64,000 nucleotides of DNA from an uncultured Candidatus Saccharibacteria bacterium (GCA_964413015.1 CAYPQZ010000014.1:459-64458), one strand, 5' to 3'; counted from the first letter of the stretch, positions 1 through 64,000 are shown. The notes: generated by a model not told the origin, from the letters alone. Numbers and translations: made by a program.

Positions 1-3
1 GGT

Positions 4-459
4 ATGTTTGTTAAACAACAAGAGAAAAAAGAATACGAACAGAAATTACTTGACGTTGCTCGGGTTGTCAGGGTTATGGCTGGCGGCCGGCGCTTTAGAT
101 TCAGGGCAACGGTGGTTATTGGAAACCGGAAAGGCAAAGTTGGTTTAGGCGTGTCCAAGGGACAGGATATTAGCTTAGCTGTTGAAAAGGCCGTTCTGAA
201 TGCGGAAAAGAATATTATTCAGGTCAATTTGAATGAAGGAACAATCCCTCATGAATCAGAGGCAAAATTCGGCAGTGCCAAGGTTTTGCTTAAACCGGGC
301 GTTAAAGGTAAAGGAATTGTTGCCGGAGGCTCAGTTAGAATAGTCTGTGATTTAGCCGGGATAAGCAGTGTTTCAGGCAAGGCTTTAGGCAAGACTAAGA
401 ACAAACTAAATAATGCGCAAGCAACCATTAAGGCCCTGAAAAATTTAAAGACGAAATAG
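4..459 (+). CDS. rpsE: 30S ribosomal protein S5
   Basis: GGRRFRFRATVVIGNRKGKVGLGVSKG motif typical of S5. Start lies at the window edge and may be truncated. Confidence 0.9.
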   Translation: MFVKQQEKKEYEQKLLDVARVVRVMAGGRRFRFRATVVIGNRKGKVGLGVSKGQDISLAVEKAVLNAEKNIIQVNLNEGTIPHESEAKFGSAKVLLKPGVKGKGIVAGGSVRIVCDLAGISSVSGKALGKTKNKLNNAQATIKALKNLKTK

Positions 460-463
460 ATTT

Positions 464-940
464 ATGCAATTGCATCAATTGGGACCAACTCATTATAGGA
501 AATCTCGTAAACGTATTGGCCGTGGCGGTAAAAAAGGGACCTATTCCGGCCAAGGCATTAAGGGGCAGAAATCTCGTGCCGGGAAAAAACCACGACCGGG
601 CTTTGCCGGAGGAGACACTTCTTTAAGTATGCGTTTACCTAAAAAAAGAGGTGCTGTTGGCCGTCACAAAACTACCAAAACAAGGAAAGGAGTGCGTCTT
701 AACAGATTAAAACTTCAAGGCAAGCCGGTGATTCTTAATTTGGAAGATATTAAGCGAAAGTTTAAGAACGACGAGGTGGTCTCTCCCAAAAGTTTGTTAG
801 ACAAGAAATTGATTGGTAAAATAAAAGGGAGAATCCCCCGTGTAAAGATTTTAGGCAGGGGGGATATGCCTAAAAAATTAATCATTAAGGGTTGTCAGGT
901 ATCAAAGCAAGCTATGGAGAAAATTAAGAAAACGGTTTAG
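464..940 (+). CDS. rplO: 50S ribosomal protein L15
   Basis: N-terminus RKSRKRIGRGGKKGTYSGQG is typical of L15. It directly follows S5 with no L30 gene between them. Confidence 0.9.
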   Translation: MQLHQLGPTHYRKSRKRIGRGGKKGTYSGQGIKGQKSRAGKKPRPGFAGGDTSLSMRLPKKRGAVGRHKTTKTRKGVRLNRLKLQGKPVILNLEDIKRKFKNDEVVSPKSLLDKKLIGKIKGRIPRVKILGRGDMPKKLIIKGCQVSKQAMEKIKKTV

Positions 941-1011
941 TAGCTTGTATTTTGTATTTAATATTTCGTATGAAATACGAGATACTAGATATGAAACACG
1001 AAATTCGAAAC

Positions 1012-2292
1012 ATGTGGTTGGATAAAATAATTCAAATTTTTAAAATTAAGGACCTACGCAAGAAAATCTTCTTCGTATTGATGATTCTGGTTATTTTCCG
1101 AATAGCGGCTAATATTCCGGTTCCGGGAATTGATATTGAACGTTTAAAGCAGTTTTTTGCCAGTAACCAGCTGTTTGGCCTTTTAAATATTTTTACCGGC
1201 GGAGCTATGAGCAATCTGTCAATCATTATGTTAGGCCTGGGCCCGTTCATTACCGCCACGATTATCATGCAGCTGCTAACTATGATTTTCCCTCAACTGG
1301 AAGCTCTTTACAAAGAAGAAGGCGAGGCTGGCCGTCAGAAATTTAACCAGTACAGCCGCATTTTGACTGTTCCCTTAGCGATTCTTCAGTCCTATGGCAT
1401 GCTGACACTTTTAAGCCAGCAGGGTGTTCTGGCCTCTTTATCCTTAATGCAGTGGATTACCTCTATTTCAGTTATTACAGCTGGGGCGTTGTTTTTGATG
1501 TGGCTGGGTGAATTGATTTCTGAAAAAGGAATTGGTAACGGCGTTTCCTTGCTGATTTTTGCCGGAATTGTTTCCGGAGTGCCGATTTCAATAAGAGAAT
1601 TGGCAGTTACTTATGATGCTTCGAAAATCCCTTCGTATATAGCCTTTTTTGTTTTAGCCTTAATTATCACGGCTGGCGTGGTAGTAATTACCGAGGGACG
1701 GAGAAATATCCCGGTGTCTTACGCTAAACAGGTCCGGGGGCATCGGGTTTACGGAGGCGTTTCCACTTATCTTCCTCTGAATGTGAATCCAGCCGGAGTA
1801 ATTCCAATCATTTTTGCTCTGTCAATTATGCTTTTCCCTGGCATGGTCGCTAATTTCTTAAGTGCTTCAAGTATTGGCTGGCTGGCTGGTTTTGCTCAGA
1901 CAATTGGCAATCTTTTCCAGAATGCCTGGTTCTACGGAATCTGCTATTTTATTCTAGTAGTTCTCTTTACCTATTTTTATACTGCAGTCACTTTTGATCC
2001 TAAGAATGTGGCTAATAATTTGCAAAAAATGGGCGGTTTTGTCCCCGGAATTCGGCCGGGCAAATCTACTTCCGATTTCCTTTATTTTATTCTTAACCGG
2101 GTACTCCTTTTCGGCGCTATCTTTTTGGGAACAATCGCGGTTTTGCCTTCCATTGTCCAGGGAGCTACCGGGATAACTGCTTTTGGGTTTGCCATTGGCG
2201 GCACTGCCTTGCTAATTGTCGTTTCGGTTGTTTTGGAAACTATTCGTCAAATAAATTCTCAATTAACTATGAGGGATTACGATGAGTTATAA
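1012..2292 (+). CDS. secY: preprotein translocase subunit SecY
   Basis: 10-TM protein with SecY-like N-terminus (LRKKIFFVLMILVIFRIAANIPVPGI). The ORF-track start at 952 translates an intergenic repeat; the likely true start is the ATG at 1012. Confidence 0.88.
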   Translation: MWLDKIIQIFKIKDLRKKIFFVLMILVIFRIAANIPVPGIDIERLKQFFASNQLFGLLNIFTGGAMSNLSIIMLGLGPFITATIIMQLLTMIFPQLEALYKEEGEAGRQKFNQYSRILTVPLAILQSYGMLTLLSQQGVLASLSLMQWITSISVITAGALFLMWLGELISEKGIGNGVSLLIFAGIVSGVPISIRELAVTYDASKIPSYIAFFVLALIITAGVVVITEGRRNIPVSYAKQVRGHRVYGGVSTYLPLNVNPAGVIPIIFALSIMLFPGMVANFLSASSIGWLAGFAQTIGNLFQNAWFYGICYFILVVLFTYFYTAVTFDPKNVANNLQKMGGFVPGIRPGKSTSDFLYFILNRVLLFGAIFLGTIAVLPSIVQGATGITAFGFAIGGTALLIVVSVVLETIRQINSQLTMRDYDEL

Positions 2293-2956
2293 TATGCCTG
2301 GCAAAAAATCACAAATATTTATTCTGTTGGGCCGGTCTGGTTGCGGCAAAGGCACTCAGGCTAAGCTTTTATTGGAAAGCTTTAATTTAAGCTATTTAAG
2401 CAGCGGGGATTTGCTTAGGGAAAGATCCCAAGAAGGAGATTTTACCGGGGAAAAACTAAAGAAAGTAATGGATGGGGGTGATTTAGTTCCCACGCCGATT
2501 ATGTTTAGCGTCTGGGCGAAAAAGATAGAGGGACTAAAGCAGAAAGTTGACAAACAGGGTCTAGTTATTGATGGCAGCCCGCGCTCTCTGGGAGAGGCAA
2601 AATTAATGGACAGCGTTTTTAAATGGTATGAATGGAGTCAGGTAAAAATTTTCTTGCTGGATATTTCAGAAGAAGAGGCCCTTGGCCGGTTGACTAAGCG
2701 TCGGATTTGTAAAAAATGCGGCCGGTTAATTCCCTGGGTGGGCGAGTTTAAAAAACTGAAAAAATGCGATAAATGCGGAGGCGAACTGGAAACTCGTTTT
2801 GACGACAAACCCAAAGCGATAAAGGCCCGTCTAGATTTTTACAATAAGGATGTTCAGCCAGCAGTTGACTATTACCAGAAACAAGGGCGGCTGATGAAAA
2901 TTGACGGCGAACAGTCAATAGACGATGTTTACAAGGAGATTAAGAAATGGTGTTAA
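2282..2956 (+). CDS. adk: adenylate kinase with zinc-binding lid
   Basis: P-loop GRSGCGKGTQA plus lid cysteines CKKCGR...CDKCGG. Confidence 0.9.
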   Translation: MSYNMPGKKSQIFILLGRSGCGKGTQAKLLLESFNLSYLSSGDLLRERSQEGDFTGEKLKKVMDGGDLVPTPIMFSVWAKKIEGLKQKVDKQGLVIDGSPRSLGEAKLMDSVFKWYEWSQVKIFLLDISEEEALGRLTKRRICKKCGRLIPWVGEFKKLKKCDKCGGELETRFDDKPKAIKARLDFYNKDVQPAVDYYQKQGRLMKIDGEQSIDDVYKEIKKWC

Positions 2957-3690
2957 TAAAAACTCCGGAGCAAATTGAGATTATGGCTCAAGCTGGCCAG
3001 ATTCTGTCTCGAGTTATTAAGGAATTAAAAAATAGAGTTGAACCCGGAATAACCACTCAAAGCTTGGATAAGCTCGCTGAAGAGCTTATTTTAAATTCCA
3101 ACGCCCGGCCTGCTTTTAAGAATTACAAAGGATTTCCAGCCGCTTTATGCGCTTCAATCAACGAACAAATTGTCCATGGAGTACCCTCGCAGAGAACCTT
3201 AAAAGAGGGCGATATTTTAAGTTTAGACTTAGGGGTAACTTACAAAGGATTTTGCTCAGATATGGCCGTGACTGTGCCGGTAGGGGCGATTTCTCCAGAA
3301 GTTGGCCGTTTGCTTAGGGTAACCAAAAAATCGCTTAAAAGGGCCATCCATAGGGCTAAGCCGGGGAAGACTCTGGGCGATATCGGTCAAGCGATTCAAA
3401 CATATATTGAATCTCAGGGTTTTCAGGTAGTTAAAGAACTGTGCGGACATGGAATTGGCCAGCAAGTTCACGAAGACCCGGAAGTGCTTAATTTCGGACA
3501 GCGTCATAAGGGACTGGAATTGAAAGCAGGCATGGTAATCGCTATTGAACCGATGGCGGTTATGGGCCATCCGGGAATAAAAAAAGGCCCAGACGGGTCT
3601 TGCTACCAGACAGCTGACAACAGCTTGTCAGCTCATTTTGAACATACGGTGGCTGTGACTGATAAAGGACCGAGAGTTTTAACGGAATAA
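2947..3690 (+). CDS. map: methionine aminopeptidase type I
   Basis: MetAP fold with metal-binding residues (D..D..H..E..E pattern). Sits in the conserved position after adk. Confidence 0.88.
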   Translation: MVLIKTPEQIEIMAQAGQILSRVIKELKNRVEPGITTQSLDKLAEELILNSNARPAFKNYKGFPAALCASINEQIVHGVPSQRTLKEGDILSLDLGVTYKGFCSDMAVTVPVGAISPEVGRLLRVTKKSLKRAIHRAKPGKTLGDIGQAIQTYIESQGFQVVKELCGHGIGQQVHEDPEVLNFGQRHKGLELKAGMVIAIEPMAVMGHPGIKKGPDGSCYQTADNSLSAHFEHTVAVTDKGPRVLTE

Positions 3691-3697
3691 TATAAAA

Positions 3698-3734
3698 ACA
3701 GTCTTAATTAGAAAATTTAAGAATTGTCCTTTTA
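3698..3734. repeat. degenerate copy of the GGACNGTCC/TTAAGGA palindromic repeat family
   Basis: acagtcttaatt...aatttaagaattgtcctttta in the convergent spacer between map and thrS. Confidence 0.4.
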
Positions 3735-3739
3735 TCTTT

Positions 3740-5512
3740 CTATTTCTTCTTCTCGATTTCTTCCTTAATTTTCTCAACAAACTTATTTATTTTCATGGGG
3801 CCTAAATCGCCCTTTTTTCTATCTCTAACGGCAACTGATTTAGCTTTTTGTTCTTTCCCGCCGACTACCAAGAGATAGGGAATTTTTTGAAGCTCTCCCT
3901 CCCTAATTTTCTTGCTTAGAGTTTCGTTATGGTCGCTTAATTCAACCCGGATATCTTCATCTTTCAACTGTTTTTCAATTTGTTGGGCGTATCGGTTGAA
4001 TTTCTGGCTAACCGGGATAATCTGTGCTTGAACCGGAGATAGCCAAACCGGCAGAGCGCCGCCGTGATGTTCCAACAAACATCCTAAAAATCGAGTATCG
4101 GTAGCTCCCAAAACAGTCCGGTGAATCATGATTGGCTGTTGTTTTTTACTTTGGCTATCAATATAGCTTAAATTGAATTTCTCTGGGAAATTGAAATCAA
4201 CCTGGATGGTTGGTCCCTGCCAACCACGTCCCAGGGCGTCAATCAGTTTAATATCAATCTTTGGCCCGTAAAACACAGCTTCTCCTTCAGCCCGATGGTA
4301 TTTCAGTTTCTTTTTTTCCAGAGCATAGACCAAAGCTTGTTCCGCTTTTTCCCAGATTTTGTCGCTTCCCAGGTAATCCTTTTTTTTGCCCTTAGGATCG
4401 CGAACCGCTAATTCAAATTCATATTTTTTAAAGCCAAAGGTTTTCAGCATAAAAAGAGCCAAATTAAGAACTCCCAAGACTTCTTGCCCTACCTGGTCAG
4501 GCCGGCAGAATATATGGGCGTCGTCTTGAGTGAATCCACGCACTCTTAGAAGTCCATGGAGCACGCCGGCTTTTTCATAACGGTAAACGGTGCCTAATTC
4601 GCAATACCGGATAGGTAATTCTTTATAAGAACGAATTTGCGATTGGTAAATTTGAACGTGGAAAGGGCAATTCATTGGCTTTAGCAAATATTGGTTTTCT
4701 TCGATTTCCATTGGTGAATAAAGGTTTTCTCTGTAAAACTGCCAATGGCCGGATTTTTTCCAGAGGTCTAATTTACCGATATGAGGGCTGGAAACATATT
4801 GATAGCCCTTTTTTTGATGTTCTTTTTTCCAGAATTTTTCAATTTCCTCTCTAATGGTAGCTCCTTTTGGCTTGAGAATAACCAGACCTGGACCAACTTC
4901 TTCGGAAATCATGTAAAGATTCATCATCCGGTTTAAATTCCGATGGTCTCTTTTTTCGGCTTCAGTTTGCTGTTTCAAATATTCATTTAGCTCTTTTTTG
5001 CTCTTAAAGGCGACTCCGTAAATCCGCTGGAGCATTTTATTCTTCTCATCGCCCTTCCAGTAAGCGCCGGCAATTTTAGTTAATTTAAAAGCTTCAGAAT
5101 CAATTTCTTTGGTTGATTGGACATGCGGACCGCGGCATAAATCAGTGAAATCGCCAGTTTGGTAAATAGTTACTTTTTTAGCATTCTCATTTTTTTGTAA
5201 ATCCCTAATCAATTCAATTTTATAGGGCTGTTTTAATTTTTTAAATAAATCTAGAGCTTCTTTAATAGTTAATTCTTTTTTTTCAAAGGACAGACCCTGC
5301 TTAATCAGTTCCCGCATCTTCTTCTCTATTTTAGGCAAGTCTTCAAGAGTCAATGAGCGTTTTAAATCAAGATCGTAATAGAAACCGTTTTCAATAACTG
5401 GCCCAATGCCAAACTTGGCTTCTGAATGAAGTTGTTGAATAACAGTCGCCAAAACGTGAGAAGTTGAATGGCGAATAATTTCAATGCTAATTTTATCAGA
5501 ATTTATGCTCAT
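3740..5512 (-). CDS. thrS: threonyl-tRNA synthetase
   Basis: Class II aaRS motifs (MNCPFHVQIY..., RVRGFTQDDAHIF) and a C-terminal anticodon-binding domain. Confidence 0.9.
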   Translation of the reverse strand: MSINSDKISIEIIRHSTSHVLATVIQQLHSEAKFGIGPVIENGFYYDLDLKRSLTLEDLPKIEKKMRELIKQGLSFEKKELTIKEALDLFKKLKQPYKIELIRDLQKNENAKKVTIYQTGDFTDLCRGPHVQSTKEIDSEAFKLTKIAGAYWKGDEKNKMLQRIYGVAFKSKKELNEYLKQQTEAEKRDHRNLNRMMNLYMISEEVGPGLVILKPKGATIREEIEKFWKKEHQKKGYQYVSSPHIGKLDLWKKSGHWQFYRENLYSPMEIEENQYLLKPMNCPFHVQIYQSQIRSYKELPIRYCELGTVYRYEKAGVLHGLLRVRGFTQDDAHIFCRPDQVGQEVLGVLNLALFMLKTFGFKKYEFELAVRDPKGKKKDYLGSDKIWEKAEQALVYALEKKKLKYHRAEGEAVFYGPKIDIKLIDALGRGWQGPTIQVDFNFPEKFNLSYIDSQSKKQQPIMIHRTVLGATDTRFLGCLLEHHGGALPVWLSPVQAQIIPVSQKFNRYAQQIEKQLKDEDIRVELSDHNETLSKKIREGELQKIPYLLVVGGKEQKAKSVAVRDRKKGDLGPMKINKFVEKIKEEIEKKK

Positions 5513-8500
5513 TATTCCAATACTTTAACACCGTCGCAGATTATTTTCAAGTCGTCGTCGCGGTCGCTGATTCTCCCGCTGACTAAAACAACTTTTTCTT
5601 CCTGCCAGGCCATAGAAGTTTGTTCAAGAGTATTTGGGAAAACCAGCACTTCTATCCGGCCGGTGGTATCTTCTATTTCAACGAAAAGCATCGGCTTCCC
5701 GGTTCGAGTATTAATTTTTTTAATTTTGTTGATAAATCCGCCTATTTTAACTTGGTGATTTGGTTGATTCTTATAAAGATTTTTACAAGAAGTAACTGTT
5801 TTAGCTAATTGTCTTTCGTAGTTTCTGAAAGGATGTTCTGAAACATAAAGGCCTAGCAATTCCTTTTCCCAGCTAAGCATTTCTTTCTTGCCAGTCGGCA
5901 AGACCTCCGGCAGCTTGAAAGAAGATACTTTAACGTTTGGCTGTCCGGCAAACAGACTGGCTTGCCCATTTTCTTTAGCTCGTTGGCTCTCTCTGGATAA
6001 ATTGAGAATTTGTTCCATAACGGATAGAATTTGATTTCTTTCTCCGAATGAATCTAATGCTCCGCATTTAGTTAAGCTTTCTAAAGATTTCTTGTTTAGG
6101 TCTCTGGAGTTAACCCTTTCAATAAAATCGGTCATTGATTTGAAATGGCCATTGGTTTTTCTTTCCTGGACAATGTTTTCTACAATGTTATGCCCGACGT
6201 TTTTTATCGCATTAAGGCCGAACCGGATTACCTTCTCGTTTGCCCGGCTGAAATCCTGGCTGCTTTCATTGATGTCGGGAGGCAGGACTTTCATTCCCAT
6301 TTGCTGGCACTCATTGACCAGAAAAGCAATCCGTTCAATATCGTCCTGCTCCGAGGTCATTAAGGCAGCCATGAATTCAGTAGGAAAACGCGCCTTAAGA
6401 TAGGCGGTCTGGTATCCTATTAAGGCGTAACAAGTGGCGTGGCTGGCGTTAAAGCCGTATTGAGCAAAAGGTTCAATAGTTTTCCATATTCTTTTTGCGG
6501 TTTTGGCTTCAATCTGGTTACTGATCATCCCTTGAATCATTTTTTCCTTTTGTTCATCCAATAGTTTTTTAATCTTTTTCCCAACTGCTTTTCTAAGGAC
6601 ATCGGCTTCTGAAAGGGTAAATCCAGCTAGGTCTTGAGCAATCCGCATCAGCTGTTCCTGATAAACACAAATACCGTAGGTGTTTTCTAAAATTGGCTTA
6701 AGCAAGGGATGGGAATAAGTGATTTTTTTATGGCCATGTTTGCGAGCGATAAATTCGGGGATAAATTCCATTGGCCCAGGCCGGTATAAAGCGACCATGG
6801 CTATAATATCGGCAAACTGGCTTGGCTCAAGCTGTTTCAGGTATCTTTTCATGCCTGATGATTCAAGCTGGAAGACGCCGGTAGTATTAGCCTTTTTGAA
6901 TAAATCAAATGTTTCCTGGTCATCTAAAGGAATATTCTCTAAATTAATCTTTTGTTGACTATGTTCCTCTACCTGATTAAGCGTATTCTGAATAACCGTT
7001 AGAGTCTTAAGCCCAAGAAAGTCCATTTTCAAAAGCCCTAAATCTTCAATTGAATGCATTTCATACTGAGTGACGATTGATTGGTCATTTTGGGTTGAAA
7101 ACTGGCAGGGAACCATTTCGCTCAAGGGTTCCTTAGTAATCACTACTCCGCAGGCATGAGTGGAAGCGTGCCGGACAACTCCCTCCAATTTCATAGACAT
7201 ATCAATTAGCCGCTTGGTATTTTCGTCTGATTCATAATTGCTATGCAGTTCCTGAGATTCATAAATGGCTTTTTCCAAATTTGAACCAAAGGGGATCATT
7301 TTGGCTATTTGGTCGCAAAAGTTATAGGAATAATCAAGCGTTCGGCCAACGTCACGGACTGCGGCCCGAGCAGCCATAGTCCCAAAAGTAATGATTTGGG
7401 CAACGTGCCTCCGACCATATTTTTTGGCTACGTATTCGATTACTTCATCGCGTCGGTCATCGGCAAAATCCAGGTCAATATCAGGCATAGAAATCCGTTC
7501 GGGATTTAAAAATCGTTCAAAAAGAAGATTGTATTTGAGCGGGTTAACGGCGGTTATTCCGATAAGATATGAGATAATTGAACCGGCAGCGCTGCCGCGG
7601 CCTGGTCCACAAACAATATTTTGAGATTTAGCCCAATTGACAAAATCTTGGACAATTAAAAAATAGGAAGCAAAACCGGTTTTTTTAATAACTCCTAATT
7701 CGTAATCTATGCGTTCCAGGACTTCGTTTAAAGGCGCTTCAAACTTTTTCTCCTCAAGGCCCTTTTCGCATAATTCTTTTAGGTATCCTTCGGGTGTTTG
7801 TTCTTTAGGGACTTTGAAATAAGGTAATTGAATTTTGCCTAGTTCAAATTCAAAGTCGCATTGGCTGACAATTCTCTGGGTATTCTCAATCGCTTCCGGA
7901 ACATCTTTAAAGTCTTTAATCATTTGTTCCATTGGCCTAAGCGAAAAATCGTCCGCTCTCATGGTTAAGCGGTCCTGATCATCCAGCCGCTTGTCGGTTT
8001 GAATTCCCATTAAAACGTCTTGAGCTTCAGCATCTTCTGGTTTGACATAATGGACATCATTGGTGGCGATTAAGGGAATTTTATTCTTATGAGCAATTTT
8101 AATTAAGGTATCATTAACTTGTTTTTGGTGAGTTAACCCCGGATGATGCTGTATTTCCAGATAAAAGTTGCCTTTGCCGAAAATATCCTGGTATTCCAAG
8201 GCTAATTCTTCAGCTTTTTTTGTTTTCCCGTTAATAATCGCTTGAGGAATTTCGCCGGCCAAACAAGCCGATGAACCAATCAATCCGTTAGCATGCTCTC
8301 TCAGCAATTCTTTATCAATTCGCGGTTTGTAATAGAATCCTTCTAAATGAGCCTTAGTGGTCAGTCTGACTAAATTCCGATATCCTTCCTTGTTTTTAAC
8401 TAAAAGAACTAAATGGTAGCGCTTATTATCAATGTTCGGCCTTTTTTGGCGCCGGCTTTCAAAAGCCACGTAGGCCTCACATCCAATAATCGGCCGAAGG

Positions 8501-8673
8501 CCTCTTTTTTTGGCCTTTTGATAAAACTCAACCACTCCGTACATATTACCGTGGTCGGTTAGGGCAATTGAAGGCATTTTTAATTCCTGGCAGGCGTCCA
8601 AAAGCTGGTCTATTTTAGCCAGTCCGTCCAGCAGGGAATAGTGCGAGTGAACGTGTAAATGAGTAAATTTCAT
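5512..8673 (-). CDS. dnaE: DNA polymerase III alpha subunit
   Basis: N-terminal PHP domain (HLHVHSHYSLLDG), polymerase core and OB fold; 1053 aa. Confidence 0.9.
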   Translation of the reverse strand: MKFTHLHVHSHYSLLDGLAKIDQLLDACQELKMPSIALTDHGNMYGVVEFYQKAKKRGLRPIIGCEAYVAFESRRQKRPNIDNKRYHLVLLVKNKEGYRNLVRLTTKAHLEGFYYKPRIDKELLREHANGLIGSSACLAGEIPQAIINGKTKKAEELALEYQDIFGKGNFYLEIQHHPGLTHQKQVNDTLIKIAHKNKIPLIATNDVHYVKPEDAEAQDVLMGIQTDKRLDDQDRLTMRADDFSLRPMEQMIKDFKDVPEAIENTQRIVSQCDFEFELGKIQLPYFKVPKEQTPEGYLKELCEKGLEEKKFEAPLNEVLERIDYELGVIKKTGFASYFLIVQDFVNWAKSQNIVCGPGRGSAAGSIISYLIGITAVNPLKYNLLFERFLNPERISMPDIDLDFADDRRDEVIEYVAKKYGRRHVAQIITFGTMAARAAVRDVGRTLDYSYNFCDQIAKMIPFGSNLEKAIYESQELHSNYESDENTKRLIDMSMKLEGVVRHASTHACGVVITKEPLSEMVPCQFSTQNDQSIVTQYEMHSIEDLGLLKMDFLGLKTLTVIQNTLNQVEEHSQQKINLENIPLDDQETFDLFKKANTTGVFQLESSGMKRYLKQLEPSQFADIIAMVALYRPGPMEFIPEFIARKHGHKKITYSHPLLKPILENTYGICVYQEQLMRIAQDLAGFTLSEADVLRKAVGKKIKKLLDEQKEKMIQGMISNQIEAKTAKRIWKTIEPFAQYGFNASHATCYALIGYQTAYLKARFPTEFMAALMTSEQDDIERIAFLVNECQQMGMKVLPPDINESSQDFSRANEKVIRFGLNAIKNVGHNIVENIVQERKTNGHFKSMTDFIERVNSRDLNKKSLESLTKCGALDSFGERNQILSVMEQILNLSRESQRAKENGQASLFAGQPNVKVSSFKLPEVLPTGKKEMLSWEKELLGLYVSEHPFRNYERQLAKTVTSCKNLYKNQPNHQVKIGGFINKIKKINTRTGKPMLFVEIEDTTGRIEVLVFPNTLEQTSMAWQEEKVVLVSGRISDRDDDLKIICDGVKVLE

Positions 8674-8759
8674 GGTTTCAGTATATCACTTTCCCTCCTC
8701 TTGGCAAATTATCCACATAGGCTCTTTGATTAATTGGAGATTTGATTTATAATTAAATT

Positions 8760-9182
8760 ATGATTGGTTTTCAGAAAGCCGCTGTTCTATTCAGCATATT
8801 TTTCCTCTTTTTATTAGGGGCTAATTTGGCTTACGCGATTGGGTTTGAAGGTCCCATAGTTCCTTGCGGCACTGAATCTAATCCGGAAAATTGTACTCTT
8901 TGTCATTTATGGGAGTTAATCAGCAATATTATTAATTTCATTACCTTAAATTTGGCTTTACCGGTAGCGGCTGTTCTATTTATTGTTGCCGGTATTATTT
9001 TTATAGTTGCGGGCGATAATGAAGAAAAAATTAATTTAGCAAAAACGATTTTCAAAAATACGGTTATTGGGTTGGTTATTATCTTCTGCAGTTGGCTGTT
9101 AGTTGACACTTTGGTTAAAACAATTGCCGGCAATTTGCAAAAAATTATTGGCGCCTGGAATGATTTTCCTAAATGCGATTAG
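8760..9182 (+). CDS. small secreted two-TM protein with paired Cys, possibly a VirB2/TrbC-like pilin
   Basis: Signal peptide, CGT...C..C segment, two hydrophobic helices. Followed by an intrinsic terminator. Family assignment is tentative. Confidence 0.5.
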   Translation: MIGFQKAAVLFSIFFLFLLGANLAYAIGFEGPIVPCGTESNPENCTLCHLWELISNIINFITLNLALPVAAVLFIVAGIIFIVAGDNEEKINLAKTIFKNTVIGLVIIFCSWLLVDTLVKTIAGNLQKIIGAWNDFPKCD

Positions 9183-9206
9183 TGTTAAAAATAAAGAGTG
9201 TTAATC

Positions 9207-9240
9207 AACCGTTAAACCTGTTTGTTTGACGGTTTTTATT
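9207..9240 (+). terminator. rho-independent terminator
   Basis: aaccgttaaac-ctg-tttgtttgacggtt forms an 11-bp stem (with G-U pairs) followed by tttta. Confidence 0.55.
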
Positions 9241-9279
9241 TCTTCTTGAAAATGCGTTTTTGTGCGGTATAATGAAGCC

Positions 9280-11310
9280 ATGAATAAATCGGAAGCTAAA
9301 AAGAGAGCAACTAAATTAAAAGCGGTTATTAACCAGCACAATTATTGTTACCATGTTCTGGACAAGCCGGAAATTTCCGATGCCGTTTTTGATTCTTTAA
9401 AGCATGAATTGTATGAATTAGAACAGGAATATCCGGATTTAATTACTTCGGATTCGCCGACCCAGCGGGTCAGCGGCCAGGCTCTGGATAAGTTTACTAA
9501 AGTCAAACACAAGAAGAAGATGCTTTCTTTGGAGGATGTTTTTTACCAAGAGGAATTTGAGGCCTGGCAAAAACGGATTCAGAAATTGGTTCCTCATCAA
9601 AAATTTGACTATTTTGCCGAATTGAAAATAGACGGCTTCGCCATTGCCTTGATTTATAAAAATGGGTTTTTGGTCCAAGGAGCCACTCGGGGAGACGGGC
9701 TAATCGGCGAAGATGTTACTCAAAATCTAAAAACCATCCCCTCAATTCCTTTAAAATTGGAAATTCATCAAAAATTGCCTTCTTTGGCAATTGAGAAGAA
9801 GGTCAAACAGCTTCTTAAACAAGGCGAACTCGAGGTGCGCGGCGAGGTCTATATGACCAAACAGGCCTTTGAAAAAGTCAATCGTCAGCGGGAAAAGGAC
9901 AGCTTGCCTCTTTACGCCAATCCGCGCAATACCGCGGCCGGTAGTATTCGACAACTGAATCCTAAAATGGCTGCCTCTCGCCAGCTGGATTTTTTGGTTT
10001 ATGACATTGTTACCAATCTGGGGCAGGCAACTCACCAGCAGGGACATCGGATTGCACAAGCTTTGGGCTTTCGGATTGGCCAAGGACGGTATTGCCCTGA
10101 TTTGAAAAGGGCTATTGATTTTTGGCGAGAAATTGGGCAAACCAGAGACAAGCTTCCTTATTCAATCGATGGTGTAGTGGTTAGTGTTAATAGCAATCGG
10201 ATTTTCAAAAAATTAGGCGTAGTTGGCAAGACGCCTCGCGGGGCGATTGCTTTTAAGTTCCCGGCTAAGGAAGCGACTACCATCATTGAAGACATTATTA
10301 TTCAAGTCGGCCGGACCGGGGCTTTGACCCCAGTAGCTAAACTGAAGCCAATCCGGATTGGCGGCACTCTAGTTACCCGGGCCACCCTGCATAATGAAGA
10401 TGAAATTAAGCGGCTGGATGTTCGGATTGGCGACACGGTAATTGTCCAGCGGGCCGGCGACGTTATTCCGGATGTGGTTAGAACAATCAAGAAACTGCGT
10501 TCTGGCAAAGAAAAGAAATTCCGAATGCCCGAACGCTGTCCGGTTTGCGGCTTTAAAATTGTCCGTCCTAAAAGTGAAGCCGTCCATCGTTGTGCTAACC
10601 AACGATGCGGAGCTCAGCAAAGAAAGCGGCTGATTCATTTTGTTTCTAAAAAAGGATTTAATATTGAGGGGTTGGGTCCAAAAATCATTGAACAGCTTAT
10701 GGACGAAGGGCTTATTGCCGAACCGGCTGATTTTTTCTCTTTGACCCAGGGCGATTTAGCGCCTCTAGAGCGGTTTGCTGATAAATCCGCCCAGAATTTA
10801 ATAGCTGCGATTAACCAGAGCAAGGAAATTACTTTAGCTGATTTTATTTACTCTTTGGGAATTCGCCATGTTGGCGAAGAGACTTCTGTTGTTCTGGCAA
10901 AGCGCTTTGGCAGTTTAGAAAAGTTGCGCCGGGCAGAAACAAAAAAGCTTTCTGAAATTGAAGATGTCGGAGAAGTCATTGCCAAAAGCATTCGAGAGTG
11001 GTTTAATGATAAGAGGAATAAAGAAATTCTCAGCAACCTTCTTAAGGCCGGAGTGAAGATTAAAAAAGTCAAACCGTTTAAGCAAAAGTTAAAAGGCATA
11101 ACTTTTGTTCTGACTGGCGAATTAGGCAGTATTACTCGAGAACAAGCTAAAACAAGAATCAGGCAGTTAGGGGGCAAAGCTTCCGGTTCGATATCTCAAG
11201 AGACAGATTTTGTAGTGGTTGGTAGAGAGCCGGGGTCTAAATATGAAAAAGCCAAGAAACTGGGCGTGAAGATTATTAAAGAAAAGGAATTTTTGAAAAC
11301 AATCAAGTAA
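9280..11310 (+). CDS. ligA: NAD-dependent DNA ligase
   Basis: Adenylation motif KIDGFAIAL (lysine-AMP site), zinc finger CPVCG...C..C, HhH and C-terminal BRCT. Alternative start at 9262. Confidence 0.9.
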   Translation: MNKSEAKKRATKLKAVINQHNYCYHVLDKPEISDAVFDSLKHELYELEQEYPDLITSDSPTQRVSGQALDKFTKVKHKKKMLSLEDVFYQEEFEAWQKRIQKLVPHQKFDYFAELKIDGFAIALIYKNGFLVQGATRGDGLIGEDVTQNLKTIPSIPLKLEIHQKLPSLAIEKKVKQLLKQGELEVRGEVYMTKQAFEKVNRQREKDSLPLYANPRNTAAGSIRQLNPKMAASRQLDFLVYDIVTNLGQATHQQGHRIAQALGFRIGQGRYCPDLKRAIDFWREIGQTRDKLPYSIDGVVVSVNSNRIFKKLGVVGKTPRGAIAFKFPAKEATTIIEDIIIQVGRTGALTPVAKLKPIRIGGTLVTRATLHNEDEIKRLDVRIGDTVIVQRAGDVIPDVVRTIKKLRSGKEKKFRMPERCPVCGFKIVRPKSEAVHRCANQRCGAQQRKRLIHFVSKKGFNIEGLGPKIIEQLMDEGLIAEPADFFSLTQGDLAPLERFADKSAQNLIAAINQSKEITLADFIYSLGIRHVGEETSVVLAKRFGSLEKLRRAETKKLSEIEDVGEVIAKSIREWFNDKRNKEILSNLLKAGVKIKKVKPFKQKLKGITFVLTGELGSITREQAKTRIRQLGGKASGSISQETDFVVVGREPGSKYEKAKKLGVKIIKEKEFLKTIK

Positions 11311-11384
11311 AATTATCAATTATCAATTTTCAATTTTTATTAAATTATCAATTCTTTAATTTTCAAAAATAAGAAATTATATTC

Positions 11385-11663
11385 ATGATTGATGTTGAAC
11401 ATATAGCCAAATTGGCCAGATTAGGCCTGTCTGGCAAGGAAAAGAATAGGCTGAAAAAAGAACTCTCAGCTATTTTAGATTTTGTCAATAAATTAGATGA
11501 AATTAGGACGGATAAAATTGAACCAACAGCCCAAGTAACCGGTCTGAAAAACGTGGTTCGGGAAGATAAAGGTCAGAAAAGAACCGAGCAAGAATCCCAA
11601 AAATTATTAAAGTTAGCTCCGGAAACCAAAGACGGTTATGTAAAAGTTAAAGCGATATTGTGA
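11385..11663 (+). CDS. gatC: Asp-tRNA(Asn)/Glu-tRNA(Gln) amidotransferase subunit C
   Basis: Typical GatC N-terminus IDVEHIAKLARLGLSGKE; immediately followed by gatA. Confidence 0.85.
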   Translation: MIDVEHIAKLARLGLSGKEKNRLKKELSAILDFVNKLDEIRTDKIEPTAQVTGLKNVVREDKGQKRTEQESQKLLKLAPETKDGYVKVKAIL

Positions 11664-11666
11664 TAT

Positions 11667-13082
11667 ATGTCTCTTAATGAATTAACAATTGCTAAAGCTC
11701 ATGACGGTCTTGTGAGTAAAAAATTTTCCGCGGTAGAATTAACAGAGGCGGCCTTAAATCAGATAAGAAAAAAAGACAAAGAGATTCACGCTTTTTTGAC
11801 GGTGACTGAAGGACTGGCTTTAAGGCAAGCCCGGAAAATAGATAAAAAGATTCAAAACAAAGAGCCAATCGGGCCTTTAGCCGGAATTCCTATGGCAGTA
11901 AAAGACATTATTTCGGTTGAAGACGTTGAATGCACCGCTGGTTCCAAAATCTTGGAAAACTATATCGCGCCTTATGACGCCACCGCGGTTAAGCATCTAA
12001 AAAAGAGCGGGGCGGTGATTGTTGGCAAAACCAATCAAGATGAGTTTGGAATGGGTTCATCAGGCGAAAATTCGGCTTTTGGGCCGACCAAAAACCCTTT
12101 TGATTTAGAAAGGGTTGCTGGAGGAAGTTCAAGCGGCTCAGCTGCGGCGATAGCCGCTGAAGAATGTCTCTTTTCTTTAGGAAGCGATACCGGTGGCTCG
12201 GTTCGCTTGCCGGCTTCTTTCTGCGGGCTGACTGGACTAAAACCAACCTATGGCCGGATTTCCCGATATGGATTAATAGCTTTTGCTTCTTCCCTGGACA
12301 CAATTGGTTTAATAGCCAAAACTGCCGGAGATATCCGGGATATTTTTGAAACGGTCAAAGGCAAAGACGAAATGGATTCAACCAGCATGGATTCGCCAAA
12401 TAACAGCGTTTCGGATAAAACATTGGTTAAAGATTTAAAGATTGGCCTGCCTAAAGAGTACTTTGTTGAAGGAATTGATCCGGAAGTGGAAAAAGTAGTT
12501 AGGAAGGCAATTGCTCAATATGAATCTCTGGGGGCTCAAGTCACTGAAGTTAGTTTGCCGCATACCGAATACGCCTTGCCCTGCTATTATATCATCATGC
12601 CGGCAGAAGCCTCGGCTAATTTGTCCCGTTACGACAGTATTAAATACGGCCTTTCAGTTAAAAAAGACAATCTTTTAGAAAGTTATTTTAAAACCCGCCA
12701 ACAGGGTTTTGGCGATGAAGTTAGGCGGCGAATTATGATTGGCACTTATGTTTTGTCAGCTGGCTATTATGACGCCTATTATCTGAAAGCCCAGAAAGTA
12801 AGAACCTTGATTAGACATGACTTTGATAAAGTCTTTGAAAAAGTTGACGTTTTAATGGCGCCAACCTCTCCTTTTACGGCTTTTAAACTAGGAGAAAAAA
12901 CGGATGATCCGATTTCTATGTATCTTTCGGATATCTATACGGCTCCAGCTAGCCTATCCGGCTTGCCGAGTGTTTCGGTTCCTTGCGGGGAAATCGGCAA
13001 ATTGCCGGTCGGCCTGCAAATTATTGGTCAACAGTTTGACGATGAAAAAATTCTCCAAATAGCCGGGGAATATGCCCAGTAA
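11667..13082 (+). CDS. gatA: Glu-tRNA(Gln) amidotransferase subunit A (amidase)
   Basis: Amidase signature GGSSSGSAAAIAA with Ser-cisSer-Lys triad context. Confidence 0.9.
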   Translation: MSLNELTIAKAHDGLVSKKFSAVELTEAALNQIRKKDKEIHAFLTVTEGLALRQARKIDKKIQNKEPIGPLAGIPMAVKDIISVEDVECTAGSKILENYIAPYDATAVKHLKKSGAVIVGKTNQDEFGMGSSGENSAFGPTKNPFDLERVAGGSSSGSAAAIAAEECLFSLGSDTGGSVRLPASFCGLTGLKPTYGRISRYGLIAFASSLDTIGLIAKTAGDIRDIFETVKGKDEMDSTSMDSPNNSVSDKTLVKDLKIGLPKEYFVEGIDPEVEKVVRKAIAQYESLGAQVTEVSLPHTEYALPCYYIIMPAEASANLSRYDSIKYGLSVKKDNLLESYFKTRQQGFGDEVRRRIMIGTYVLSAGYYDAYYLKAQKVRTLIRHDFDKVFEKVDVLMAPTSPFTAFKLGEKTDDPISMYLSDIYTAPASLSGLPSVSVPCGEIGKLPVGLQIIGQQFDDEKILQIAGEYAQ

Positions 13083-13199
13083 TAAAACTTTAATAGATAA
13101 TTTTCAAAGAAAATTATCACAAGATACTGTGCATCAAATAATTTTATATTGGCGACAATTTTGATTCTTTGGTAAAACCATTCTACCGAAATCAAAGTT

Positions 13200-13745
13200 T
13201 TGCTACCAGGCATGAGAACAGCGTTTTATGAAATCCAAGAGTTTTTAACTGATTATTTTGGTTCCGTTGATTGGCAGAATATTATTTTAGCTCTGAAAAT
13301 CATTTCAGTAATTTTTTCCTGTTTGCTTTTAGTTGCCATCGTTTTGTTAATTGCCAGAATCAAAGAAGATTTGGATAGATTTATGGGAACGGTATCGGAG
13401 AGAACCATGGCTGCCGGCTTGCCTGGGAAAAAAATGGACAGCCAATGGCATACAATTTTTGAAAAACTGGAAAGCGATAACGAAAGCGATTATAAATTAG
13501 CGGTAATTGAGGCGGATAAAATTTTAGACGGTCTGTTAAAAGACAGGGGATATTATGGAGAAGATATGGGCGAGCGGCTGAAACAGGCGAATTCTGAAAA
13601 ACTGCCTAATCTTGATGAACTTTGGCAGGCGCATAAAGTTCGCAACCGGATTGCTCATGAAACGGATTTTCAGTTAAATCAATCTCAGGCCAGAAGAGCG
13701 GTTGAAATCTACCGGCGCGCCTTTCAGGACTTAGAACAAATGTAA
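13200..13745 (+). CDS. hypothetical single-pass membrane protein
   Basis: One TM helix (residues ~30-52) and a charged cytoplasmic domain. No recognisable family. Confidence 0.55.
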   Translation: MLPGMRTAFYEIQEFLTDYFGSVDWQNIILALKIISVIFSCLLLVAIVLLIARIKEDLDRFMGTVSERTMAAGLPGKKMDSQWHTIFEKLESDNESDYKLAVIEADKILDGLLKDRGYYGEDMGERLKQANSEKLPNLDELWQAHKVRNRIAHETDFQLNQSQARRAVEIYRRAFQDLEQM

Positions 13746-13761
13746 ATTTCTGAAGCAAAAA

Positions 13762-13787
13762 AACAACCTTTCAAGGCTGTTTTTTTA
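13762..13787 (+). terminator. rho-independent terminator
   Basis: acaacctt-tca-aggctgtt stem followed by a T7 run. Confidence 0.5.
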
Positions 13788-13994
13788 ATTAAGTTTCTGA
13801 CCGGAGCAAAAAGAATGTCCAAGCATCCTTTTGAATTTAAGAAATAAATATTTATAATAAAATACTTGCTTTAGTGTAAAACCGCTTTAGCGAGCTTTTT
13901 ATATTTGAGAACATTTATGTATGACGGAGCCAATCTCGATTTTAATCGGGATAATCTCCCCGCAAATAGTGCGGGGCGCTTTAAACTAATTTGT

Positions 13995-14071
13995 TGGCGG
14001 GAGCGACCGGACTCGAACCGGCAACCTTCTGCGTGACAGGCAGATGCTCTGACCAATTGAGCTACACCCCC
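13995..14071 (-). tRNA. tRNA-Asp (GTC)
   Basis: Cloverleaf on the minus strand: acceptor GGGGGTG/CGCTCCC, anticodon loop CTGTCAC, T-loop TTCGAGT, CCA encoded. Confidence 0.85.
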
Positions 14072-14081
14072 TTATTTTTAG

Positions 14082-14155
<74 letters not shown>

Positions 14156-14261
14156 ACAATTATCTTGTAATTTGTGTGAGTAATTTGTAATTAGGGATAA
14201 ATTTTTACTTTAATACTTTCTTCCTCGCGCTAACTACTAAATACTAACTACCAAATACTCA

Positions 14262-14283
14262 AATTTTTGCGTCAGCAAAAATT
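14262..14283 (-). terminator. hairpin downstream of the minus-strand tRNA (possible terminator)
   Basis: atttttgc-gtca-gcaaaaat perfect 8-bp stem. On the minus strand it is followed by a U-rich tract. Confidence 0.35.
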
Positions 14284-14287
14284 TATG

Positions 14288-14358
14288 TTGCGGGGCCGGG
14301 AGTTGCACCCGGGTCTTGAGGTTATGGGCCTCATGAGATACTACTTCTCCACCCCGCA
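14288..14358 (-). tRNA. atypical tRNA with CAT anticodon (initiator-like?)
   Basis: Acceptor TGCGGGG/CCCCGCA (U1-A72), A11:U24, anticodon stem TGAGG/CCTCA, loop CCCATAA (C33), T-loop TGCAACT. Confidence 0.55.
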
Positions 14359-14449
14359 GTGGTATTATAATTGATAATCTTATTAATGGCAAGCATTTTG
14401 CTCATTTTGTGTCCTTGCTTTGTCTGTTAAAATGGAGTAAAATAAAAAT

Positions 14450-14842
14450 ATGAATCTCTCAATATACTTAACGGGGTTGGTTTTGACTACGTTTTTAGCC
14501 GGAGCCTGTTTAGGGGCGATTCTGATTTATTTCAATCCGAATATGTCAAATTTGCTTGTTTATATTCTTTTCTATTTAAGTTTGTTTATCAGTTCGGCAG
14601 GATTTTTCACCTTATTTGGCTTAGCGGGCAGGTGGTTTTCTCAAAAAAAAATTCTCCGCTCGCGCTCTTCAACCAGCCGGGCGGCGCACCAATTGGAAAC
14701 TTCTTTTCGCCAGGGTCTGCTTTTGGCGGTTATCTTGACCGGAGTTTTGATTTTACAGAGTCAAAGGTCATTAACTTGGTGGTGTCTGGTAATTTTAGTC
14801 GGCTTGTCAGGCCTAGTTGAATACTGGCTAGGTCGAAGATAA
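14450..14842 (+). CDS. hypothetical 4-TM membrane protein
   Basis: Four hydrophobic helices. No recognisable family. Confidence 0.5.
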   Translation: MNLSIYLTGLVLTTFLAGACLGAILIYFNPNMSNLLVYILFYLSLFISSAGFFTLFGLAGRWFSQKKILRSRSSTSRAAHQLETSFRQGLLLAVILTGVLILQSQRSLTWWCLVILVGLSGLVEYWLGRR

Positions 14843-14853
14843 TTTTAATAATT

Positions 14854-15864
14854 ATGCTTAATAAGCTAAAAGAAAATTTTGTAAATGAAATAAAAAAAGC
14901 CAATAATCTAGAAACGCTTGAAAATATTTACAAAAAGTATCTTGGTCGTAAAGGTGAGCTGACCAATATTTTGCGTTCTCTAAAAAGGTTGCCCGAAAAA
15001 GAACGCAAACAAAAAGGCCGGACGGCCAATCAGCTAAAACAAGAAATAGGGGATATTTTAAAACAAAAGAGATGCGAGATACCTGCCCGCAATGCTACGC
15101 ATAGTGTTGCAGGCGGGCGAGACGCGAAACACGAAATACGGAACGGTTGGCTTGACGTGAGCGCTCCGGGCGTTTCTTTGCCCGAAGGGCATTCCCATCC
15201 AATCAGTTTGGTTCAAAAAGAAGTGGAAGACATTTTCCAATCCATGGGGTTTTCAGTGATTGAAGGCCCAGAGGTTGAGACTGAATATTATAACTTTGAC
15301 GCTTTAAATATTCCCAAAAACCATCCAGCCCGGGATTTATGGGACACTTTTTGGCTCAAGGACGTTAATTTGCTGTTACGGACTCATACTTCGCCGATGC
15401 AGGCCCGTTATATGGAGAAACATCAACCGCCTTTGCGAATTATTGTCCCAGGCCGCTGTTTCCGTCATGAAGCAACTGATGCTTCACATGATGTTCAGTT
15501 CTACCAAGTAGAAGGTCTGATGGTCGGCCAGGATATTTCAGTGGTTCATTTTAAAGGAGTCATTGAAGGATTTTTAAAAAGATTTTTTCATCCGGATATT
15601 GAGATGCGTTTAAGGCCGGGCTATTTCCCGTTTACTGAACCCAGCTTTGAGATTGATGCCAGAAGGAAGGGGCAGAAATGGCTGGAGTTGATGGGGGCCG
15701 GTATGGTCCATCAGAATGTTTTTAAAGAAGCCGGCTATCCTTTAAGGAAATGGCAGGGTTTTGCTTTTGGCATGTGTCCAGATAGATTAGCCATGCTTAA
15801 ATACAAAATTGACGATATTCGATTGTTCTATTCAGGCGATTTAAGATTTTTAAAACAGTTTTAA
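14854..15864 (+). CDS. pheS: phenylalanyl-tRNA synthetase alpha subunit
   Basis: Class II motifs (FRHEATDASHDVQFYQVEGL, GAGMVHQNV). Contains an internal GC-rich repeat motif at 15082-15117. Confidence 0.9.
   Translation: MLNKLKENFVNEIKKANNLETLENIYKKYLGRKGELTNILRSLKRLPEKERKQKGRTANQLKQEIGDILKQKRCEIPARNATHSVAGGRDAKHEIRNGWLDVSAPGVSLPEGHSHPISLVQKEVEDIFQSMGFSVIEGPEVETEYYNFDALNIPKNHPARDLWDTFWLKDVNLLLRTHTSPMQARYMEKHQPPLRIIVPGRCFRHEATDASHDVQFYQVEGLMVGQDISVVHFKGVIEGFLKRFFHPDIEMRLRPGYFPFTEPSFEIDARRKGQKWLELMGAGMVHQNVFKEAGYPLRKWQGFAFGMCPDRLAMLKYKIDDIRLFYSGDLRFLKQF
15082..15117. repeat. CCTGCCCGCAATGC..CATAG..GCAGGCGGG motif, copy inside pheS CDS
   Basis: cctgcccgcaatgctacgcatagtgttgcaggcggg. Near-identical to the copy in the 16S leader (54049-54083) and the reverse-complement copy at 20378-20400. 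Confidence 0.6.
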
Positions 15865-15889
15865 TTTTTTAATCTAAGGGGACTATGGC

Positions 15890-16411
15890 ATGAGTAACAA
15901 AGAAGGATTTACTTTAATTGAGCTGTTGGTCGTTATAGCTATTGTCGGTCTTTTGGCCAGTATTGTTTTGGTCAGTTTGAGTAATGCTCGGGAAAAAGCA
16001 AGAGACGCTAAAAGATTATCAGACGTCCATCAAATAATTCTTGCTCTAGAAATGTATTACGATGCTAACGGTCGTTATCCTTCTATCTCCGGCGATGATT
16101 GTTGTAACGGTTGGGACCAAGGGCCATGCGGCACAGACCCATTCATTGGCGCTTTAGAAACAGCTAATTTAGTAAACAAAGTTCCGATTGACCCGAAAGG
16201 TGGTTCTGGCACTAATTGTTATGGATACAATTATTATCGTTATGGAGCCGGTAGCTATGATTGTGATGCTTCACGGAGACCTTTCTATGTCTTGGGGATT
16301 CGCGATATGGAAAACAGCGGCCGACCGCATCCGAATAGCCCTGGCTGGAGTTGCCCTTTACGAAATTGGCAGAATGAATTTGACTGGGTAACCGGCGGAT
16401 TTGAAAAATAG
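15890..16411 (+). CDS. type IV pilin / pseudopilin (prepilin N-terminal methylation domain)
   Basis: Class III signal peptide MSNKEGFTLIELLVVIAIVGLLASIV (G/F cleavage site with Glu+5). Cys/Gly/Tyr-rich C-terminal domain. Confidence 0.85.
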   Translation: MSNKEGFTLIELLVVIAIVGLLASIVLVSLSNAREKARDAKRLSDVHQIILALEMYYDANGRYPSISGDDCCNGWDQGPCGTDPFIGALETANLVNKVPIDPKGGSGTNCYGYNYYRYGAGSYDCDASRRPFYVLGIRDMENSGRPHPNSPGWSCPLRNWQNEFDWVTGGFEK

Positions 16412-16417
16412 AAAAAT

Positions 16418-20298
<3,881 letters not shown>

Positions 20299-20345
20299 CA
20301 AAAAATTTTGTAATTTTTAAATAATTTTTAATGTCTTAATGTTTA
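20299..20345. repeat. partial copy of the AT-rich aaaattttgtaatttttaa repeat
   Basis: gcaaaaaattttgtaatttttaaataatttttaatgtcttaatg resembles the 5' part of the 115-nt repeats at 51345 and 52149. Confidence 0.4.
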
Positions 20346-20377
20346 AAAATTAAGATTTATTTACCCGTTTGCTAAAG

Positions 20378-20400
20378 CTATGTTTTGCATTGCGGGCAGG
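20378..20400. repeat. reverse-complement copy of the CCTGCCCGCAATGC..CATAG motif
   Basis: ctatgttttgcattgcgggcagg, reverse complement cctgcccgcaatgcaaaacatag. Lies in the leader of the secE-nusG-rplK operon. Confidence 0.5.
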
Positions 20401-20437
20401 TAAAATCAAAAATTAGAAATTAAAATTGTTATTCGGA

Positions 20438-20466
20438 TTGACATATATTTAATTAAGATATACTAT
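20438..20466 (+). promoter_or_regulatory. sigma70-like promoter for secE-nusG-rplK
   Basis: TTGACA at 20438-20443 and TATACT/TACTAT about 15-17 nt downstream. Followed by the structured leader ggggtaattaatacccc / cccctaaggggg. Confidence 0.4.
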
Positions 20467-20501
20467 GGGGTAATTAATACCCCTAAGGGGGTTTTTAAGT
20501 A

Positions 20502-20702
20502 ATGAAAATTAGTCAATTGCCTCAAAAAGGAATAACTTTTCTAAAAGAAGTCCGGATTGAATTAAAACGGGTAACTTGGCTTACGCGTCGGGAAACGGTT
20601 AAGCATACTTTAGTAGTGATTGGCTTTTCTCTGGCAGTAGCCGCTTTTCTAGGCGGTCTGGACTTTTTGTTCAATTGGCTGTTAGACGAGTTTATTATAT
20701 AA
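20502..20702 (+). CDS. secE: preprotein translocase subunit SecE
   Basis: 66 aa with a single C-terminal TM helix (KEVRIELKRVTW...) and the conserved position upstream of nusG. Confidence 0.8.
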   Translation: MKISQLPQKGITFLKEVRIELKRVTWLTRRETVKHTLVVIGFSLAVAAFLGGLDFLFNWLLDEFII

Positions 20703-20705
20703 ATC

Positions 20706-21248
20706 ATGCCTAAACAGATACAACAGGGAAAAAATTGGTACGTCCTTCATACCTATTCTAATTACGAAGAAGCTGTGGCCAGGAATCTGAAACAGCGGAT
20801 TGAGTCAATGGGCATGGAAGACAAGATTTTTAATGTTTTAATCCCGACCGAGAAGAAAATTAAGATTAAGTCAGGCAAGCGCTACGTGGTTGAAGAAAAA
20901 ATCTATCCCGGCTATGTTTTAGTGGAAATGATTGTGACTGACGATTCTTGGTATGTTGTCAGAAACACTCCTCGGGTGACCGGTTTTATCGGCGCCGGGA
21001 CGATTCCAACGCCCATTTCCAAAGATGAGATTAAATCTTTACAGAAACGAATGGGTGTGGAAGAACCGAAGTACAAGATTGATGTGGTTGTGGGCAATGC
21101 AGTTAAGATTATTGACGGGCCGTTTAAGGACTATGACGGCAAAATTTCTGAAGTTGACGAGAAGCGCGGTAAAATCAAAGTGCTAGTTTCAATGTTCGGC
21201 CGGGAAACGCCGGTTGAATTAGATTTTTTACAAGTGAAGAAAATATAA
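20706..21248 (+). CDS. nusG: transcription termination/antitermination factor NusG
   Basis: NGN domain ([11 protein letters not shown]) plus C-terminal KOW domain ([18 protein letters not shown]). Confidence 0.9.
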
Positions 21249-21250
21249 AC

Positions 21251-21673
21251 ATGGCTAAGGAAATTAAAACAATTATAAAGCTTCAGATTCAGGCCGGGCA
21301 GGCTAATCCGGCGCCGCCGGTTGGTCCGGCTTTGGGCCAACACGGCTTGAACATCCAGGACTTCTGCACTAAGTTTAATGAAGCTACCAAAGAGATGCCC
21401 GGCGATGTGATTCCGGTGGAAATTACGGTTTACGAAGACCGGACTTTTAGCTTTAAATTGAAAACGCCGCCGGCTTCTGATTTGTTAAAAAAAGCGGCCG
21501 GTTTAGAAAAGGGCTCCGGGGATCCATTAAAAAACAAAGTGGGCAAAGTGACTAAAGAGCAGATTCGTCAAATTGCCGAGAAGAAAATGCCTGATCTGAA
21601 TGCCTACAATTTAGAAGAAGCGGAAAAAATCATAGAGGGCACGGCGCGCTCTATGGGGATTGAGGTAAAATAG
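21251..21673 (+). CDS. rplK: 50S ribosomal protein L11
   Basis: [32 protein letters not shown]. Confidence 0.9.
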
Positions 21674-21839
21674 GGATTGAAGTAAAATAAAGTTTATAGG
21701 AGGGACAGAAAATAATCTGTCCTTTTAAGTTCATTTAAAATTAAGAAAGGAGATGATAGCTGTGGAAAGATTAACCTCGCACCAGGAAAAATTCGTTGCG
21801 GGGCTTTATTTTTCCCTTTTTTTAGAGTAGGATAAAAAT

Positions 21840-23060
21840 ATGTCCGATGCCAGGATTTTTAATTTAATTAAACAGGAATATACCCGTCATCAAGAGGGAC
21901 TTAATTTGATTGCCTCGGATAATTATGCTAGTCCGGCGGTTCGTCAGGCAGTCGGGAGCATTTTGAGCGCCCGTTATGCCGAGGGCTATCCTGAAAAAAG
22001 ATATTATTCGGGCCAGCGCTACATTGACCAGATTGAAAAAATAGCCATTGCTCGGGCTAAAAAACTTTTTAAAGCGAATTATGCCAATGTTCAGGCGCAC
22101 TCCGGCTCTAATGCCAATCAAGCCGCCTATTTTGCTCTATTAAACCCAGGCGACAAGGTTTTGGCCATGCGCATTGACCAAGGCGGACATTTATCTCACG
22201 GGGCGAAAATTAATTTTTCCGGCCGCTTTTATAATTTCGTTTTTTATGGCTTAGACAAGAAAACTCAGCAGATTGATTACAATCAGATTGAAAAAATCGT
22301 TTGGAAAGAAAAGCCAAGATTAATCGTGGCCGGCGCTTCCAGCTATCCTCGCCAGATTGATTTTGCTAAGTTCGGCCGAATAGCCAAATCAATGGGTGTT
22401 TACTTAATGGGGGATATTGCCCACACGGCTGGTCTGGTGGCGACTGGCTTGCACCCGCATCCCTTCCCTTATTGCGATGTGGTTACCGCGACTACTCATA
22501 AGACGCTCCGGGGTGCTCGGGGCGGCCTGATTTTATCTAACAACAAAGAGATAGCTGACAAAATAGACAAGGCGGTTTTCCCTGGGCTTCAAGGCGGCCC
22601 CTTGCAGAATGAGATTGTTGGCAAAGCGGTTGCTTTAAAAGAAGCTAGCCAGAAGCAATTCGTTGTTTATCAAAAACAGGTGATTAAGAACGCCCAAGTT
22701 TTGGCTGAAATGCTTTTAGAACAAGGATTTGATTTAGTTTCCGGCGGCACCGACAACCATCTTATCCTAATTGATTTAACCAAGCTGGGATTCTCCGGAA
22801 AACAGGCTCAGGAATCCTTGGAATCAGCTAATCTTTACGTAAATCGCAACGTTGTCCCTTATGAGAAACGCTCTAAATGGGAAACCTCGGGTATTCGAAT
22901 TGGCACGCCGGCGATAACTACTAAAGGATTAAAAGGCAGAGAAGTTAAACAAGTTGCTCTTTGGATTAGCCAAATTCTTAAAGACATTAACAACCAATCA
23001 TTACAACGCCGGATTAAGGGAAAAGTGATTAGAATGGCTAAGCAATTTCCAGTTTTGTAG
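21840..23060 (+). CDS. glyA: serine hydroxymethyltransferase
   Basis: PLP site TTTHKTLRGARGG; typical SHMT length and motifs. Confidence 0.9.
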   Translation: MSDARIFNLIKQEYTRHQEGLNLIASDNYASPAVRQAVGSILSARYAEGYPEKRYYSGQRYIDQIEKIAIARAKKLFKANYANVQAHSGSNANQAAYFALLNPGDKVLAMRIDQGGHLSHGAKINFSGRFYNFVFYGLDKKTQQIDYNQIEKIVWKEKPRLIVAGASSYPRQIDFAKFGRIAKSMGVYLMGDIAHTAGLVATGLHPHPFPYCDVVTATTHKTLRGARGGLILSNNKEIADKIDKAVFPGLQGGPLQNEIVGKAVALKEASQKQFVVYQKQVIKNAQVLAEMLLEQGFDLVSGGTDNHLILIDLTKLGFSGKQAQESLESANLYVNRNVVPYEKRSKWETSGIRIGTPAITTKGLKGREVKQVALWISQILKDINNQSLQRRIKGKVIRMAKQFPVL

Positions 23061-23080
23061 CAACTGAAGGCCGATTTTTA

Positions 23081-23166
23081 AATTTTGACAAGGGGAAACT
23101 GATAAGAACAGTTTTAAAATGACGCCCTTGTGCTCAAGGGACATCATTTTAAGGACTGTCCTTACC
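23081..23166. repeat. composite palindromic repeat (GATAAGAACAG..ATGACGCCCTTGTGCTCAAGGGACATCAT..TTAAGGACTGTCCTTA)
   Basis: ~66-nt near-perfect palindrome plus the upstream aaattttgacaaggggaaact segment shared with 34371-34400. Generates a spurious N-terminal extension of folD. Confidence 0.8.
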
Positions 23167-23169
23167 ACC

Positions 23170-23940
23170 ATGAAAATTATTGACGGCAAAAAGATAGCCG
23201 ATGAAATTTTAGAAGAGCTTAGAAAGGAAATTGAAATAAAAAAGCTTAAACCATGCTTGGCGGTTATTTTGATTAGCGATAATCCGGCTTCTCGTTTGTA
23301 TATTCAAAAAAAAGAAGCAGCGGCTGAGGAAATTGGAGTTGAGGTAAAAAAGCATTTTTTAGATGAGCAAATCTCCGAAAAAGAAGTTTTGGGAATAATT
23401 GACTCTTTGAATAAAGACAAACAAATTAATGGGATTTTAGTCCAGCTGCCTTTGCCAAAACATCTGGCAGTTGATAAAATTGTTCAAGCCATTAAACCAG
23501 TCAAAGATGTTGATGGATTTGTCAAAGACAGTCTTTGCAATTCTCCTTTTGTTTTGGCTATTAGCCGTGCATTGGCAGAAAGCGGCCAGGATCAGTCAGG
23601 GCGACGAACGGTTATTCTAGCTAATTCCAAGGTTTTAATTCAATCCTTGAAATTGCATTTAAATAGATTAAAATTTATTAAAGATACTAAAAAAGCCGAT
23701 ATTGTCATTAGCGCTTTAGGTCGCCCCCAATATATTAAGGGCTCAACGATTAAACCAGACGCTGTCTTGATTGACGGGGGAATTTCAAAGGCGGATAATA
23801 AAATAGTTGGGGATGTTGACCGGGAAAGCGTTCAAGAAAAAGCCAGCTGGCTAACGCCGGTACCGGGCGGATTAGGTCCGTTGACAGTGGCCTTTTTAAT
23901 GAAAAATTTAGTATGGCTTACCAACCAGTCATCGGTTTAG
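23170..23940 (+). CDS. folD: bifunctional methylenetetrahydrofolate dehydrogenase/cyclohydrolase
   Basis: MKIIDGKKIADEI..., NPASRLYIQKK, GGLGPLTVA. Start reassigned from 23119, where the upstream codons translate the repeat. Confidence 0.88.
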   Translation: MKIIDGKKIADEILEELRKEIEIKKLKPCLAVILISDNPASRLYIQKKEAAAEEIGVEVKKHFLDEQISEKEVLGIIDSLNKDKQINGILVQLPLPKHLAVDKIVQAIKPVKDVDGFVKDSLCNSPFVLAISRALAESGQDQSGRRTVILANSKVLIQSLKLHLNRLKFIKDTKKADIVISALGRPQYIKGSTIKPDAVLIDGGISKADNKIVGDVDRESVQEKASWLTPVPGGLGPLTVAFLMKNLVWLTNQSSV

Positions 23941-25403
23941 AAATACACGCGGAATTAAAGACAGCCAGCAAGATGTTTTGCAGCTGTCTTAACGATCCGG
24001 AAGAGCAGAAACCGAATTTGAATATCTGTCCGGTTTGTTTGGGGTATCCAGGTTCATTGCCGGTAATCAACCAGGAAGCGGTGAAAAAAGTTGTTAAAAC
24101 CGCCTTGTCTTTGAATTGTCAAATTCCGGGAAGAGCTAAATTTGACCGAAAAAACTATTTCTATCCCGACTTGCCCAAAGGTTATCAAATCTCTCAATAT
24201 GACCAGCCTTTGTCCTTAAAAGGTTTTTTGGAAATCGAAGGGAAAAAAATCCAGATTACCCGGATTCATTTAGAAGAAGATACCGGTCGATTGATACATT
24301 TGCAGGAAGCCGGCTATTCACTGATTGATTTTAATCGGGCCGGTCGGCCGCTTATGGAATTAGTCACTGAACCGGATATTGAATCCGGTCGGGAGGCCCG
24401 ACAGTTTTGCGAAGAATTGCAGTTAATCCTGCGCTATTTAGAGGTCTCTGAAGCGAATATGGAAAAAGGCCAGATGCGCTGTGAGGTTAACATTTCACTT
24501 TCTGGCAAGAACGGCAAGTTGGGAACCAAGGTGGAAATTAAAAACCTTAACTCTTTCCGGGCAGTTGAAAAGTCAATTGACTACGAAATTAAAAGACAAG
24601 CCGATTTGTTGGAAGCAGGGCAAAAAGTTATTCAGGAAACCAGAGGCTGGAACGAAGGCAAGCAGATTACTTTCTCCCAGAGGATAAAAGAAGAATCTCA
24701 AGATTACCGTTATTTCCCCGAGCCTGATTTGCCTCCTTTATTGATAGAAGCGTCGTCTGGCGAGTCGAAACACTCGATAGTTAATGTCGCAGAGATTAAA
24801 GCTAAATTGCCGGAACTGCCTCAAGCCCGGCGAACCAGATTTTTTGAAGAGTATCAGATTGCTCCGTCTAATATTAATACGCTGATTGTTAATAAAAAGC
24901 TGGCTGACTATTTTGAGCAGATTGTTTCTGAGTTAAAAACTTGGCTGAAGATAAAATCTATTGATGACAAACAGCCAATGATTAAACTTACCGCTAACTA
25001 TTTATTAACTGAACTTCAAAAATTACTTTTGGCTGATAAAAAAGAAATTACTGAATGTAAAATCAGCCCGGAAAATTTAGCTGAGTTTATTACCTTGATT
25101 CAACAAAAGGAAATTTCAAGTTCAGCGGCTCAAACCGTTCTGAAAGAAATGTTTGAGACCGGAGCCGACCCTTCCAATATTATTGAAGAAAAGAATTTGA
25201 AACAGGTTAATAATGAAGACGTCCTGCTTAAGGTAGTCAAACAGATTATTCAGGAGAATCCCAAGCCAGTTAAGGACTATCGATCAGGCAAGGAAAACGT
25301 TTTACAGTTTTTAGTTGGCAAAGTGATGGCGGCCAGTCATGGCCAGGCCAATCCTGAAATAGTCAGGGAAATTCTAAAAAATAGATTAAAGGTCGAGAAA
25401 TAA
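23913..25403 (+). CDS. gatB: Asp-tRNA(Asn)/Glu-tRNA(Gln) amidotransferase subunit B
   Basis: MAYQPVIGLEIHAELKT...CSC, NLNICPVCLGYPG, and a C-terminal GatB/YqeY domain. Confidence 0.9.
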   Translation: MAYQPVIGLEIHAELKTASKMFCSCLNDPEEQKPNLNICPVCLGYPGSLPVINQEAVKKVVKTALSLNCQIPGRAKFDRKNYFYPDLPKGYQISQYDQPLSLKGFLEIEGKKIQITRIHLEEDTGRLIHLQEAGYSLIDFNRAGRPLMELVTEPDIESGREARQFCEELQLILRYLEVSEANMEKGQMRCEVNISLSGKNGKLGTKVEIKNLNSFRAVEKSIDYEIKRQADLLEAGQKVIQETRGWNEGKQITFSQRIKEESQDYRYFPEPDLPPLLIEASSGESKHSIVNVAEIKAKLPELPQARRTRFFEEYQIAPSNINTLIVNKKLADYFEQIVSELKTWLKIKSIDDKQPMIKLTANYLLTELQKLLLADKKEITECKISPENLAEFITLIQQKEISSSAAQTVLKEMFETGADPSNIIEEKNLKQVNNEDVLLKVVKQIIQENPKPVKDYRSGKENVLQFLVGKVMAASHGQANPEIVREILKNRLKVEK

Positions 25404-25409
25404 TTTTAA

Positions 25410-25607
25410 TTGAGAAATAATATGGTCAATACAGAAAAATACGAAATCAATCCAGAGTATAGGCAGAATCTTTTAAAAGGTAAAAGTTTTAAATTTTCTG
25501 AAAAAGAAACAGCGGAAATGAAAGATAAAGGATTAAGTGAAGAAGATATAGTAAAGAAACAGGAGGATGTTATCGCAAGGCAAGAATTAGATCGCCAGGA
25601 AAAATAA
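25410..25607 (+). CDS. hypothetical small K/E-rich protein
   Basis: 65-aa ORF with no hydrophobic segment. Coding status uncertain. Confidence 0.3.
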   Translation: MRNNMVNTEKYEINPEYRQNLLKGKSFKFSEKETAEMKDKGLSEEDIVKKQEDVIARQELDRQEK

Positions 25608-25624
25608 GACGCAAGATTAGCTGT

Positions 25625-26512
25625 TTAGATAAAGTCAGTAATTATTCTTTTTGCATCAGAGTAAGTTTTAACCCAATTGATCCTTTTGTCTCTTTTAAAC
25701 CAGGTCATTTGGCGGCGGGCGTACTGGCGGGTGTGATTGATAATTAATTCCTCGGCTTTTTTTAAAGAAATTTTACCTTGGAGGCATTGATGAATTTCCT
25801 GATAGCCGATGCTCGACAAGGCCGGCTGATTAAAAGAATATTTTTTGGACAATTTTTTAACTTCTTCAATTAGGCCAGTCCGGAGCATTTTTTTGACTCG
25901 CTGCTCTATTTTTTTATTAAGCGTTCCTTTGTTTAGCTTCAAACCAATCTCTAAAATTTCAAAAAGAGGTTGGCCTTTTTGTTTCTGTTTGGAGAATGGC
26001 TTTTTAGTCAGCAAGCAGACTTCTAAAGCGCGAATTAGCCGCCTTTTGTTGCGAGAATCAATAGCCGAAGCCGCTAAAGAATCTAATTTTTTGAGTCGTT
26101 GAAATAATTCCCGATTAGATAATTTTTCCAGCTTAATCCTTAGTTTTTTATCCGGTTTAACCCGAGGAATTTTTAAGTTATCAACAACTGCCTGGATGTA
26201 CAAGCCAGTTCCGCCGACTAAAAAAGGCAGCCGATTTCTTTTCTGGATATCTTGAATAGTTTTAACAGCCAGCTTTTTGTATTGAGCTAGGGTAAATTCT
26301 TGGTTTGGTTTGACAATGTCAACCAGAGCTATTTTTTTAGTTTTAGCAGTGCCAATGTCCATTTCTTGGTAAATTTGCCGCGAATCAGCATTAACTATTT
26401 CACCCTTAAATTTCTCAGCCAATTTAATAGCTAAGTCAGATTTGCCTGAAGCGGTTGGTCCGAGAATGACAATGAGTTTGTTATGCATAGTTTCGAGAAG
26501 TGTAAGGGACAT
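25625..26512 (-). CDS. miaA: tRNA dimethylallyltransferase
   Basis: P-loop GPTASGKS, DSRQIYQEMDIGTAK. Confidence 0.9.
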   Translation of the reverse strand: MSLTLLETMHNKLIVILGPTASGKSDLAIKLAEKFKGEIVNADSRQIYQEMDIGTAKTKKIALVDIVKPNQEFTLAQYKKLAVKTIQDIQKRNRLPFLVGGTGLYIQAVVDNLKIPRVKPDKKLRIKLEKLSNRELFQRLKKLDSLAASAIDSRNKRRLIRALEVCLLTKKPFSKQKQKGQPLFEILEIGLKLNKGTLNKKIEQRVKKMLRTGLIEEVKKLSKKYSFNQPALSSIGYQEIHQCLQGKISLKKAEELIINHTRQYARRQMTWFKRDKRINWVKTYSDAKRIITDFI

Positions 26513-26541
26513 TCCTTAAATTTTTAAACTGTACTTTAACC

Positions 26542-27585
26542 TTAACTTGCGTTTTTTAAGGCCAGAATAACCTTTTTCCTCCTTTTCTTCTCGTCGGAAG
26601 GAACGTCATCTTTTAACCGGGCGGCGGCTGTGCCTTTTCTTGGAGAATAAGCGGCTACGTAAGCCTGGCTAAAGCCGATTTCCCTGAATAAATCAACCGT
26701 TTTTCGGAACTGCTTTTTAGTCTCGCCCGGAAAGCCAACAATAATATCAGTGGATATTTTCGCCTCGGGTATGGCCCGACGGATTTTTTTTATCAAATTT
26801 TTATAATGCCCGACCGTATAGCCACGATTCATCTTTTTGAGGATTTGGTTATCGCCTGACTGAACCGGCAGATGAATTTCTTTGGAAATTTTATCGCCTT
26901 GGCCGATTGTTTTTATCAGTTCGTTTGACATATCCTTAGGGTGAGAAGTAAGGAATTTTATCTGGAAGTTTCCGGGTAGATTGTTGATTAATTTAAGCAA
27001 TACGGAGAAGCCAAGGACAGTCCTTAAATTTACGTCCTTAGAATAAGGACGTAAATTTAAGGACTGTCCTTGACGGCCTTGATAGCTATTCACATTTTGT
27101 CCTAAAAGAGTTATTTCTCTATATCCTTTTTTAATTAAAGTTTTCGCTTCCTTAATAATTTCATTAGCCGGTCGCGAGTATTCACGGCCGCGGGTATAGG
27201 GGACTACGCAATAGGAACAAAAATTATTGCAACCGGTCATAATGGGAAGCCAGGCATTTTTGGCTGATTGACGTTTGGGCTCCAATTCCAGATTAATAAT
27301 TGGCCAGATTTCATCAACTTGTTCCCGAAGCTGTTTTTTGTCCTTGAATAAAAGACAACCAGTTAAAACCAATTTGCTTTCTGGGTTTTGAAGACGGATT
27401 TTCTTTACTTGGCTGTAAACCCTGTTGACAGCTGACTGTCTGATCGAGCAAACGTTAATAACAACTAAATTAGCCGATTTAATTTGGTCGACTGATTGGT
27501 AGTTTTTTTTCTCTAATTGGGCGGCAATCTTTTCCGAATCTGATTTATTCATTTGACAACCGTAGGTGATAATATGGTATTTCAT
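26542..27585 (-). CDS. miaB: tRNA-2-methylthio-N6-dimethylallyladenosine synthase (radical SAM MTTase)
   Basis: MTTase N-domain (MKYHIITYGCQMN), radical SAM CNNFCSYC, TRAM. Start reassigned from 27669, which translates a repeat. Carries an in-frame 61-nt palindrome at 27012-27072. Confidence 0.88.
   Translation of the reverse strand: MKYHIITYGCQMNKSDSEKIAAQLEKKNYQSVDQIKSANLVVINVCSIRQSAVNRVYSQVKKIRLQNPESKLVLTGCLLFKDKKQLREQVDEIWPIINLELEPKRQSAKNAWLPIMTGCNNFCSYCVVPYTRGREYSRPANEIIKEAKTLIKKGYREITLLGQNVNSYQGRQGQSLNLRPYSKDVNLRTVLGFSVLLKLINNLPGNFQIKFLTSHPKDMSNELIKTIGQGDKISKEIHLPVQSGDNQILKKMNRGYTVGHYKNLIKKIRRAIPEAKISTDIIVGFPGETKKQFRKTVDLFREIGFSQAYVAAYSPRKGTAAARLKDDVPSDEKKRRKKVILALKNAS
27012..27072. 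repeat. perfect 61-nt palindrome (29-nt arms, 3-nt centre) of the GGACNGTCC family inserted in-frame in miaB
   Basis: caaggacagtccttaaatttacgtcctta-gaa-taaggacgtaaatttaaggactgtccttg. Encodes ~20 extra residues (LNLRPYSKDVNLRTVLGFSV) between conserved MiaB blocks. Confidence 0.85.
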
Positions 27586-27615
27586 ATCTGCTTGGGAGAA
27601 GCTAATCTTTAAAAA

Positions 27616-27700
27616 TTTAAGGATTATCATACGATAAGAACAGTCCTTAAAATGATGTCCCTTGAGCACAAGGGCGTCATTTTAAGGACTGTTCTTATCT
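27616..27700. repeat. composite palindromic repeat (reverse orientation of the 23101 copy)
   Basis: aaatttaaggattatcat + gataagaacagtccttaaaatgatgtcccttgagcacaagggcgtcattttaaggactgttcttatc. Confidence 0.8.
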
Positions 27701-27931
27701 GTTTGTCTTATTAGTTACCCTTTGTTAAAATTTAAGAACTGCCTTTTCATTGATTTCATTTTGTATCTTAATTGAAAATGTTGTATAATACAAGCAATAT
27801 GCCCCGTAGAGAAACTTTGACTCTATTCGCCTGTGGCGAATAAGAATGCGGGGATATATAATTATAAGATAAACTAAAAAATATTGAGAATTTTGATATT
27901 TTGATTAAATGTCAAAGTTCTTCTACGGGGT

Positions 27932-28669
27932 ATGAGCAAAATATATTTATCAGTCATTATTCCGGCCTACAACGAGGCCAAAAGTATTGGGAAAACCCTT
28001 TTAAGCATTGATTCCTACTTGGCCCAGCAGGACTATCACTACGAGATTCTGGTTATCAACGACGGGTCAAAAGACAAAACGGTCCAGATTGTTAATAAAT
28101 TTACCAAAATAATTAAAAATTTAAGGTTGGTTAACAATCAGGAAAATCATGGCAAGGGATGGGTTGTCAAGCAGGGGATGCTGGAGGCTGGAGGAAAATA
28201 CCGTCTTTTTATGGACGCTGACAATGCGACCACTATTGACCATTTCGAGAAAATGATACCCTTTTTTAAAAAGGGCTGCCAGGTGGTGATTGGTTCGCGG
28301 GACAGCAAAGATGCTCCAGATGCCAAACAAACCGTTCCCCAACCATTTTTTAAAAGGCAATTGGGCAATTTCGGCAATCTTTTAATTCAATTAATGGCAG
28401 TTCCGGGCATTTGGGATACTCAATGTGGCTTCAAGGCTTTTTCGGGAAAGGCGACCAATGATATCTTCAGCCGGTGTTTGATTGATAAATGGGGATTTGA
28501 CATTGAAGCGCTGGCCCTAGCAAAAAAACTGGGATATCGCATAGGGATAATTCCGGTTAACTGGATAAACAATCCGGATTCTCGAGTTGGCTGGAAAGGA
28601 TATTTAAGAACCTTGAGCGAATTGCTTAAAATTAGATGGAATTTTATTACCGGTAAATATAAATATTAG
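27932..28669 (+). CDS. family 2 glycosyltransferase (Dpm1/polyprenol-phosphate glycosyltransferase-like)
   Basis: LSVIIPAYNEAKSI..., DGSKD..., DXD region. Confidence 0.82.
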   Translation: MSKIYLSVIIPAYNEAKSIGKTLLSIDSYLAQQDYHYEILVINDGSKDKTVQIVNKFTKIIKNLRLVNNQENHGKGWVVKQGMLEAGGKYRLFMDADNATTIDHFEKMIPFFKKGCQVVIGSRDSKDAPDAKQTVPQPFFKRQLGNFGNLLIQLMAVPGIWDTQCGFKAFSGKATNDIFSRCLIDKWGFDIEALALAKKLGYRIGIIPVNWINNPDSRVGWKGYLRTLSELLKIRWNFITGKYKY

Positions 28670-28673
28670 AATT

Positions 28674-29669
28674 ATGGACAGGGAATTTCCTTCAGAATTA
28701 AGATTAGATTTGGTTTCTAATGACTGGGTATTGATTGCCGCTGGCCGGGCCCAACGGCCGGAAACTTTCGCTAAACATCAGAGAATTAAAGAACAAGCTA
28801 CTCCCGAGAATTGTCCTTTTTGCCAAGAGTATAATATTCGGGAGAAAATCGCTAGGAAAAACAAACCGGATGGTTCCTGGTTTGTTATCTCTATTCCCAA
28901 TAAATTTCCTGCCTTTTCCGAAAATGGCGGCCATGAGCTTAAAGAGCAGAAAATAGGGCCCAACAAAACGATGAACGGCTTTGGCTATCATGAGGTTATT
29001 ATTACCGCTGACCATGAGAAGCAGATAGCCCAGTTCTCACAGGGAGAAGCCAGAATGGTTATTGACATCTATCAGGAAAGATACTTGGACTTAATGAGTA
29101 AACAGTTCATTAAATACATTGCTATTTTCCATAATCATGGCAAGGAAGCCGGTGCTTCTATAAGTCATCCTCATTCTCAACTTATGGCAATTCCGGTTAT
29201 TGACCCTGATATTCGGGGTAGCTTGAACGGCGCTGAAAATTTCTATAAAAAAAACAGAAAATGCGTCTATTGCACAATGCTTGACTGGGACATAAAAGAT
29301 AAGAAACGAATTATTTATGAAAACGAAAAGTTTGTGGTTCTATGTCCTTTCGCTCCCCAGGTTTCTTTTGAAGTCAGGGTATATCCTAAAGAACACCAGC
29401 CATATTTTGAAAAGATGAATAATCAGGAAAAAGATTTCTTTGCTGATGCCCTGCAAAAGGCCTTGTCGGTTATTTATCATAGATTAGAAGATCCGGCTTA
29501 CAATTTCTATTTCCACACTGCTCCCTGCGATGGAGGCAATTATGAGAATTACCATTGGCATCTAAATATTTTACCTAAAATTTCTGTATGGGCCGGTTTT
29601 GAATTAGGGGCTGGCATAGAAATTTCTACTATTGAACCCGAGGCGGCGGCTGAATTTTTGAGAAATTAA
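28674..29669 (+). CDS. galT: galactose-1-phosphate uridylyltransferase-like (HIT superfamily)
   Basis: CPFC zinc site, HNHGKEAGASISHPHSQ histidine triad-like active site, duplicated half-barrel. Confidence 0.7.
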   Translation: MDREFPSELRLDLVSNDWVLIAAGRAQRPETFAKHQRIKEQATPENCPFCQEYNIREKIARKNKPDGSWFVISIPNKFPAFSENGGHELKEQKIGPNKTMNGFGYHEVIITADHEKQIAQFSQGEARMVIDIYQERYLDLMSKQFIKYIAIFHNHGKEAGASISHPHSQLMAIPVIDPDIRGSLNGAENFYKKNRKCVYCTMLDWDIKDKKRIIYENEKFVVLCPFAPQVSFEVRVYPKEHQPYFEKMNNQEKDFFADALQKALSVIYHRLEDPAYNFYFHTAPCDGGNYENYHWHLNILPKISVWAGFELGAGIEISTIEPEAAAEFLRN

Positions 29670-29674
29670 TATTT

Positions 29675-30295
29675 ATGGGCATTCTTTTTTCGAACATTAC
29701 TCTGTTCATCACCAATGTAATTTCTGATATTGGCTATCTGGGCATTTGCCTGTTGATGGCCGTTGAGAGCTCTTTTATCCCATTCCCTTCTGAAATTGTT
29801 ATTCCGCCAGCCGCTTATCTGGCCCAGCAGGGACAAATGAACATCTTTTTAGTTATTCTTTTCGGGATAATCGGGAGTTTGCTAGGCGCTTCCTTAAACT
29901 ATTTCTTAGCCTATTCTTTAGGCAGAAAAGTCATTTATTCTTTAGCTAATCGCAATTTTTTTAAATTTTTATTCATCAGCCAGAGAAAAATCGCCAAAGC
30001 GGAAAACTATTTCTTAAAATATGGAAATCTTTCTACTTTTATCGGCAGGTTTGTGCCTGCTATCAGGCAGTTAATTTCTATTCCGGCTGGATTCTCCCGA
30101 ATGAATTTTAAAAGCTTTGCCTGGTATACTTTTTTAGGTTCCGGCATTTGGGTGACAATTCTGGCAATCCTGGGATATTGCTTTGGCCATAATCAGGAGG
30201 CAATCTCCAGATATTCCAATCAGATTTCTTTGTTTTTCGCCGTTTTGGCCTTAGCTATTATATTATTAATAATTATTAAAAAAAAGCGTGGATAA
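29675..30295 (+). CDS. DedA/SNARE-associated family membrane protein
   Basis: YLGICLLMAVESSFIPFPSEIV motif and TM topology typical of DedA. Confidence 0.78.
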   Translation: MGILFSNITLFITNVISDIGYLGICLLMAVESSFIPFPSEIVIPPAAYLAQQGQMNIFLVILFGIIGSLLGASLNYFLAYSLGRKVIYSLANRNFFKFLFISQRKIAKAENYFLKYGNLSTFIGRFVPAIRQLISIPAGFSRMNFKSFAWYTFLGSGIWVTILAILGYCFGHNQEAISRYSNQISLFFAVLALAIILLIIIKKKRG

Positions 30296-31082
30296 TAAAA
30301 AGATAGTCATTGCTAACTGGAAAATGAATCCGGCAACCTTAAAAGAAGCCGAGCGTCTTTTTAGCACGTTGGATGAACGCATTGAAATGAGCGGGAATTT
30401 AGAAACAATCATCTGTCCTCCTTTTGTCTATTTGTCTCCTTTAATTAATCTGTCAAAACACAATTTAGTTTTTGGCGGTCAGGACTGTTTTTGGGAAAAG
30501 CAGGGCGCTTATACCGGAGAAGTTTCTTCAGCAGAACTTAAAAGCTTAGGCTGTGAATACGTGCTTATCGGCCATTCAGAGAGGAAAAGATATTTTCAGG
30601 AAGATGATTCAATGATTAATAAAAAGCTGAAGGCCGCTTTAGCCAGTCGGCTAATTCCGGTACTTTGTGTTGGAGAGGAGATTAGAGATGATTTTGATTC
30701 TGAAGGGCGAGCGCTTGGCGAACTCAATCCAGTGATTGCCGAACAAATTGAGAAAGCGCTGATTGATATTAACCCTACTCGGGTTAGTGACATAATTATT
30801 GCTTATGAACCGGTTTGGGCGATTAGCACAACAGTTGATAAAAAAGATTGTTCTTCTAATGAAGCTATGAAAGCGGCTTTGTTTATCCGTAAGATATTAA
30901 TTAAACTTTACAGCCGACTGGTTGCTGAAAAAGTTAGAATTATTTACGGGGGCAGCGTTGATAGCCTGAATGTGACGGATTATGTTGAAGGAGCCAACTT
31001 GGACGGTGTTTTGGTCGGTGGAGCCTCCTTAAACGCCAGTGAGTTTGTAAGAATAATTGAGAGATTGAAGGCTGTGTCTTAA
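30288..31082 (+). CDS. tpiA: triosephosphate isomerase
   Basis: ANWKMN, IGHSERK, AYEPVWAIST, GGASL. Confidence 0.9.
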   Translation: MDNKKIVIANWKMNPATLKEAERLFSTLDERIEMSGNLETIICPPFVYLSPLINLSKHNLVFGGQDCFWEKQGAYTGEVSSAELKSLGCEYVLIGHSERKRYFQEDDSMINKKLKAALASRLIPVLCVGEEIRDDFDSEGRALGELNPVIAEQIEKALIDINPTRVSDIIIAYEPVWAISTTVDKKDCSSNEAMKAALFIRKILIKLYSRLVAEKVRIIYGGSVDSLNVTDYVEGANLDGVLVGGASLNASEFVRIIERLKAVS

Positions 31083-31085
31083 ATT

Positions 31086-31130
31086 TTTAAGGACTGTCCT
31101 TATCGTTGGCGCGTCTCAAGGGGTATTAAA
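31086..31130. repeat. partial GGACNGTCC-family repeat
   Basis: ttaaggactgtccttatc...gcgtctcaaggggtat. Confidence 0.6.
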
Positions 31131-31273
31131 TATACGACTTTGCGTTTGGCCTTTGGCTCGAAGAGAAATTTTTTTGAATGTTTAGCCCTATTCGTGCTTC
31201 GCGCGAACAGCTCGCCCACACCTACGATTCAAAAAAATTGTCTTCTTCGCAAGGCCTTGTATCCGATAGGATT

Positions 31274-32446
31274 ATGAAATCACTTCGGGATTTTAATTTT
31301 AATAATAAGCGGGTTTTAATAAGGGTTGGCTTTAATGTTCCCTTCTTTTTGGGAGAAAGCAGCAGAATTGATGATGAAGAGGATTGGCGGATACAAGCCA
31401 CTTTGCCGACTATTAAATATTTAGTTGAGCATAAAGCTAAACTTATTCTGTTAACCCATTTGGGCAGGCCCGAAGGGAAGATTGACGAAAAACTGCGGTT
31501 GGATATGATAAGCGAAAGATTGACGGAACTTTTGAAATTGCCGGTCGTTAAATTAAATGATTGCCTTGGCCCTGAAGTTGAAATGCAGATAAGAAAAATG
31601 GCTCCTGGAGATATAGTTTTGTTAGAAAATATTCGTTTTCATCCGGGAGAAGAAGCAAATAGCCTGGATTTTTCCAAAAAAATCGCTGCTTTGGGAGACA
31701 TTTATGTTAACGACGCTTTTTCAGTGAGTCACAGAAATCATGCTTCGGTGGTTGGTCTGCCTAAATATTTACCGAGTTGTTTTGGTCTGCTTTTTGAAAA
31801 AGAGGTTCAAACGCTTTCCAAGGTTTTGGACCAGCCGGAACATCCTTTGACAGCAATTATCGGCGGAGGGAAAATATCAACTAAAATCAAGTTCGTTAAG
31901 AATTTTTTGAATAGATCCGACAACTTGCTTTTAGCTGGAGCTTTGGCTAACACGGTGATTAACGCTAAAGGGTTTGCCATTGGCCAGTCAGTTTCGGAAA
32001 AAAGCATGATTGGAGAAGTTAAAAAACTTAATTTGACCAGCACTAAGCTTCATATACCGGTTGATGTAGTTGTTTCTAAAGATGTTTCCGGAAAGGCATC
32101 CAGCCGAATTTCTCCAGTAGGCAATACAGCTGAAGACGAAATGATTCTTGATATTGGGCCGGATACGATTCAAATATTTTCCCAAGTAATTTCTCAGTCC
32201 AAAATGATTATCTGGAATGGACCTTTAGGATTTCTTGAGACGGAGAAATTCAGCTTAGGAAGTGAAGCAATTGCTAATAAAATAGCTGAGAGTTATAATT
32301 TTTCATTGGTTGGCGGAGGCGATACAGTAGCCTTTTTAGAAAAGTTAAAATTAATAGATAAAATAACACATATTTCTACCGGCGGGGGTGCTATGCTTAA
32401 ATTTCTAGCTGGTGAAAAACTGCCCGGGATAGAAGCCTTGAAATAG
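31274..32446 (+). CDS. pgk: phosphoglycerate kinase
   Basis: RVLIRVGFNVP, hinge and nucleotide-binding motifs (GGGDTVA). Start moved from 31178 to MKSLRDF. Confidence 0.85.
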   Translation: MKSLRDFNFNNKRVLIRVGFNVPFFLGESSRIDDEEDWRIQATLPTIKYLVEHKAKLILLTHLGRPEGKIDEKLRLDMISERLTELLKLPVVKLNDCLGPEVEMQIRKMAPGDIVLLENIRFHPGEEANSLDFSKKIAALGDIYVNDAFSVSHRNHASVVGLPKYLPSCFGLLFEKEVQTLSKVLDQPEHPLTAIIGGGKISTKIKFVKNFLNRSDNLLLAGALANTVINAKGFAIGQSVSEKSMIGEVKKLNLTSTKLHIPVDVVVSKDVSGKASSRISPVGNTAEDEMILDIGPDTIQIFSQVISQSKMIIWNGPLGFLETEKFSLGSEAIANKIAESYNFSLVGGGDTVAFLEKLKLIDKITHISTGGGAMLKFLAGEKLPGIEALK

Positions 32447-32454
32447 TCTTTGAG

Positions 32455-32482
32455 ACAGTCCCCAGAATGCTGGGGACTGTCC
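32455..32482. repeat. GGGGACTGTCCCC variant palindrome
   Basis: gacagtcccc-agaatgct-ggggactgtc (10-nt arms). Confidence 0.65.
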
Positions 32483-32501
32483 CCAAGGCTCAAAAAATAT
32501 T

Positions 32502-34271
32502 ATGAAATGGCAAGTTAAAAATAAAGCGCCTAGCGCTTTTTTAAAACAATTTCCGGAGTTTTCTCCTTTAATCTCTCAGCTTTTATACAATCGCGATTTG
32601 AAAACTCAACAACAGATTGATGAGTTTTTTAATCCTGATTATCAGGGTGATTTACACGATCCTTTTTTACTTAAAGGGATGGAAAAAGCAGTTAAGCGAA
32701 TTTATCAAGCGGTGTCTAAAAAGGAAAGAATTTTAGTTTACGCTGATTATGACGCAGATGGAGTTTGTTCAGGGGCAATTTTGTTTTCAGTTTTGAAACA
32801 TCTGGGCGCGAAAAATATTCAGGCCTATATCCCTGACCGGGCCAAAGAAGGGCATGGAATGAACAAAGAAGCGATTAAGAAAATTCATAAAGAAAAAGCT
32901 GATTTGATAATTACCGTTGACTGCGGCATCAGTAATTTAGAAGAGGCCGAGCTAATTGCTTCTTTAGGCATGGACCTTATCATTACTGACCATCATCAGC
33001 CAAAGCATAAACTGCCTGAAGCAGTTGCCTTGATTGACCCTTGGCAGAAGGATGATAAATATCCTTTTAAGGATTTGTGCGGAGCCGGCGTGGCCTATAA
33101 ATTAACCTGCGCCCTCTTGCGCGAAAAAAAAGACAACCCAGATTATCCTTTAAAGAAATGGCTTTTGGATTTAGTCGCTTTAGCTACAGTGGCTGATGTT
33201 ATGCCGATTATTGGAGAGAATCGAACCTTGGTAAAGTACGGCTTAGGCGTTTTAGCTCAGACAAAACGTCTGGGGCTTCAAGAATTAATGAAAACGGCTA
33301 AAGTAATTCCTGAATTAATTAAACATTCCTTGAATGGGGAAGCCCCTCTGACAAACCTGAATACCTATACCATCGGCTTTATCCTGGCTCCGCGCCTTAA
33401 CGCGGTCGGTCGAATGAACCACGCTAGTGCCGCTTTTCATCTCTTAATAAGCCAGAATAAAAAAGAAGCCGAAAAATTAGCTAAAGATATTAATCAAAGC
33501 AATTCAACCAGGCAGAATTTGACAGAACGGATAATTGAGGAAGCTAAGAAGCGGATTGATAAAAAGCTTAGTCGTAAGGATTCTAAACTCATTTTTGAAG
33601 GCAGCCCTGATTGGCCGGCTGGATTAGTTGGCTTGATAGCCAGTAAGATATCTGATCAGTATCAGCGGCCAACCATTATTTACCATGACCTGGACTCTAT
33701 TATTTCCGGTTCTTGCCGAAGCCGAGGAAGTTTTAATGTTTTAGGGATGCTTAAACATTCATCTGATTGTCTTCATTCTTTCGGCGGGCATGAAAAAGCG
33801 GCCGGCTTTAGGATTAAAAGAGCAAATTTAAAAAAGTTTAAAAATGCTTTGATAAAATTTGTTGAAGACAAGTTAAGGGGCGAGGATTTAATACCGGTTT
33901 TAGACGTTGATGCGGAATTGTCTCTGGAAGACATAAACTGGCGGAATTATGACCAAATTCAGCAGTTTGCTCCTTTTGGTAAAGACAATCCGGAACCAAG
34001 ATTTTTGGTTAAAAATGCGGAAATTAATGATTTAAGATTAGTCGGTAATAGCAACAAGCATCTTAAGATGGACTTAATGATTTTCAACGAGCAATCAAAA
34101 CAGGGGAAAAGGATTAAGGCGATTGCTTTTAATCTGGGCGAATGGCATAATACATTGAATAGAGGCGATTCAGTTAACGCGGTTTTTGAATTAATTGCTA
34201 ATGAATGGAACGGGAACCGGGATTTAGAAATGAAAATTATAGATTTAAAGACCGTAAAAAAATATGTATGA
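32502..34271 (+). CDS. recJ: single-stranded-DNA-specific exonuclease RecJ
   Basis: DHH motifs (DYDADGVCSGAIL, ITDHH), DHHA1 and a C-terminal OB-like domain. Confidence 0.85.
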   Translation: MKWQVKNKAPSAFLKQFPEFSPLISQLLYNRDLKTQQQIDEFFNPDYQGDLHDPFLLKGMEKAVKRIYQAVSKKERILVYADYDADGVCSGAILFSVLKHLGAKNIQAYIPDRAKEGHGMNKEAIKKIHKEKADLIITVDCGISNLEEAELIASLGMDLIITDHHQPKHKLPEAVALIDPWQKDDKYPFKDLCGAGVAYKLTCALLREKKDNPDYPLKKWLLDLVALATVADVMPIIGENRTLVKYGLGVLAQTKRLGLQELMKTAKVIPELIKHSLNGEAPLTNLNTYTIGFILAPRLNAVGRMNHASAAFHLLISQNKKEAEKLAKDINQSNSTRQNLTERIIEEAKKRIDKKLSRKDSKLIFEGSPDWPAGLVGLIASKISDQYQRPTIIYHDLDSIISGSCRSRGSFNVLGMLKHSSDCLHSFGGHEKAAGFRIKRANLKKFKNALIKFVEDKLRGEDLIPVLDVDAELSLEDINWRNYDQIQQFAPFGKDNPEPRFLVKNAEINDLRLVGNSNKHLKMDLMIFNEQSKQGKRIKAIAFNLGEWHNTLNRGDSVNAVFELIANEWNGNRDLEMKIIDLKTVKKYV

Positions 34272-34506
34272 AAATTTAAGGATTGTCATTGAGGATCATG
34301 TCCCTTTACAGAAGGCAAAGGGCGTGTCCGCCTATCCGCCTCTGAAGGGAAAGGACGACTCCTTAAATTTTGACAAGGGGAAACAGATAAGACAAACTGA
34401 TAAGAACAGTCTTTAAAATGACGCCCTTGTGCTCAAGGGGCATCGTTTTAAGGACTGTCCTTATCATCAGCGTATCCCAAGGGACATCATTTTAAGGACT
34501 GCCTTT
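34262..34506. repeat. ~245-nt cluster of nested palindromic repeats (GGACNGTCC family, two composite copies)
   Basis: aaatttaaggattgtcatt; ccctttacagaaggcaaaggg; gataagaacagtctttaaaatgacgcccttgtgctcaaggggcatcgttttaaggactgtccttatc (34399-34465); plus a further partial copy. Confidence 0.8.
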
Positions 34507-34955
34507 TGAAAAGTATGAAGTTAACTATTTATACCGATGGCGGAGCGCGGGGCAATCCCGGTCCGGCCGCTATCGGTGCGGTCATCATACAAGATGGCCA
34601 AACAATTAAGAAATACGGCGAGTTTATTGACGAAGCCACTAACAATCAAGCCGAGTACCAGGCAATAATTTTCGCTTTGAAAAAAATTAAACTGCTTTTT
34701 GGCAAAAAGCCGGCTAAGAGAATGGAAATTGAGCTTTATTCAGACAGTGAATTAATTGTTAATCAGCTTAATCATCAGTACAAGATAAAAGAGGAAGACC
34801 TTCAGTTACTGTTTCTCAAGGCCTGGAATTTGACGTTAGATTTTAAACAAGTTATTTTCAAGCATATTGTTCGGACTAAAAACAAGGAAGCTGACCGTTT
34901 GGTCAACCAAGCCCTGGATAATCAGGAAAAGACTTCTGTTTTGCCGGGTCTTTAA
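34506..34955 (+). CDS. rnhA: ribonuclease HI
   Basis: DGGARGNPGPAAIGAV...NNQAEYQAIIFAL...YSDSELIVNQ DEDD catalytic residues. Confidence 0.85.
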   Translation: MKSMKLTIYTDGGARGNPGPAAIGAVIIQDGQTIKKYGEFIDEATNNQAEYQAIIFALKKIKLLFGKKPAKRMEIELYSDSELIVNQLNHQYKIKEEDLQLLFLKAWNLTLDFKQVIFKHIVRTKNKEADRLVNQALDNQEKTSVLPGL

Positions 34956-35005
34956 TGCAAGGTTCTATTGACATTAAATTGTTAATGCGGTAATATTTAA
35001 ATAAT

Positions 35006-35357
35006 CCAAGCAAGTGGATAGTCGGTCGCCTTAGGCGACAGGAAAGTCCGGGCACCATATAATGGCAGTGGGTAACGCCCACCGTCCGCAAGGATAGGGA
35101 AAGTGCCACAGAGACAATGTTTCTTCATTTTAGGGGGAATCTCCTAAAAAGGGGTAAAAGTGAAAAGTGAGGGCCTAAGAATCCTCTCATCCGGCAGAAA
35201 TGTCGCGATGCGGTAAACCCTGCCTGGTGCAAGAGCAAAGTGTAGCTCGCTTGAGCCTGAGAGTAATCTCCGGCCTAGATAGATGACTATCCAAAACCCG
35301 CCTTTGCCCTACGGGCTTCGGCGAGGTGAGACAGAACCCGGCTTATAGCTTGCTTGG
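35006..35357 (+). ncRNA. rnpB: RNase P RNA (bacterial type A)
   Basis: P1 pairing ccaagcaag...cttgcttgg. Conserved GGAAAGTCCGGGC (P4 5' strand), ACAGAGA, AAAAGTGAAA and ACAGAACCCGGCTTA (P4 3' strand). Followed by a T-run. Confidence 0.85.
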
Positions 35358-35404
35358 GTTTTTTTATTCTTGATTTTTAGGTAAAAATCATTAAAATCAA
35401 AGTA

Positions 35405-36835
35405 ATGAAGCGTTCAGACCTTATTTTCACTGCTATTTTAGTCCCGGTGGATTTTTTGATGCTGGTTGCCGCCGGTCTGACCGCCTATTTTTTAAGAATT
35501 AGCCCTTGGCTAGCCCAATACCGGCCAGTTCTTTTTCATTTAAACCTTCCTTTTGGCAGGTATTTTGTTTTGGTCAGCGGGATTTCCATTTTTTTATTGA
35601 TTGTTTTTTCGCTAATCGGACTTTACCGGATTAAGTCAACCCGTAAGCTTCTGGACGATTTTCCCAGAATCGCGATTGGCGTCTCAGCCGGGGTCATGAT
35701 TGTTGTCCTCTATATCTTTCTAAGACAGGAACTATTCAATTCCCGTTTTTTAGTTTTAGCCGGCTGGTTGATAGCCATTGTTTTTGTTTGTCTAGGCCGT
35801 TGGTTAGTTGTCCTGTGGGGAAAATATTTGATCAGAAGCCGTCAGTTTGGAATTCGCCGGGTCATGCTTATTGGCCGGGATGAGTTAAGCCAAAAGATTA
35901 TCCAGAATATTAAACAAGAGGCCAGTGCAAGGTGCCGGGTAGTTGAGAATATTATCGAGCCGGATTTAAAAAAGATAAGTCAGAAGATAAGTAGCGGGAA
36001 AATAGATGAAGTTATTCTGTCGGATCCGGATTGGTCCAAGGATAAGGTTTTGGAATTAGTTAATCTGGTTGAGGCCAGTCATTTGAATTTCAAATTTATC
36101 CCCAATCTTTTTCAGGCTTTGACTGTTAATACTTCAGTTGAAATAATCGGCAATGTGCCGGTTGTTGAATTGAAAAGAACTGCTCTGGACGGTTGGGGTA
36201 GAATCATTAAGAGATTATTTGATATAATCTTCTCGCTTTCTTTTGTTATTATCTTTTCGCCGGCCTATCTTTTAATAGCTTTGATGATAAAAATTGATTC
36301 TCCGGGCCCGGTGATTTATAAGGATTATCGTTACGGATACAAAAAGAAAAAGTTTGAGTTTTACAAATTCCGTTCTATGAGAGCTGACCTTTGCGACGGG
36401 GAATTCGGAACTAAAAAAGGGAATCAAATGCTTAAAGATTTGGAAAAAGACCATGCCAGGAATCTCCGTAAAGACAGTCCGCTTCATAAGATTAAGAATG
36501 ATCCCAGGATTACCAAGCTAGGCCGGTTCTTGCGTAAGAATTCTTTAGATGAATTGCCTCAATTCTTTAATGTTTTGAAAGGAGACATGAGCATTGTCGG
36601 TTATCGTCCCCATATGTCTTACGAGGTAAAAAAGTACAATTTTGACCAGCAAAGGATGTTCTATATCAAGCCCGGGATTACCGGCTTGGCCCAAATTTCC
36701 GGAAGGAGCGACCTTGATTTTGATGAAGAGGTTAAGCTGGACGTCTTTTATATGGAAAATTGGTCTTTGAGATTGGATTTAATTATCATTTTAAAAACTC
36801 CGTTTGTTATCTTATTAAAAAAGCACGAAGCTTAG
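35405..36835 (+). CDS. polyprenyl-phosphate hexose-1-phosphate transferase (WbaP/CpsE-like bacterial sugar transferase)
   Basis: N-terminal TM bundle plus C-terminal Bac_transf domain (KRLFDIIFSL..., PGPVIY, KFRSM, SIVGYRP). Confidence 0.85.
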   Translation: MKRSDLIFTAILVPVDFLMLVAAGLTAYFLRISPWLAQYRPVLFHLNLPFGRYFVLVSGISIFLLIVFSLIGLYRIKSTRKLLDDFPRIAIGVSAGVMIVVLYIFLRQELFNSRFLVLAGWLIAIVFVCLGRWLVVLWGKYLIRSRQFGIRRVMLIGRDELSQKIIQNIKQEASARCRVVENIIEPDLKKISQKISSGKIDEVILSDPDWSKDKVLELVNLVEASHLNFKFIPNLFQALTVNTSVEIIGNVPVVELKRTALDGWGRIIKRLFDIIFSLSFVIIFSPAYLLIALMIKIDSPGPVIYKDYRYGYKKKKFEFYKFRSMRADLCDGEFGTKKGNQMLKDLEKDHARNLRKDSPLHKIKNDPRITKLGRFLRKNSLDELPQFFNVLKGDMSIVGYRPHMSYEVKKYNFDQQRMFYIKPGITGLAQISGRSDLDFDEEVKLDVFYMENWSLRLDLIIILKTPFVILLKKHEA

Positions 36836-36860
36836 CTGGTCCGAAGGAAGCGATATTTTT

Positions 36861-37946
36861 ATGAAAGTTGCTTTAGTTCATGATTATCTTAATCAATACG
36901 GAGGGGCGGAAAGAGTATTAGAGGCATTTTGTCAGATTTTTCCCAAAGCGCCGATTTATACTTTGCTTTATGATGAAGCCAGAACCGGTTCGGCCTTTAA
37001 AAAATATCAAATTAAGACGTCTTTTTTGCAAAAAGTCCCTTTGGTTAAATCTCACCATCGCCCTTTTTTAATGCTGATGCCTTTGGCAATAGAACAATTT
37101 GATTTGTCCGAGTATGATTTAGTGCTTTCTGATTCAGCCAGCTATGCCAAAGGGGTAATTACTTCGCCGAAAACTCTGCATATTTGTTATTGCCATACGC
37201 CGATTCGCTATGCCTGGGATGATTCCCATAAATACATAGAGGAATTCGGTTATCCCGGCCCAATAAAGAAAGTAGTTCCTTTTTTCATGAACTATATCCG
37301 TCTCTGGGATGAGCAGGCGGCCCAACGAGTTGATAAATTTATTGCCAATTCACGTTTTGTGGCCCAGCGGATAAAAAAGTATTATCATCAGCCGGCAAGG
37401 GTTATCCATCCGCCGGTCAGAACCGACCTCTTTTACATGGCTGATAAAATAGACGAATATTTTCTGCTCGTCGGGCGCTTCCTGCCTTACAAACGCTTCG
37501 ATTTAGCTATAGAGGCATTTAACGAGCTGGGTCTCCCTTTAAAAATTATTGGCGACGGGCCTGACCGTAAAAAATTGGAGCGGAATTCTAGAAGAAATAT
37601 AGAGTTTGTGGGGTTGGTTTCTGACAGCAAATTAAAAGAATATTATGCTCACTGCCAGGCCTTTATTTTTCCTCAAGAAGAGGATTTCGGGATTACCGCG
37701 GTTGAGGCAATGGCCTCAGGCCGGCCAGTTATTGCTTATCAGTCTGGTGGCGCCTTAGAAACAGTTGAACCAGGAATTACCGGATTGTTTTTTAAAGAGC
37801 AAACTAAAGAAAGCTTAATTGAAGTTTTAAGAAAGTTCAAATCCAGCGACTTCAATTCTAAAATTATCAGACAAAAAGCTGAAAATTTCGACCAGGAAAA
37901 ATTTAAAAAAAGGATAATAAATTTTATTAATGAATATTGGCATTGA
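36861..37946 (+). CDS. GT4 family glycosyltransferase
   Basis: E-x7-E motif region EDFGITAVEAMASGRPVIAY. Confidence 0.82.
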   Translation: MKVALVHDYLNQYGGAERVLEAFCQIFPKAPIYTLLYDEARTGSAFKKYQIKTSFLQKVPLVKSHHRPFLMLMPLAIEQFDLSEYDLVLSDSASYAKGVITSPKTLHICYCHTPIRYAWDDSHKYIEEFGYPGPIKKVVPFFMNYIRLWDEQAAQRVDKFIANSRFVAQRIKKYYHQPARVIHPPVRTDLFYMADKIDEYFLLVGRFLPYKRFDLAIEAFNELGLPLKIIGDGPDRKKLERNSRRNIEFVGLVSDSKLKEYYAHCQAFIFPQEEDFGITAVEAMASGRPVIAYQSGGALETVEPGITGLFFKEQTKESLIEVLRKFKSSDFNSKIIRQKAENFDQEKFKKRIINFINEYWH

Positions 37947-39045
37947 TATAAGAGTTTTGGCTCGAGGCGCCAGAACCGGTGTTGAAGAATACACTCTTAA
38001 TCTGCTTGATTCTCTTTTGTCTCTGGAGCCAGAAATCAATTTCAAGCTTTTTTATAACGCTTATCATAAAGCTTGTTTATCTTATCCTTGCCTTGGTTTG
38101 GATAATGTTCAGTTAAAAGATTTTAGAATTCCTAACCGCCTTTTTTTTATTAGCGCCCGCTATTTTAACCAGCCCAAAATAGACAAATTATTAGGCCAAA
38201 TTAATGTTTACTTCAATCCACATTTTTTCCCCGCTCCTTTGTCAAGCAACTGCCGGAAAATAGTTACTTTCCATGACTTGTCTTTTTTAAGGCATCCTGA
38301 GTTCTTCTCTTGGCGTAAAAAAGTTTGGCAAAGTTTTTTGGTAGCGGCTCAAAAAGAAGCTGTTCAAGCCGATAAAATTATTGCTGTTTCTCAATCGACT
38401 AAACAGGACTTAGTTAATCTTTATGGAATTAAACCGGGTAAAATAAAGGTAATTTATTCGGGGATAGGCGAGAAGTTTAACCCTTTAGGGGCTATTCCCA
38501 AGCTGGCTAAGAAATACAATCTTCCGGAGAAATTTATCCTCTATTTTGGGACTATTGAACCGAGGAAAAATCTTGTAGGGTTGATTAAGGCTTTTGAACT
38601 TCTGAAGACAAAGCATAAACTGGTCTTTGCCGGGACTAAGGGCTGGCTTTATCAGGATATTTTTAAGGCCGCTAGAAAGTCGAGGCGCCACCGGGACATT
38701 ATTTTCACTGGTTTTGTTGAAGACCAAGACAAACCCGGGCTTTACAATCTGGCTGATCTTTTCATTTATCCCAGTTTTTTTGAGGGTTTCGGCTTCCCCC
38801 CCTTGGAAGCAATGGCCTGTGGAGTGCCGACTATTGTTTCGCACGCTTCTTCTTTGCCGGAGGTAGTCGGGACAGGCGCTTTAATGGTTGACCCTTACAA
38901 TATTGATGAGTTGGCCTGGGCTATGGAAACGATTCTGGCTGATAAAGATTTAAGGGAAGGACTAATTAAAAAAGGATTTGCCCAAGCCAAAAAATTCTCC
39001 TGGCCCAAATGCGCCCGGGACACGCTAAAACTGATAAAAGGCTGA
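37930..39045 (+). CDS. GT4 family glycosyltransferase
   Basis: EGFGFPPLEAMACGVPTIVS. Confidence 0.82.
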   Translation: MNIGIDIRVLARGARTGVEEYTLNLLDSLLSLEPEINFKLFYNAYHKACLSYPCLGLDNVQLKDFRIPNRLFFISARYFNQPKIDKLLGQINVYFNPHFFPAPLSSNCRKIVTFHDLSFLRHPEFFSWRKKVWQSFLVAAQKEAVQADKIIAVSQSTKQDLVNLYGIKPGKIKVIYSGIGEKFNPLGAIPKLAKKYNLPEKFILYFGTIEPRKNLVGLIKAFELLKTKHKLVFAGTKGWLYQDIFKAARKSRRHRDIIFTGFVEDQDKPGLYNLADLFIYPSFFEGFGFPPLEAMACGVPTIVSHASSLPEVVGTGALMVDPYNIDELAWAMETILADKDLREGLIKKGFAQAKKFSWPKCARDTLKLIKG

Positions 39046-39046
39046 A

Positions 39047-39090
39047 GAATTGTCCTTAAAGAAATTTAAGGATTGTCATTTTAAGGACTG
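39047..39090. repeat. GGACNGTCC-family palindromic repeat
   Basis: gaattgtccttaaagaaatttaaggattgtcattttaaggactgtccttta. Confidence 0.7.
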
Positions 39091-39109
39091 TCCTTTAATC
39101 GGCAATAAA

Positions 39110-40246
39110 ATGAATAAAAAAAACCAGATTAAAATTGGGATTGATGCGCGGTTTTTTGGACCCAAGCAAAAAGGGCTGGGTCGCTATGTCCAGAAATTAG
39201 TGGAAAAACTGGAAAAAGTTGATTTAGATAACCAGTACGTTATTTTCCTCCGTAAAGAGAACTGGTCGGAATACCAACCGACCAATCCTAATTTCCAAAA
39301 AATTTTGGCTGATTATCCCTGGTACAGTTTAAAAGAACAAATTTTTCTGCCCTTTAAAATTTATCAATCAAAGGTTGATTTTGTGCATTTTCCCCATTTC
39401 AACGTACCGTTGCTGTGCTTTAAACCGTTTCTAATCACTATCCACGATTTGATTTTAAAACGGTTTCCTACTAGACGAGCGTCTGCTTTAAACCCGGTAA
39501 TGTATTTCTTAAAGAATCTGGCTTACCAGTTAGTTATTTTCTCGGCGGTCAAAAGAGCTAAAAAAATTATTGCTGTTTCTAACTATACTAAAAGGGATAT
39601 TCTAAAATACTTCAAAGTCAAAAAAGAAAAAGTAAAATTGATTTATGAGGGGGTATCTTTAAGGATAGTCCCCGGAACGCTGGAAACTATCTCTAAAGAT
39701 GTCCCCAAAGAATATTTGCTGTATGTCGGAAATGCTTATCCTCATAAAAATTTAGAACGACTGGTTTTGGCTTTTAATGAGATATTGAGAGATGAAAAAT
39801 ATTCAAATTTAAAGCTTCTCTTGGTCGGCGGAATGGACTATTTCTACAAACGGTTGAGAAAATTCGTTCTGGATTCTGCGTCGCAGGTTCAAAGTTCCGT
39901 GATTTTTACCGACTTCGTCTCAGATAGGGAATTATCTGTTTTATATCAGAAAGCTTCCTTGTATGTTTTCCCTTCGCTATATGAAGGATTCGGCCTGCCT
40001 CCATTAGAGGCGATGTATTACCAGTTGCCGGTAGTCTCTTCAAACTCATCCTGCCTGCCGGAGATTCTAGGAGAGGCGGCCGTATTTTTTGACCCGGAAA
40101 ACATTCATGAAATAGCAGAAAAAATTAAGCAGGTTTTGGAAGACAAACCGTTGCAGAGAACATTAATCAACCGGGGATTGTTGGTCATTAAAAAATACAG
40201 CTGGCTCAAAATGGCCCGGGAAATTAAAACGGTTTATTTAAATTAA
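39110..40246 (+). CDS. GT4 family glycosyltransferase
   Basis: EGFGLPPLEAMYYQLPVVSS. Start moved from 39050, which translates a repeat, to MNKKNQIKIG. Confidence 0.82.
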   Translation: MNKKNQIKIGIDARFFGPKQKGLGRYVQKLVEKLEKVDLDNQYVIFLRKENWSEYQPTNPNFQKILADYPWYSLKEQIFLPFKIYQSKVDFVHFPHFNVPLLCFKPFLITIHDLILKRFPTRRASALNPVMYFLKNLAYQLVIFSAVKRAKKIIAVSNYTKRDILKYFKVKKEKVKLIYEGVSLRIVPGTLETISKDVPKEYLLYVGNAYPHKNLERLVLAFNEILRDEKYSNLKLLLVGGMDYFYKRLRKFVLDSASQVQSSVIFTDFVSDRELSVLYQKASLYVFPSLYEGFGLPPLEAMYYQLPVVSSNSSCLPEILGEAAVFFDPENIHEIAEKIKQVLEDKPLQRTLINRGLLVIKKYSWLKMAREIKTVYLN

Positions 40247-40322
40247 AGGCCTTAAAATAGAAAGTGAGATGTGGTATAATAAAAATACCTAATTTAATGA
40301 GGCATTTTTATCTTATAAAAAT

Positions 40323-42746
40323 ATGCCATCAAAAGTAAACTATCGGAAAAATGTCCTTAAGGCTTTGTTTGACATTAAACCGGTTGACAGCCAGGGCATT
40401 TTGGATATTGGGAGGATAAGGAAAATTCAAAAGGTTTTGAATTTAAGGTCTTTGGAAAGCCCCCTGGGGAAAATTCCCAGAGTGTTGGAGACTGTCCCTA
40501 GGGACAATAGCTTTCCAACTAAAGAAGAAATTTTAGCTGAATTGGAGAAATTCAGCGCAGACGAAAGCTTTCTGGAAAATCAACAGGAGGTTGCCGAGAA
40601 GATAAATTTAGTCAAGAAAACATTGGTTAAAGAGACGCCAGTTGACAGGTATGAAGAATTCTATTTTCCCGAAGCGGCTTACCAAAAATTTCCTTTAACA
40701 CCGTCTAAAAAAGAAAAAAAACATACTTTTACTTTTAAAGATGTTTTCAAAAAAAATTATGGTAAACCCTTGGCTGGTTTTTTAGCAGCCGGTTTTTTGG
40801 TTGCTTTAATTATTCCGGCCGCTTCTTTGATAAACCGGGGATTTGGAATTAAGGATGACGTTTTGGCCAGCAGTCTGTCTGCTTATCAGAATCTATTATC
40901 AGCTCAGGAGTCCTTGGAGAAAGCAGACTGGCAAGCGGCTGAGCAAAACTTTATTTCAGCCCAAGCCGATTTCATAGAGGCTCGTCAAGAGCTCAAGAAA
41001 GTAGGCCAGTTGACTCTGGGTATTTTAGGGAAGCTGCCTGGCGCCGCTTCCATATCTTCAGGCGATCATTTAATTAAAGTTGGCGAAAATTTAGCTCGGG
41101 CCGGCCAAAAATTATCTTCAGCGGTGAACGTGTTTGATTTCGATAATTTATTCGGTTTAATCCGTCTGCCCCAAGAGTCTTCGAGGAATGTTTTAGCCGT
41201 CCAGGAAAGCGCGTTGTCCGATTCCATTGAAATCAGCCGGGATGATTTAACCGAGGCCTTGTCTAATATAAAAACAGCTAATCAGGAATTAGAAAAAATT
41301 AAGATTGATGTTCTGCCGGACGAAATTCAGTCAGGCGTTTCATCTTTAAAAGAAAAGCTGCCTTTGATTGAAGAAATGCTTGCTCAGTCATTGAGTTATT
41401 CAGAGGCCCTGCTAAACTTTTTAGGGCATAACAATCCCCGTCAGTATCTCTTGATTTTCCAGAACAATAGCGAGATGAGGGCTACCGGAGGATTTATCGG
41501 CACCTACGGTTTATTAACCCTGGATAAGGGTGAAATTAAAGAGCTTTTTATTGATGGCATTTTTAACGCTGACGGCCAGCTTCATGAAAAAATTATTCCG
41601 CCTCGACCAATTCAGAAAATTAGCACTGCTTGGTCAATGCATGACGCTAACTGGTTTGCCGATTTCCCGACCTCGGCGCATAAAATTGCCTGGTTCTATG
41701 AGAAGACCGGCGGGCCGACGACTGACGGCGTTATCAGTTTGACGCCGGTTTTAATTGAACGTCTTTTGGAGCTAACCGGACCGATCGCTCTGCCTGAATA
41801 CGAAGTTGTCTTGACGGCCGATAATTTTGTTGAATTAATTCAATACAAGGTAGAAATTGATTATGATAAAGAACTTAATCGACCCAAGGAAATTTTATCT
41901 GATTTTGCTCCTAAATTTATCCATTCTTTAAATCAGTTGTCTTCCCAAAACAGAGAGGAAGCCTTAAAAATTATTCTTAACTGCTTTGACGAAAAGCATA
42001 TCCTAACCTATTTCAGCGACCCTGTTTTAGAAGAACTGGCTGTTAAATGGGGCTGGTCCGGGAAGATTCTACCCGCCGACAAAGATTATTTAAGTGTTGT
42101 TTCTTCCAATATCAACGGCTACAAAACAGATAAAATGGTCAATGAGACAATTGACCATCATTCGGAAATCCAGCCGGACGGCTCAATCATTGATACTTTG
42201 ACAATTACTCGCCAGCATAAAGGCGGGCAATCGGAATACGATTGGTGGAATCGGGTCAACTCCAACTATTTAAGAGTTTATTTGCCCTTGGGTAGCGAGC
42301 TGATTTCGGCCAACGGACAAAGCTTAGAAATTTACCAGCCGCCAATTGATTATCAAGAGCAGGGATTTAAGACAGACGTTTTGGTGGATAAAATTGAAAA
42401 AGGGATGGTGGTTGATAAAAAAACCGGGACTCGCGTTTATCAAGAAAATGACAAAACCGTTTTTGGCAACTGGGTTTATGTCAGCCCGGGCGAAACGGTT
42501 ATTCTGAAGTATAGATACAAGCTGCCTTTTAAAATTGACTTGACAAAATCAGCGGATAGTTATAGTCTGTTAGTGCAAAAGCAGTCAGGCAGTTTAGGCA
42601 GCCAATTAAGCCATCAGCTGAAATTTCCGGAGGCTTGGCAGTTATCGTGGAAATATCCCGATGAAGCCAAACAGGGCCTCGGGATTGTGGAATACAAGAA
42701 CGATTTGAAAACAGATAAATTTTTAGGCGTTGCTTTCGAATTTTAG
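40323..42746 (+). CDS. large membrane-anchored extracytoplasmic protein, DUF4012-like
   Basis: Single TM (~residues 150-172) and an 600+ aa outside domain with NNSEMRATGGFIGTYG, reminiscent of DUF4012 proteins found in polysaccharide loci. Family call is from memory. Confidence 0.55.
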   Translation: MPSKVNYRKNVLKALFDIKPVDSQGILDIGRIRKIQKVLNLRSLESPLGKIPRVLETVPRDNSFPTKEEILAELEKFSADESFLENQQEVAEKINLVKKTLVKETPVDRYEEFYFPEAAYQKFPLTPSKKEKKHTFTFKDVFKKNYGKPLAGFLAAGFLVALIIPAASLINRGFGIKDDVLASSLSAYQNLLSAQESLEKADWQAAEQNFISAQADFIEARQELKKVGQLTLGILGKLPGAASISSGDHLIKVGENLARAGQKLSSAVNVFDFDNLFGLIRLPQESSRNVLAVQESALSDSIEISRDDLTEALSNIKTANQELEKIKIDVLPDEIQSGVSSLKEKLPLIEEMLAQSLSYSEALLNFLGHNNPRQYLLIFQNNSEMRATGGFIGTYGLLTLDKGEIKELFIDGIFNADGQLHEKIIPPRPIQKISTAWSMHDANWFADFPTSAHKIAWFYEKTGGPTTDGVISLTPVLIERLLELTGPIALPEYEVVLTADNFVELIQYKVEIDYDKELNRPKEILSDFAPKFIHSLNQLSSQNREEALKIILNCFDEKHILTYFSDPVLEELAVKWGWSGKILPADKDYLSVVSSNINGYKTDKMVNETIDHHSEIQPDGSIIDTLTITRQHKGGQSEYDWWNRVNSNYLRVYLPLGSELISANGQSLEIYQPPIDYQEQGFKTDVLVDKIEKGMVVDKKTGTRVYQENDKTVFGNWVYVSPGETVILKYRYKLPFKIDLTKSADSYSLLVQKQSGSLGSQLSHQLKFPEAWQLSWKYPDEAKQGLGIVEYKNDLKTDKFLGVAFEF

Positions 42747-42782
42747 CGTTAAAAAGCTTCAAAAATAATCTTATATTTAATT

Positions 42783-43841
42783 ATGAAAAAATACATCTTT
42801 ATTATCGGAATAATTTTTATTACCTTTGCCAGTTTTACCAAGGCGGATAATAGTTTGGTGGCTCATTGGAATTTCGATGAAGTGGCGGCCGGTTGGGAAG
42901 TTAAAGATATTTCAGGAAATGATATCCACGGGTACATTGGTCGGGCTTTGTCCGGGGTGGCCGGTTTGAAGAATTACGGGCTTTTGTTTGACGGAGAAGG
43001 CGATTACGTAAATGTGGGCAATGAAGCGGCCTTGGATTTTGGTCAGGAAGACAGTTTTACGCTTTATGCCTGGGTTAAATTGAATGATTCCATTGATGAC
43101 TACCGGGCGATTATGGGTAAAGCCAGTGGCTCCTCTTTAGACGGCTATATTCTTAGGCATTGCCAGGCTGGTAACCTTGGTATGACCATAGAGGCTAGCG
43201 ATGGCGCCGTTGAAGCCAGCGCGGTGGCTCGACAAGATTATCGGGATAATCAATGGCATCAGGTGGTCGGAGTTATCAATCGTGATGACCAAACCATCAC
43301 TCTTTACGTTGACGGCCTTCAAAAAGCGCAGGCAGATATTAATTCTGTTGGAGATTTAAACAATGATTACAATTTTAATCTTGGCGCCTTAAATAACGGA
43401 AGCGTCAGTTTTAAGGGCATTCTGGACGAAGCCCGAGTTTATAATTACGCTTTGTCATCTGCAGAAATTCGGAAGCTTTATTCAGACGATAGCGGTAAAA
43501 CCATTACTATTAAGACCTATCCGGCCGGTTCTTTACTGCAGGCAATTGATTCAATCGATGTTTATTACATTAATCGTGAAGGTCAGCGGAAATTAATTAT
43601 TAATGAAAAGATCTTTGAGCTTTACCATAACAAATGGGAAGACATCATTGAAGTTACTAAAGAAGAACTGGAACAATATCCGATTGTTAAATTAATCAGG
43701 GCCTATGGTGATGAAAAGGTTTACAGAATTGAAGGAGAAACTAAAGAATGGATAGAAACTTTGGCTGAATTTAATTCTTTGGGTTACCAATGGAGTAATG
43801 TCAGTTTGGTTAAAATAGAAGAGTTGGCTGAATACGAATAA
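42783..43841 (+). CDS. secreted LamG/concanavalin-A-like lectin domain protein
   Basis: Signal peptide plus LDEARVYNYALSSAEIRKLY, characteristic of Laminin_G_3. Confidence 0.7.
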   Translation: MKKYIFIIGIIFITFASFTKADNSLVAHWNFDEVAAGWEVKDISGNDIHGYIGRALSGVAGLKNYGLLFDGEGDYVNVGNEAALDFGQEDSFTLYAWVKLNDSIDDYRAIMGKASGSSLDGYILRHCQAGNLGMTIEASDGAVEASAVARQDYRDNQWHQVVGVINRDDQTITLYVDGLQKAQADINSVGDLNNDYNFNLGALNNGSVSFKGILDEARVYNYALSSAEIRKLYSDDSGKTITIKTYPAGSLLQAIDSIDVYYINREGQRKLIINEKIFELYHNKWEDIIEVTKEELEQYPIVKLIRAYGDEKVYRIEGETKEWIETLAEFNSLGYQWSNVSLVKIEELAEYE

Positions 43842-43843
43842 GC

Positions 43844-45406
43844 ATGCTGAGAAATTTTTTCAATAATCAGTCAAAGACAATTGCTGCCGCCGCTTTCATT
43901 TTGGGAGCGGCTTCTTTAATTAGCCGGGCCTTGGGATTAATCCGAGATAGGATCTTGGCCGGCCAGTTCGGAGCCGGCGATGAGCTGGATATTTATTACG
44001 CTGCTTTCCGGATTCCTGATTTAATTTATTCAATTGTTGTCCTAGGAGCTCTGTCAGCCGGTTTTATTCCGGTATTTATAAACTATTTGCGCAAAGACAA
44101 GCCGCAGGCCTGGGCTTTAGCCAATAACATTTTTAATTTATTGGCCGTCGGTCTGATTACGCTTTGCCTATTGGCGATTTTGTTAACTCCTTGGCTGGTT
44201 AAGATAATTGCTCCTGGATTTTCCGGAGACAAGCTTTCAAGTACCGCCGAACTGACCCGAATTATGTTTTTGAGCCCGTTGTTTCTGGGCTTAAGTACGG
44301 TCTTGGGAGGAATTCTGCGCAGTTTTAAAAGATTCCTGGCTTATGCTCTGGCTCCGGTTATGTACAACCTTGGCATTATTTTCGGAGCCTTGTTTTTAGT
44401 TAGGCCCTTTGGTTTAGTCGGTCTGGCTTATGGAGTAGTGCTGGGGGCTTTGTTGCATTTTTTAATCCAGCTGCCAACTGCTTATTTGTGTGGATTTCGT
44501 TGGCGTCCAAGGATTATTTTAAAATCCCCAGGCGCAGTTCGGATTTTAAGATTAATGCCGCCTCAGGTCTTAAATCTTTCTTTAACCCAAATTAATCTTT
44601 GGGCAATGACTGTTTTTGCGTCTTTTCTAATGGTTGGGAGCGTGGCGATTTTCAATCTTTCTATGAATATCTGGAGTTTTCCGCTGGGGGTTTTCGGAAT
44701 TTCTTTTATTTTAGCAACTTTTCCTCGGTTATCTGATTTTGCTCAACAAGGAAATCGAGCTTCCTTTGTAAAATCATTTTCCTATACTTTCCGTCAAATT
44801 CTTTTCTTCATTCTGCCAATTTCAGTTTTATTTATTGTCCTGCGCGAACAGATTGTCAAAGTCATTTTAAATACTGGCCAATTTGACCAGCAGGATGCTT
44901 TATTGACTTTTGAGACTCTATCATTTTTCTGCGTTTCCTTGTTTGCGGAAGCCTTGATTCTTTTATGCCTCCGCGGTTTTTTCGCATGGGAAGACACTCT
45001 AACTCCCTTTCTAATCGGTCTATTGGCAACCAGTTTTCGCTTAGCGGTTGCCTGGATTTTATCCAAGCAGTTCGGAGTTCCGGGTTTAGCCATGGGATTT
45101 TCTTTAGGCAGTCTCTTCTATTTCATCCTTTTATTTGTCAGCTTACGGAATAAGATTGGCTTTTTGGATAGCCGTCGCTTGGGGAAATACAGTCTTAAAA
45201 TTCTTTCAGCTTCTTTAGTAAGTGGCTTAGGCGCTTACCTTGGACTGGTTTTTTTGTCAGCTTTTCTTTCCGCCCCGGGAATCTTAAATATTTTTTTGAA
45301 CGGATTCCTGGCTGGCTTGTTTGGCATCATTATTTATCTGCTTTTGGCTCGTCTTTTAAAAATCAAAGAGCTGAAATTGTTTTTAATCAGGCTATGGGGA
45401 AAGTAG
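43844..45406 (+). CDS. murJ: lipid II flippase MurJ (MviN)
   Basis: 14-TM protein with YYAAFRIPDLIYSIVVLGALSAGFIPVF. Confidence 0.85.
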   Translation: MLRNFFNNQSKTIAAAAFILGAASLISRALGLIRDRILAGQFGAGDELDIYYAAFRIPDLIYSIVVLGALSAGFIPVFINYLRKDKPQAWALANNIFNLLAVGLITLCLLAILLTPWLVKIIAPGFSGDKLSSTAELTRIMFLSPLFLGLSTVLGGILRSFKRFLAYALAPVMYNLGIIFGALFLVRPFGLVGLAYGVVLGALLHFLIQLPTAYLCGFRWRPRIILKSPGAVRILRLMPPQVLNLSLTQINLWAMTVFASFLMVGSVAIFNLSMNIWSFPLGVFGISFILATFPRLSDFAQQGNRASFVKSFSYTFRQILFFILPISVLFIVLREQIVKVILNTGQFDQQDALLTFETLSFFCVSLFAEALILLCLRGFFAWEDTLTPFLIGLLATSFRLAVAWILSKQFGVPGLAMGFSLGSLFYFILLFVSLRNKIGFLDSRRLGKYSLKILSASLVSGLGAYLGLVFLSAFLSAPGILNIFLNGFLAGLFGIIIYLLLARLLKIKELKLFLIRLWGK

Positions 45407-45418
45407 CTTTTTGCAAAA

Positions 45419-47203
45419 ATGTCAAAGATTCGTAATTTCTGCATCATTTCACATATTGACCACGGCAAGTCAACTTTAGCTGACCGGCTTTTGGAAGTCA
45501 CTAAAACCGTTGAGCAGAGAAAGATGCATTCTCAGTTTCTGGATATGATGGACATTGAGAAAGAAAAGGGAATTACCATTAAGCTCCAACCAGTAAGAAT
45601 GGAGTATGGCGGGTATTCTCTGAATTTGATTGACACTCCGGGACACGTTGATTTTTCTTACGAAGTTTCGCGCAGTTTGGCTGCCGTGGAAGGAGCGATT
45701 CTGTTAGTAGACGCCAGCCAAGGAGTCCAAGCGCAAACTTTAGCGAATTTTCATCTAGCTCGCGAACAGGGGTTGAAGATTATCCCGGTAGTTAACAAAA
45801 TTGATTTGCCCCAGGCAATGACAAAAGAAACAGTTCAGGAATTGAATGAATTGCTAAATACGGATGAAAAAGAAACCCTTCAGGTTTCGGCCAAGCAAGG
45901 GATTAATATAGACAAGGTTTTGGAAGCAATTGTTCAAAAAATTCCCGGGCCGACTGATTTTCAACAGAACCCTTTGCGGGCCTTAGTTTTTGATTCGGAA
46001 TACGATCCTTATAGGGGTATTCTGGCCTATGTCAGAATTGTTGACGGCCAGTTGAAAGCCGGAGACAAGATTGAAATGATGGCCTCAAGGGAGGTTTCTG
46101 AAGTCATTGAAGTCGGCCTGTTCAAGCCGCAGATGACCAAAGCGGATTTGCTTAAGTCGGGCGAAATCGGTTACGTGGCGACTGGCTTAAAGGATGTTGG
46201 GCAATGCCGGGTGGGAGATACAATTGGTGCATTCCCTGTTAAAGGACTTCCCTTGTCGTATAAACCCCTGCCTGGCTATCAGGAGCCTAAGCCGATGGTT
46301 TTCGCTAGTTTTTATCCAATTGTTAGCAATGATTACGATATGCTTAAAGACGGCCTAGGCAAACTTAAATTAAGCGATGCATCTTTCCAATACGAGCCGG
46401 AATCATGTCAAGGCCTAGGCCGAGGATTCCGAGCCGGCTTTTTAGGAATGCTCCATCTGGAAATAGTTCTGGAGCGTCTCAAAAGAGAACATCAGCTTAA
46501 TTTGATTGTCGCTTCGCCCTCGGTCAGTTATCAGATAACCGACAAACAAGGAAAATTTTTTACCGTCAATTCAGCTTCTGATCTGTCCAAGCCGGAGAAT
46601 CTCAAGGAAATTAAAGAGCCTTGGGCTGAGTTAAAAATAGTTTTGCCCAGCCGTTTCCAGGGTCCGGTTATGAAATTACTAAAGCAGACTCGTGGCCAAT
46701 ACCGAAATACGGAATATCTAAGCTCCGAAAAAATTGTTTTAAAATACCGAACTCCTTTGAGTGAAATCATTATTGATTTCTATGACCAATTAAAAAACAT
46801 TACTGCCGGCTACGCTTCAATGAATTACCAGATAACCGATTATCAGCCGGCTGATTTGGTAAAAATGGATATTCTTATTGCTGGAGAGAAAACAGAGGTT
46901 TTTGCCAGAATTGTCCATAAAGCGGATTTAGAAAAAGAGGCCAGGTTTTTAGTTAAGAAACTTAAAGAAGTTATCCCCAAGCAGCTTTTCGCAGTTTCTC
47001 TGCAGGCTGCCGTTGATGGAAAAATTATTGCCCGAGAGAATATTAGCGCCTTGCGCAAAGACGTAACCGGATATCTTTATGGAGGAGATTATACCCGCAA
47101 GCGCAAACTTCTGGAAAAGCAAAAAAAAGGAAAGAAGAGGATGAAGGCGATCGGCAAAATTAATCTCCCTCAAGAGGTCTTTTTTAAAGTTTTAAAAAAA
47201 TAA
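45419..47203 (+). CDS. lepA: elongation factor 4
   Basis: NFCIISHIDHGKSTLADRLL, G domain, and the LepA-specific C-terminal domain. Confidence 0.9.
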   Translation: MSKIRNFCIISHIDHGKSTLADRLLEVTKTVEQRKMHSQFLDMMDIEKEKGITIKLQPVRMEYGGYSLNLIDTPGHVDFSYEVSRSLAAVEGAILLVDASQGVQAQTLANFHLAREQGLKIIPVVNKIDLPQAMTKETVQELNELLNTDEKETLQVSAKQGINIDKVLEAIVQKIPGPTDFQQNPLRALVFDSEYDPYRGILAYVRIVDGQLKAGDKIEMMASREVSEVIEVGLFKPQMTKADLLKSGEIGYVATGLKDVGQCRVGDTIGAFPVKGLPLSYKPLPGYQEPKPMVFASFYPIVSNDYDMLKDGLGKLKLSDASFQYEPESCQGLGRGFRAGFLGMLHLEIVLERLKREHQLNLIVASPSVSYQITDKQGKFFTVNSASDLSKPENLKEIKEPWAELKIVLPSRFQGPVMKLLKQTRGQYRNTEYLSSEKIVLKYRTPLSEIIIDFYDQLKNITAGYASMNYQITDYQPADLVKMDILIAGEKTEVFARIVHKADLEKEARFLVKKLKEVIPKQLFAVSLQAAVDGKIIARENISALRKDVTGYLYGGDYTRKRKLLEKQKKGKKRMKAIGKINLPQEVFFKVLKK

Positions 47204-47377
47204 AGACTTTCTATTATAGTCTTTATTAAATCCTTCTGCTTTGATATGATTAGAGCATTGGCGCTAGAAGAAAGACGAACATACTTAAGACAACTAAGCT
47301 TGCTAGAATTATCCAGGAAAAACGAAACAACTTTCTTTTAACAGATATTTTCATATTTAATTTTAGGATAACATAAA

Positions 47378-47779
47378 ATGATTCAGCCGGTCAAAAAAAC
47401 TTTTAAGAAGCTTCTCTATTCCAAGATATTTCTTTTTGCAGCTGCTCTCATTTTAATTTTTTTAGTTGTTGCTTTTGGCCGGGAAAGTTACCGGAAGTAT
47501 GAATTGAGTAAGGAGATTAACGATTTAGAAAAACAAATTCTTCAGCTAGAAAGCACTAATCAGCAAATGGCCAATTTGATGGATTATTTCAAAAAAGAGT
47601 CCTATCTTGAGAAAGAAGCCCGCTTGAAGCTTAATTTAAAGAAACCTGAAGAAAAAGTGGTTATCATTTTAGAAAGAGATAGTCTTTATAAAGAAGTCGA
47701 CAATAACGGTAATCAGGGCGATATTGATATTCCCCAAGATTCTAATTTCTGGAAATGGTGGGAATACTTTTTCCAATAA
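47378..47779 (+). CDS. septum formation initiator family protein (FtsB/DivIC/FtsL-like)
   Basis: N-terminal TM helix then a coiled coil (LSKEINDLEKQILQLESTNQQMANL...). Confidence 0.6.
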   Translation: MIQPVKKTFKKLLYSKIFLFAAALILIFLVVAFGRESYRKYELSKEINDLEKQILQLESTNQQMANLMDYFKKESYLEKEARLKLNLKKPEEKVVIILERDSLYKEVDNNGNQGDIDIPQDSNFWKWWEYFFQ

Positions 47780-47856
47780 TCTCCAAATCTTTGATTTGTT
47801 TAAATTATTGAGAACTCGCCGCAATTTTGCCAAAGGCAAAATTTGGGCGGGTAAAG

Positions 47857-47930
47857 GCGGGATTAGTATAGTGGTATTATACTTGCTTCCCAAGCAAGAG
47901 ACACGAGTTCGATCCTCGTATCCCGCTCCA
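47857..47930 (+). tRNA. tRNA-Gly (CCC)
   Basis: Acceptor GCGGGAT/ATCCCGC, anticodon stem CTTGC/GCAAG, loop TTCCCAA, T-loop TTCGATC, CCA encoded. Confidence 0.85.
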
Positions 47931-48002
47931 GCCCACGTAGCTCAGTGGTAGAGCAACTCTCTCGTAAAGAGTAGGTCGTCAGTTCAATCCTGACCGTGGG
48001 CT
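47931..48002 (+). tRNA. tRNA-Thr (CGT)
   Basis: GCCCACG TA GCTC AGTGGTA GAGC A ACTCT CTCGTAA AGAGT ... GTCAG TTCAATC CTGAC CGTGGGC T. Confidence 0.85.
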
Positions 48003-48039
48003 CATTTACTAAAATAGAGAGGTATGCTAAAATGACAAA

Positions 48040-48804
48040 ATGGAAGATTTAACCGGTAAATTGAAAGGTGAATATGATAAGCATAAGGCCATTCTATCCG
48101 TTTATGCCGGGGCCGGAGGGACTGACGCTCAAGACTGGGCGGAGATGCTTTTGAAGATGTATCTGAAATTTACCGCTAAAGAGAAATGGCCGGCTAAGGT
48201 GGTTCAGATTAAAGAAGGCAAAGAGGCTGGAATTAAAAACGCAACTTTAGTTATTGGACAATCTTATAGCTATGGCTTATTAAAAGGCGAGTCAGGTGTT
48301 CACCGTTTAGTACGCTTGTCTCCTTTTAATGCTGATAATCTCAGACATACTTCATTTGCTTTGGTTGAGGTTATGCCGGAGCTTGAAGAAATTAAGGAAA
48401 TTAATCTTAGATCGGAAGATTTACGGGTTGAAACCTATAAAGCCAGTGGACCGGGAGGCCAGTACGTTAATAAAACTGAGTCGGCTGTTCGGCTGACTCA
48501 TCTTCCTACCGGACTAACCGCCGCTTGCCAAAGTGAACGTTTGCAAGGAGAAAATAAAAAAAGAGCCATGAAATTGTTAGCCAGTAAGCTTCACCAGCAT
48601 CAATTAAAAGGCCGACAAAAGCAAAAGAATGAGTTACGTGGCCAGCCTCAGGCTGTTGAATGGGGGAGCCAAATCCGTTCTTATGTACTGCATCCTTATC
48701 AGATGGTCAAAGACCACCGGATTGGCGTTAAATCGGGCGATCCGAAAGCTGTTTTGAATGGCAAATTGGATAAATTTGTAAGGGGCTTTATTCAAAAGTT
48801 CTGA
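48040..48804 (+). CDS. prfB: peptide chain release factor 2, N-terminally truncated (domains 2-4 only)
   Basis: SPF stop-codon recognition motif (RLSPFNADNLRHTSF) and GGQ (SGPGGQYVNKTESAVRLTH). Begins ~20 aa before the AGAGGTDAQDW block, so ~110 aa of domain 1 are absent. Confidence 0.8.
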   Translation: MEDLTGKLKGEYDKHKAILSVYAGAGGTDAQDWAEMLLKMYLKFTAKEKWPAKVVQIKEGKEAGIKNATLVIGQSYSYGLLKGESGVHRLVRLSPFNADNLRHTSFALVEVMPELEEIKEINLRSEDLRVETYKASGPGGQYVNKTESAVRLTHLPTGLTAACQSERLQGENKKRAMKLLASKLHQHQLKGRQKQKNELRGQPQAVEWGSQIRSYVLHPYQMVKDHRIGVKSGDPKAVLNGKLDKFVRGFIQKF

Positions 48805-48814
48805 CAAAAATCTC

Positions 48815-49498
48815 ATGATAGTTTTTAAAAAAGTTTCCAAAATATATCTGCCTAACTGTCGAGCTCTGGATGATATTAATCTTGAAATTGACGATAAAGA
48901 ATTTGTCTCCATTGCCGGCCGTTCGGGCGCTGGGAAGTCAACCTTGATTAAGCTTTTAATTAAAGAAGATTTTCCGACAAAAGGAAACATTTTTTGGGGC
49001 AAACAGGACATCGGTCTTATCCGAGGCAGGGATTTGCCGATTTGGCGCAGGCAAATAGGCATGATTTTTCAAGACTTCCGCCTTTTGCCGAACAAAACTG
49101 CTTACGAAAATGTTGCTTTTGCCATGGAGGTAAGTGATTGGAAGAAACATGAAATTGAACGGGACGTGCCCCAACTTTTAAAACTGGTTAATCTGCTGGA
49201 CCGGGCGGATCATTTCCCCCATCAGCTTTCCGGCGGCGAACAGCAACGGGTGGCGATTGCCCGAGCCTTGGCGCATCGTCCGGATATTTTAGTAGCTGAC
49301 GAACCGACCGGCAATTTAGATTTGCTGCATACCTGGGAAATCATCCGGCTTTTAATTAAGATTAATGAGTTAGGAACAACGGTGGTTTTGTCCACTCATG
49401 ACCGTGAGATTATTAACGGTTTGGATAAACGGGTAATTACTATTGAAAAAGGGAAAATAATTAAAGATGACGAAAATGGAAAGTATATCCTATTTTAA
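48815..49498 (+). CDS. ftsE: cell division ATP-binding protein FtsE
   Basis: ABC ATPase Walker [10 protein letters not shown], signature LSGGEQQR, Walker B ILVADEPT; paired with the downstream FtsX. Confidence 0.85.
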
Positions 49499-49501
49499 TT
49501 C

Positions 49502-50410
49502 ATGTTTACATCCTTAGCTAGGTTAATAAAATCGGGCTGTCTGAATTCTTGGAGGAATAAATGGCTTTCAGTAGCCACCATTTTAGTTATGGGCTTGGCT
49601 ATTTTCGGCATTACTACCTTACTATTAATCAATGTTTTAATTGATTCCTTGATTACTTACTTAGAAGACAAGGTAGATGTTAGCGTGTATTTCAATTTAG
49701 GCGTTTCCGAGGAACAGGTTTTATCTGTTAGGGATAGTTTGGTTGAATTAAGCCAGGTGAAAAGCGTTGAGTATATTTCAACTGAAGAAGCGCTGAATAA
49801 TTTTAAGGAAAAACATAGAGACAATCAGGTTTTAATGCAAAGTTTGCAGGAATTGGACAGTAATCCCTTAGAAGCGGCTTTAAACATAAAGGCGCAGGTG
49901 ACTTCTCAATATGAATCAATAGTTAGCTTTTTGGAGAAAAAGGAGTATCAAGAAATTATTGACAAGATAAATTATCAGGAGAATCGAATAGCAATAGTTC
50001 GGCTGGCCTCAATCACTAATACCATTCGTCAGGTCGGTTTTGTTATTTTGCTTATCCTAGCCGTTCTGGCTGTCCTGGTTACCTTTAACACTATTCGTCT
50101 AACCATTTATAGCGCTCGCAAGGAAATTAAAGTGATGAAGCTGGTTGGCGCCAGCAATTGGTTTATCCGGGGGCCGTTTATTGTGGAAGGAGCGATTTAT
50201 GGGATTATCGCGGTTGCCTTAACCTTGACAGTATTCGTTCCTTTGCTCTGGTATTTCTCTCCTAGAATTACCGGATATCTGCCCGGAACCGACCTGTTCT
50301 ATTTTTTCCAGACTAACTTTCTGACTTTGCTGCTGGTTCAGCTGATTACCGGAATCCTTATGGGCACAATTAGCAGTTTGATCGCTATCCACAGATATTT
50401 GGAGAATTAA
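49502..50410 (+). CDS. ftsX: cell division permease-like protein FtsX
   Basis: TM1, large periplasmic loop, then three C-terminal TM helices (FtsX-like permease family). Confidence 0.75.
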   Translation: MFTSLARLIKSGCLNSWRNKWLSVATILVMGLAIFGITTLLLINVLIDSLITYLEDKVDVSVYFNLGVSEEQVLSVRDSLVELSQVKSVEYISTEEALNNFKEKHRDNQVLMQSLQELDSNPLEAALNIKAQVTSQYESIVSFLEKKEYQEIIDKINYQENRIAIVRLASITNTIRQVGFVILLILAVLAVLVTFNTIRLTIYSARKEIKVMKLVGASNWFIRGPFIVEGAIYGIIAVALTLTVFVPLLWYFSPRITGYLPGTDLFYFFQTNFLTLLLVQLITGILMGTISSLIAIHRYLEN

Positions 50411-50411
50411 T

Positions 50412-50482
50412 TGCCGGGTCGTCTAATGGTAGGACGACAGATTCTGGCTCTGTTAATCGGGGTTCGAGTCCCTGCCCGGCAG
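50412..50482 (+). tRNA. tRNA-Gln (CTG)
   Basis: TGCCGGG TC GTC TAATGGTAG GAC G ACAGA TTCTGGC TCTGT ... CGGGG TTCGAGT CCCTG CCCGGCA G. Confidence 0.8.
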
Positions 50483-50552
50483 CTGTTAAAAAAACATCAT
50501 ATCGTAGGGTTGCCTTTTTGACACTGAGAGTTTTTTATGTTAGCATTTTCTC

Positions 50553-50837
50553 ATGGCGGTTCCAAAGCAAAGACATACTAAATCAAGAAGAAATAAGAGA
50601 CGTTCTCACCATGCTTTGAATAAGAAGCATTTTTTTGCTTGTCCCAAGTGCGGCGAACCGGTTTTGCCTCACCGTGTCTGTCAGAACTGTGGAACTTACG
50701 CCGGCAAAGAGATGATTGACGTGATGGCTAAATTGACTAAAAAAGAAAAGAAGCAGAAAGAAAAAGAAATGGCCGCCCAAGAGAAAGAACAGGTCCATGA
50801 AAAGTCGTTAAATATAGAAGACCTGTCTAAAAAATAG
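50553..50837 (+). CDS. rpmF: 50S ribosomal protein L32 with K/E-rich C-terminal extension
   Basis: MAVPKQRHTKSRRNKRRSHHAL, zinc ribbon CPKCG...CQNCG. Confidence 0.8.
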   Translation: MAVPKQRHTKSRRNKRRSHHALNKKHFFACPKCGEPVLPHRVCQNCGTYAGKEMIDVMAKLTKKEKKQKEKEMAAQEKEQVHEKSLNIEDLSKK

Positions 50838-50906
50838 TAGCCCGTATTTTGTAGCTTGTATTTCGTACGAATCAAATACTAAATACTAAATACTAAATAC
50901 TAAACA

Positions 50907-51344
50907 ATGGCTAATCGTCATTTATCTCGTTCCGTTGCCATGCAGTCTCTTTATGAGTGGGATTTCAAAGGGAAAAACCCTGGTCAGTTAAAAGAAATCG
51001 TTAAACGGTCAATTAAAGAGTTTGCTCCAGGCCTGGAAGAAACCGATTTTGTCTGGCAAATAATTGACGGAGTGATTAAAAATTTACCCAAACTGGATAA
51101 GATCATTGAAAAATCGGCTCCAGAGTGGCCTCTTGAACAGATTACTGTCGTTGACCGTAATGTTTTAAGAATTGGGTTATACGAACTGCTTTTTGGCAGC
51201 CGGAACGAAGTTCCTCCAAAAGTGGCTATTAACGAGGCGATTGAATTAGCTAAAACCTTCGGCGGCGAATCTTCAGGCAAATTTATTAACGGGGTTTTAG
51301 GAACTGTTTACCGGGAAATTGGAGAACCCGGAAAAGACGAGTAA
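50907..51344 (+). CDS. nusB: transcription antitermination factor NusB
   Basis: [17 protein letters not shown]..., all-helical NusB fold length. Confidence 0.85.
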
Positions 51345-51461
51345 AATTTTGTAATTTTTAATTTTATGATTTTGTAAATAAATCTTAATTTCTAAGTTTT
51401 AAAAATTAAATCATTAAAAATTATTTAAAAATTAAAAATTGGAAATTAAAAATTTCCTCTT
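51345..51461. repeat. ~115-nt AT-rich direct repeat, copy 1 (5' of rnc)
   Basis: aaattttgtaatttttaattttatgattttgtaaataaatcttaatttctaag...aaaaattggaaattaaaaat. ~96% identical to 52149-52266. Confidence 0.85.
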
Positions 51462-52148
51462 ATGGCTTTATCTTCTTTGGAAAAATCTATTGGCGTTGAG
51501 TTTAAGAACAAGGATTTGCTTCAGCAGTCCTTGATCCATCGTTCCTATTTAAATGAAAATCCGGATTTCCGTTTAAAAGATAATGAACGGCTTGAATTTT
51601 TAGGAGACGCGGTGTTGGAAATGGCAGTTACCGAGCATCTTTACGATAATTATCCCAATCCGGAAGGCGAATTGACTAACTGGCGGGCCGCTTTGGTCAA
51701 TGCCAAAATGTTAGCCAAGGTGGCTAGTCGGCTAGAAGTAAACAACCATTTACTTTTGAGCCGCGGAGAGAAAAAAGATATTGGTAGGGCCCGTCAATAT
51801 ATTTTAGCCGACGCGTTTGAGGCCCTAATCGGAGCGATTTTTCTGGATCAGGGATACGATAAAGTCAGCAAGTTCATTGAAGGCAATATTTTAAAGGAAC
51901 TGCCCAAAATTATTTCGCAAAAGCTTTACAAAGATCCTAAAAGCGACTTTCAAGAGAGATCTCAGGAAAGGGTCGGAGTTACTCCTACATATGAAGTCCT
52001 TAAGGAATGGGGTCCTGACCATGCTAAAAACTTTATAGTCGGCCTTTATTTGGGAGAAGAATTAATAGCTCAAGGACAGGGCGTTTCCAAGCAGGAAGCC
52101 CAGGAAAAAGCGGCCGAAGAGGCCCTAAAGACGAAAAAATGGGAATAA
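51462..52148 (+). CDS. rnc: ribonuclease III
   Basis: RNase III signature ERLEFLGDAVLEMAVTEHLY and C-terminal dsRBD. Confidence 0.9.
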   Translation: MALSSLEKSIGVEFKNKDLLQQSLIHRSYLNENPDFRLKDNERLEFLGDAVLEMAVTEHLYDNYPNPEGELTNWRAALVNAKMLAKVASRLEVNNHLLLSRGEKKDIGRARQYILADAFEALIGAIFLDQGYDKVSKFIEGNILKELPKIISQKLYKDPKSDFQERSQERVGVTPTYEVLKEWGPDHAKNFIVGLYLGEELIAQGQGVSKQEAQEKAAEEALKTKKWE

Positions 52149-52266
52149 GAAAATTTTGTAATTTTTAATTTTATAATTTTGTAAATGAATCTTAATTTCT
52201 AATTTTTAAAAATTAAATCATTAAAAATTATTTAAAAATTAAAAATTGGAAATTAAAAATTAAGCT
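52149..52266. repeat. ~115-nt AT-rich direct repeat, copy 2 (5' of rpsP)
   Basis: Near-identical to copy 1; differs at ~5 positions and in the last ~15 nt. Confidence 0.85.
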
Positions 52267-52683
52267 ATGCTTACTATTCGTTTAATTAGAACAGGGAAAA
52301 AGAACAAATCCAATTTCAGAGTTATTCTTGCAGAAAAAACAGTTTCGCCTAAAAGCGGGAAGTTTTTAGAATTATTAGGGAATTACAATCCCCATCAGAA
52401 GGAGATTAGTTTTAAAAAAGAGCGGATAAAATACTGGATTTCCAAAGGAGCTAAGGCGTCTGATACCGTTCATAATCTGTTAGTGAGAGAAGGAGTAATT
52501 AAAGGTCCTAAAATTAAGAAAAAGATAAAAATTAAGAAGAAAAAAGCGGCAGAGGAACCAAAAGAGAAGGCTCCGGCGCAAGACCAAGTTTCTGATTCAA
52601 AAGACGTTGAGCAAAAAATTGACTCCGTAAAAAAAAACGGAGTTGACAAATCTGAAAAGAAGGAATATAATAAAGAAGATTAG
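52267..52683 (+). CDS. rpsP: 30S ribosomal protein S16 with Lys-rich C-terminal tail
   Basis: MLTIRLIRTGKKNKSNFRVILAEK. Confidence 0.9.
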   Translation: MLTIRLIRTGKKNKSNFRVILAEKTVSPKSGKFLELLGNYNPHQKEISFKKERIKYWISKGAKASDTVHNLLVREGVIKGPKIKKKIKIKKKKAAEEPKEKAPAQDQVSDSKDVEQKIDSVKKNGVDKSEKKEYNKED

Positions 52684-52770
52684 CAGTCTTATGGAAAAGG
52701 TCGAACTGCTATAAATGCGAAAATCTTGAATGAATTAGTCTACAATTAATTTCCGGTAACTGTTAAATTA

Positions 52771-53142
52771 TTGGAAATAATTGTTGGTTATAGAAATATG
52801 GCTAAGATGCCTACTGATCAAGAATTTCTGGAGTTTATTATCAAGTCCATAGTTTCTCACCCCGACGACGTTAAGGTAGTCCGAACCGTTGACGAGATGG
52901 GAGTCCTATTAAATCTTAAGGTTCACCCTGAAGATATGGGGCAGGTTATTGGACGAGAAGGATCTACTGCCAGGGCGATTCGAAGCATTCTTAGGGTAAT
53001 TGGCGTTAAGAATAATGCTCGAATTAATCTTAAGATTGAAGAGCCGGAAGGCGGCAGGGTCAATCGACCCCAGGAAAAGGAACCTACTTCTGAAGAGCCT
53101 AAGAAAGGCGTTGACGAAGTAGTTGAAGAGTTAAAACTGTAA
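52771..53142 (+). CDS. KH-domain RNA-binding protein (UPF0109/YlqC-like)
   Basis: FLEFIIKSIVSHPDDVKVV...GQVIGREGSTARAIRSIL with the GxxG KH motif. The true start is probably an internal Met (52798 or 52807). Confidence 0.78.
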   Translation: MEIIVGYRNMAKMPTDQEFLEFIIKSIVSHPDDVKVVRTVDEMGVLLNLKVHPEDMGQVIGREGSTARAIRSILRVIGVKNNARINLKIEEPEGGRVNRPQEKEPTSEEPKKGVDEVVEELKL

Positions 53143-53174
53143 AATTTCACTCTTTAATTTTGTAGAGTTTAGAA

Positions 53175-53207
53175 AGCCGTGCTATCATAATAGTACGGTT
53201 TTCTTCT
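53175..53207 (+). terminator. rho-independent terminator
   Basis: agccgtgcta-tcataa-tagtacggtt hairpin (with G-U pair) followed by ttttcttct. Confidence 0.5.
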
Positions 53208-53210
53208 ATT

Positions 53211-53223
53211 GGGGACTGTCCCC
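53211..53223. repeat. GGGGACTGTCCCC palindrome
   Basis: Same variant as at 32455-32482. Lies within the spurious 5' extension of the trmD ORF call. Confidence 0.6.
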
Positions 53224-53238
53224 AAAAATAAAATAGTC

Positions 53239-53898
53239 ATGCGGTTTGATATTATAACAATTTTTCCTGAGATATTTGGTTCATACTTCAATGAATCAAT
53301 CATTAAAAAGGCCCGGCAAAAAAAGTTGGTTAAAATTAACATTCACAATTTGCGGGATTATACTTCTGACAAACGTAAAAGCGTAGACGATAAACCATAT
53401 GGTGGCGGATTCGGCATGGTTTTAATAGCCGAGCCGATAAAAAAAGCTGTTGATTTTATCAAAAGGAAATCCAGGGTTAAAAAAAGAAAAATAATTTTGC
53501 TGTCGGCCAAGGGTAAGAAATTTGATCAAAAAATAGCCAAGAGATTTTCTAAATTGGAGCAGCTTGTTTTAGTCTGTGGTCGGTATGAAGGAGTTGATGA
53601 GCGAGTGGCTAAATATGTTGCTGATGAAGAAATTTCTATTGGTGACTATATCCTGACCGGCGGTGAGATCCCGGCCATGATTTTGGTGGATTCAATTACT
53701 AGATTAATTCCGGGGGTTATTACCGAGGGTTCGTTGGAAGAAGAAAGTTTTACTCGAAACGACAAACATAAAGAATATCCTCATTATACTCGTCCAGAAA
53801 CTATAATTATTGACGGCAAAAAAAGAAACGTTCCGAAAGTCCTTATATCCGGCAATCATCAAAAGATTAAAGAGTGGAAAAAGAAGTTAACCAAGTAG
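53239..53898 (+). CDS. trmD: tRNA (guanine37-N1)-methyltransferase
   Basis: MRFDIITIFPEIF, SPOUT knot motifs (GGGFGMV, VCGRYEGVDER, YILTGGE). Start moved from 53209. Confidence 0.9.
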   Translation: MRFDIITIFPEIFGSYFNESIIKKARQKKLVKINIHNLRDYTSDKRKSVDDKPYGGGFGMVLIAEPIKKAVDFIKRKSRVKKRKIILLSAKGKKFDQKIAKRFSKLEQLVLVCGRYEGVDERVAKYVADEEISIGDYILTGGEIPAMILVDSITRLIPGVITEGSLEEESFTRNDKHKEYPHYTRPETIIIDGKKRNVPKVLISGNHQKIKEWKKKLTK

Positions 53899-53967
53899 AA
53901 GAATTTTGAATATCTCTAATTTAAATTTCAACAAAGTTGAAATTTGTTTCAAAATTTCTCTACTTGG

Positions 53968-53996
53968 TTGACAGGAAAACTTGGATAATATAGAAT
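53968..53996 (+). promoter_or_regulatory. candidate rRNA promoter
   Basis: TTGACA-17 nt-TAGAAT ~100 nt upstream of the 16S 5' end. Preceded by the palindrome tttcaacaaagttgaaa. Confidence 0.4.
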
Positions 53997-54048
53997 AAAG
54001 AAGCTCTTTGATAATTTAATAAGCAATTGCAATTTTGTGCAGTTGTCC

Positions 54049-54083
54049 CAGCCCGCAATGCTTCGCATAGCGATGCAGGCGGG
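54049..54083. repeat. CCCGCAATGC..CATAG..GCAGGCGGG motif copy in the 16S leader
   Basis: cagcccgcaatgcttcgcatagcgatgcaggcggg. Confidence 0.6.
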
Positions 54084-54094
54084 CCAAATTAGTT

Positions 54095-56566
<2,472 letters not shown>

Positions 56567-56629
56567 CTATATATTTTTTGACAGGAACAGGTTTCTGTTG
56601 TCTGCTAAATATATGGGGTGTTGATACAG

Positions 56630-56657
56630 GTTGAGATATGAGAATTCTTATCTCAAC
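56630..56657. repeat. inverted repeat GTTGAGATA-N10-TATCTCAAC (candidate recombinase core site)
   Basis: gttgagatatgagaattcttatctcaac, 65 nt after the 16S 3' end and 40 nt before the first integrase ORF. Confidence 0.5.
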
Positions 56658-56695
56658 TAGTAGGTGTTGGCCGAAAAGCCTTAAATATCGGCCAT

Positions 56696-57730
56696 ATGGG
56701 ACAACTACACAAGATTTGCAATTTGACTAAAGAACCTTGTTTAATACAGACAGGGTTTTTTAGTTTTATGAATACACAACAATTACTATATAAGAAAGCA
56801 CCACGATCCATTGACATTTTTAATAGAAATACAAAGAAAGCACCACGATCTAGTAACAATTTAGCTATTTCAAGTATAATTCCTGAGTTTTTAATCTACG
56901 CTAAATTTGAAAAAAGATTTGCCAATGAGTCCATAATTAAATACCAAGACTGTTTTAGGGGTTTTATAAGAGAAGTTGGAGATGTTTTTTTAAGTGATTT
57001 AAATACAGAGCATTTTAGTCAATTAAAGCAGAATCTTTTTAGCCGGGGGATTAGTGAAGCAAGGGTAGCTAGTGTTATTTTCTCAATGAAGAGTTTATTA
57101 AATTATTGTAAAGAGGTTAAGCATTTAAAAGTAATTAGTTCTAGGAAAATAAGATCTCCAAGACGGCCCAGGAGGGAGGTTATTTTTTTAAGTAATGAAG
57201 AAATTAGAAAATTTATAAAAGTAATAGATATAAAATCAACTTATGGATTAAGATTCAGAACATTAGTTGAAGTTCTTCTTGGTACTGGAATGAGAATATC
57301 AGAAGCATTATCTTTAGATCGTGATTCAATTGATTATGCAAAACGAGAAGTTAAAATTATCGGTAAAGGGAATAAAGAAAGGATTGTGTTTTTTAATAAT
57401 AGATCTCTAGAGTGGATTAGAAAGTATCTATCCGAGAGATGGGATGCTGAACAACCTATATTTATAACGCATGGAAACAATAGACGATTAAGTCGTAGTG
57501 GCGTTATGAGAGATTTTAAGAGATACAGGGATAAAGCCGGTATTAAAAAGAAAGTTAGTCCTCATATACTTCGTCATACTGTAGCTACAAATCTACTTTT
57601 TAATGGTTGTCCAATTTCGCATGTAAAAGAAATTCTTGGCCATACGCGCTTAGAAACAACTTGTAAATATTATTTAGGATTAGATAAGCGAAAAGCCAAA
57701 CAAGCACATAATAAGTTTCTACAATATTGA
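56696..57730 (+). CDS. tyrosine site-specific recombinase (phage integrase family), copy 1
   Basis: Core-binding SAM-like N-domain. Catalytic R (RISEALSL), H-x-x-R (HILRHT), and LGH...TT.KYY with the Tyr nucleophile. Alternative start at 56768. Confidence 0.85.
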   Translation: MGQLHKICNLTKEPCLIQTGFFSFMNTQQLLYKKAPRSIDIFNRNTKKAPRSSNNLAISSIIPEFLIYAKFEKRFANESIIKYQDCFRGFIREVGDVFLSDLNTEHFSQLKQNLFSRGISEARVASVIFSMKSLLNYCKEVKHLKVISSRKIRSPRRPRREVIFLSNEEIRKFIKVIDIKSTYGLRFRTLVEVLLGTGMRISEALSLDRDSIDYAKREVKIIGKGNKERIVFFNNRSLEWIRKYLSERWDAEQPIFITHGNNRRLSRSGVMRDFKRYRDKAGIKKKVSPHILRHTVATNLLFNGCPISHVKEILGHTRLETTCKYYLGLDKRKAKQAHNKFLQY

Positions 57731-57772
57731 TAGAAATAAAATCAAAAGTATCTTTTTCGTAGGTATATAGGG

Positions 57773-57801
57773 TTGACAATCTTTAAAAAGAAATGATAAT
57801 A
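57773..57801 (+). promoter_or_regulatory. sigma70-like promoter
   Basis: TTGACA-16/17 nt-GATAAT immediately upstream of the 57809 ORF. Confidence 0.4.
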
Positions 57802-57808
57802 TGTCAAT

Positions 57809-58234
57809 ATGAAAGATAAAAGGAATAATCTGATTATTAGAAAATCTGATTATAAAAGGAATAAAGGAGCCTTTATCTGGGAAGGTAAAAAAGAAGATTA
57901 TACAGAGCTTAAGGAAACAAGAAAATGGAGATGTCTCAAGTGCCACCGAATACTTGCAAATAATGTAGAGAATGATATAATTACGGTTAAAGGAGAAGGA
58001 AGACAAGAAATTAAGATCAGATTTAAAGCAATACGATGTATTTGCCCAGGTTCAAAAAGAAAAGGAACTGAAGGATGTAATACTGATAACAGACTTGTCT
58101 CTTATGTAGATCTCCTGTCGGAAAAATACGAACCGATTCAACTCGTTAAAACTGATTTAAAAATACAAAAAGAAATCGAAGAAAGTAGAAATAAAAATAT
58201 TCAGAATAAGATAGAAGAATTGAGTAATTTGTAA
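57809..58234 (+). CDS. hypothetical Cys-rich (zinc-ribbon-like) protein between the two recombinase genes
   Basis: CLKCH..., CICPGS..., GC spacing suggests a Zn ribbon. No family assignment. Confidence 0.45.
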   Translation: MKDKRNNLIIRKSDYKRNKGAFIWEGKKEDYTELKETRKWRCLKCHRILANNVENDIITVKGEGRQEIKIRFKAIRCICPGSKRKGTEGCNTDNRLVSYVDLLSEKYEPIQLVKTDLKIQKEIEESRNKNIQNKIEELSNL

Positions 58235-58316
58235 TTAACAAGATGGTCAGGTTAGGAGGATGCTATATGTACCCTCTTAAAAAAATCTAGTATTTGGCTA
58301 GTTGTAAAACGTGTTA

Positions 58317-58352
58317 TTAATCCCGTGCATAATTTTATGTGCGGGATTTTTA
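58317..58352 (+). terminator. hairpin plus T-run (terminator)
   Basis: atcccgtgcat-aatttt-atgtgcgggat (11-bp stem with two G-U pairs) followed by ttttaatt. Confidence 0.45.
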
Positions 58353-58355
58353 ATT

Positions 58356-59288
58356 ATGAAGATAAGAGAATTACTAAAAGTAATAAAAGAGGGAACAAAA
58401 GGAAAGAAATACCTTATTAGTATTTTAATACCTGATTTTATAGACTGGCTTTCCCTGGATTTAAATTTGGCTCCTCAAACATTAGAGAAGCATAAGGAAT
58501 GTCTCGATCATGTTATTCGTTATATTGGAGATTTAGACATAAGAGAGATGACATCTGTTGATGTTTTAAATATAAAAAAAGAGATGAATAAAAAGAAATT
58601 AAGCCCAGCACGTATTAATAGTATTATTTTTGCACTACGAAAATTATTAAGATTTTGCGATTCTGTTTTAAATATTAAGGTCCTTGATCCAGCTAAAATG
58701 ATTCCATTAAAAATCAAACAAAAGCAGGTTGTATATTTAACTAATAAAGAAATCGATATATTTAGAAAAGCAATTAATACATCAACAAGATACGGGAAGC
58801 GTTTTAGAGCCTTGTTTGAAACTTTGCTTAGTTCGGGTTTACGCATAAGCGAAGCTTTGTCTTTAGATCGTGATTCAATTAATTACGAAAAGAAAGAGGC
58901 TAATATTGTTGGTAAAGGAGGAAGACCTAGGACTGTTTATTTCAATGATGATGCAATAACTCGAATCAATATTTATTTAGAAACTAGATGGGACGATGAA
59001 CCAGCACTTTTTGTTACTCATGGTGGTGAACCAACTAGATTAAAAAGAGGAAGCGTTGAGCAAGAATTTAGTAGGTATAGGAAATTTGTAAATATAAAGA
59101 AAAAAGTTACTGCCCATACTCTAAGACATTCGTTCTGCACAAATTTACATCATCATGGACTTGATATCCTATGGATTAAAGAATTAGCCGGGCATAGAGA
59201 TATTCAAACTACAGCTAAATATTACATTGGTACAAGCAAAAAGAAAATCAAAGAAGCCCACCGTAAATATTTGAATTTTAATAATTAA
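58356..59288 (+). CDS. tyrosine site-specific recombinase, copy 2 (paralog of 56696)
   Basis: Same architecture and motifs (LRISEALSLDRDSI, HTLRHSF, LAGH...TTAKYY); ~45% identity to copy 1 by eye. Start moved from 58311. Confidence 0.85.
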   Translation: MKIRELLKVIKEGTKGKKYLISILIPDFIDWLSLDLNLAPQTLEKHKECLDHVIRYIGDLDIREMTSVDVLNIKKEMNKKKLSPARINSIIFALRKLLRFCDSVLNIKVLDPAKMIPLKIKQKQVVYLTNKEIDIFRKAINTSTRYGKRFRALFETLLSSGLRISEALSLDRDSINYEKKEANIVGKGGRPRTVYFNDDAITRINIYLETRWDDEPALFVTHGGEPTRLKRGSVEQEFSRYRKFVNIKKKVTAHTLRHSFCTNLHHHGLDILWIKELAGHRDIQTTAKYYIGTSKKKIKEAHRKYLNFNN

Positions 59289-59326
59289 TTAATAAGTTAA
59301 TTTTCGTTTAAGGAGTCAGACATAAC

Positions 59327-60850
59327 TTGAAAAAGTTAGTTACTTATAACGGTAGCATGTCTGGCTTCCTAAATGGGAATAGCTACCGTTATATGAATAA
59401 AGAATTAGGAACATTTAATGAGATAATAGAAGAAGCAAAGAAGAATAAAACATTTAATACGGGGTCAATAGTACCTAATGAAAGCGAAGTAGAAGAAATG
59501 GAAAGAGATGATGAATATTCAAGAGAAGAAAAGAAAAAGAAAATCATAAAAGCTAAAGCAAAAATTAAAGATAATATTAAGCAGAAAAAGAAAGTGCAAA
59601 AATTACTTTTAAATCCAAGGTTACTTTATAACATAAAAAGTCAATTTGAGAAATTAGGGATTGCTGGAGAAACTAGAAATTCTTTAATGATTTATTTGGC
59701 TCTAACAAGTCGAATGATGGACAAACCAATAAGTATAGTTAATAAAGGTGATTCTTCTTCCGGTAAATCTTATATGATTAATTTGATTCTAAGGCTTTTT
59801 CCTAAAAACGCTTATATTGAAATGACTGCCGCAACTGCTCAAAGCTTTTATCATGCTGGAAAGGATGATTTTAAACATAAGATTATTATTATTTATGAGA
59901 GAAAGGGCTCAGAGAATAGCGATTATTCAATTCGTTCTTTTCAATCCGAAGGAAATTTAAAGCTTCAAATTACAGTGAAGAATAAAAAAACAGGCAATTT
60001 CGAAGTTAAACGCAAAGAGGTACTCGGGCCAGTTGGCTTTTTAACAACTACTACTGATCCACACATTCATGATGAAAATGAAACCAGGGTTTTTAGCCTA
60101 TACACCAATGAGAGTGTAATACAAACGGCAAGAATATTTAAAGCAAGTAGTGCGGGATATAAAGGAATTAATCCAATTAGTAATCTCAGATTAAAGAAAT
60201 TTAAAAAACTCCAGCGATTATTAAAAACATATAAGATTTCAATTCCTTATGTGGACGACCTAATAAGCGTTTTCCCTCATAAACCAGTTAGAGTTAGAAG
60301 AGATTTTCCAAGATTTCTTACTTTAATATCGGTTGTTACTTTACTACACCAACATCAAAGAGAAAAAAAAATTATTAAAAAAGAAGAATATTTAGTGTCA
60401 AGTCTAGCTGATTATTATATCGCCAAGATTATCGCTGAAAGAATGTTAAAGCAAACTATTTTTGAGATAGCTCCAAAGACAAAACAAGTTATTAAAGTCG
60501 CCAAAAAGATTATTAATTTAAAAATTAAAAAGCAAACCCTAAATGCTAAGAGTGGGATAAGTGTAATGGCCGGGCTAAATCCAACCTTTAATATTACAGA
60601 ATTAGCCAGAAAGATTGGATGGGAGTATAAAACAACTTACAAATGGTTCAAACCAGCGTTAGAGAAAGGTTATTTTACCATAGAAGAAGAACAGAGAGGT
60701 AGACAAGCTGCAACGTATAAAATCAATAAAATGAAAAATAATCAAATAATATTGCCAGAGGTTAATAATATGATTAAGAAATATCCGCTTAATAAAGAAA
60801 GAATCTATAATCCAATTACAGGAGAATACTTGGATTTAGGTAAAAAGTGA
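59327..60850 (+). CDS. P-loop NTPase, putative plasmid/phage replication (primase-helicase/D5-like) protein
   Basis: Walker A KGDSSSGKSY, and a Walker B-like IIIIYER. Size and context fit replication proteins of mobile elements. Family is uncertain. Confidence 0.5.
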   Translation: MKKLVTYNGSMSGFLNGNSYRYMNKELGTFNEIIEEAKKNKTFNTGSIVPNESEVEEMERDDEYSREEKKKKIIKAKAKIKDNIKQKKKVQKLLLNPRLLYNIKSQFEKLGIAGETRNSLMIYLALTSRMMDKPISIVNKGDSSSGKSYMINLILRLFPKNAYIEMTAATAQSFYHAGKDDFKHKIIIIYERKGSENSDYSIRSFQSEGNLKLQITVKNKKTGNFEVKRKEVLGPVGFLTTTTDPHIHDENETRVFSLYTNESVIQTARIFKASSAGYKGINPISNLRLKKFKKLQRLLKTYKISIPYVDDLISVFPHKPVRVRRDFPRFLTLISVVTLLHQHQREKKIIKKEEYLVSSLADYYIAKIIAERMLKQTIFEIAPKTKQVIKVAKKIINLKIKKQTLNAKSGISVMAGLNPTFNITELARKIGWEYKTTYKWFKPALEKGYFTIEEEQRGRQAATYKINKMKNNQIILPEVNNMIKKYPLNKERIYNPITGEYLDLGKK

Positions 60851-61261
60851 TGAGGTTCTTGTAGGTATGTTTTATGGATACGGAATAACCAACTTGCACT
60901 TTTATAAGAAAATAAACTTAATATTTTGTTACTACACTTCTATAAGAATGAACAAGAGAATATTAGTTTAATGGCTCTATTAATCAATTAAAAATAAAAA
61001 AAGTGGAAGTAGAGATTTCTATATTTACAAAAACATATCCATAAAGCTTTTGTATTGTACGTAGAAGCGTAGTAACAAATAAAAATATGGATAATTCTAA
61101 TATTATATGAAAAAAAAGAAGCAAAAAGAAAAAGAATCTTTAAGAATTAAGAGATTAAAAGCTAAAAATAGAAGAGACATTGGATATTCAATGGTTGATT
61201 TACTTCCTTTAAGCTTGAGTATTAGTAAAAAATTGAATAAGAAATAGTTTTATATTAATCC

Positions 61262-61810
61262 ATGAATAACAAATCTGTCAGAAATCGTCAGAAAATAACA
61301 CCAAAACAAATAGATTACTGGACGGAACCAAAACGGCAACTTTTTGAAATGGTTCTTGAAAGTTCTTTAAAGCGTCATGAGATGGCCAAGGAACTTAATA
61401 TAAGTACTAGAACGGTTCAAAGATGGATTAAGGATCCTTCGTTCCATGAGGCCTTAAGCATGAGCTCTGATGCTTGGAAAATGCAGATTACAGCACGGCG
61501 CTTAGATCTTATTAAAGAGCTTATAAAAGGATTAAGAAAAAGAATGGAAATATCAATAAATCAGGTATCTCCAGAAGTTTTACTAACAGAATATAGAAAG
61601 CTTTTATTTGATATCCCATTGAGAATATCTTCGGTTGCTATTCAACAAAATGTTTTCCCTAAAAAAATAACATCGCTTCCATGTTTATCTCCTAAAAAAA
61701 TAAAAATTGTAGAAAAAGCTGTTTTAAAATCACAGGGATATAACGAATTAAATGTCTCAAAAGAAGATATAGAAGCTGTTAGGAAAGAAAATGCATTAAA
61801 TAAACAGTAG
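61262..61810 (+). CDS. HTH-domain protein (terminase small subunit-like or regulator)
   Basis: AKELNISTRTVQRWIKDP helix-turn-helix near the N-terminus. Confidence 0.5.
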   Translation: MNNKSVRNRQKITPKQIDYWTEPKRQLFEMVLESSLKRHEMAKELNISTRTVQRWIKDPSFHEALSMSSDAWKMQITARRLDLIKELIKGLRKRMEISINQVSPEVLLTEYRKLLFDIPLRISSVAIQQNVFPKKITSLPCLSPKKIKIVEKAVLKSQGYNELNVSKEDIEAVRKENALNKQ

Positions 61811-61860
61811 TGTAAGCGCAAGAAAAGATTCTTTTTCTTAAAAATTAATAAGAGAAAAAT

Positions 61861-61896
61861 AAAAAAAGACCGACAGGGTATTAGCCCATCGGCCTT
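61861..61896 (-). terminator. rho-independent terminator (minus strand; weakly bidirectional)
   Basis: On the minus strand: ggccgaugggcuaauacccugucgguc followed by U7, just after the stop of the 61913-62278 gene. Confidence 0.55.
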
Positions 61897-61912
61897 TCTT
61901 GCTTCTCAGCGA

Positions 61913-62278
61913 CTAGAAGGGGAGATCTTCAATTTTTTCTATAACAGGAATTTCTCCAATTTCGTCAATCTGTTTTGTGAAATTACATCCAGGATAGGTA
62001 ATACATCCAAGGAAAGGACCATTTTTACCACGCCTTAATACCATTGGAGCTCCACATTTTTCGCAAAGCTGTTCTTCTTTGTTTTTCTTTTTATCATTAT
62101 TTGCTGTCATATTGCCATTAAATACTTTCTTTAAATCTTTGTATAGCTTATCGGCTTCTTGAACTGAATCTGCGCGAATATTTATCATTAGCGATTTTCT
62201 AATCACCTTCCCATCTGGTTTTTTATCAATTGTCTCATTTATCTGAATTCGATTAAAATCATGATTAATTGTAGCCAT
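61913..62278 (-). CDS. small protein with topoisomerase-type C4 zinc finger
   Basis: CEKCGAPMVLRRGKNGPFLGCITYPGC matches the zf-C4_Topoisom pattern. Confidence 0.55.
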   Translation of the reverse strand: MATINHDFNRIQINETIDKKPDGKVIRKSLMINIRADSVQEADKLYKDLKKVFNGNMTANNDKKKNKEEQLCEKCGAPMVLRRGKNGPFLGCITYPGCNFTKQIDEIGEIPVIEKIEDLPF

Positions 62279-62375
62279 AATTTTTATTAGAATAAATTAA
62301 TTGATTATTTCTAATTAAGCTGTTCGACTTTTTAGAATTGTAAATTCTAACAGCTTACAAGATAAAAGCGTAATC

Positions 62376-62768
62376 TTACTTTTCTTTTTCAATCAGCTTT
62401 AGCATTTTCATTGATAGCCATTTTCTTTTGTTAAAGATAATATGATCGTAAAGTTCAATATCTAGGATCTCGCCAGCTTTCTTTAATCTTTGCGTGACTT
62501 CTATATCATCCTGCGATGGTTCAAGATCACTGCTTGGATGATTGTGCAGTACAATTATCATCTTTGCTGAATTCATCACTGCTGGTTTAAATGTTTCTCT
62601 TGGATGGACGAGACAAGCATTGAGAGTTCCTAAACTAATCAATTCTGCTTTTGTAATCTTTGTTCGTGAGTCAAAATAGATTCCAATAAAATGCTCTTTA
62701 TACCAATCGGTTATTAATGTTCTAGCTATTCTTACTGATTCAATTGGATGATCAATAATTTTAGCCAT
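62376..62768 (-). CDS. RadC-like JAB/MPN domain protein
   Basis: JAMM-like motif HNHPS..EPS..D in a 130-aa protein; typical of RadC in mobile elements. Confidence 0.72.
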   Translation of the reverse strand: MAKIIDHPIESVRIARTLITDWYKEHFIGIYFDSRTKITKAELISLGTLNACLVHPRETFKPAVMNSAKMIIVLHNHPSSDLEPSQDDIEVTQRLKKAGEILDIELYDHIIFNKRKWLSMKMLKLIEKEK

Positions 62769-62794
62769 AATATTTTCCTTTCTCCCTTGCGGGA

Positions 62795-62980
62795 TTAGTA
62801 TTCTATATCAATCGCAAAATTGTGATTGTTGACCTTATCACATGCATCTTCCCAAAGCTTGAACCATTCCTGATTTGTCTTTGGTTTTTCTCTTTTTTCT
62901 TCTTCAAGGATTGAGTCCATGGTTTCAACAATAATCTTATTCTTTGTTTCCGAATCAAGGTCATGAAAGTAAATTTTCAT
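62795..62980 (-). CDS. hypothetical small protein
   Basis: 61-aa ORF in operon-like arrangement with the RadC gene. Confidence 0.3.
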   Translation of the reverse strand: MKIYFHDLDSETKNKIIVETMDSILEEEKREKPKTNQEWFKLWEDACDKVNNHNFAIDIEY

Positions 62981-63051
62981 TTTTTTTCACCTCCCTTCTT
63001 TTATTTGCCAGGTATCGACCTACCCGGCTTTAATTAATTTATCGACTTTTT

Positions 63052-63258
63052 TTAGCTAACGCAGTGAACGTTTCTTTCAATATCTTTTCTATCTAGTTCT
63101 ACTAATGAAGGATGTTTCATTAATTTTTCAACCGCATCCTTTTTGTCATCAGCTTTTATCTCAATTTCAAAGTCTGAAGCTGCGCAATGGCTTTTTAAAA
63201 AACAGGCATAAATCTTTTGCCTGCTTTTTGATCTCTTAGTCATATTTATCATCACCAC
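63052..63258 (-). CDS. hypothetical small protein
   Basis: 68-aa ORF. No family. Confidence 0.3.
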   Translation of the reverse strand: MVMINMTKRSKSRQKIYACFLKSHCAASDFEIEIKADDKKDAVEKLMKHPSLVELDRKDIERNVHCVS

Positions 63259-64000
63259 CTTTCTTGGTTATTTAGGAAATACTCTAGCTAAAAGAATTTC
63301 ATTCAATATATTTACTTCGCTCAAACCATTTCCAAATTACTCCCAAGACCCCGCGTTTTGCTTAAGCGATAACAACGCTGTATCAATAGCCAAGCTTTCG
63401 TCTGGAAATTTGAGTAGTAAAATTTATTAAGGAACTGGATTTTAATATTATTTAAAAAAGCAAAAACAGGGATATGTTTAAAGTTGGACTTTAAAATCCT
63501 TAAATAATAATTTTCTGGTCCACGCTAAGAAGATAATATCTAAATCTTTTAGTGGATTTTAATTTAGAAAACATATTTTGAGGGACTCAAAATTGTTGCT
63601 AAATTAAAAAAGAAAATTATTATTTAACTCAAAGGAATAAAACTTTAAACATATTTCAGTTTTTGCTATAATTTTTTATTAAAATCAGTTTCTTATTTAA
63701 ATTTCTACTCAAATTTTACAGATGAAAGCGTATGGCTTTACAGTGTTGTTATGTTTAAGCAAGACGCTTTGGATGTAATTTGGAATATATGGTTTCGAAG
63801 TAAATATATTAATGAAAAATTGATAGAGTATTGGTTTTGATTGAAGTAAATAAGGATGCAATAAAAAAAAATAGAGATTACTCTCTATTTTTTAATATCC
63901 ATTCCCCCCAGAGGTTATTTTTCAGAGATATTTAATTAGTACTCTGTGCGAAAAATTTCTGTTTTTGTTAAAATTTCAGGCCTAACTCTTGAAATTATTA

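Follow-up and report, generated by a model that had tools for sequence, protein, structure and literature searches.

The locus raises the question of what the AT-rich DNA behind its 16S rRNA gene is, and how it came to lie there. The window (the whole stretch of 64,000 nt analyzed here, from an uncultured Candidatus Saccharibacteria bacterium) has a GC content of 40.4% over positions 1-54094, while the DNA over 56570-66208 has 29.3%, a gap of 11 points to the host. Segments of 7.4 kb within 1-54094 average 40.5% GC (SD 1.0, minimum 38.4). This bears out the sharp AT shift at ~56.6 kb described in a first-pass annotation of the window. The low GC that starts at 56570 holds as far as window coordinate 66208, where the source contig ends: the 111-kb JGI contig ML8_10000174, which contains the window, terminates 2208 nt past it and is still of low GC there. 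The gene content ascribed to a mobile element was also recovered, with two recombinases, an NTPase, an HTH protein, a Zn-ribbon protein, RadC, tiny ORFs and a non-coding tail (Table 1).

We consider it probable, judging from sequence comparison, that the DNA from 56570 onwards, up to 66208 or further, is an integrative element of plasmid-like character, which a site-specific recombination event placed in a chromosome of ~40% GC, with the 3' terminus of the 16S gene as attB. We favor this reading because the same population also has an empty allele, because the alleles split exactly after CACCTCCTTTCTA, because a homologous trailer and then the recombinase Int1 follow, and because the Int1 clade is tied to this very sequence.

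Table 1. Features of the 16S rRNA locus and of the low-GC DNA behind it (window coordinates).
Feature	Position	Strand	Basis or remark
16S leader strand TTGCAATTTTGTGCAGTTGTCCC	54027..54049	+	pairs with trailer strand to give a processing stem
16S rRNA gene (target)	54095..56569	+	Rfam RF00177, 1296 bits; RF01998 at 55787-55879
16S exon 1; intron; exon 2	54095-55462; 55463-56430; 56431 to ~56567	+	limits via intron-less relative L109
Proposed crossover core/attL core CACCTCCTTTCTA	56557..56569	+	3' terminus of 16S rRNA, anti-Shine-Dalgarno region
Surrogate 16S 3' trailer carried by the element	56570..56761	+	alignments A1, A2, A6
Int1, Xer-like tyrosine recombinase, 320 aa (likely start)	56768..57730	+	PF00589, E 2.8e-39; alternative ORF start 56696
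Two 17-nt direct repeats AAGAAAGCACCACGATC, 42 nt apart	56792..56850	+	repeat family D8; Int1 5' coding region
Cys-rich ORF, 141 aa	57809..58234	+	no family match; missing from sister element
Int2, paralogous Xer-like tyrosine recombinase, 310 aa	58356..59288	+	PF00589, E 7.9e-31
Replication-type Walker-A NTPase, 497 aa	59357..60850	+	PF27228, weak
46-aa ORF and 182-aa HTH protein	61107..61810	+	weak HTH matches: transposase, excisionase, small terminase
Zn_ribbon_Top1 protein (61913-62278), RadC/JAB (62376-62768), 61-aa ORF, 66-aa ORF	61913..63252	-	PF01396, PF04002, gene calls
Conserved non-coding region	63259..64000, on to ~64040 past the window	.	L022 comparison

The junction at the 16S terminus

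The 16S gene contains a 968-nt intron bearing a LAGLIDADG ORF (55817-56356, PF00961). Its 3' end, GGATCACCTCCTTTCT, was located at 56553-56568, which puts the start of the foreign DNA right at the 16S terminus (56570); the first-pass annotation had placed the 16S end at ~56510 and the element about 60 nt beyond it. Comparison with a strain lacking the element had been proposed as a check, and such a strain was found. The 284-kb contig L007 and four similar contigs carry the locus without inserted DNA, and L007 differs from positions 45817-56569 of the window by one SNP in 10,753 nt. Both are the same up to 56569 and different from 56570, i.e., this is a presence/absence polymorphism with its breakpoint at the end of an RNA gene, directly after the 13-mer CACCTCCTTTCTA. 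In the empty allele, the core is followed by a spacer opening with ATTTTTTTTCTAAG and then by tRNA-Ile, an MS-channel gene, 23S and 5S. Two contigs, L010 and the 317-kb L008, stop at 56569 and contig L002 begins at 56540, which is what a fork in the assembly graph at 56569/56570 produces. Three more assemblies join low-GC DNA to a 16S identical to that of the host, over 112 and 119 nt (L013/L014) and 28 nt (L002).

The far boundary (attR) was not recovered, because every contig stops first: L001 ends at 66208 and L002 at 66038, both inside low-GC cargo. Extension past the window, a further check that had been proposed, thus followed the low GC for another 2208 nt, short of the other boundary or a direct repeat. 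Among the contigs examined, none joins the far end to the core and trailer (attP or circular junction).

The Int1 clade and its proposed insertion site

Int1 adjoins the RNA-proximal junction, with 199 nt between the gene and the core. The previously assigned start at 56696 would give an ORF of 344 aa whose leading 24 codons fall in 16S-trailer-like RNA. The start is likely at 56768 given the length of the product (320 aa, the same as in the closest homologues). There are 2841 homologues of Int1, and the best 120 of these 2841 share 51-91% identity. An exact 12-mer, CACCTCCTTTCT, is found 207-392 nt upstream of the Int1-like gene in 48 of 64 genomic loci and upstream of none of 80 control integrases (from viral contigs, 30-42% identity). 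It forms the end of a real 16S gene in 17 CPR loci. In non-CPR members, however, it does not lie beside a 16S gene but often between two recombinase genes, and the core in the window is immediately followed by TATATTTT instead of the A/GGGAG that is usual for the clade; both observations count against the integrative reading. These non-CPR relatives have two or three recombinases side by side.

Complete units can be delimited in relatives. Locus L040 has a 187-nt exact direct repeat at the 16S end, which starts exactly at CACC and bounds a 4.9-kb unit of integrase plus cargo with ordinary host genes beyond it. Locus L052 has a 31-nt direct repeat at the 16S end together with a homologous trailer. 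Tandem arrays are present in four CPR genomes (CAWINB010000004.1, CAYODY010000011.1, JARLHZ010000016.1, and JBAZXV010000002.1), a Doudnabacteria genome encodes three copies of the clade gene within 30 kb, and repeated sites separate cassettes beside the integrase in an array-like manner in relative L055. The cargo in relatives often consists of defence genes. In the region 56570-66208, a repeat search found no repeated cassette-type sites, and no terminal inverted repeats were seen in the element. The clade loci, the L040 and L052 repeats, the tandem arrays, and the controls support the earlier suggestion of an att site in the rRNA 3' region. The Int1 clade apparently represents a widespread, undescribed group that uses a near-universal 16S-end sequence as insertion site.

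The trailer, the sister element, and alternative origins

The displaced 3' part of the target has a replacement in the element, a trailer copy that retains the leader-pairing strand. This surrogate trailer shares 67% identity with the host trailer and 81% with the trailer of a sister element. It holds conserved hairpins, the stem strand GGGACAACTACACAAGATTTGCAA (56698-56721) and a hairpin with a T-run (56733-56761), and the trailer alignments contain three to four compensatory pairs. The predicted leader-trailer duplex has an energy of -58.3 kcal/mol vs. -39.8 +/- 5.1 for shuffles. The stem strand GGGACAACTACAC fits the leader of this host (CCC); in the sister lineage, GAG is paired with CTC. 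A crude leader-trailer pairing test on nine other CPR loci was uninformative apart from L040.

The sister element occurs in other samples directly past a different 16S, at the same junction (TTTCTA followed by TATATTTTTTGACAG), and the genes of its hosts have 25-31% GC. Int1, Int2, and the replication protein are 86-88%, 74%, and 83% identical between the two elements. The sister contig L022 (11.7 kb) has no second core.

In a different account, the low-GC DNA arrived by homologous recombination, or lies on a separate replicon with its own full or partial 16S copy that is kept identical, so that the junction would reflect shared rRNA sequence and not the integrase. At the 16S end, 24 nt are indeed identical between the host and the sister lineage, their trailers are homologous, and the element has a replication module. 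The element-side contigs open with only 112-119 nt of 16S and do not give the full attached length, but the 111-kb contig spans host genes, the whole 16S, and then the element, and the 284-kb and 317-kb host contigs show no fork upstream of or inside the 16S. Moreover, although attR was not found here, the breakpoint is the 13-mer of the Int1 clade (48 of 64 loci), which also bounds the repeats in L040 and L052. We therefore regard this account as unlikely.

Still more doubtful is an assembly chimera, in which the low-GC DNA would stem from an AT-rich relative with a similar 16S end. Genes for rRNA are classic misassembly sites, contig L003 looks chimeric, and AT-rich relatives with the same gene order have the sister element past their 16S. 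However, the same junction appears in four independent assemblies, and the 112-119 nt of 16S helix 44/45 in L013/L014 are those of this host, with many differences in the sister lineage within that stretch. Only 24 nt are common to both lineages, and assemblies at k >= 31 would not be misled by so short a stretch. Least credible is a fixed remnant, i.e., old, vertically inherited chromosomal DNA that is not currently mobile: the sister element does sit at this position in relatives, with a GC content like that of their own genomes, and no excised form was seen among the contigs, but the presence/absence alleles are one SNP apart over 10.7 kb, the GC lies 11 points off the host, and the replication gene, like both recombinases, is intact and conserved.

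According to the first-pass annotation, the same genes at this position in related genomes of host-like composition would have spoken against mobility. Formally, the relatives of ~28% GC with the sister element are such genomes; they leave mobility unrefuted because the host population is polymorphic for the insertion. As for the origin of the integrative element, both its GC content of 29% and its type of trailer suggest AT-rich relatives of this kind as the source.

Encoded functions and comparison with known systems

Int1 and Int2 both belong to the tyrosine recombinase superfamily (PF00589) and are 38% identical (E 1e-83). The catalytic residues R-K-HxxR-H-Y are found in both: they do not vary across the 24 sequences of alignment A4, and Int2 aligns with them. 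An N-terminal SAM-like core-binding domain is indicated by PF02899 in Int2 (7e-5), and Xer profiles span residues 60-340 of both recombinases. Int2 shares 41-44% identity with members of the Int1 clade and 74% with its L016 orthologue, and is directly preceded by a terminator-like hairpin (58319-58348). The two genes had been interpreted as either a composite element or a recombinase pair; they are not a recent composite, as the sister element has kept both (74% and 88% identity). Both copies of the 17-nt repeat in the Int1 gene have changed together in L016.

The match of the NTPase to PF27228 is weak, and the sister protein matches without this qualification (E <= 1e-5). Homologues of the NTPase (33-48% identity) sit in small CPR elements with serine recombinases and often have PrimPol/PriCT_1, Toprim, or DnaG domains ahead of the shared region, and the NTPase domain shows homology to the C-terminal portion of fused primase-helicases. 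Profile searches detected no primase family in the 497-aa protein, and it had no match among solved structures. The segment with the 46-aa ORF and the HTH protein is kept in L016 and L022. The Zn_ribbon_Top1 and RadC assignments have E-values of 5e-15 and 1.4e-36, respectively. No conjugation or transfer genes were recognized in the element. The non-coding region is 82% identical to L022 over ~780 nt, equal to the coding backbone, and includes a 27-nt inverted repeat (I4); an Rfam search of 63259..64000 gave no match. We take it as a candidate origin or regulatory region.

From these components a cycle can be proposed. Int1 would catalyze strand exchange within a 13-bp core common to attP and the 16S end, pushing the native trailer, tRNA-Ile, 23S, and 5S beyond a putative attR. 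The surrogate trailer would be carried to preserve the leader-trailer processing stem at attL. The NTPase and the conserved 780-nt non-coding region may allow the excised form to replicate as an episome. As relatives with a single integrase also integrate at this core, Int2 probably serves to resolve episome multimers or to help Int1.

The organization is most reminiscent of islands and prophages at tRNA/tmRNA 3' ends (P4- and lambda-type; Islander/TIGER), in which the integrase adjoins attL, the crossover lies in the 3' part of a structural RNA gene, the displaced 3' portion is replaced by the element, and direct repeats and tandem arrays occur (here in relatives). Islands that target tRNA genes restore the 3' end of the gene. 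In our case, the target is the 16S 3' terminus, and what is restored belongs to the rRNA precursor (its 3' trailer) instead of to mature RNA. Also different is the integrase, which is Xer-like and short (~310-320 aa) without an obvious arm-binding domain. The TIGER/Islander papers list tRNA/tmRNA, protein-coding, and intergenic targets and do not mention rRNA genes (PMC7192596, PMC12424338). Integrative plasmids (actinomycete pSAM2-type AICEs; archaeal pT26-2 and pSSVi-like) are similarly small, combine a replication protein with a tyrosine integrase, and share a presumably free or integrated state, but our element has two recombinases, a 16S instead of a tRNA target, no recognized transfer genes, and a primase-helicase-type NTPase without the primase part as replication protein.

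Profile matches are best to the XerC/XerD/XerA resolvases, which also include the closest solved structures (XerD 1a0p, XerA 5hxy) and share the two-domain layout and catalytic residues, whereas the site associated here is the 16S terminus and not dif. Int1 stays below the NCBIfam equivalog cut-offs (188.6 vs. 220 for XerA, 176.7 vs. 329.6 for XerD, 171.1 vs. 335 for XerC), and Int2 scores lower still. A housekeeping Xer is also at odds with the lack of the gene in the empty allele and with several copies per genome in relatives. Integrons and rAID-1 of Bacteroidales (bioRxiv 10.1101/471110) likewise place a Xer-like recombinase beside low-GC cargo, and L055 has cassette sites, but the units here bring their own integrase and recombine at the 16S terminus. 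The integron integrase profile TIGR02249 gave 99.3 bits (cut-off 265) in two separate stretches without the IntI-specific insertion.

Multi-recombinase elements (RIT and TRT trios, BIM pairs, SE with IntA/IntB, GInts) also keep at least two adjacent tyrosine recombinase genes together. A recombinase-in-trio or gamma-mobile-trio was rejected, as there are only two recombinases with a Cys-rich ORF between them and GmtY scores 18.6 bits (cut-off 340). We know of no reported targeting of rRNA genes by the RIT, TRT, BIM, SE, or GInt families. Eukaryotic rDNA elements such as R2 are similar in that their target, a highly conserved stretch of an rRNA gene, is safe and always present. R2-type elements are retrotransposons that insert by target-primed reverse transcription and disrupt 28S, whereas the element described here encodes a DNA recombinase and leaves the mature 16S sequence intact.

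The low-GC element and its junction with the 16S rRNA gene

The GC content changes abruptly at position 56570, from 40.4% over window 1-54094 (SD 1.0 and minimum 38.4% among the 7.4-kb windows there) to 29.3% onward. The AT shift that the first-pass annotation placed at about 56.6 kb is thus borne out, and gene calls and family matches agree with its list of downstream genes. The JGI contig ML8_10000174 (111,559 bp) includes the window and stops 2208 nt past it, at window coordinate 66208, still in DNA of 22-32% GC. The two recombinases, Int1 and Int2, are 38% identical to each other (E 1e-83) and both retain the catalytic residues. Part of the element is also found in contig MLSed_10034617, matching window 63470-61564 with an 85-bp deletion at 61883-61967; it breaks off within the HTH gene, is joined there to TonB-dependent receptor and PQQ genes, and is probably a chimeric assembly.

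Features of the window and of the adjoining contig sequence (window coordinates)
Feature	Coordinates	Remarks
Class A RNase P RNA and six tRNA genes	35006-35361; 13995-14358; 47857-48003; 50412-50483	host part; ordinary features
Leader strand TTGCAATTTTGTGCAGTTGTCCC	54027-54049	just 5' of 16S
Leader hairpin CCCGCAATGCTTCGCATAGCGATGCAGGCGGG	54053-54083	GC-rich
16S gene start	54095	
16S intron	55463-56430	968 nt
Group-II D1-D4 match	55787-55879	Rfam, 58.7 bits
LAGLIDADG ORF	55817-56356	within intron
Domain-V-like hairpin	about 56369-56402	within intron
16S terminal sequence GGATCACCTCCTTTCT	56553-56568	
Element trailer	56570-56761	first 190 nt past junction
Int1	56768-57730, or from 56696 with the long ORF	tyrosine recombinase
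17-mers AAGAAAGCACCACGATC	56792-56808; 56834-56850	two identical copies, Int1 5' coding region
Cys-rich ORF		between Int1 and Int2
Int2	58356-59288	tyrosine recombinase
Walker-A protein	59357-60850	497 aa
46-aa ORF and HTH protein		3' of Walker-A gene
Zn_ribbon_Top1 protein, RadC, two small ORFs		opposite strand to Int1
Non-coding DNA		about 780 nt, after the opposite-strand genes
Stem-loop with T-run	64079-64159 (L001 2050-2130)	past window; GC-rich, ~80 nt
Five small ORFs		past window; some with hydrophobic membrane-like stretches; no confident family match in any

The 16S gene is interrupted by an intron, recognized by its group-II match and LAGLIDADG ORF and delimited by comparison with the intron-less relative L109. 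The first-pass annotation had set the end of the gene about 60 nt too early, short of the true terminal sequence. The Rfam 16S coordinates (54095-55494) are also misleading, since the model end was aligned across the intron. This compact intron sits near E. coli position 1400 with its homing-endonuclease ORF inside, and a relative (L106/L108) contains a different LAGLIDADG intron, closer to the 16S 3' end.

An empty allele was located by looking up the LAGLIDADG protein of the intron, so that the strains without the element with which comparison had been proposed do exist. This allele (L007, a 284-kb contig, along with four similar places) is identical to window 45817-56569 apart from one SNP. 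It diverges from there on, with a spacer and a small disrupted region leading to tRNA-Ile, a gene for a mechanosensitive channel, 23S, 5S and ordinary genes (35-48% GC). Host contig L008 (317 kb) and Logan contig L010 end exactly at 56569 and the element-bearing Logan contig L002 begins at 56540, as expected for the k-1 overlaps of a fork at 56569/56570. This population shows an insertion polymorphism, the inserted DNA starting directly after CACCTCCTTTCTA, the terminal 13-mer of the 16S gene (the core). The 31 nt of the leader hairpin recur identically in the 23S region of L007 (15243-15273), and a similar hairpin lies in its spacer (10975-11010), beside a tRNA-like 5' half and a disrupted GIY-YIG ORF.

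A 16S trailer carried by the element

The beginning of the element is homologous to the start of the host's own spacer, at only 67% identity. Both trailers contain a TGGGGTGTYGATA box, a hairpin with three compensatory pairs, the strand GGGACAACTACACAAGATT(T)GCAA and a final hairpin with a T-run. This strand is complementary to the leader strand TTGCAATTTTGTGCAGTTGTCCC, and the two make up the classical processing stem of leader and trailer. Paired with the leader, the element trailer gives a duplex energy of -58.3 kcal/mol and the native one -56.6, against -39.8 +/- 5.1 for shuffled sequences. The annotated Int1 start at 56696 falls within this RNA-like segment; the start is likely 56768, giving a protein of 320 aa that matches the length of its nearest homologues.

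We found a sister element (L016/L022) on contigs from unrelated samples, with identities of 86-88% for Int1, 74% for Int2 and 83% for the replication protein and the same gene order without the Cys-rich ORF. It lies directly 3' of a different 16S gene (about 86% identical) with the same junction, TTTCTA being followed across it by TATATTTTTTGACAG. The trailers of the two elements are 81% identical, and the trailer therefore travels with the element. At the one covarying position of the processing stem, leader CCC occurs with trailer GGG in one lineage and CTC with GAG in the other; the trailer in the window is, suggestively, of the type that would fit its present host. Leader-trailer duplex energies at nine other CPR (Patescibacteria) loci could not be separated from shuffles, with the exception of L040, which confines the surrogate-trailer idea to this lineage and L040. 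Both 17-mers in Int1 read AAGAAAGCAGTGCGATC in the sister element, and this change in step hints at a possible role at the DNA level, e.g., as protein-binding sites.

The host of the sister element (L109) shares the upstream order rpmF, nusB, rnc, rpsP, KH, trmD, 16S at 25-31% GC, and an AT-rich relative without the element (L106) has 16S, trailer, an amidohydrolase-like gene, tRNA-Ile, the channel gene and 23S. The 29% GC of the element resembles these AT-rich relatives and not its present host, as would be expected had it moved recently into the lineage of 40% GC. The non-coding region next to the Walker-A module is 82% conserved in the sister element, equal to the coding backbone. Proteins homologous to the Walker-A protein carry fused PrimPol, Toprim or DnaG primase domains and are located in small mobile elements; together with the conserved non-coding region they suggest that the element may replicate episomally. 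Homology to the sister element stops at the stem-loop past the window, which has no match in Rfam. The cargo of L022 includes DUF6804, several membrane proteins and a divergent Hsp70 N-terminal region with a GrpE-like partner (10696-11763). The latter two were rejected as housekeeping markers of a host boundary: their scores (104 and 31 bits) fall far short of those for DnaK/GrpE, the GrpE-like protein starts with a hydrophobic, membrane-like stretch, and synteny with the host is lacking.

Int1 relatives and the 16S 3' terminus

Homologues of Int1 number 2841 at E < 1e-20, the best 120 of which are 51-91% identical. A scan of species-representative genomes yielded 80 loci; the 64 closest (L026-L089) show 40-68% identity over the best-matching segment, mostly 44-58%, and span Saccharibacteria, Doudnabacteria, Moranbacteria and other CPR as well as Acidobacteria, Deltaproteobacteria, Rokubacteria and others. 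In 48 of these 64, an exact CACCTCCTTTCT, a 12-mer of the core, precedes the integrase by 207-392 nt and shares its strand; most of the remaining loci have too little upstream sequence. In 12 CPR loci the 12-mer coincides with the terminus of a complete 16S gene, and in five more the contig begins within the 16S end. In 80 viral-contig loci used as a control (integrases 30-42% identical), the 12-mer was never found upstream and occurred only twice in 1.24 Mb.

In the Saccharibacteria locus L040, the integrase and cargo come directly after the 16S end, with a second copy 4.9 kb on. The direct repeat is exact over 187 nt and begins precisely at CACC; past it, ordinary genes follow (M23 peptidase, ZIP transporter, PilM). 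Locus L052 contains a 31-nt exact repeat continued by a homologous, diverged trailer, with the copies 5.9 kb apart. The exchange is limited to the 13-bp CACCTCCTTTCTA, on the left by the extent of identity in L040 and on the right by the comparison of the window with L007. Tandem arrays starting at the 16S end are present in four CPR genomes, one of which (CAWINB010000004.1) has 16S-core-Int, core-Int, core-Int inside 30 kb. The frequent upstream 12-mer and the repeat-bounded loci support the earlier suggestion that the rRNA 3' region serves as an att site. Restriction-modification, Abi and toxin-antitoxin genes are among the cargo of relatives. A LOOT RNA motif (RF03000) lies inside the cargo of 16S-end elements of three Saccharibacteria (L040 13416-13533, L052 4399-4512, L079 13300-13417).

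In non-CPR genomes, the 12-mer is not beside a 16S gene but is often flanked by a pair of recombinase genes, to which a third, convergent one is sometimes added. The pair consists of co-oriented tyrosine recombinase genes in Acidobacteria, where the third often comes next; in Deltaproteobacteria a convergent recombinase gene directly follows the Int1-like gene (both groups: L048, L054, L056, L057, L060, L063, L070, L073 and further loci, each at about 8600-11800). The Arenicellales chromosome OZ242007.1 (L055) has three ~85-nt repeats (3489, 7151, 9674), 2.5-3.7 kb apart and each ending in CACCTCCTT(T/C)C, with the Int1-like gene after the last and homologous ORFs at the start of the intervening units; this is an integron-like array based on the 16S-terminus core and remote from 16S genes. 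The non-CPR cores may be attP-like sites of elements integrated otherwise, tandem remnants or another use of the same site.

Our overall reading, for and against which we see about equal weight, is that Int1 marks a cross-phylum clade of Xer-like integrases with the core CACCTCCTTTCTA, in the anti-Shine-Dalgarno region. In CPR, the real 16S end would be attB, at which plasmid-like and defense-gene elements stack in tandem, each with a surrogate trailer that spares rRNA maturation; multi-recombinase modules and integron-like arrays of Acidobacteria, Deltaproteobacteria and others would contain this core as well.

Proposed integration and its alternatives

The data show an insertion polymorphism with its breakpoint at the terminal 13-mer of 16S, a trailer on the element capable of pairing with the leader of the host, an intact integrase typical of its clade beside the junction, and relatives that are repeat-bounded or in tandem. 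We propose that Int1 exchanges strands inside the core. The attL site would retain a working 16S precursor by means of the trailer supplied by the element, and the native trailer and remaining rRNA genes would be shifted to the far side. The predicted attR consists of the far end, CACCTCCTTTCTA and ATTTTTTTTCTAAGAAAAAAGATTGGGG, and the predicted attP of the far end, the core and TATATTTTTTGACAGG. In both alleles a hairpin and T-run follow the trailer, and in the empty allele a protein gene lies between 16S and 23S, so that 16S presumably has a transcript of its own in this lineage; the site would then tolerate insertions. Int2 is less likely the main integrase, since single-integrase relatives such as L040 integrate at the same core; our guess, held at roughly even confidence, is a multimer resolvase or accessory partner. 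A phage origin is unlikely, as IMG/VR contains no relative of the replication protein and identity to the nearest viral integrase is 42%.

The main rival to exchange by Int1 is entry by homologous recombination via shared rRNA sequence, or a replicon with its own 16S copy. We consider this rival improbable, though it retains some weight. An assembly chimera at the junction is less likely still: L013 and L014, from two further assemblies, start with 112-119 nt of host-identical 16S and continue into low-GC DNA, and the junction is therefore real DNA and not the choice of one assembler. Least credible of all is an ancient fixed region, in a population with both alleles.

The right end of the element was not found, as all contigs stop at 66038-66208. 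A repeat search gave no copy of the 16S end across the whole low-GC stretch, the near-matches at 62986 and 63251 being complements of Shine-Dalgarno sites of minus-strand genes, and L022 has no second core over 11.7 kb of cargo. The final 39 nt of the source contig had no exact match in a metagenome contig collection (from which this contig itself is absent), and no homologue was retrieved for the last, incomplete ORF (103 aa), hence no contig reaching past 66208. There was no circular overlap between the ends of L002, nor a circular junction of the element among the contigs examined.

In its working the element would resemble a tRNA-gene-targeting island coupled with an integrative plasmid. 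Its target, by contrast, is the 3' terminus of 16S rRNA, and what it restores is a precursor trailer. The integrases are Xer-like but fall below the equivalog cut-offs of XerC/D/A and integron integrases, and are not housekeeping genes. In the TIGER/Islander papers (PMC12424338, PMC7192596), the targets of islands are sorted into tRNA/tmRNA, protein-coding and intergenic ones. We found no description of integrases targeting the 16S 3' end in the full-text literature, the coverage of which is incomplete, so an earlier description is possible. If our reading is correct, the 16S gene end as a regular target would be a new class of attachment site for site-specific islands, and replacement of the processing trailer of the precursor a new target-sparing route. 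It would help to explain the frequent separation of 16S and 23S by foreign genes in CPR genomes and flag the region 3' of 16S as a hotspot for defense and plasmid cargo. The core sequence occurs in a very large share of bacteria, so that an integrase recognizing it could be a broad-host-range landing tool, which would serve organisms without a genetic system. The elements are also a warning for binning and 16S-linked metagenome assembly, since they create forks exactly at the 16S end.

A structure search with window 56768-57730 retrieved PDB 9i5v chain 14, a 401-aa chain deposited as the ribosome-associated inhibitor RaiA (E 9e-24 to Int1). About 280 of its residues align with Xer-type recombinases, and it appears to represent a recombinase-like domain in a ribosome-associated protein.
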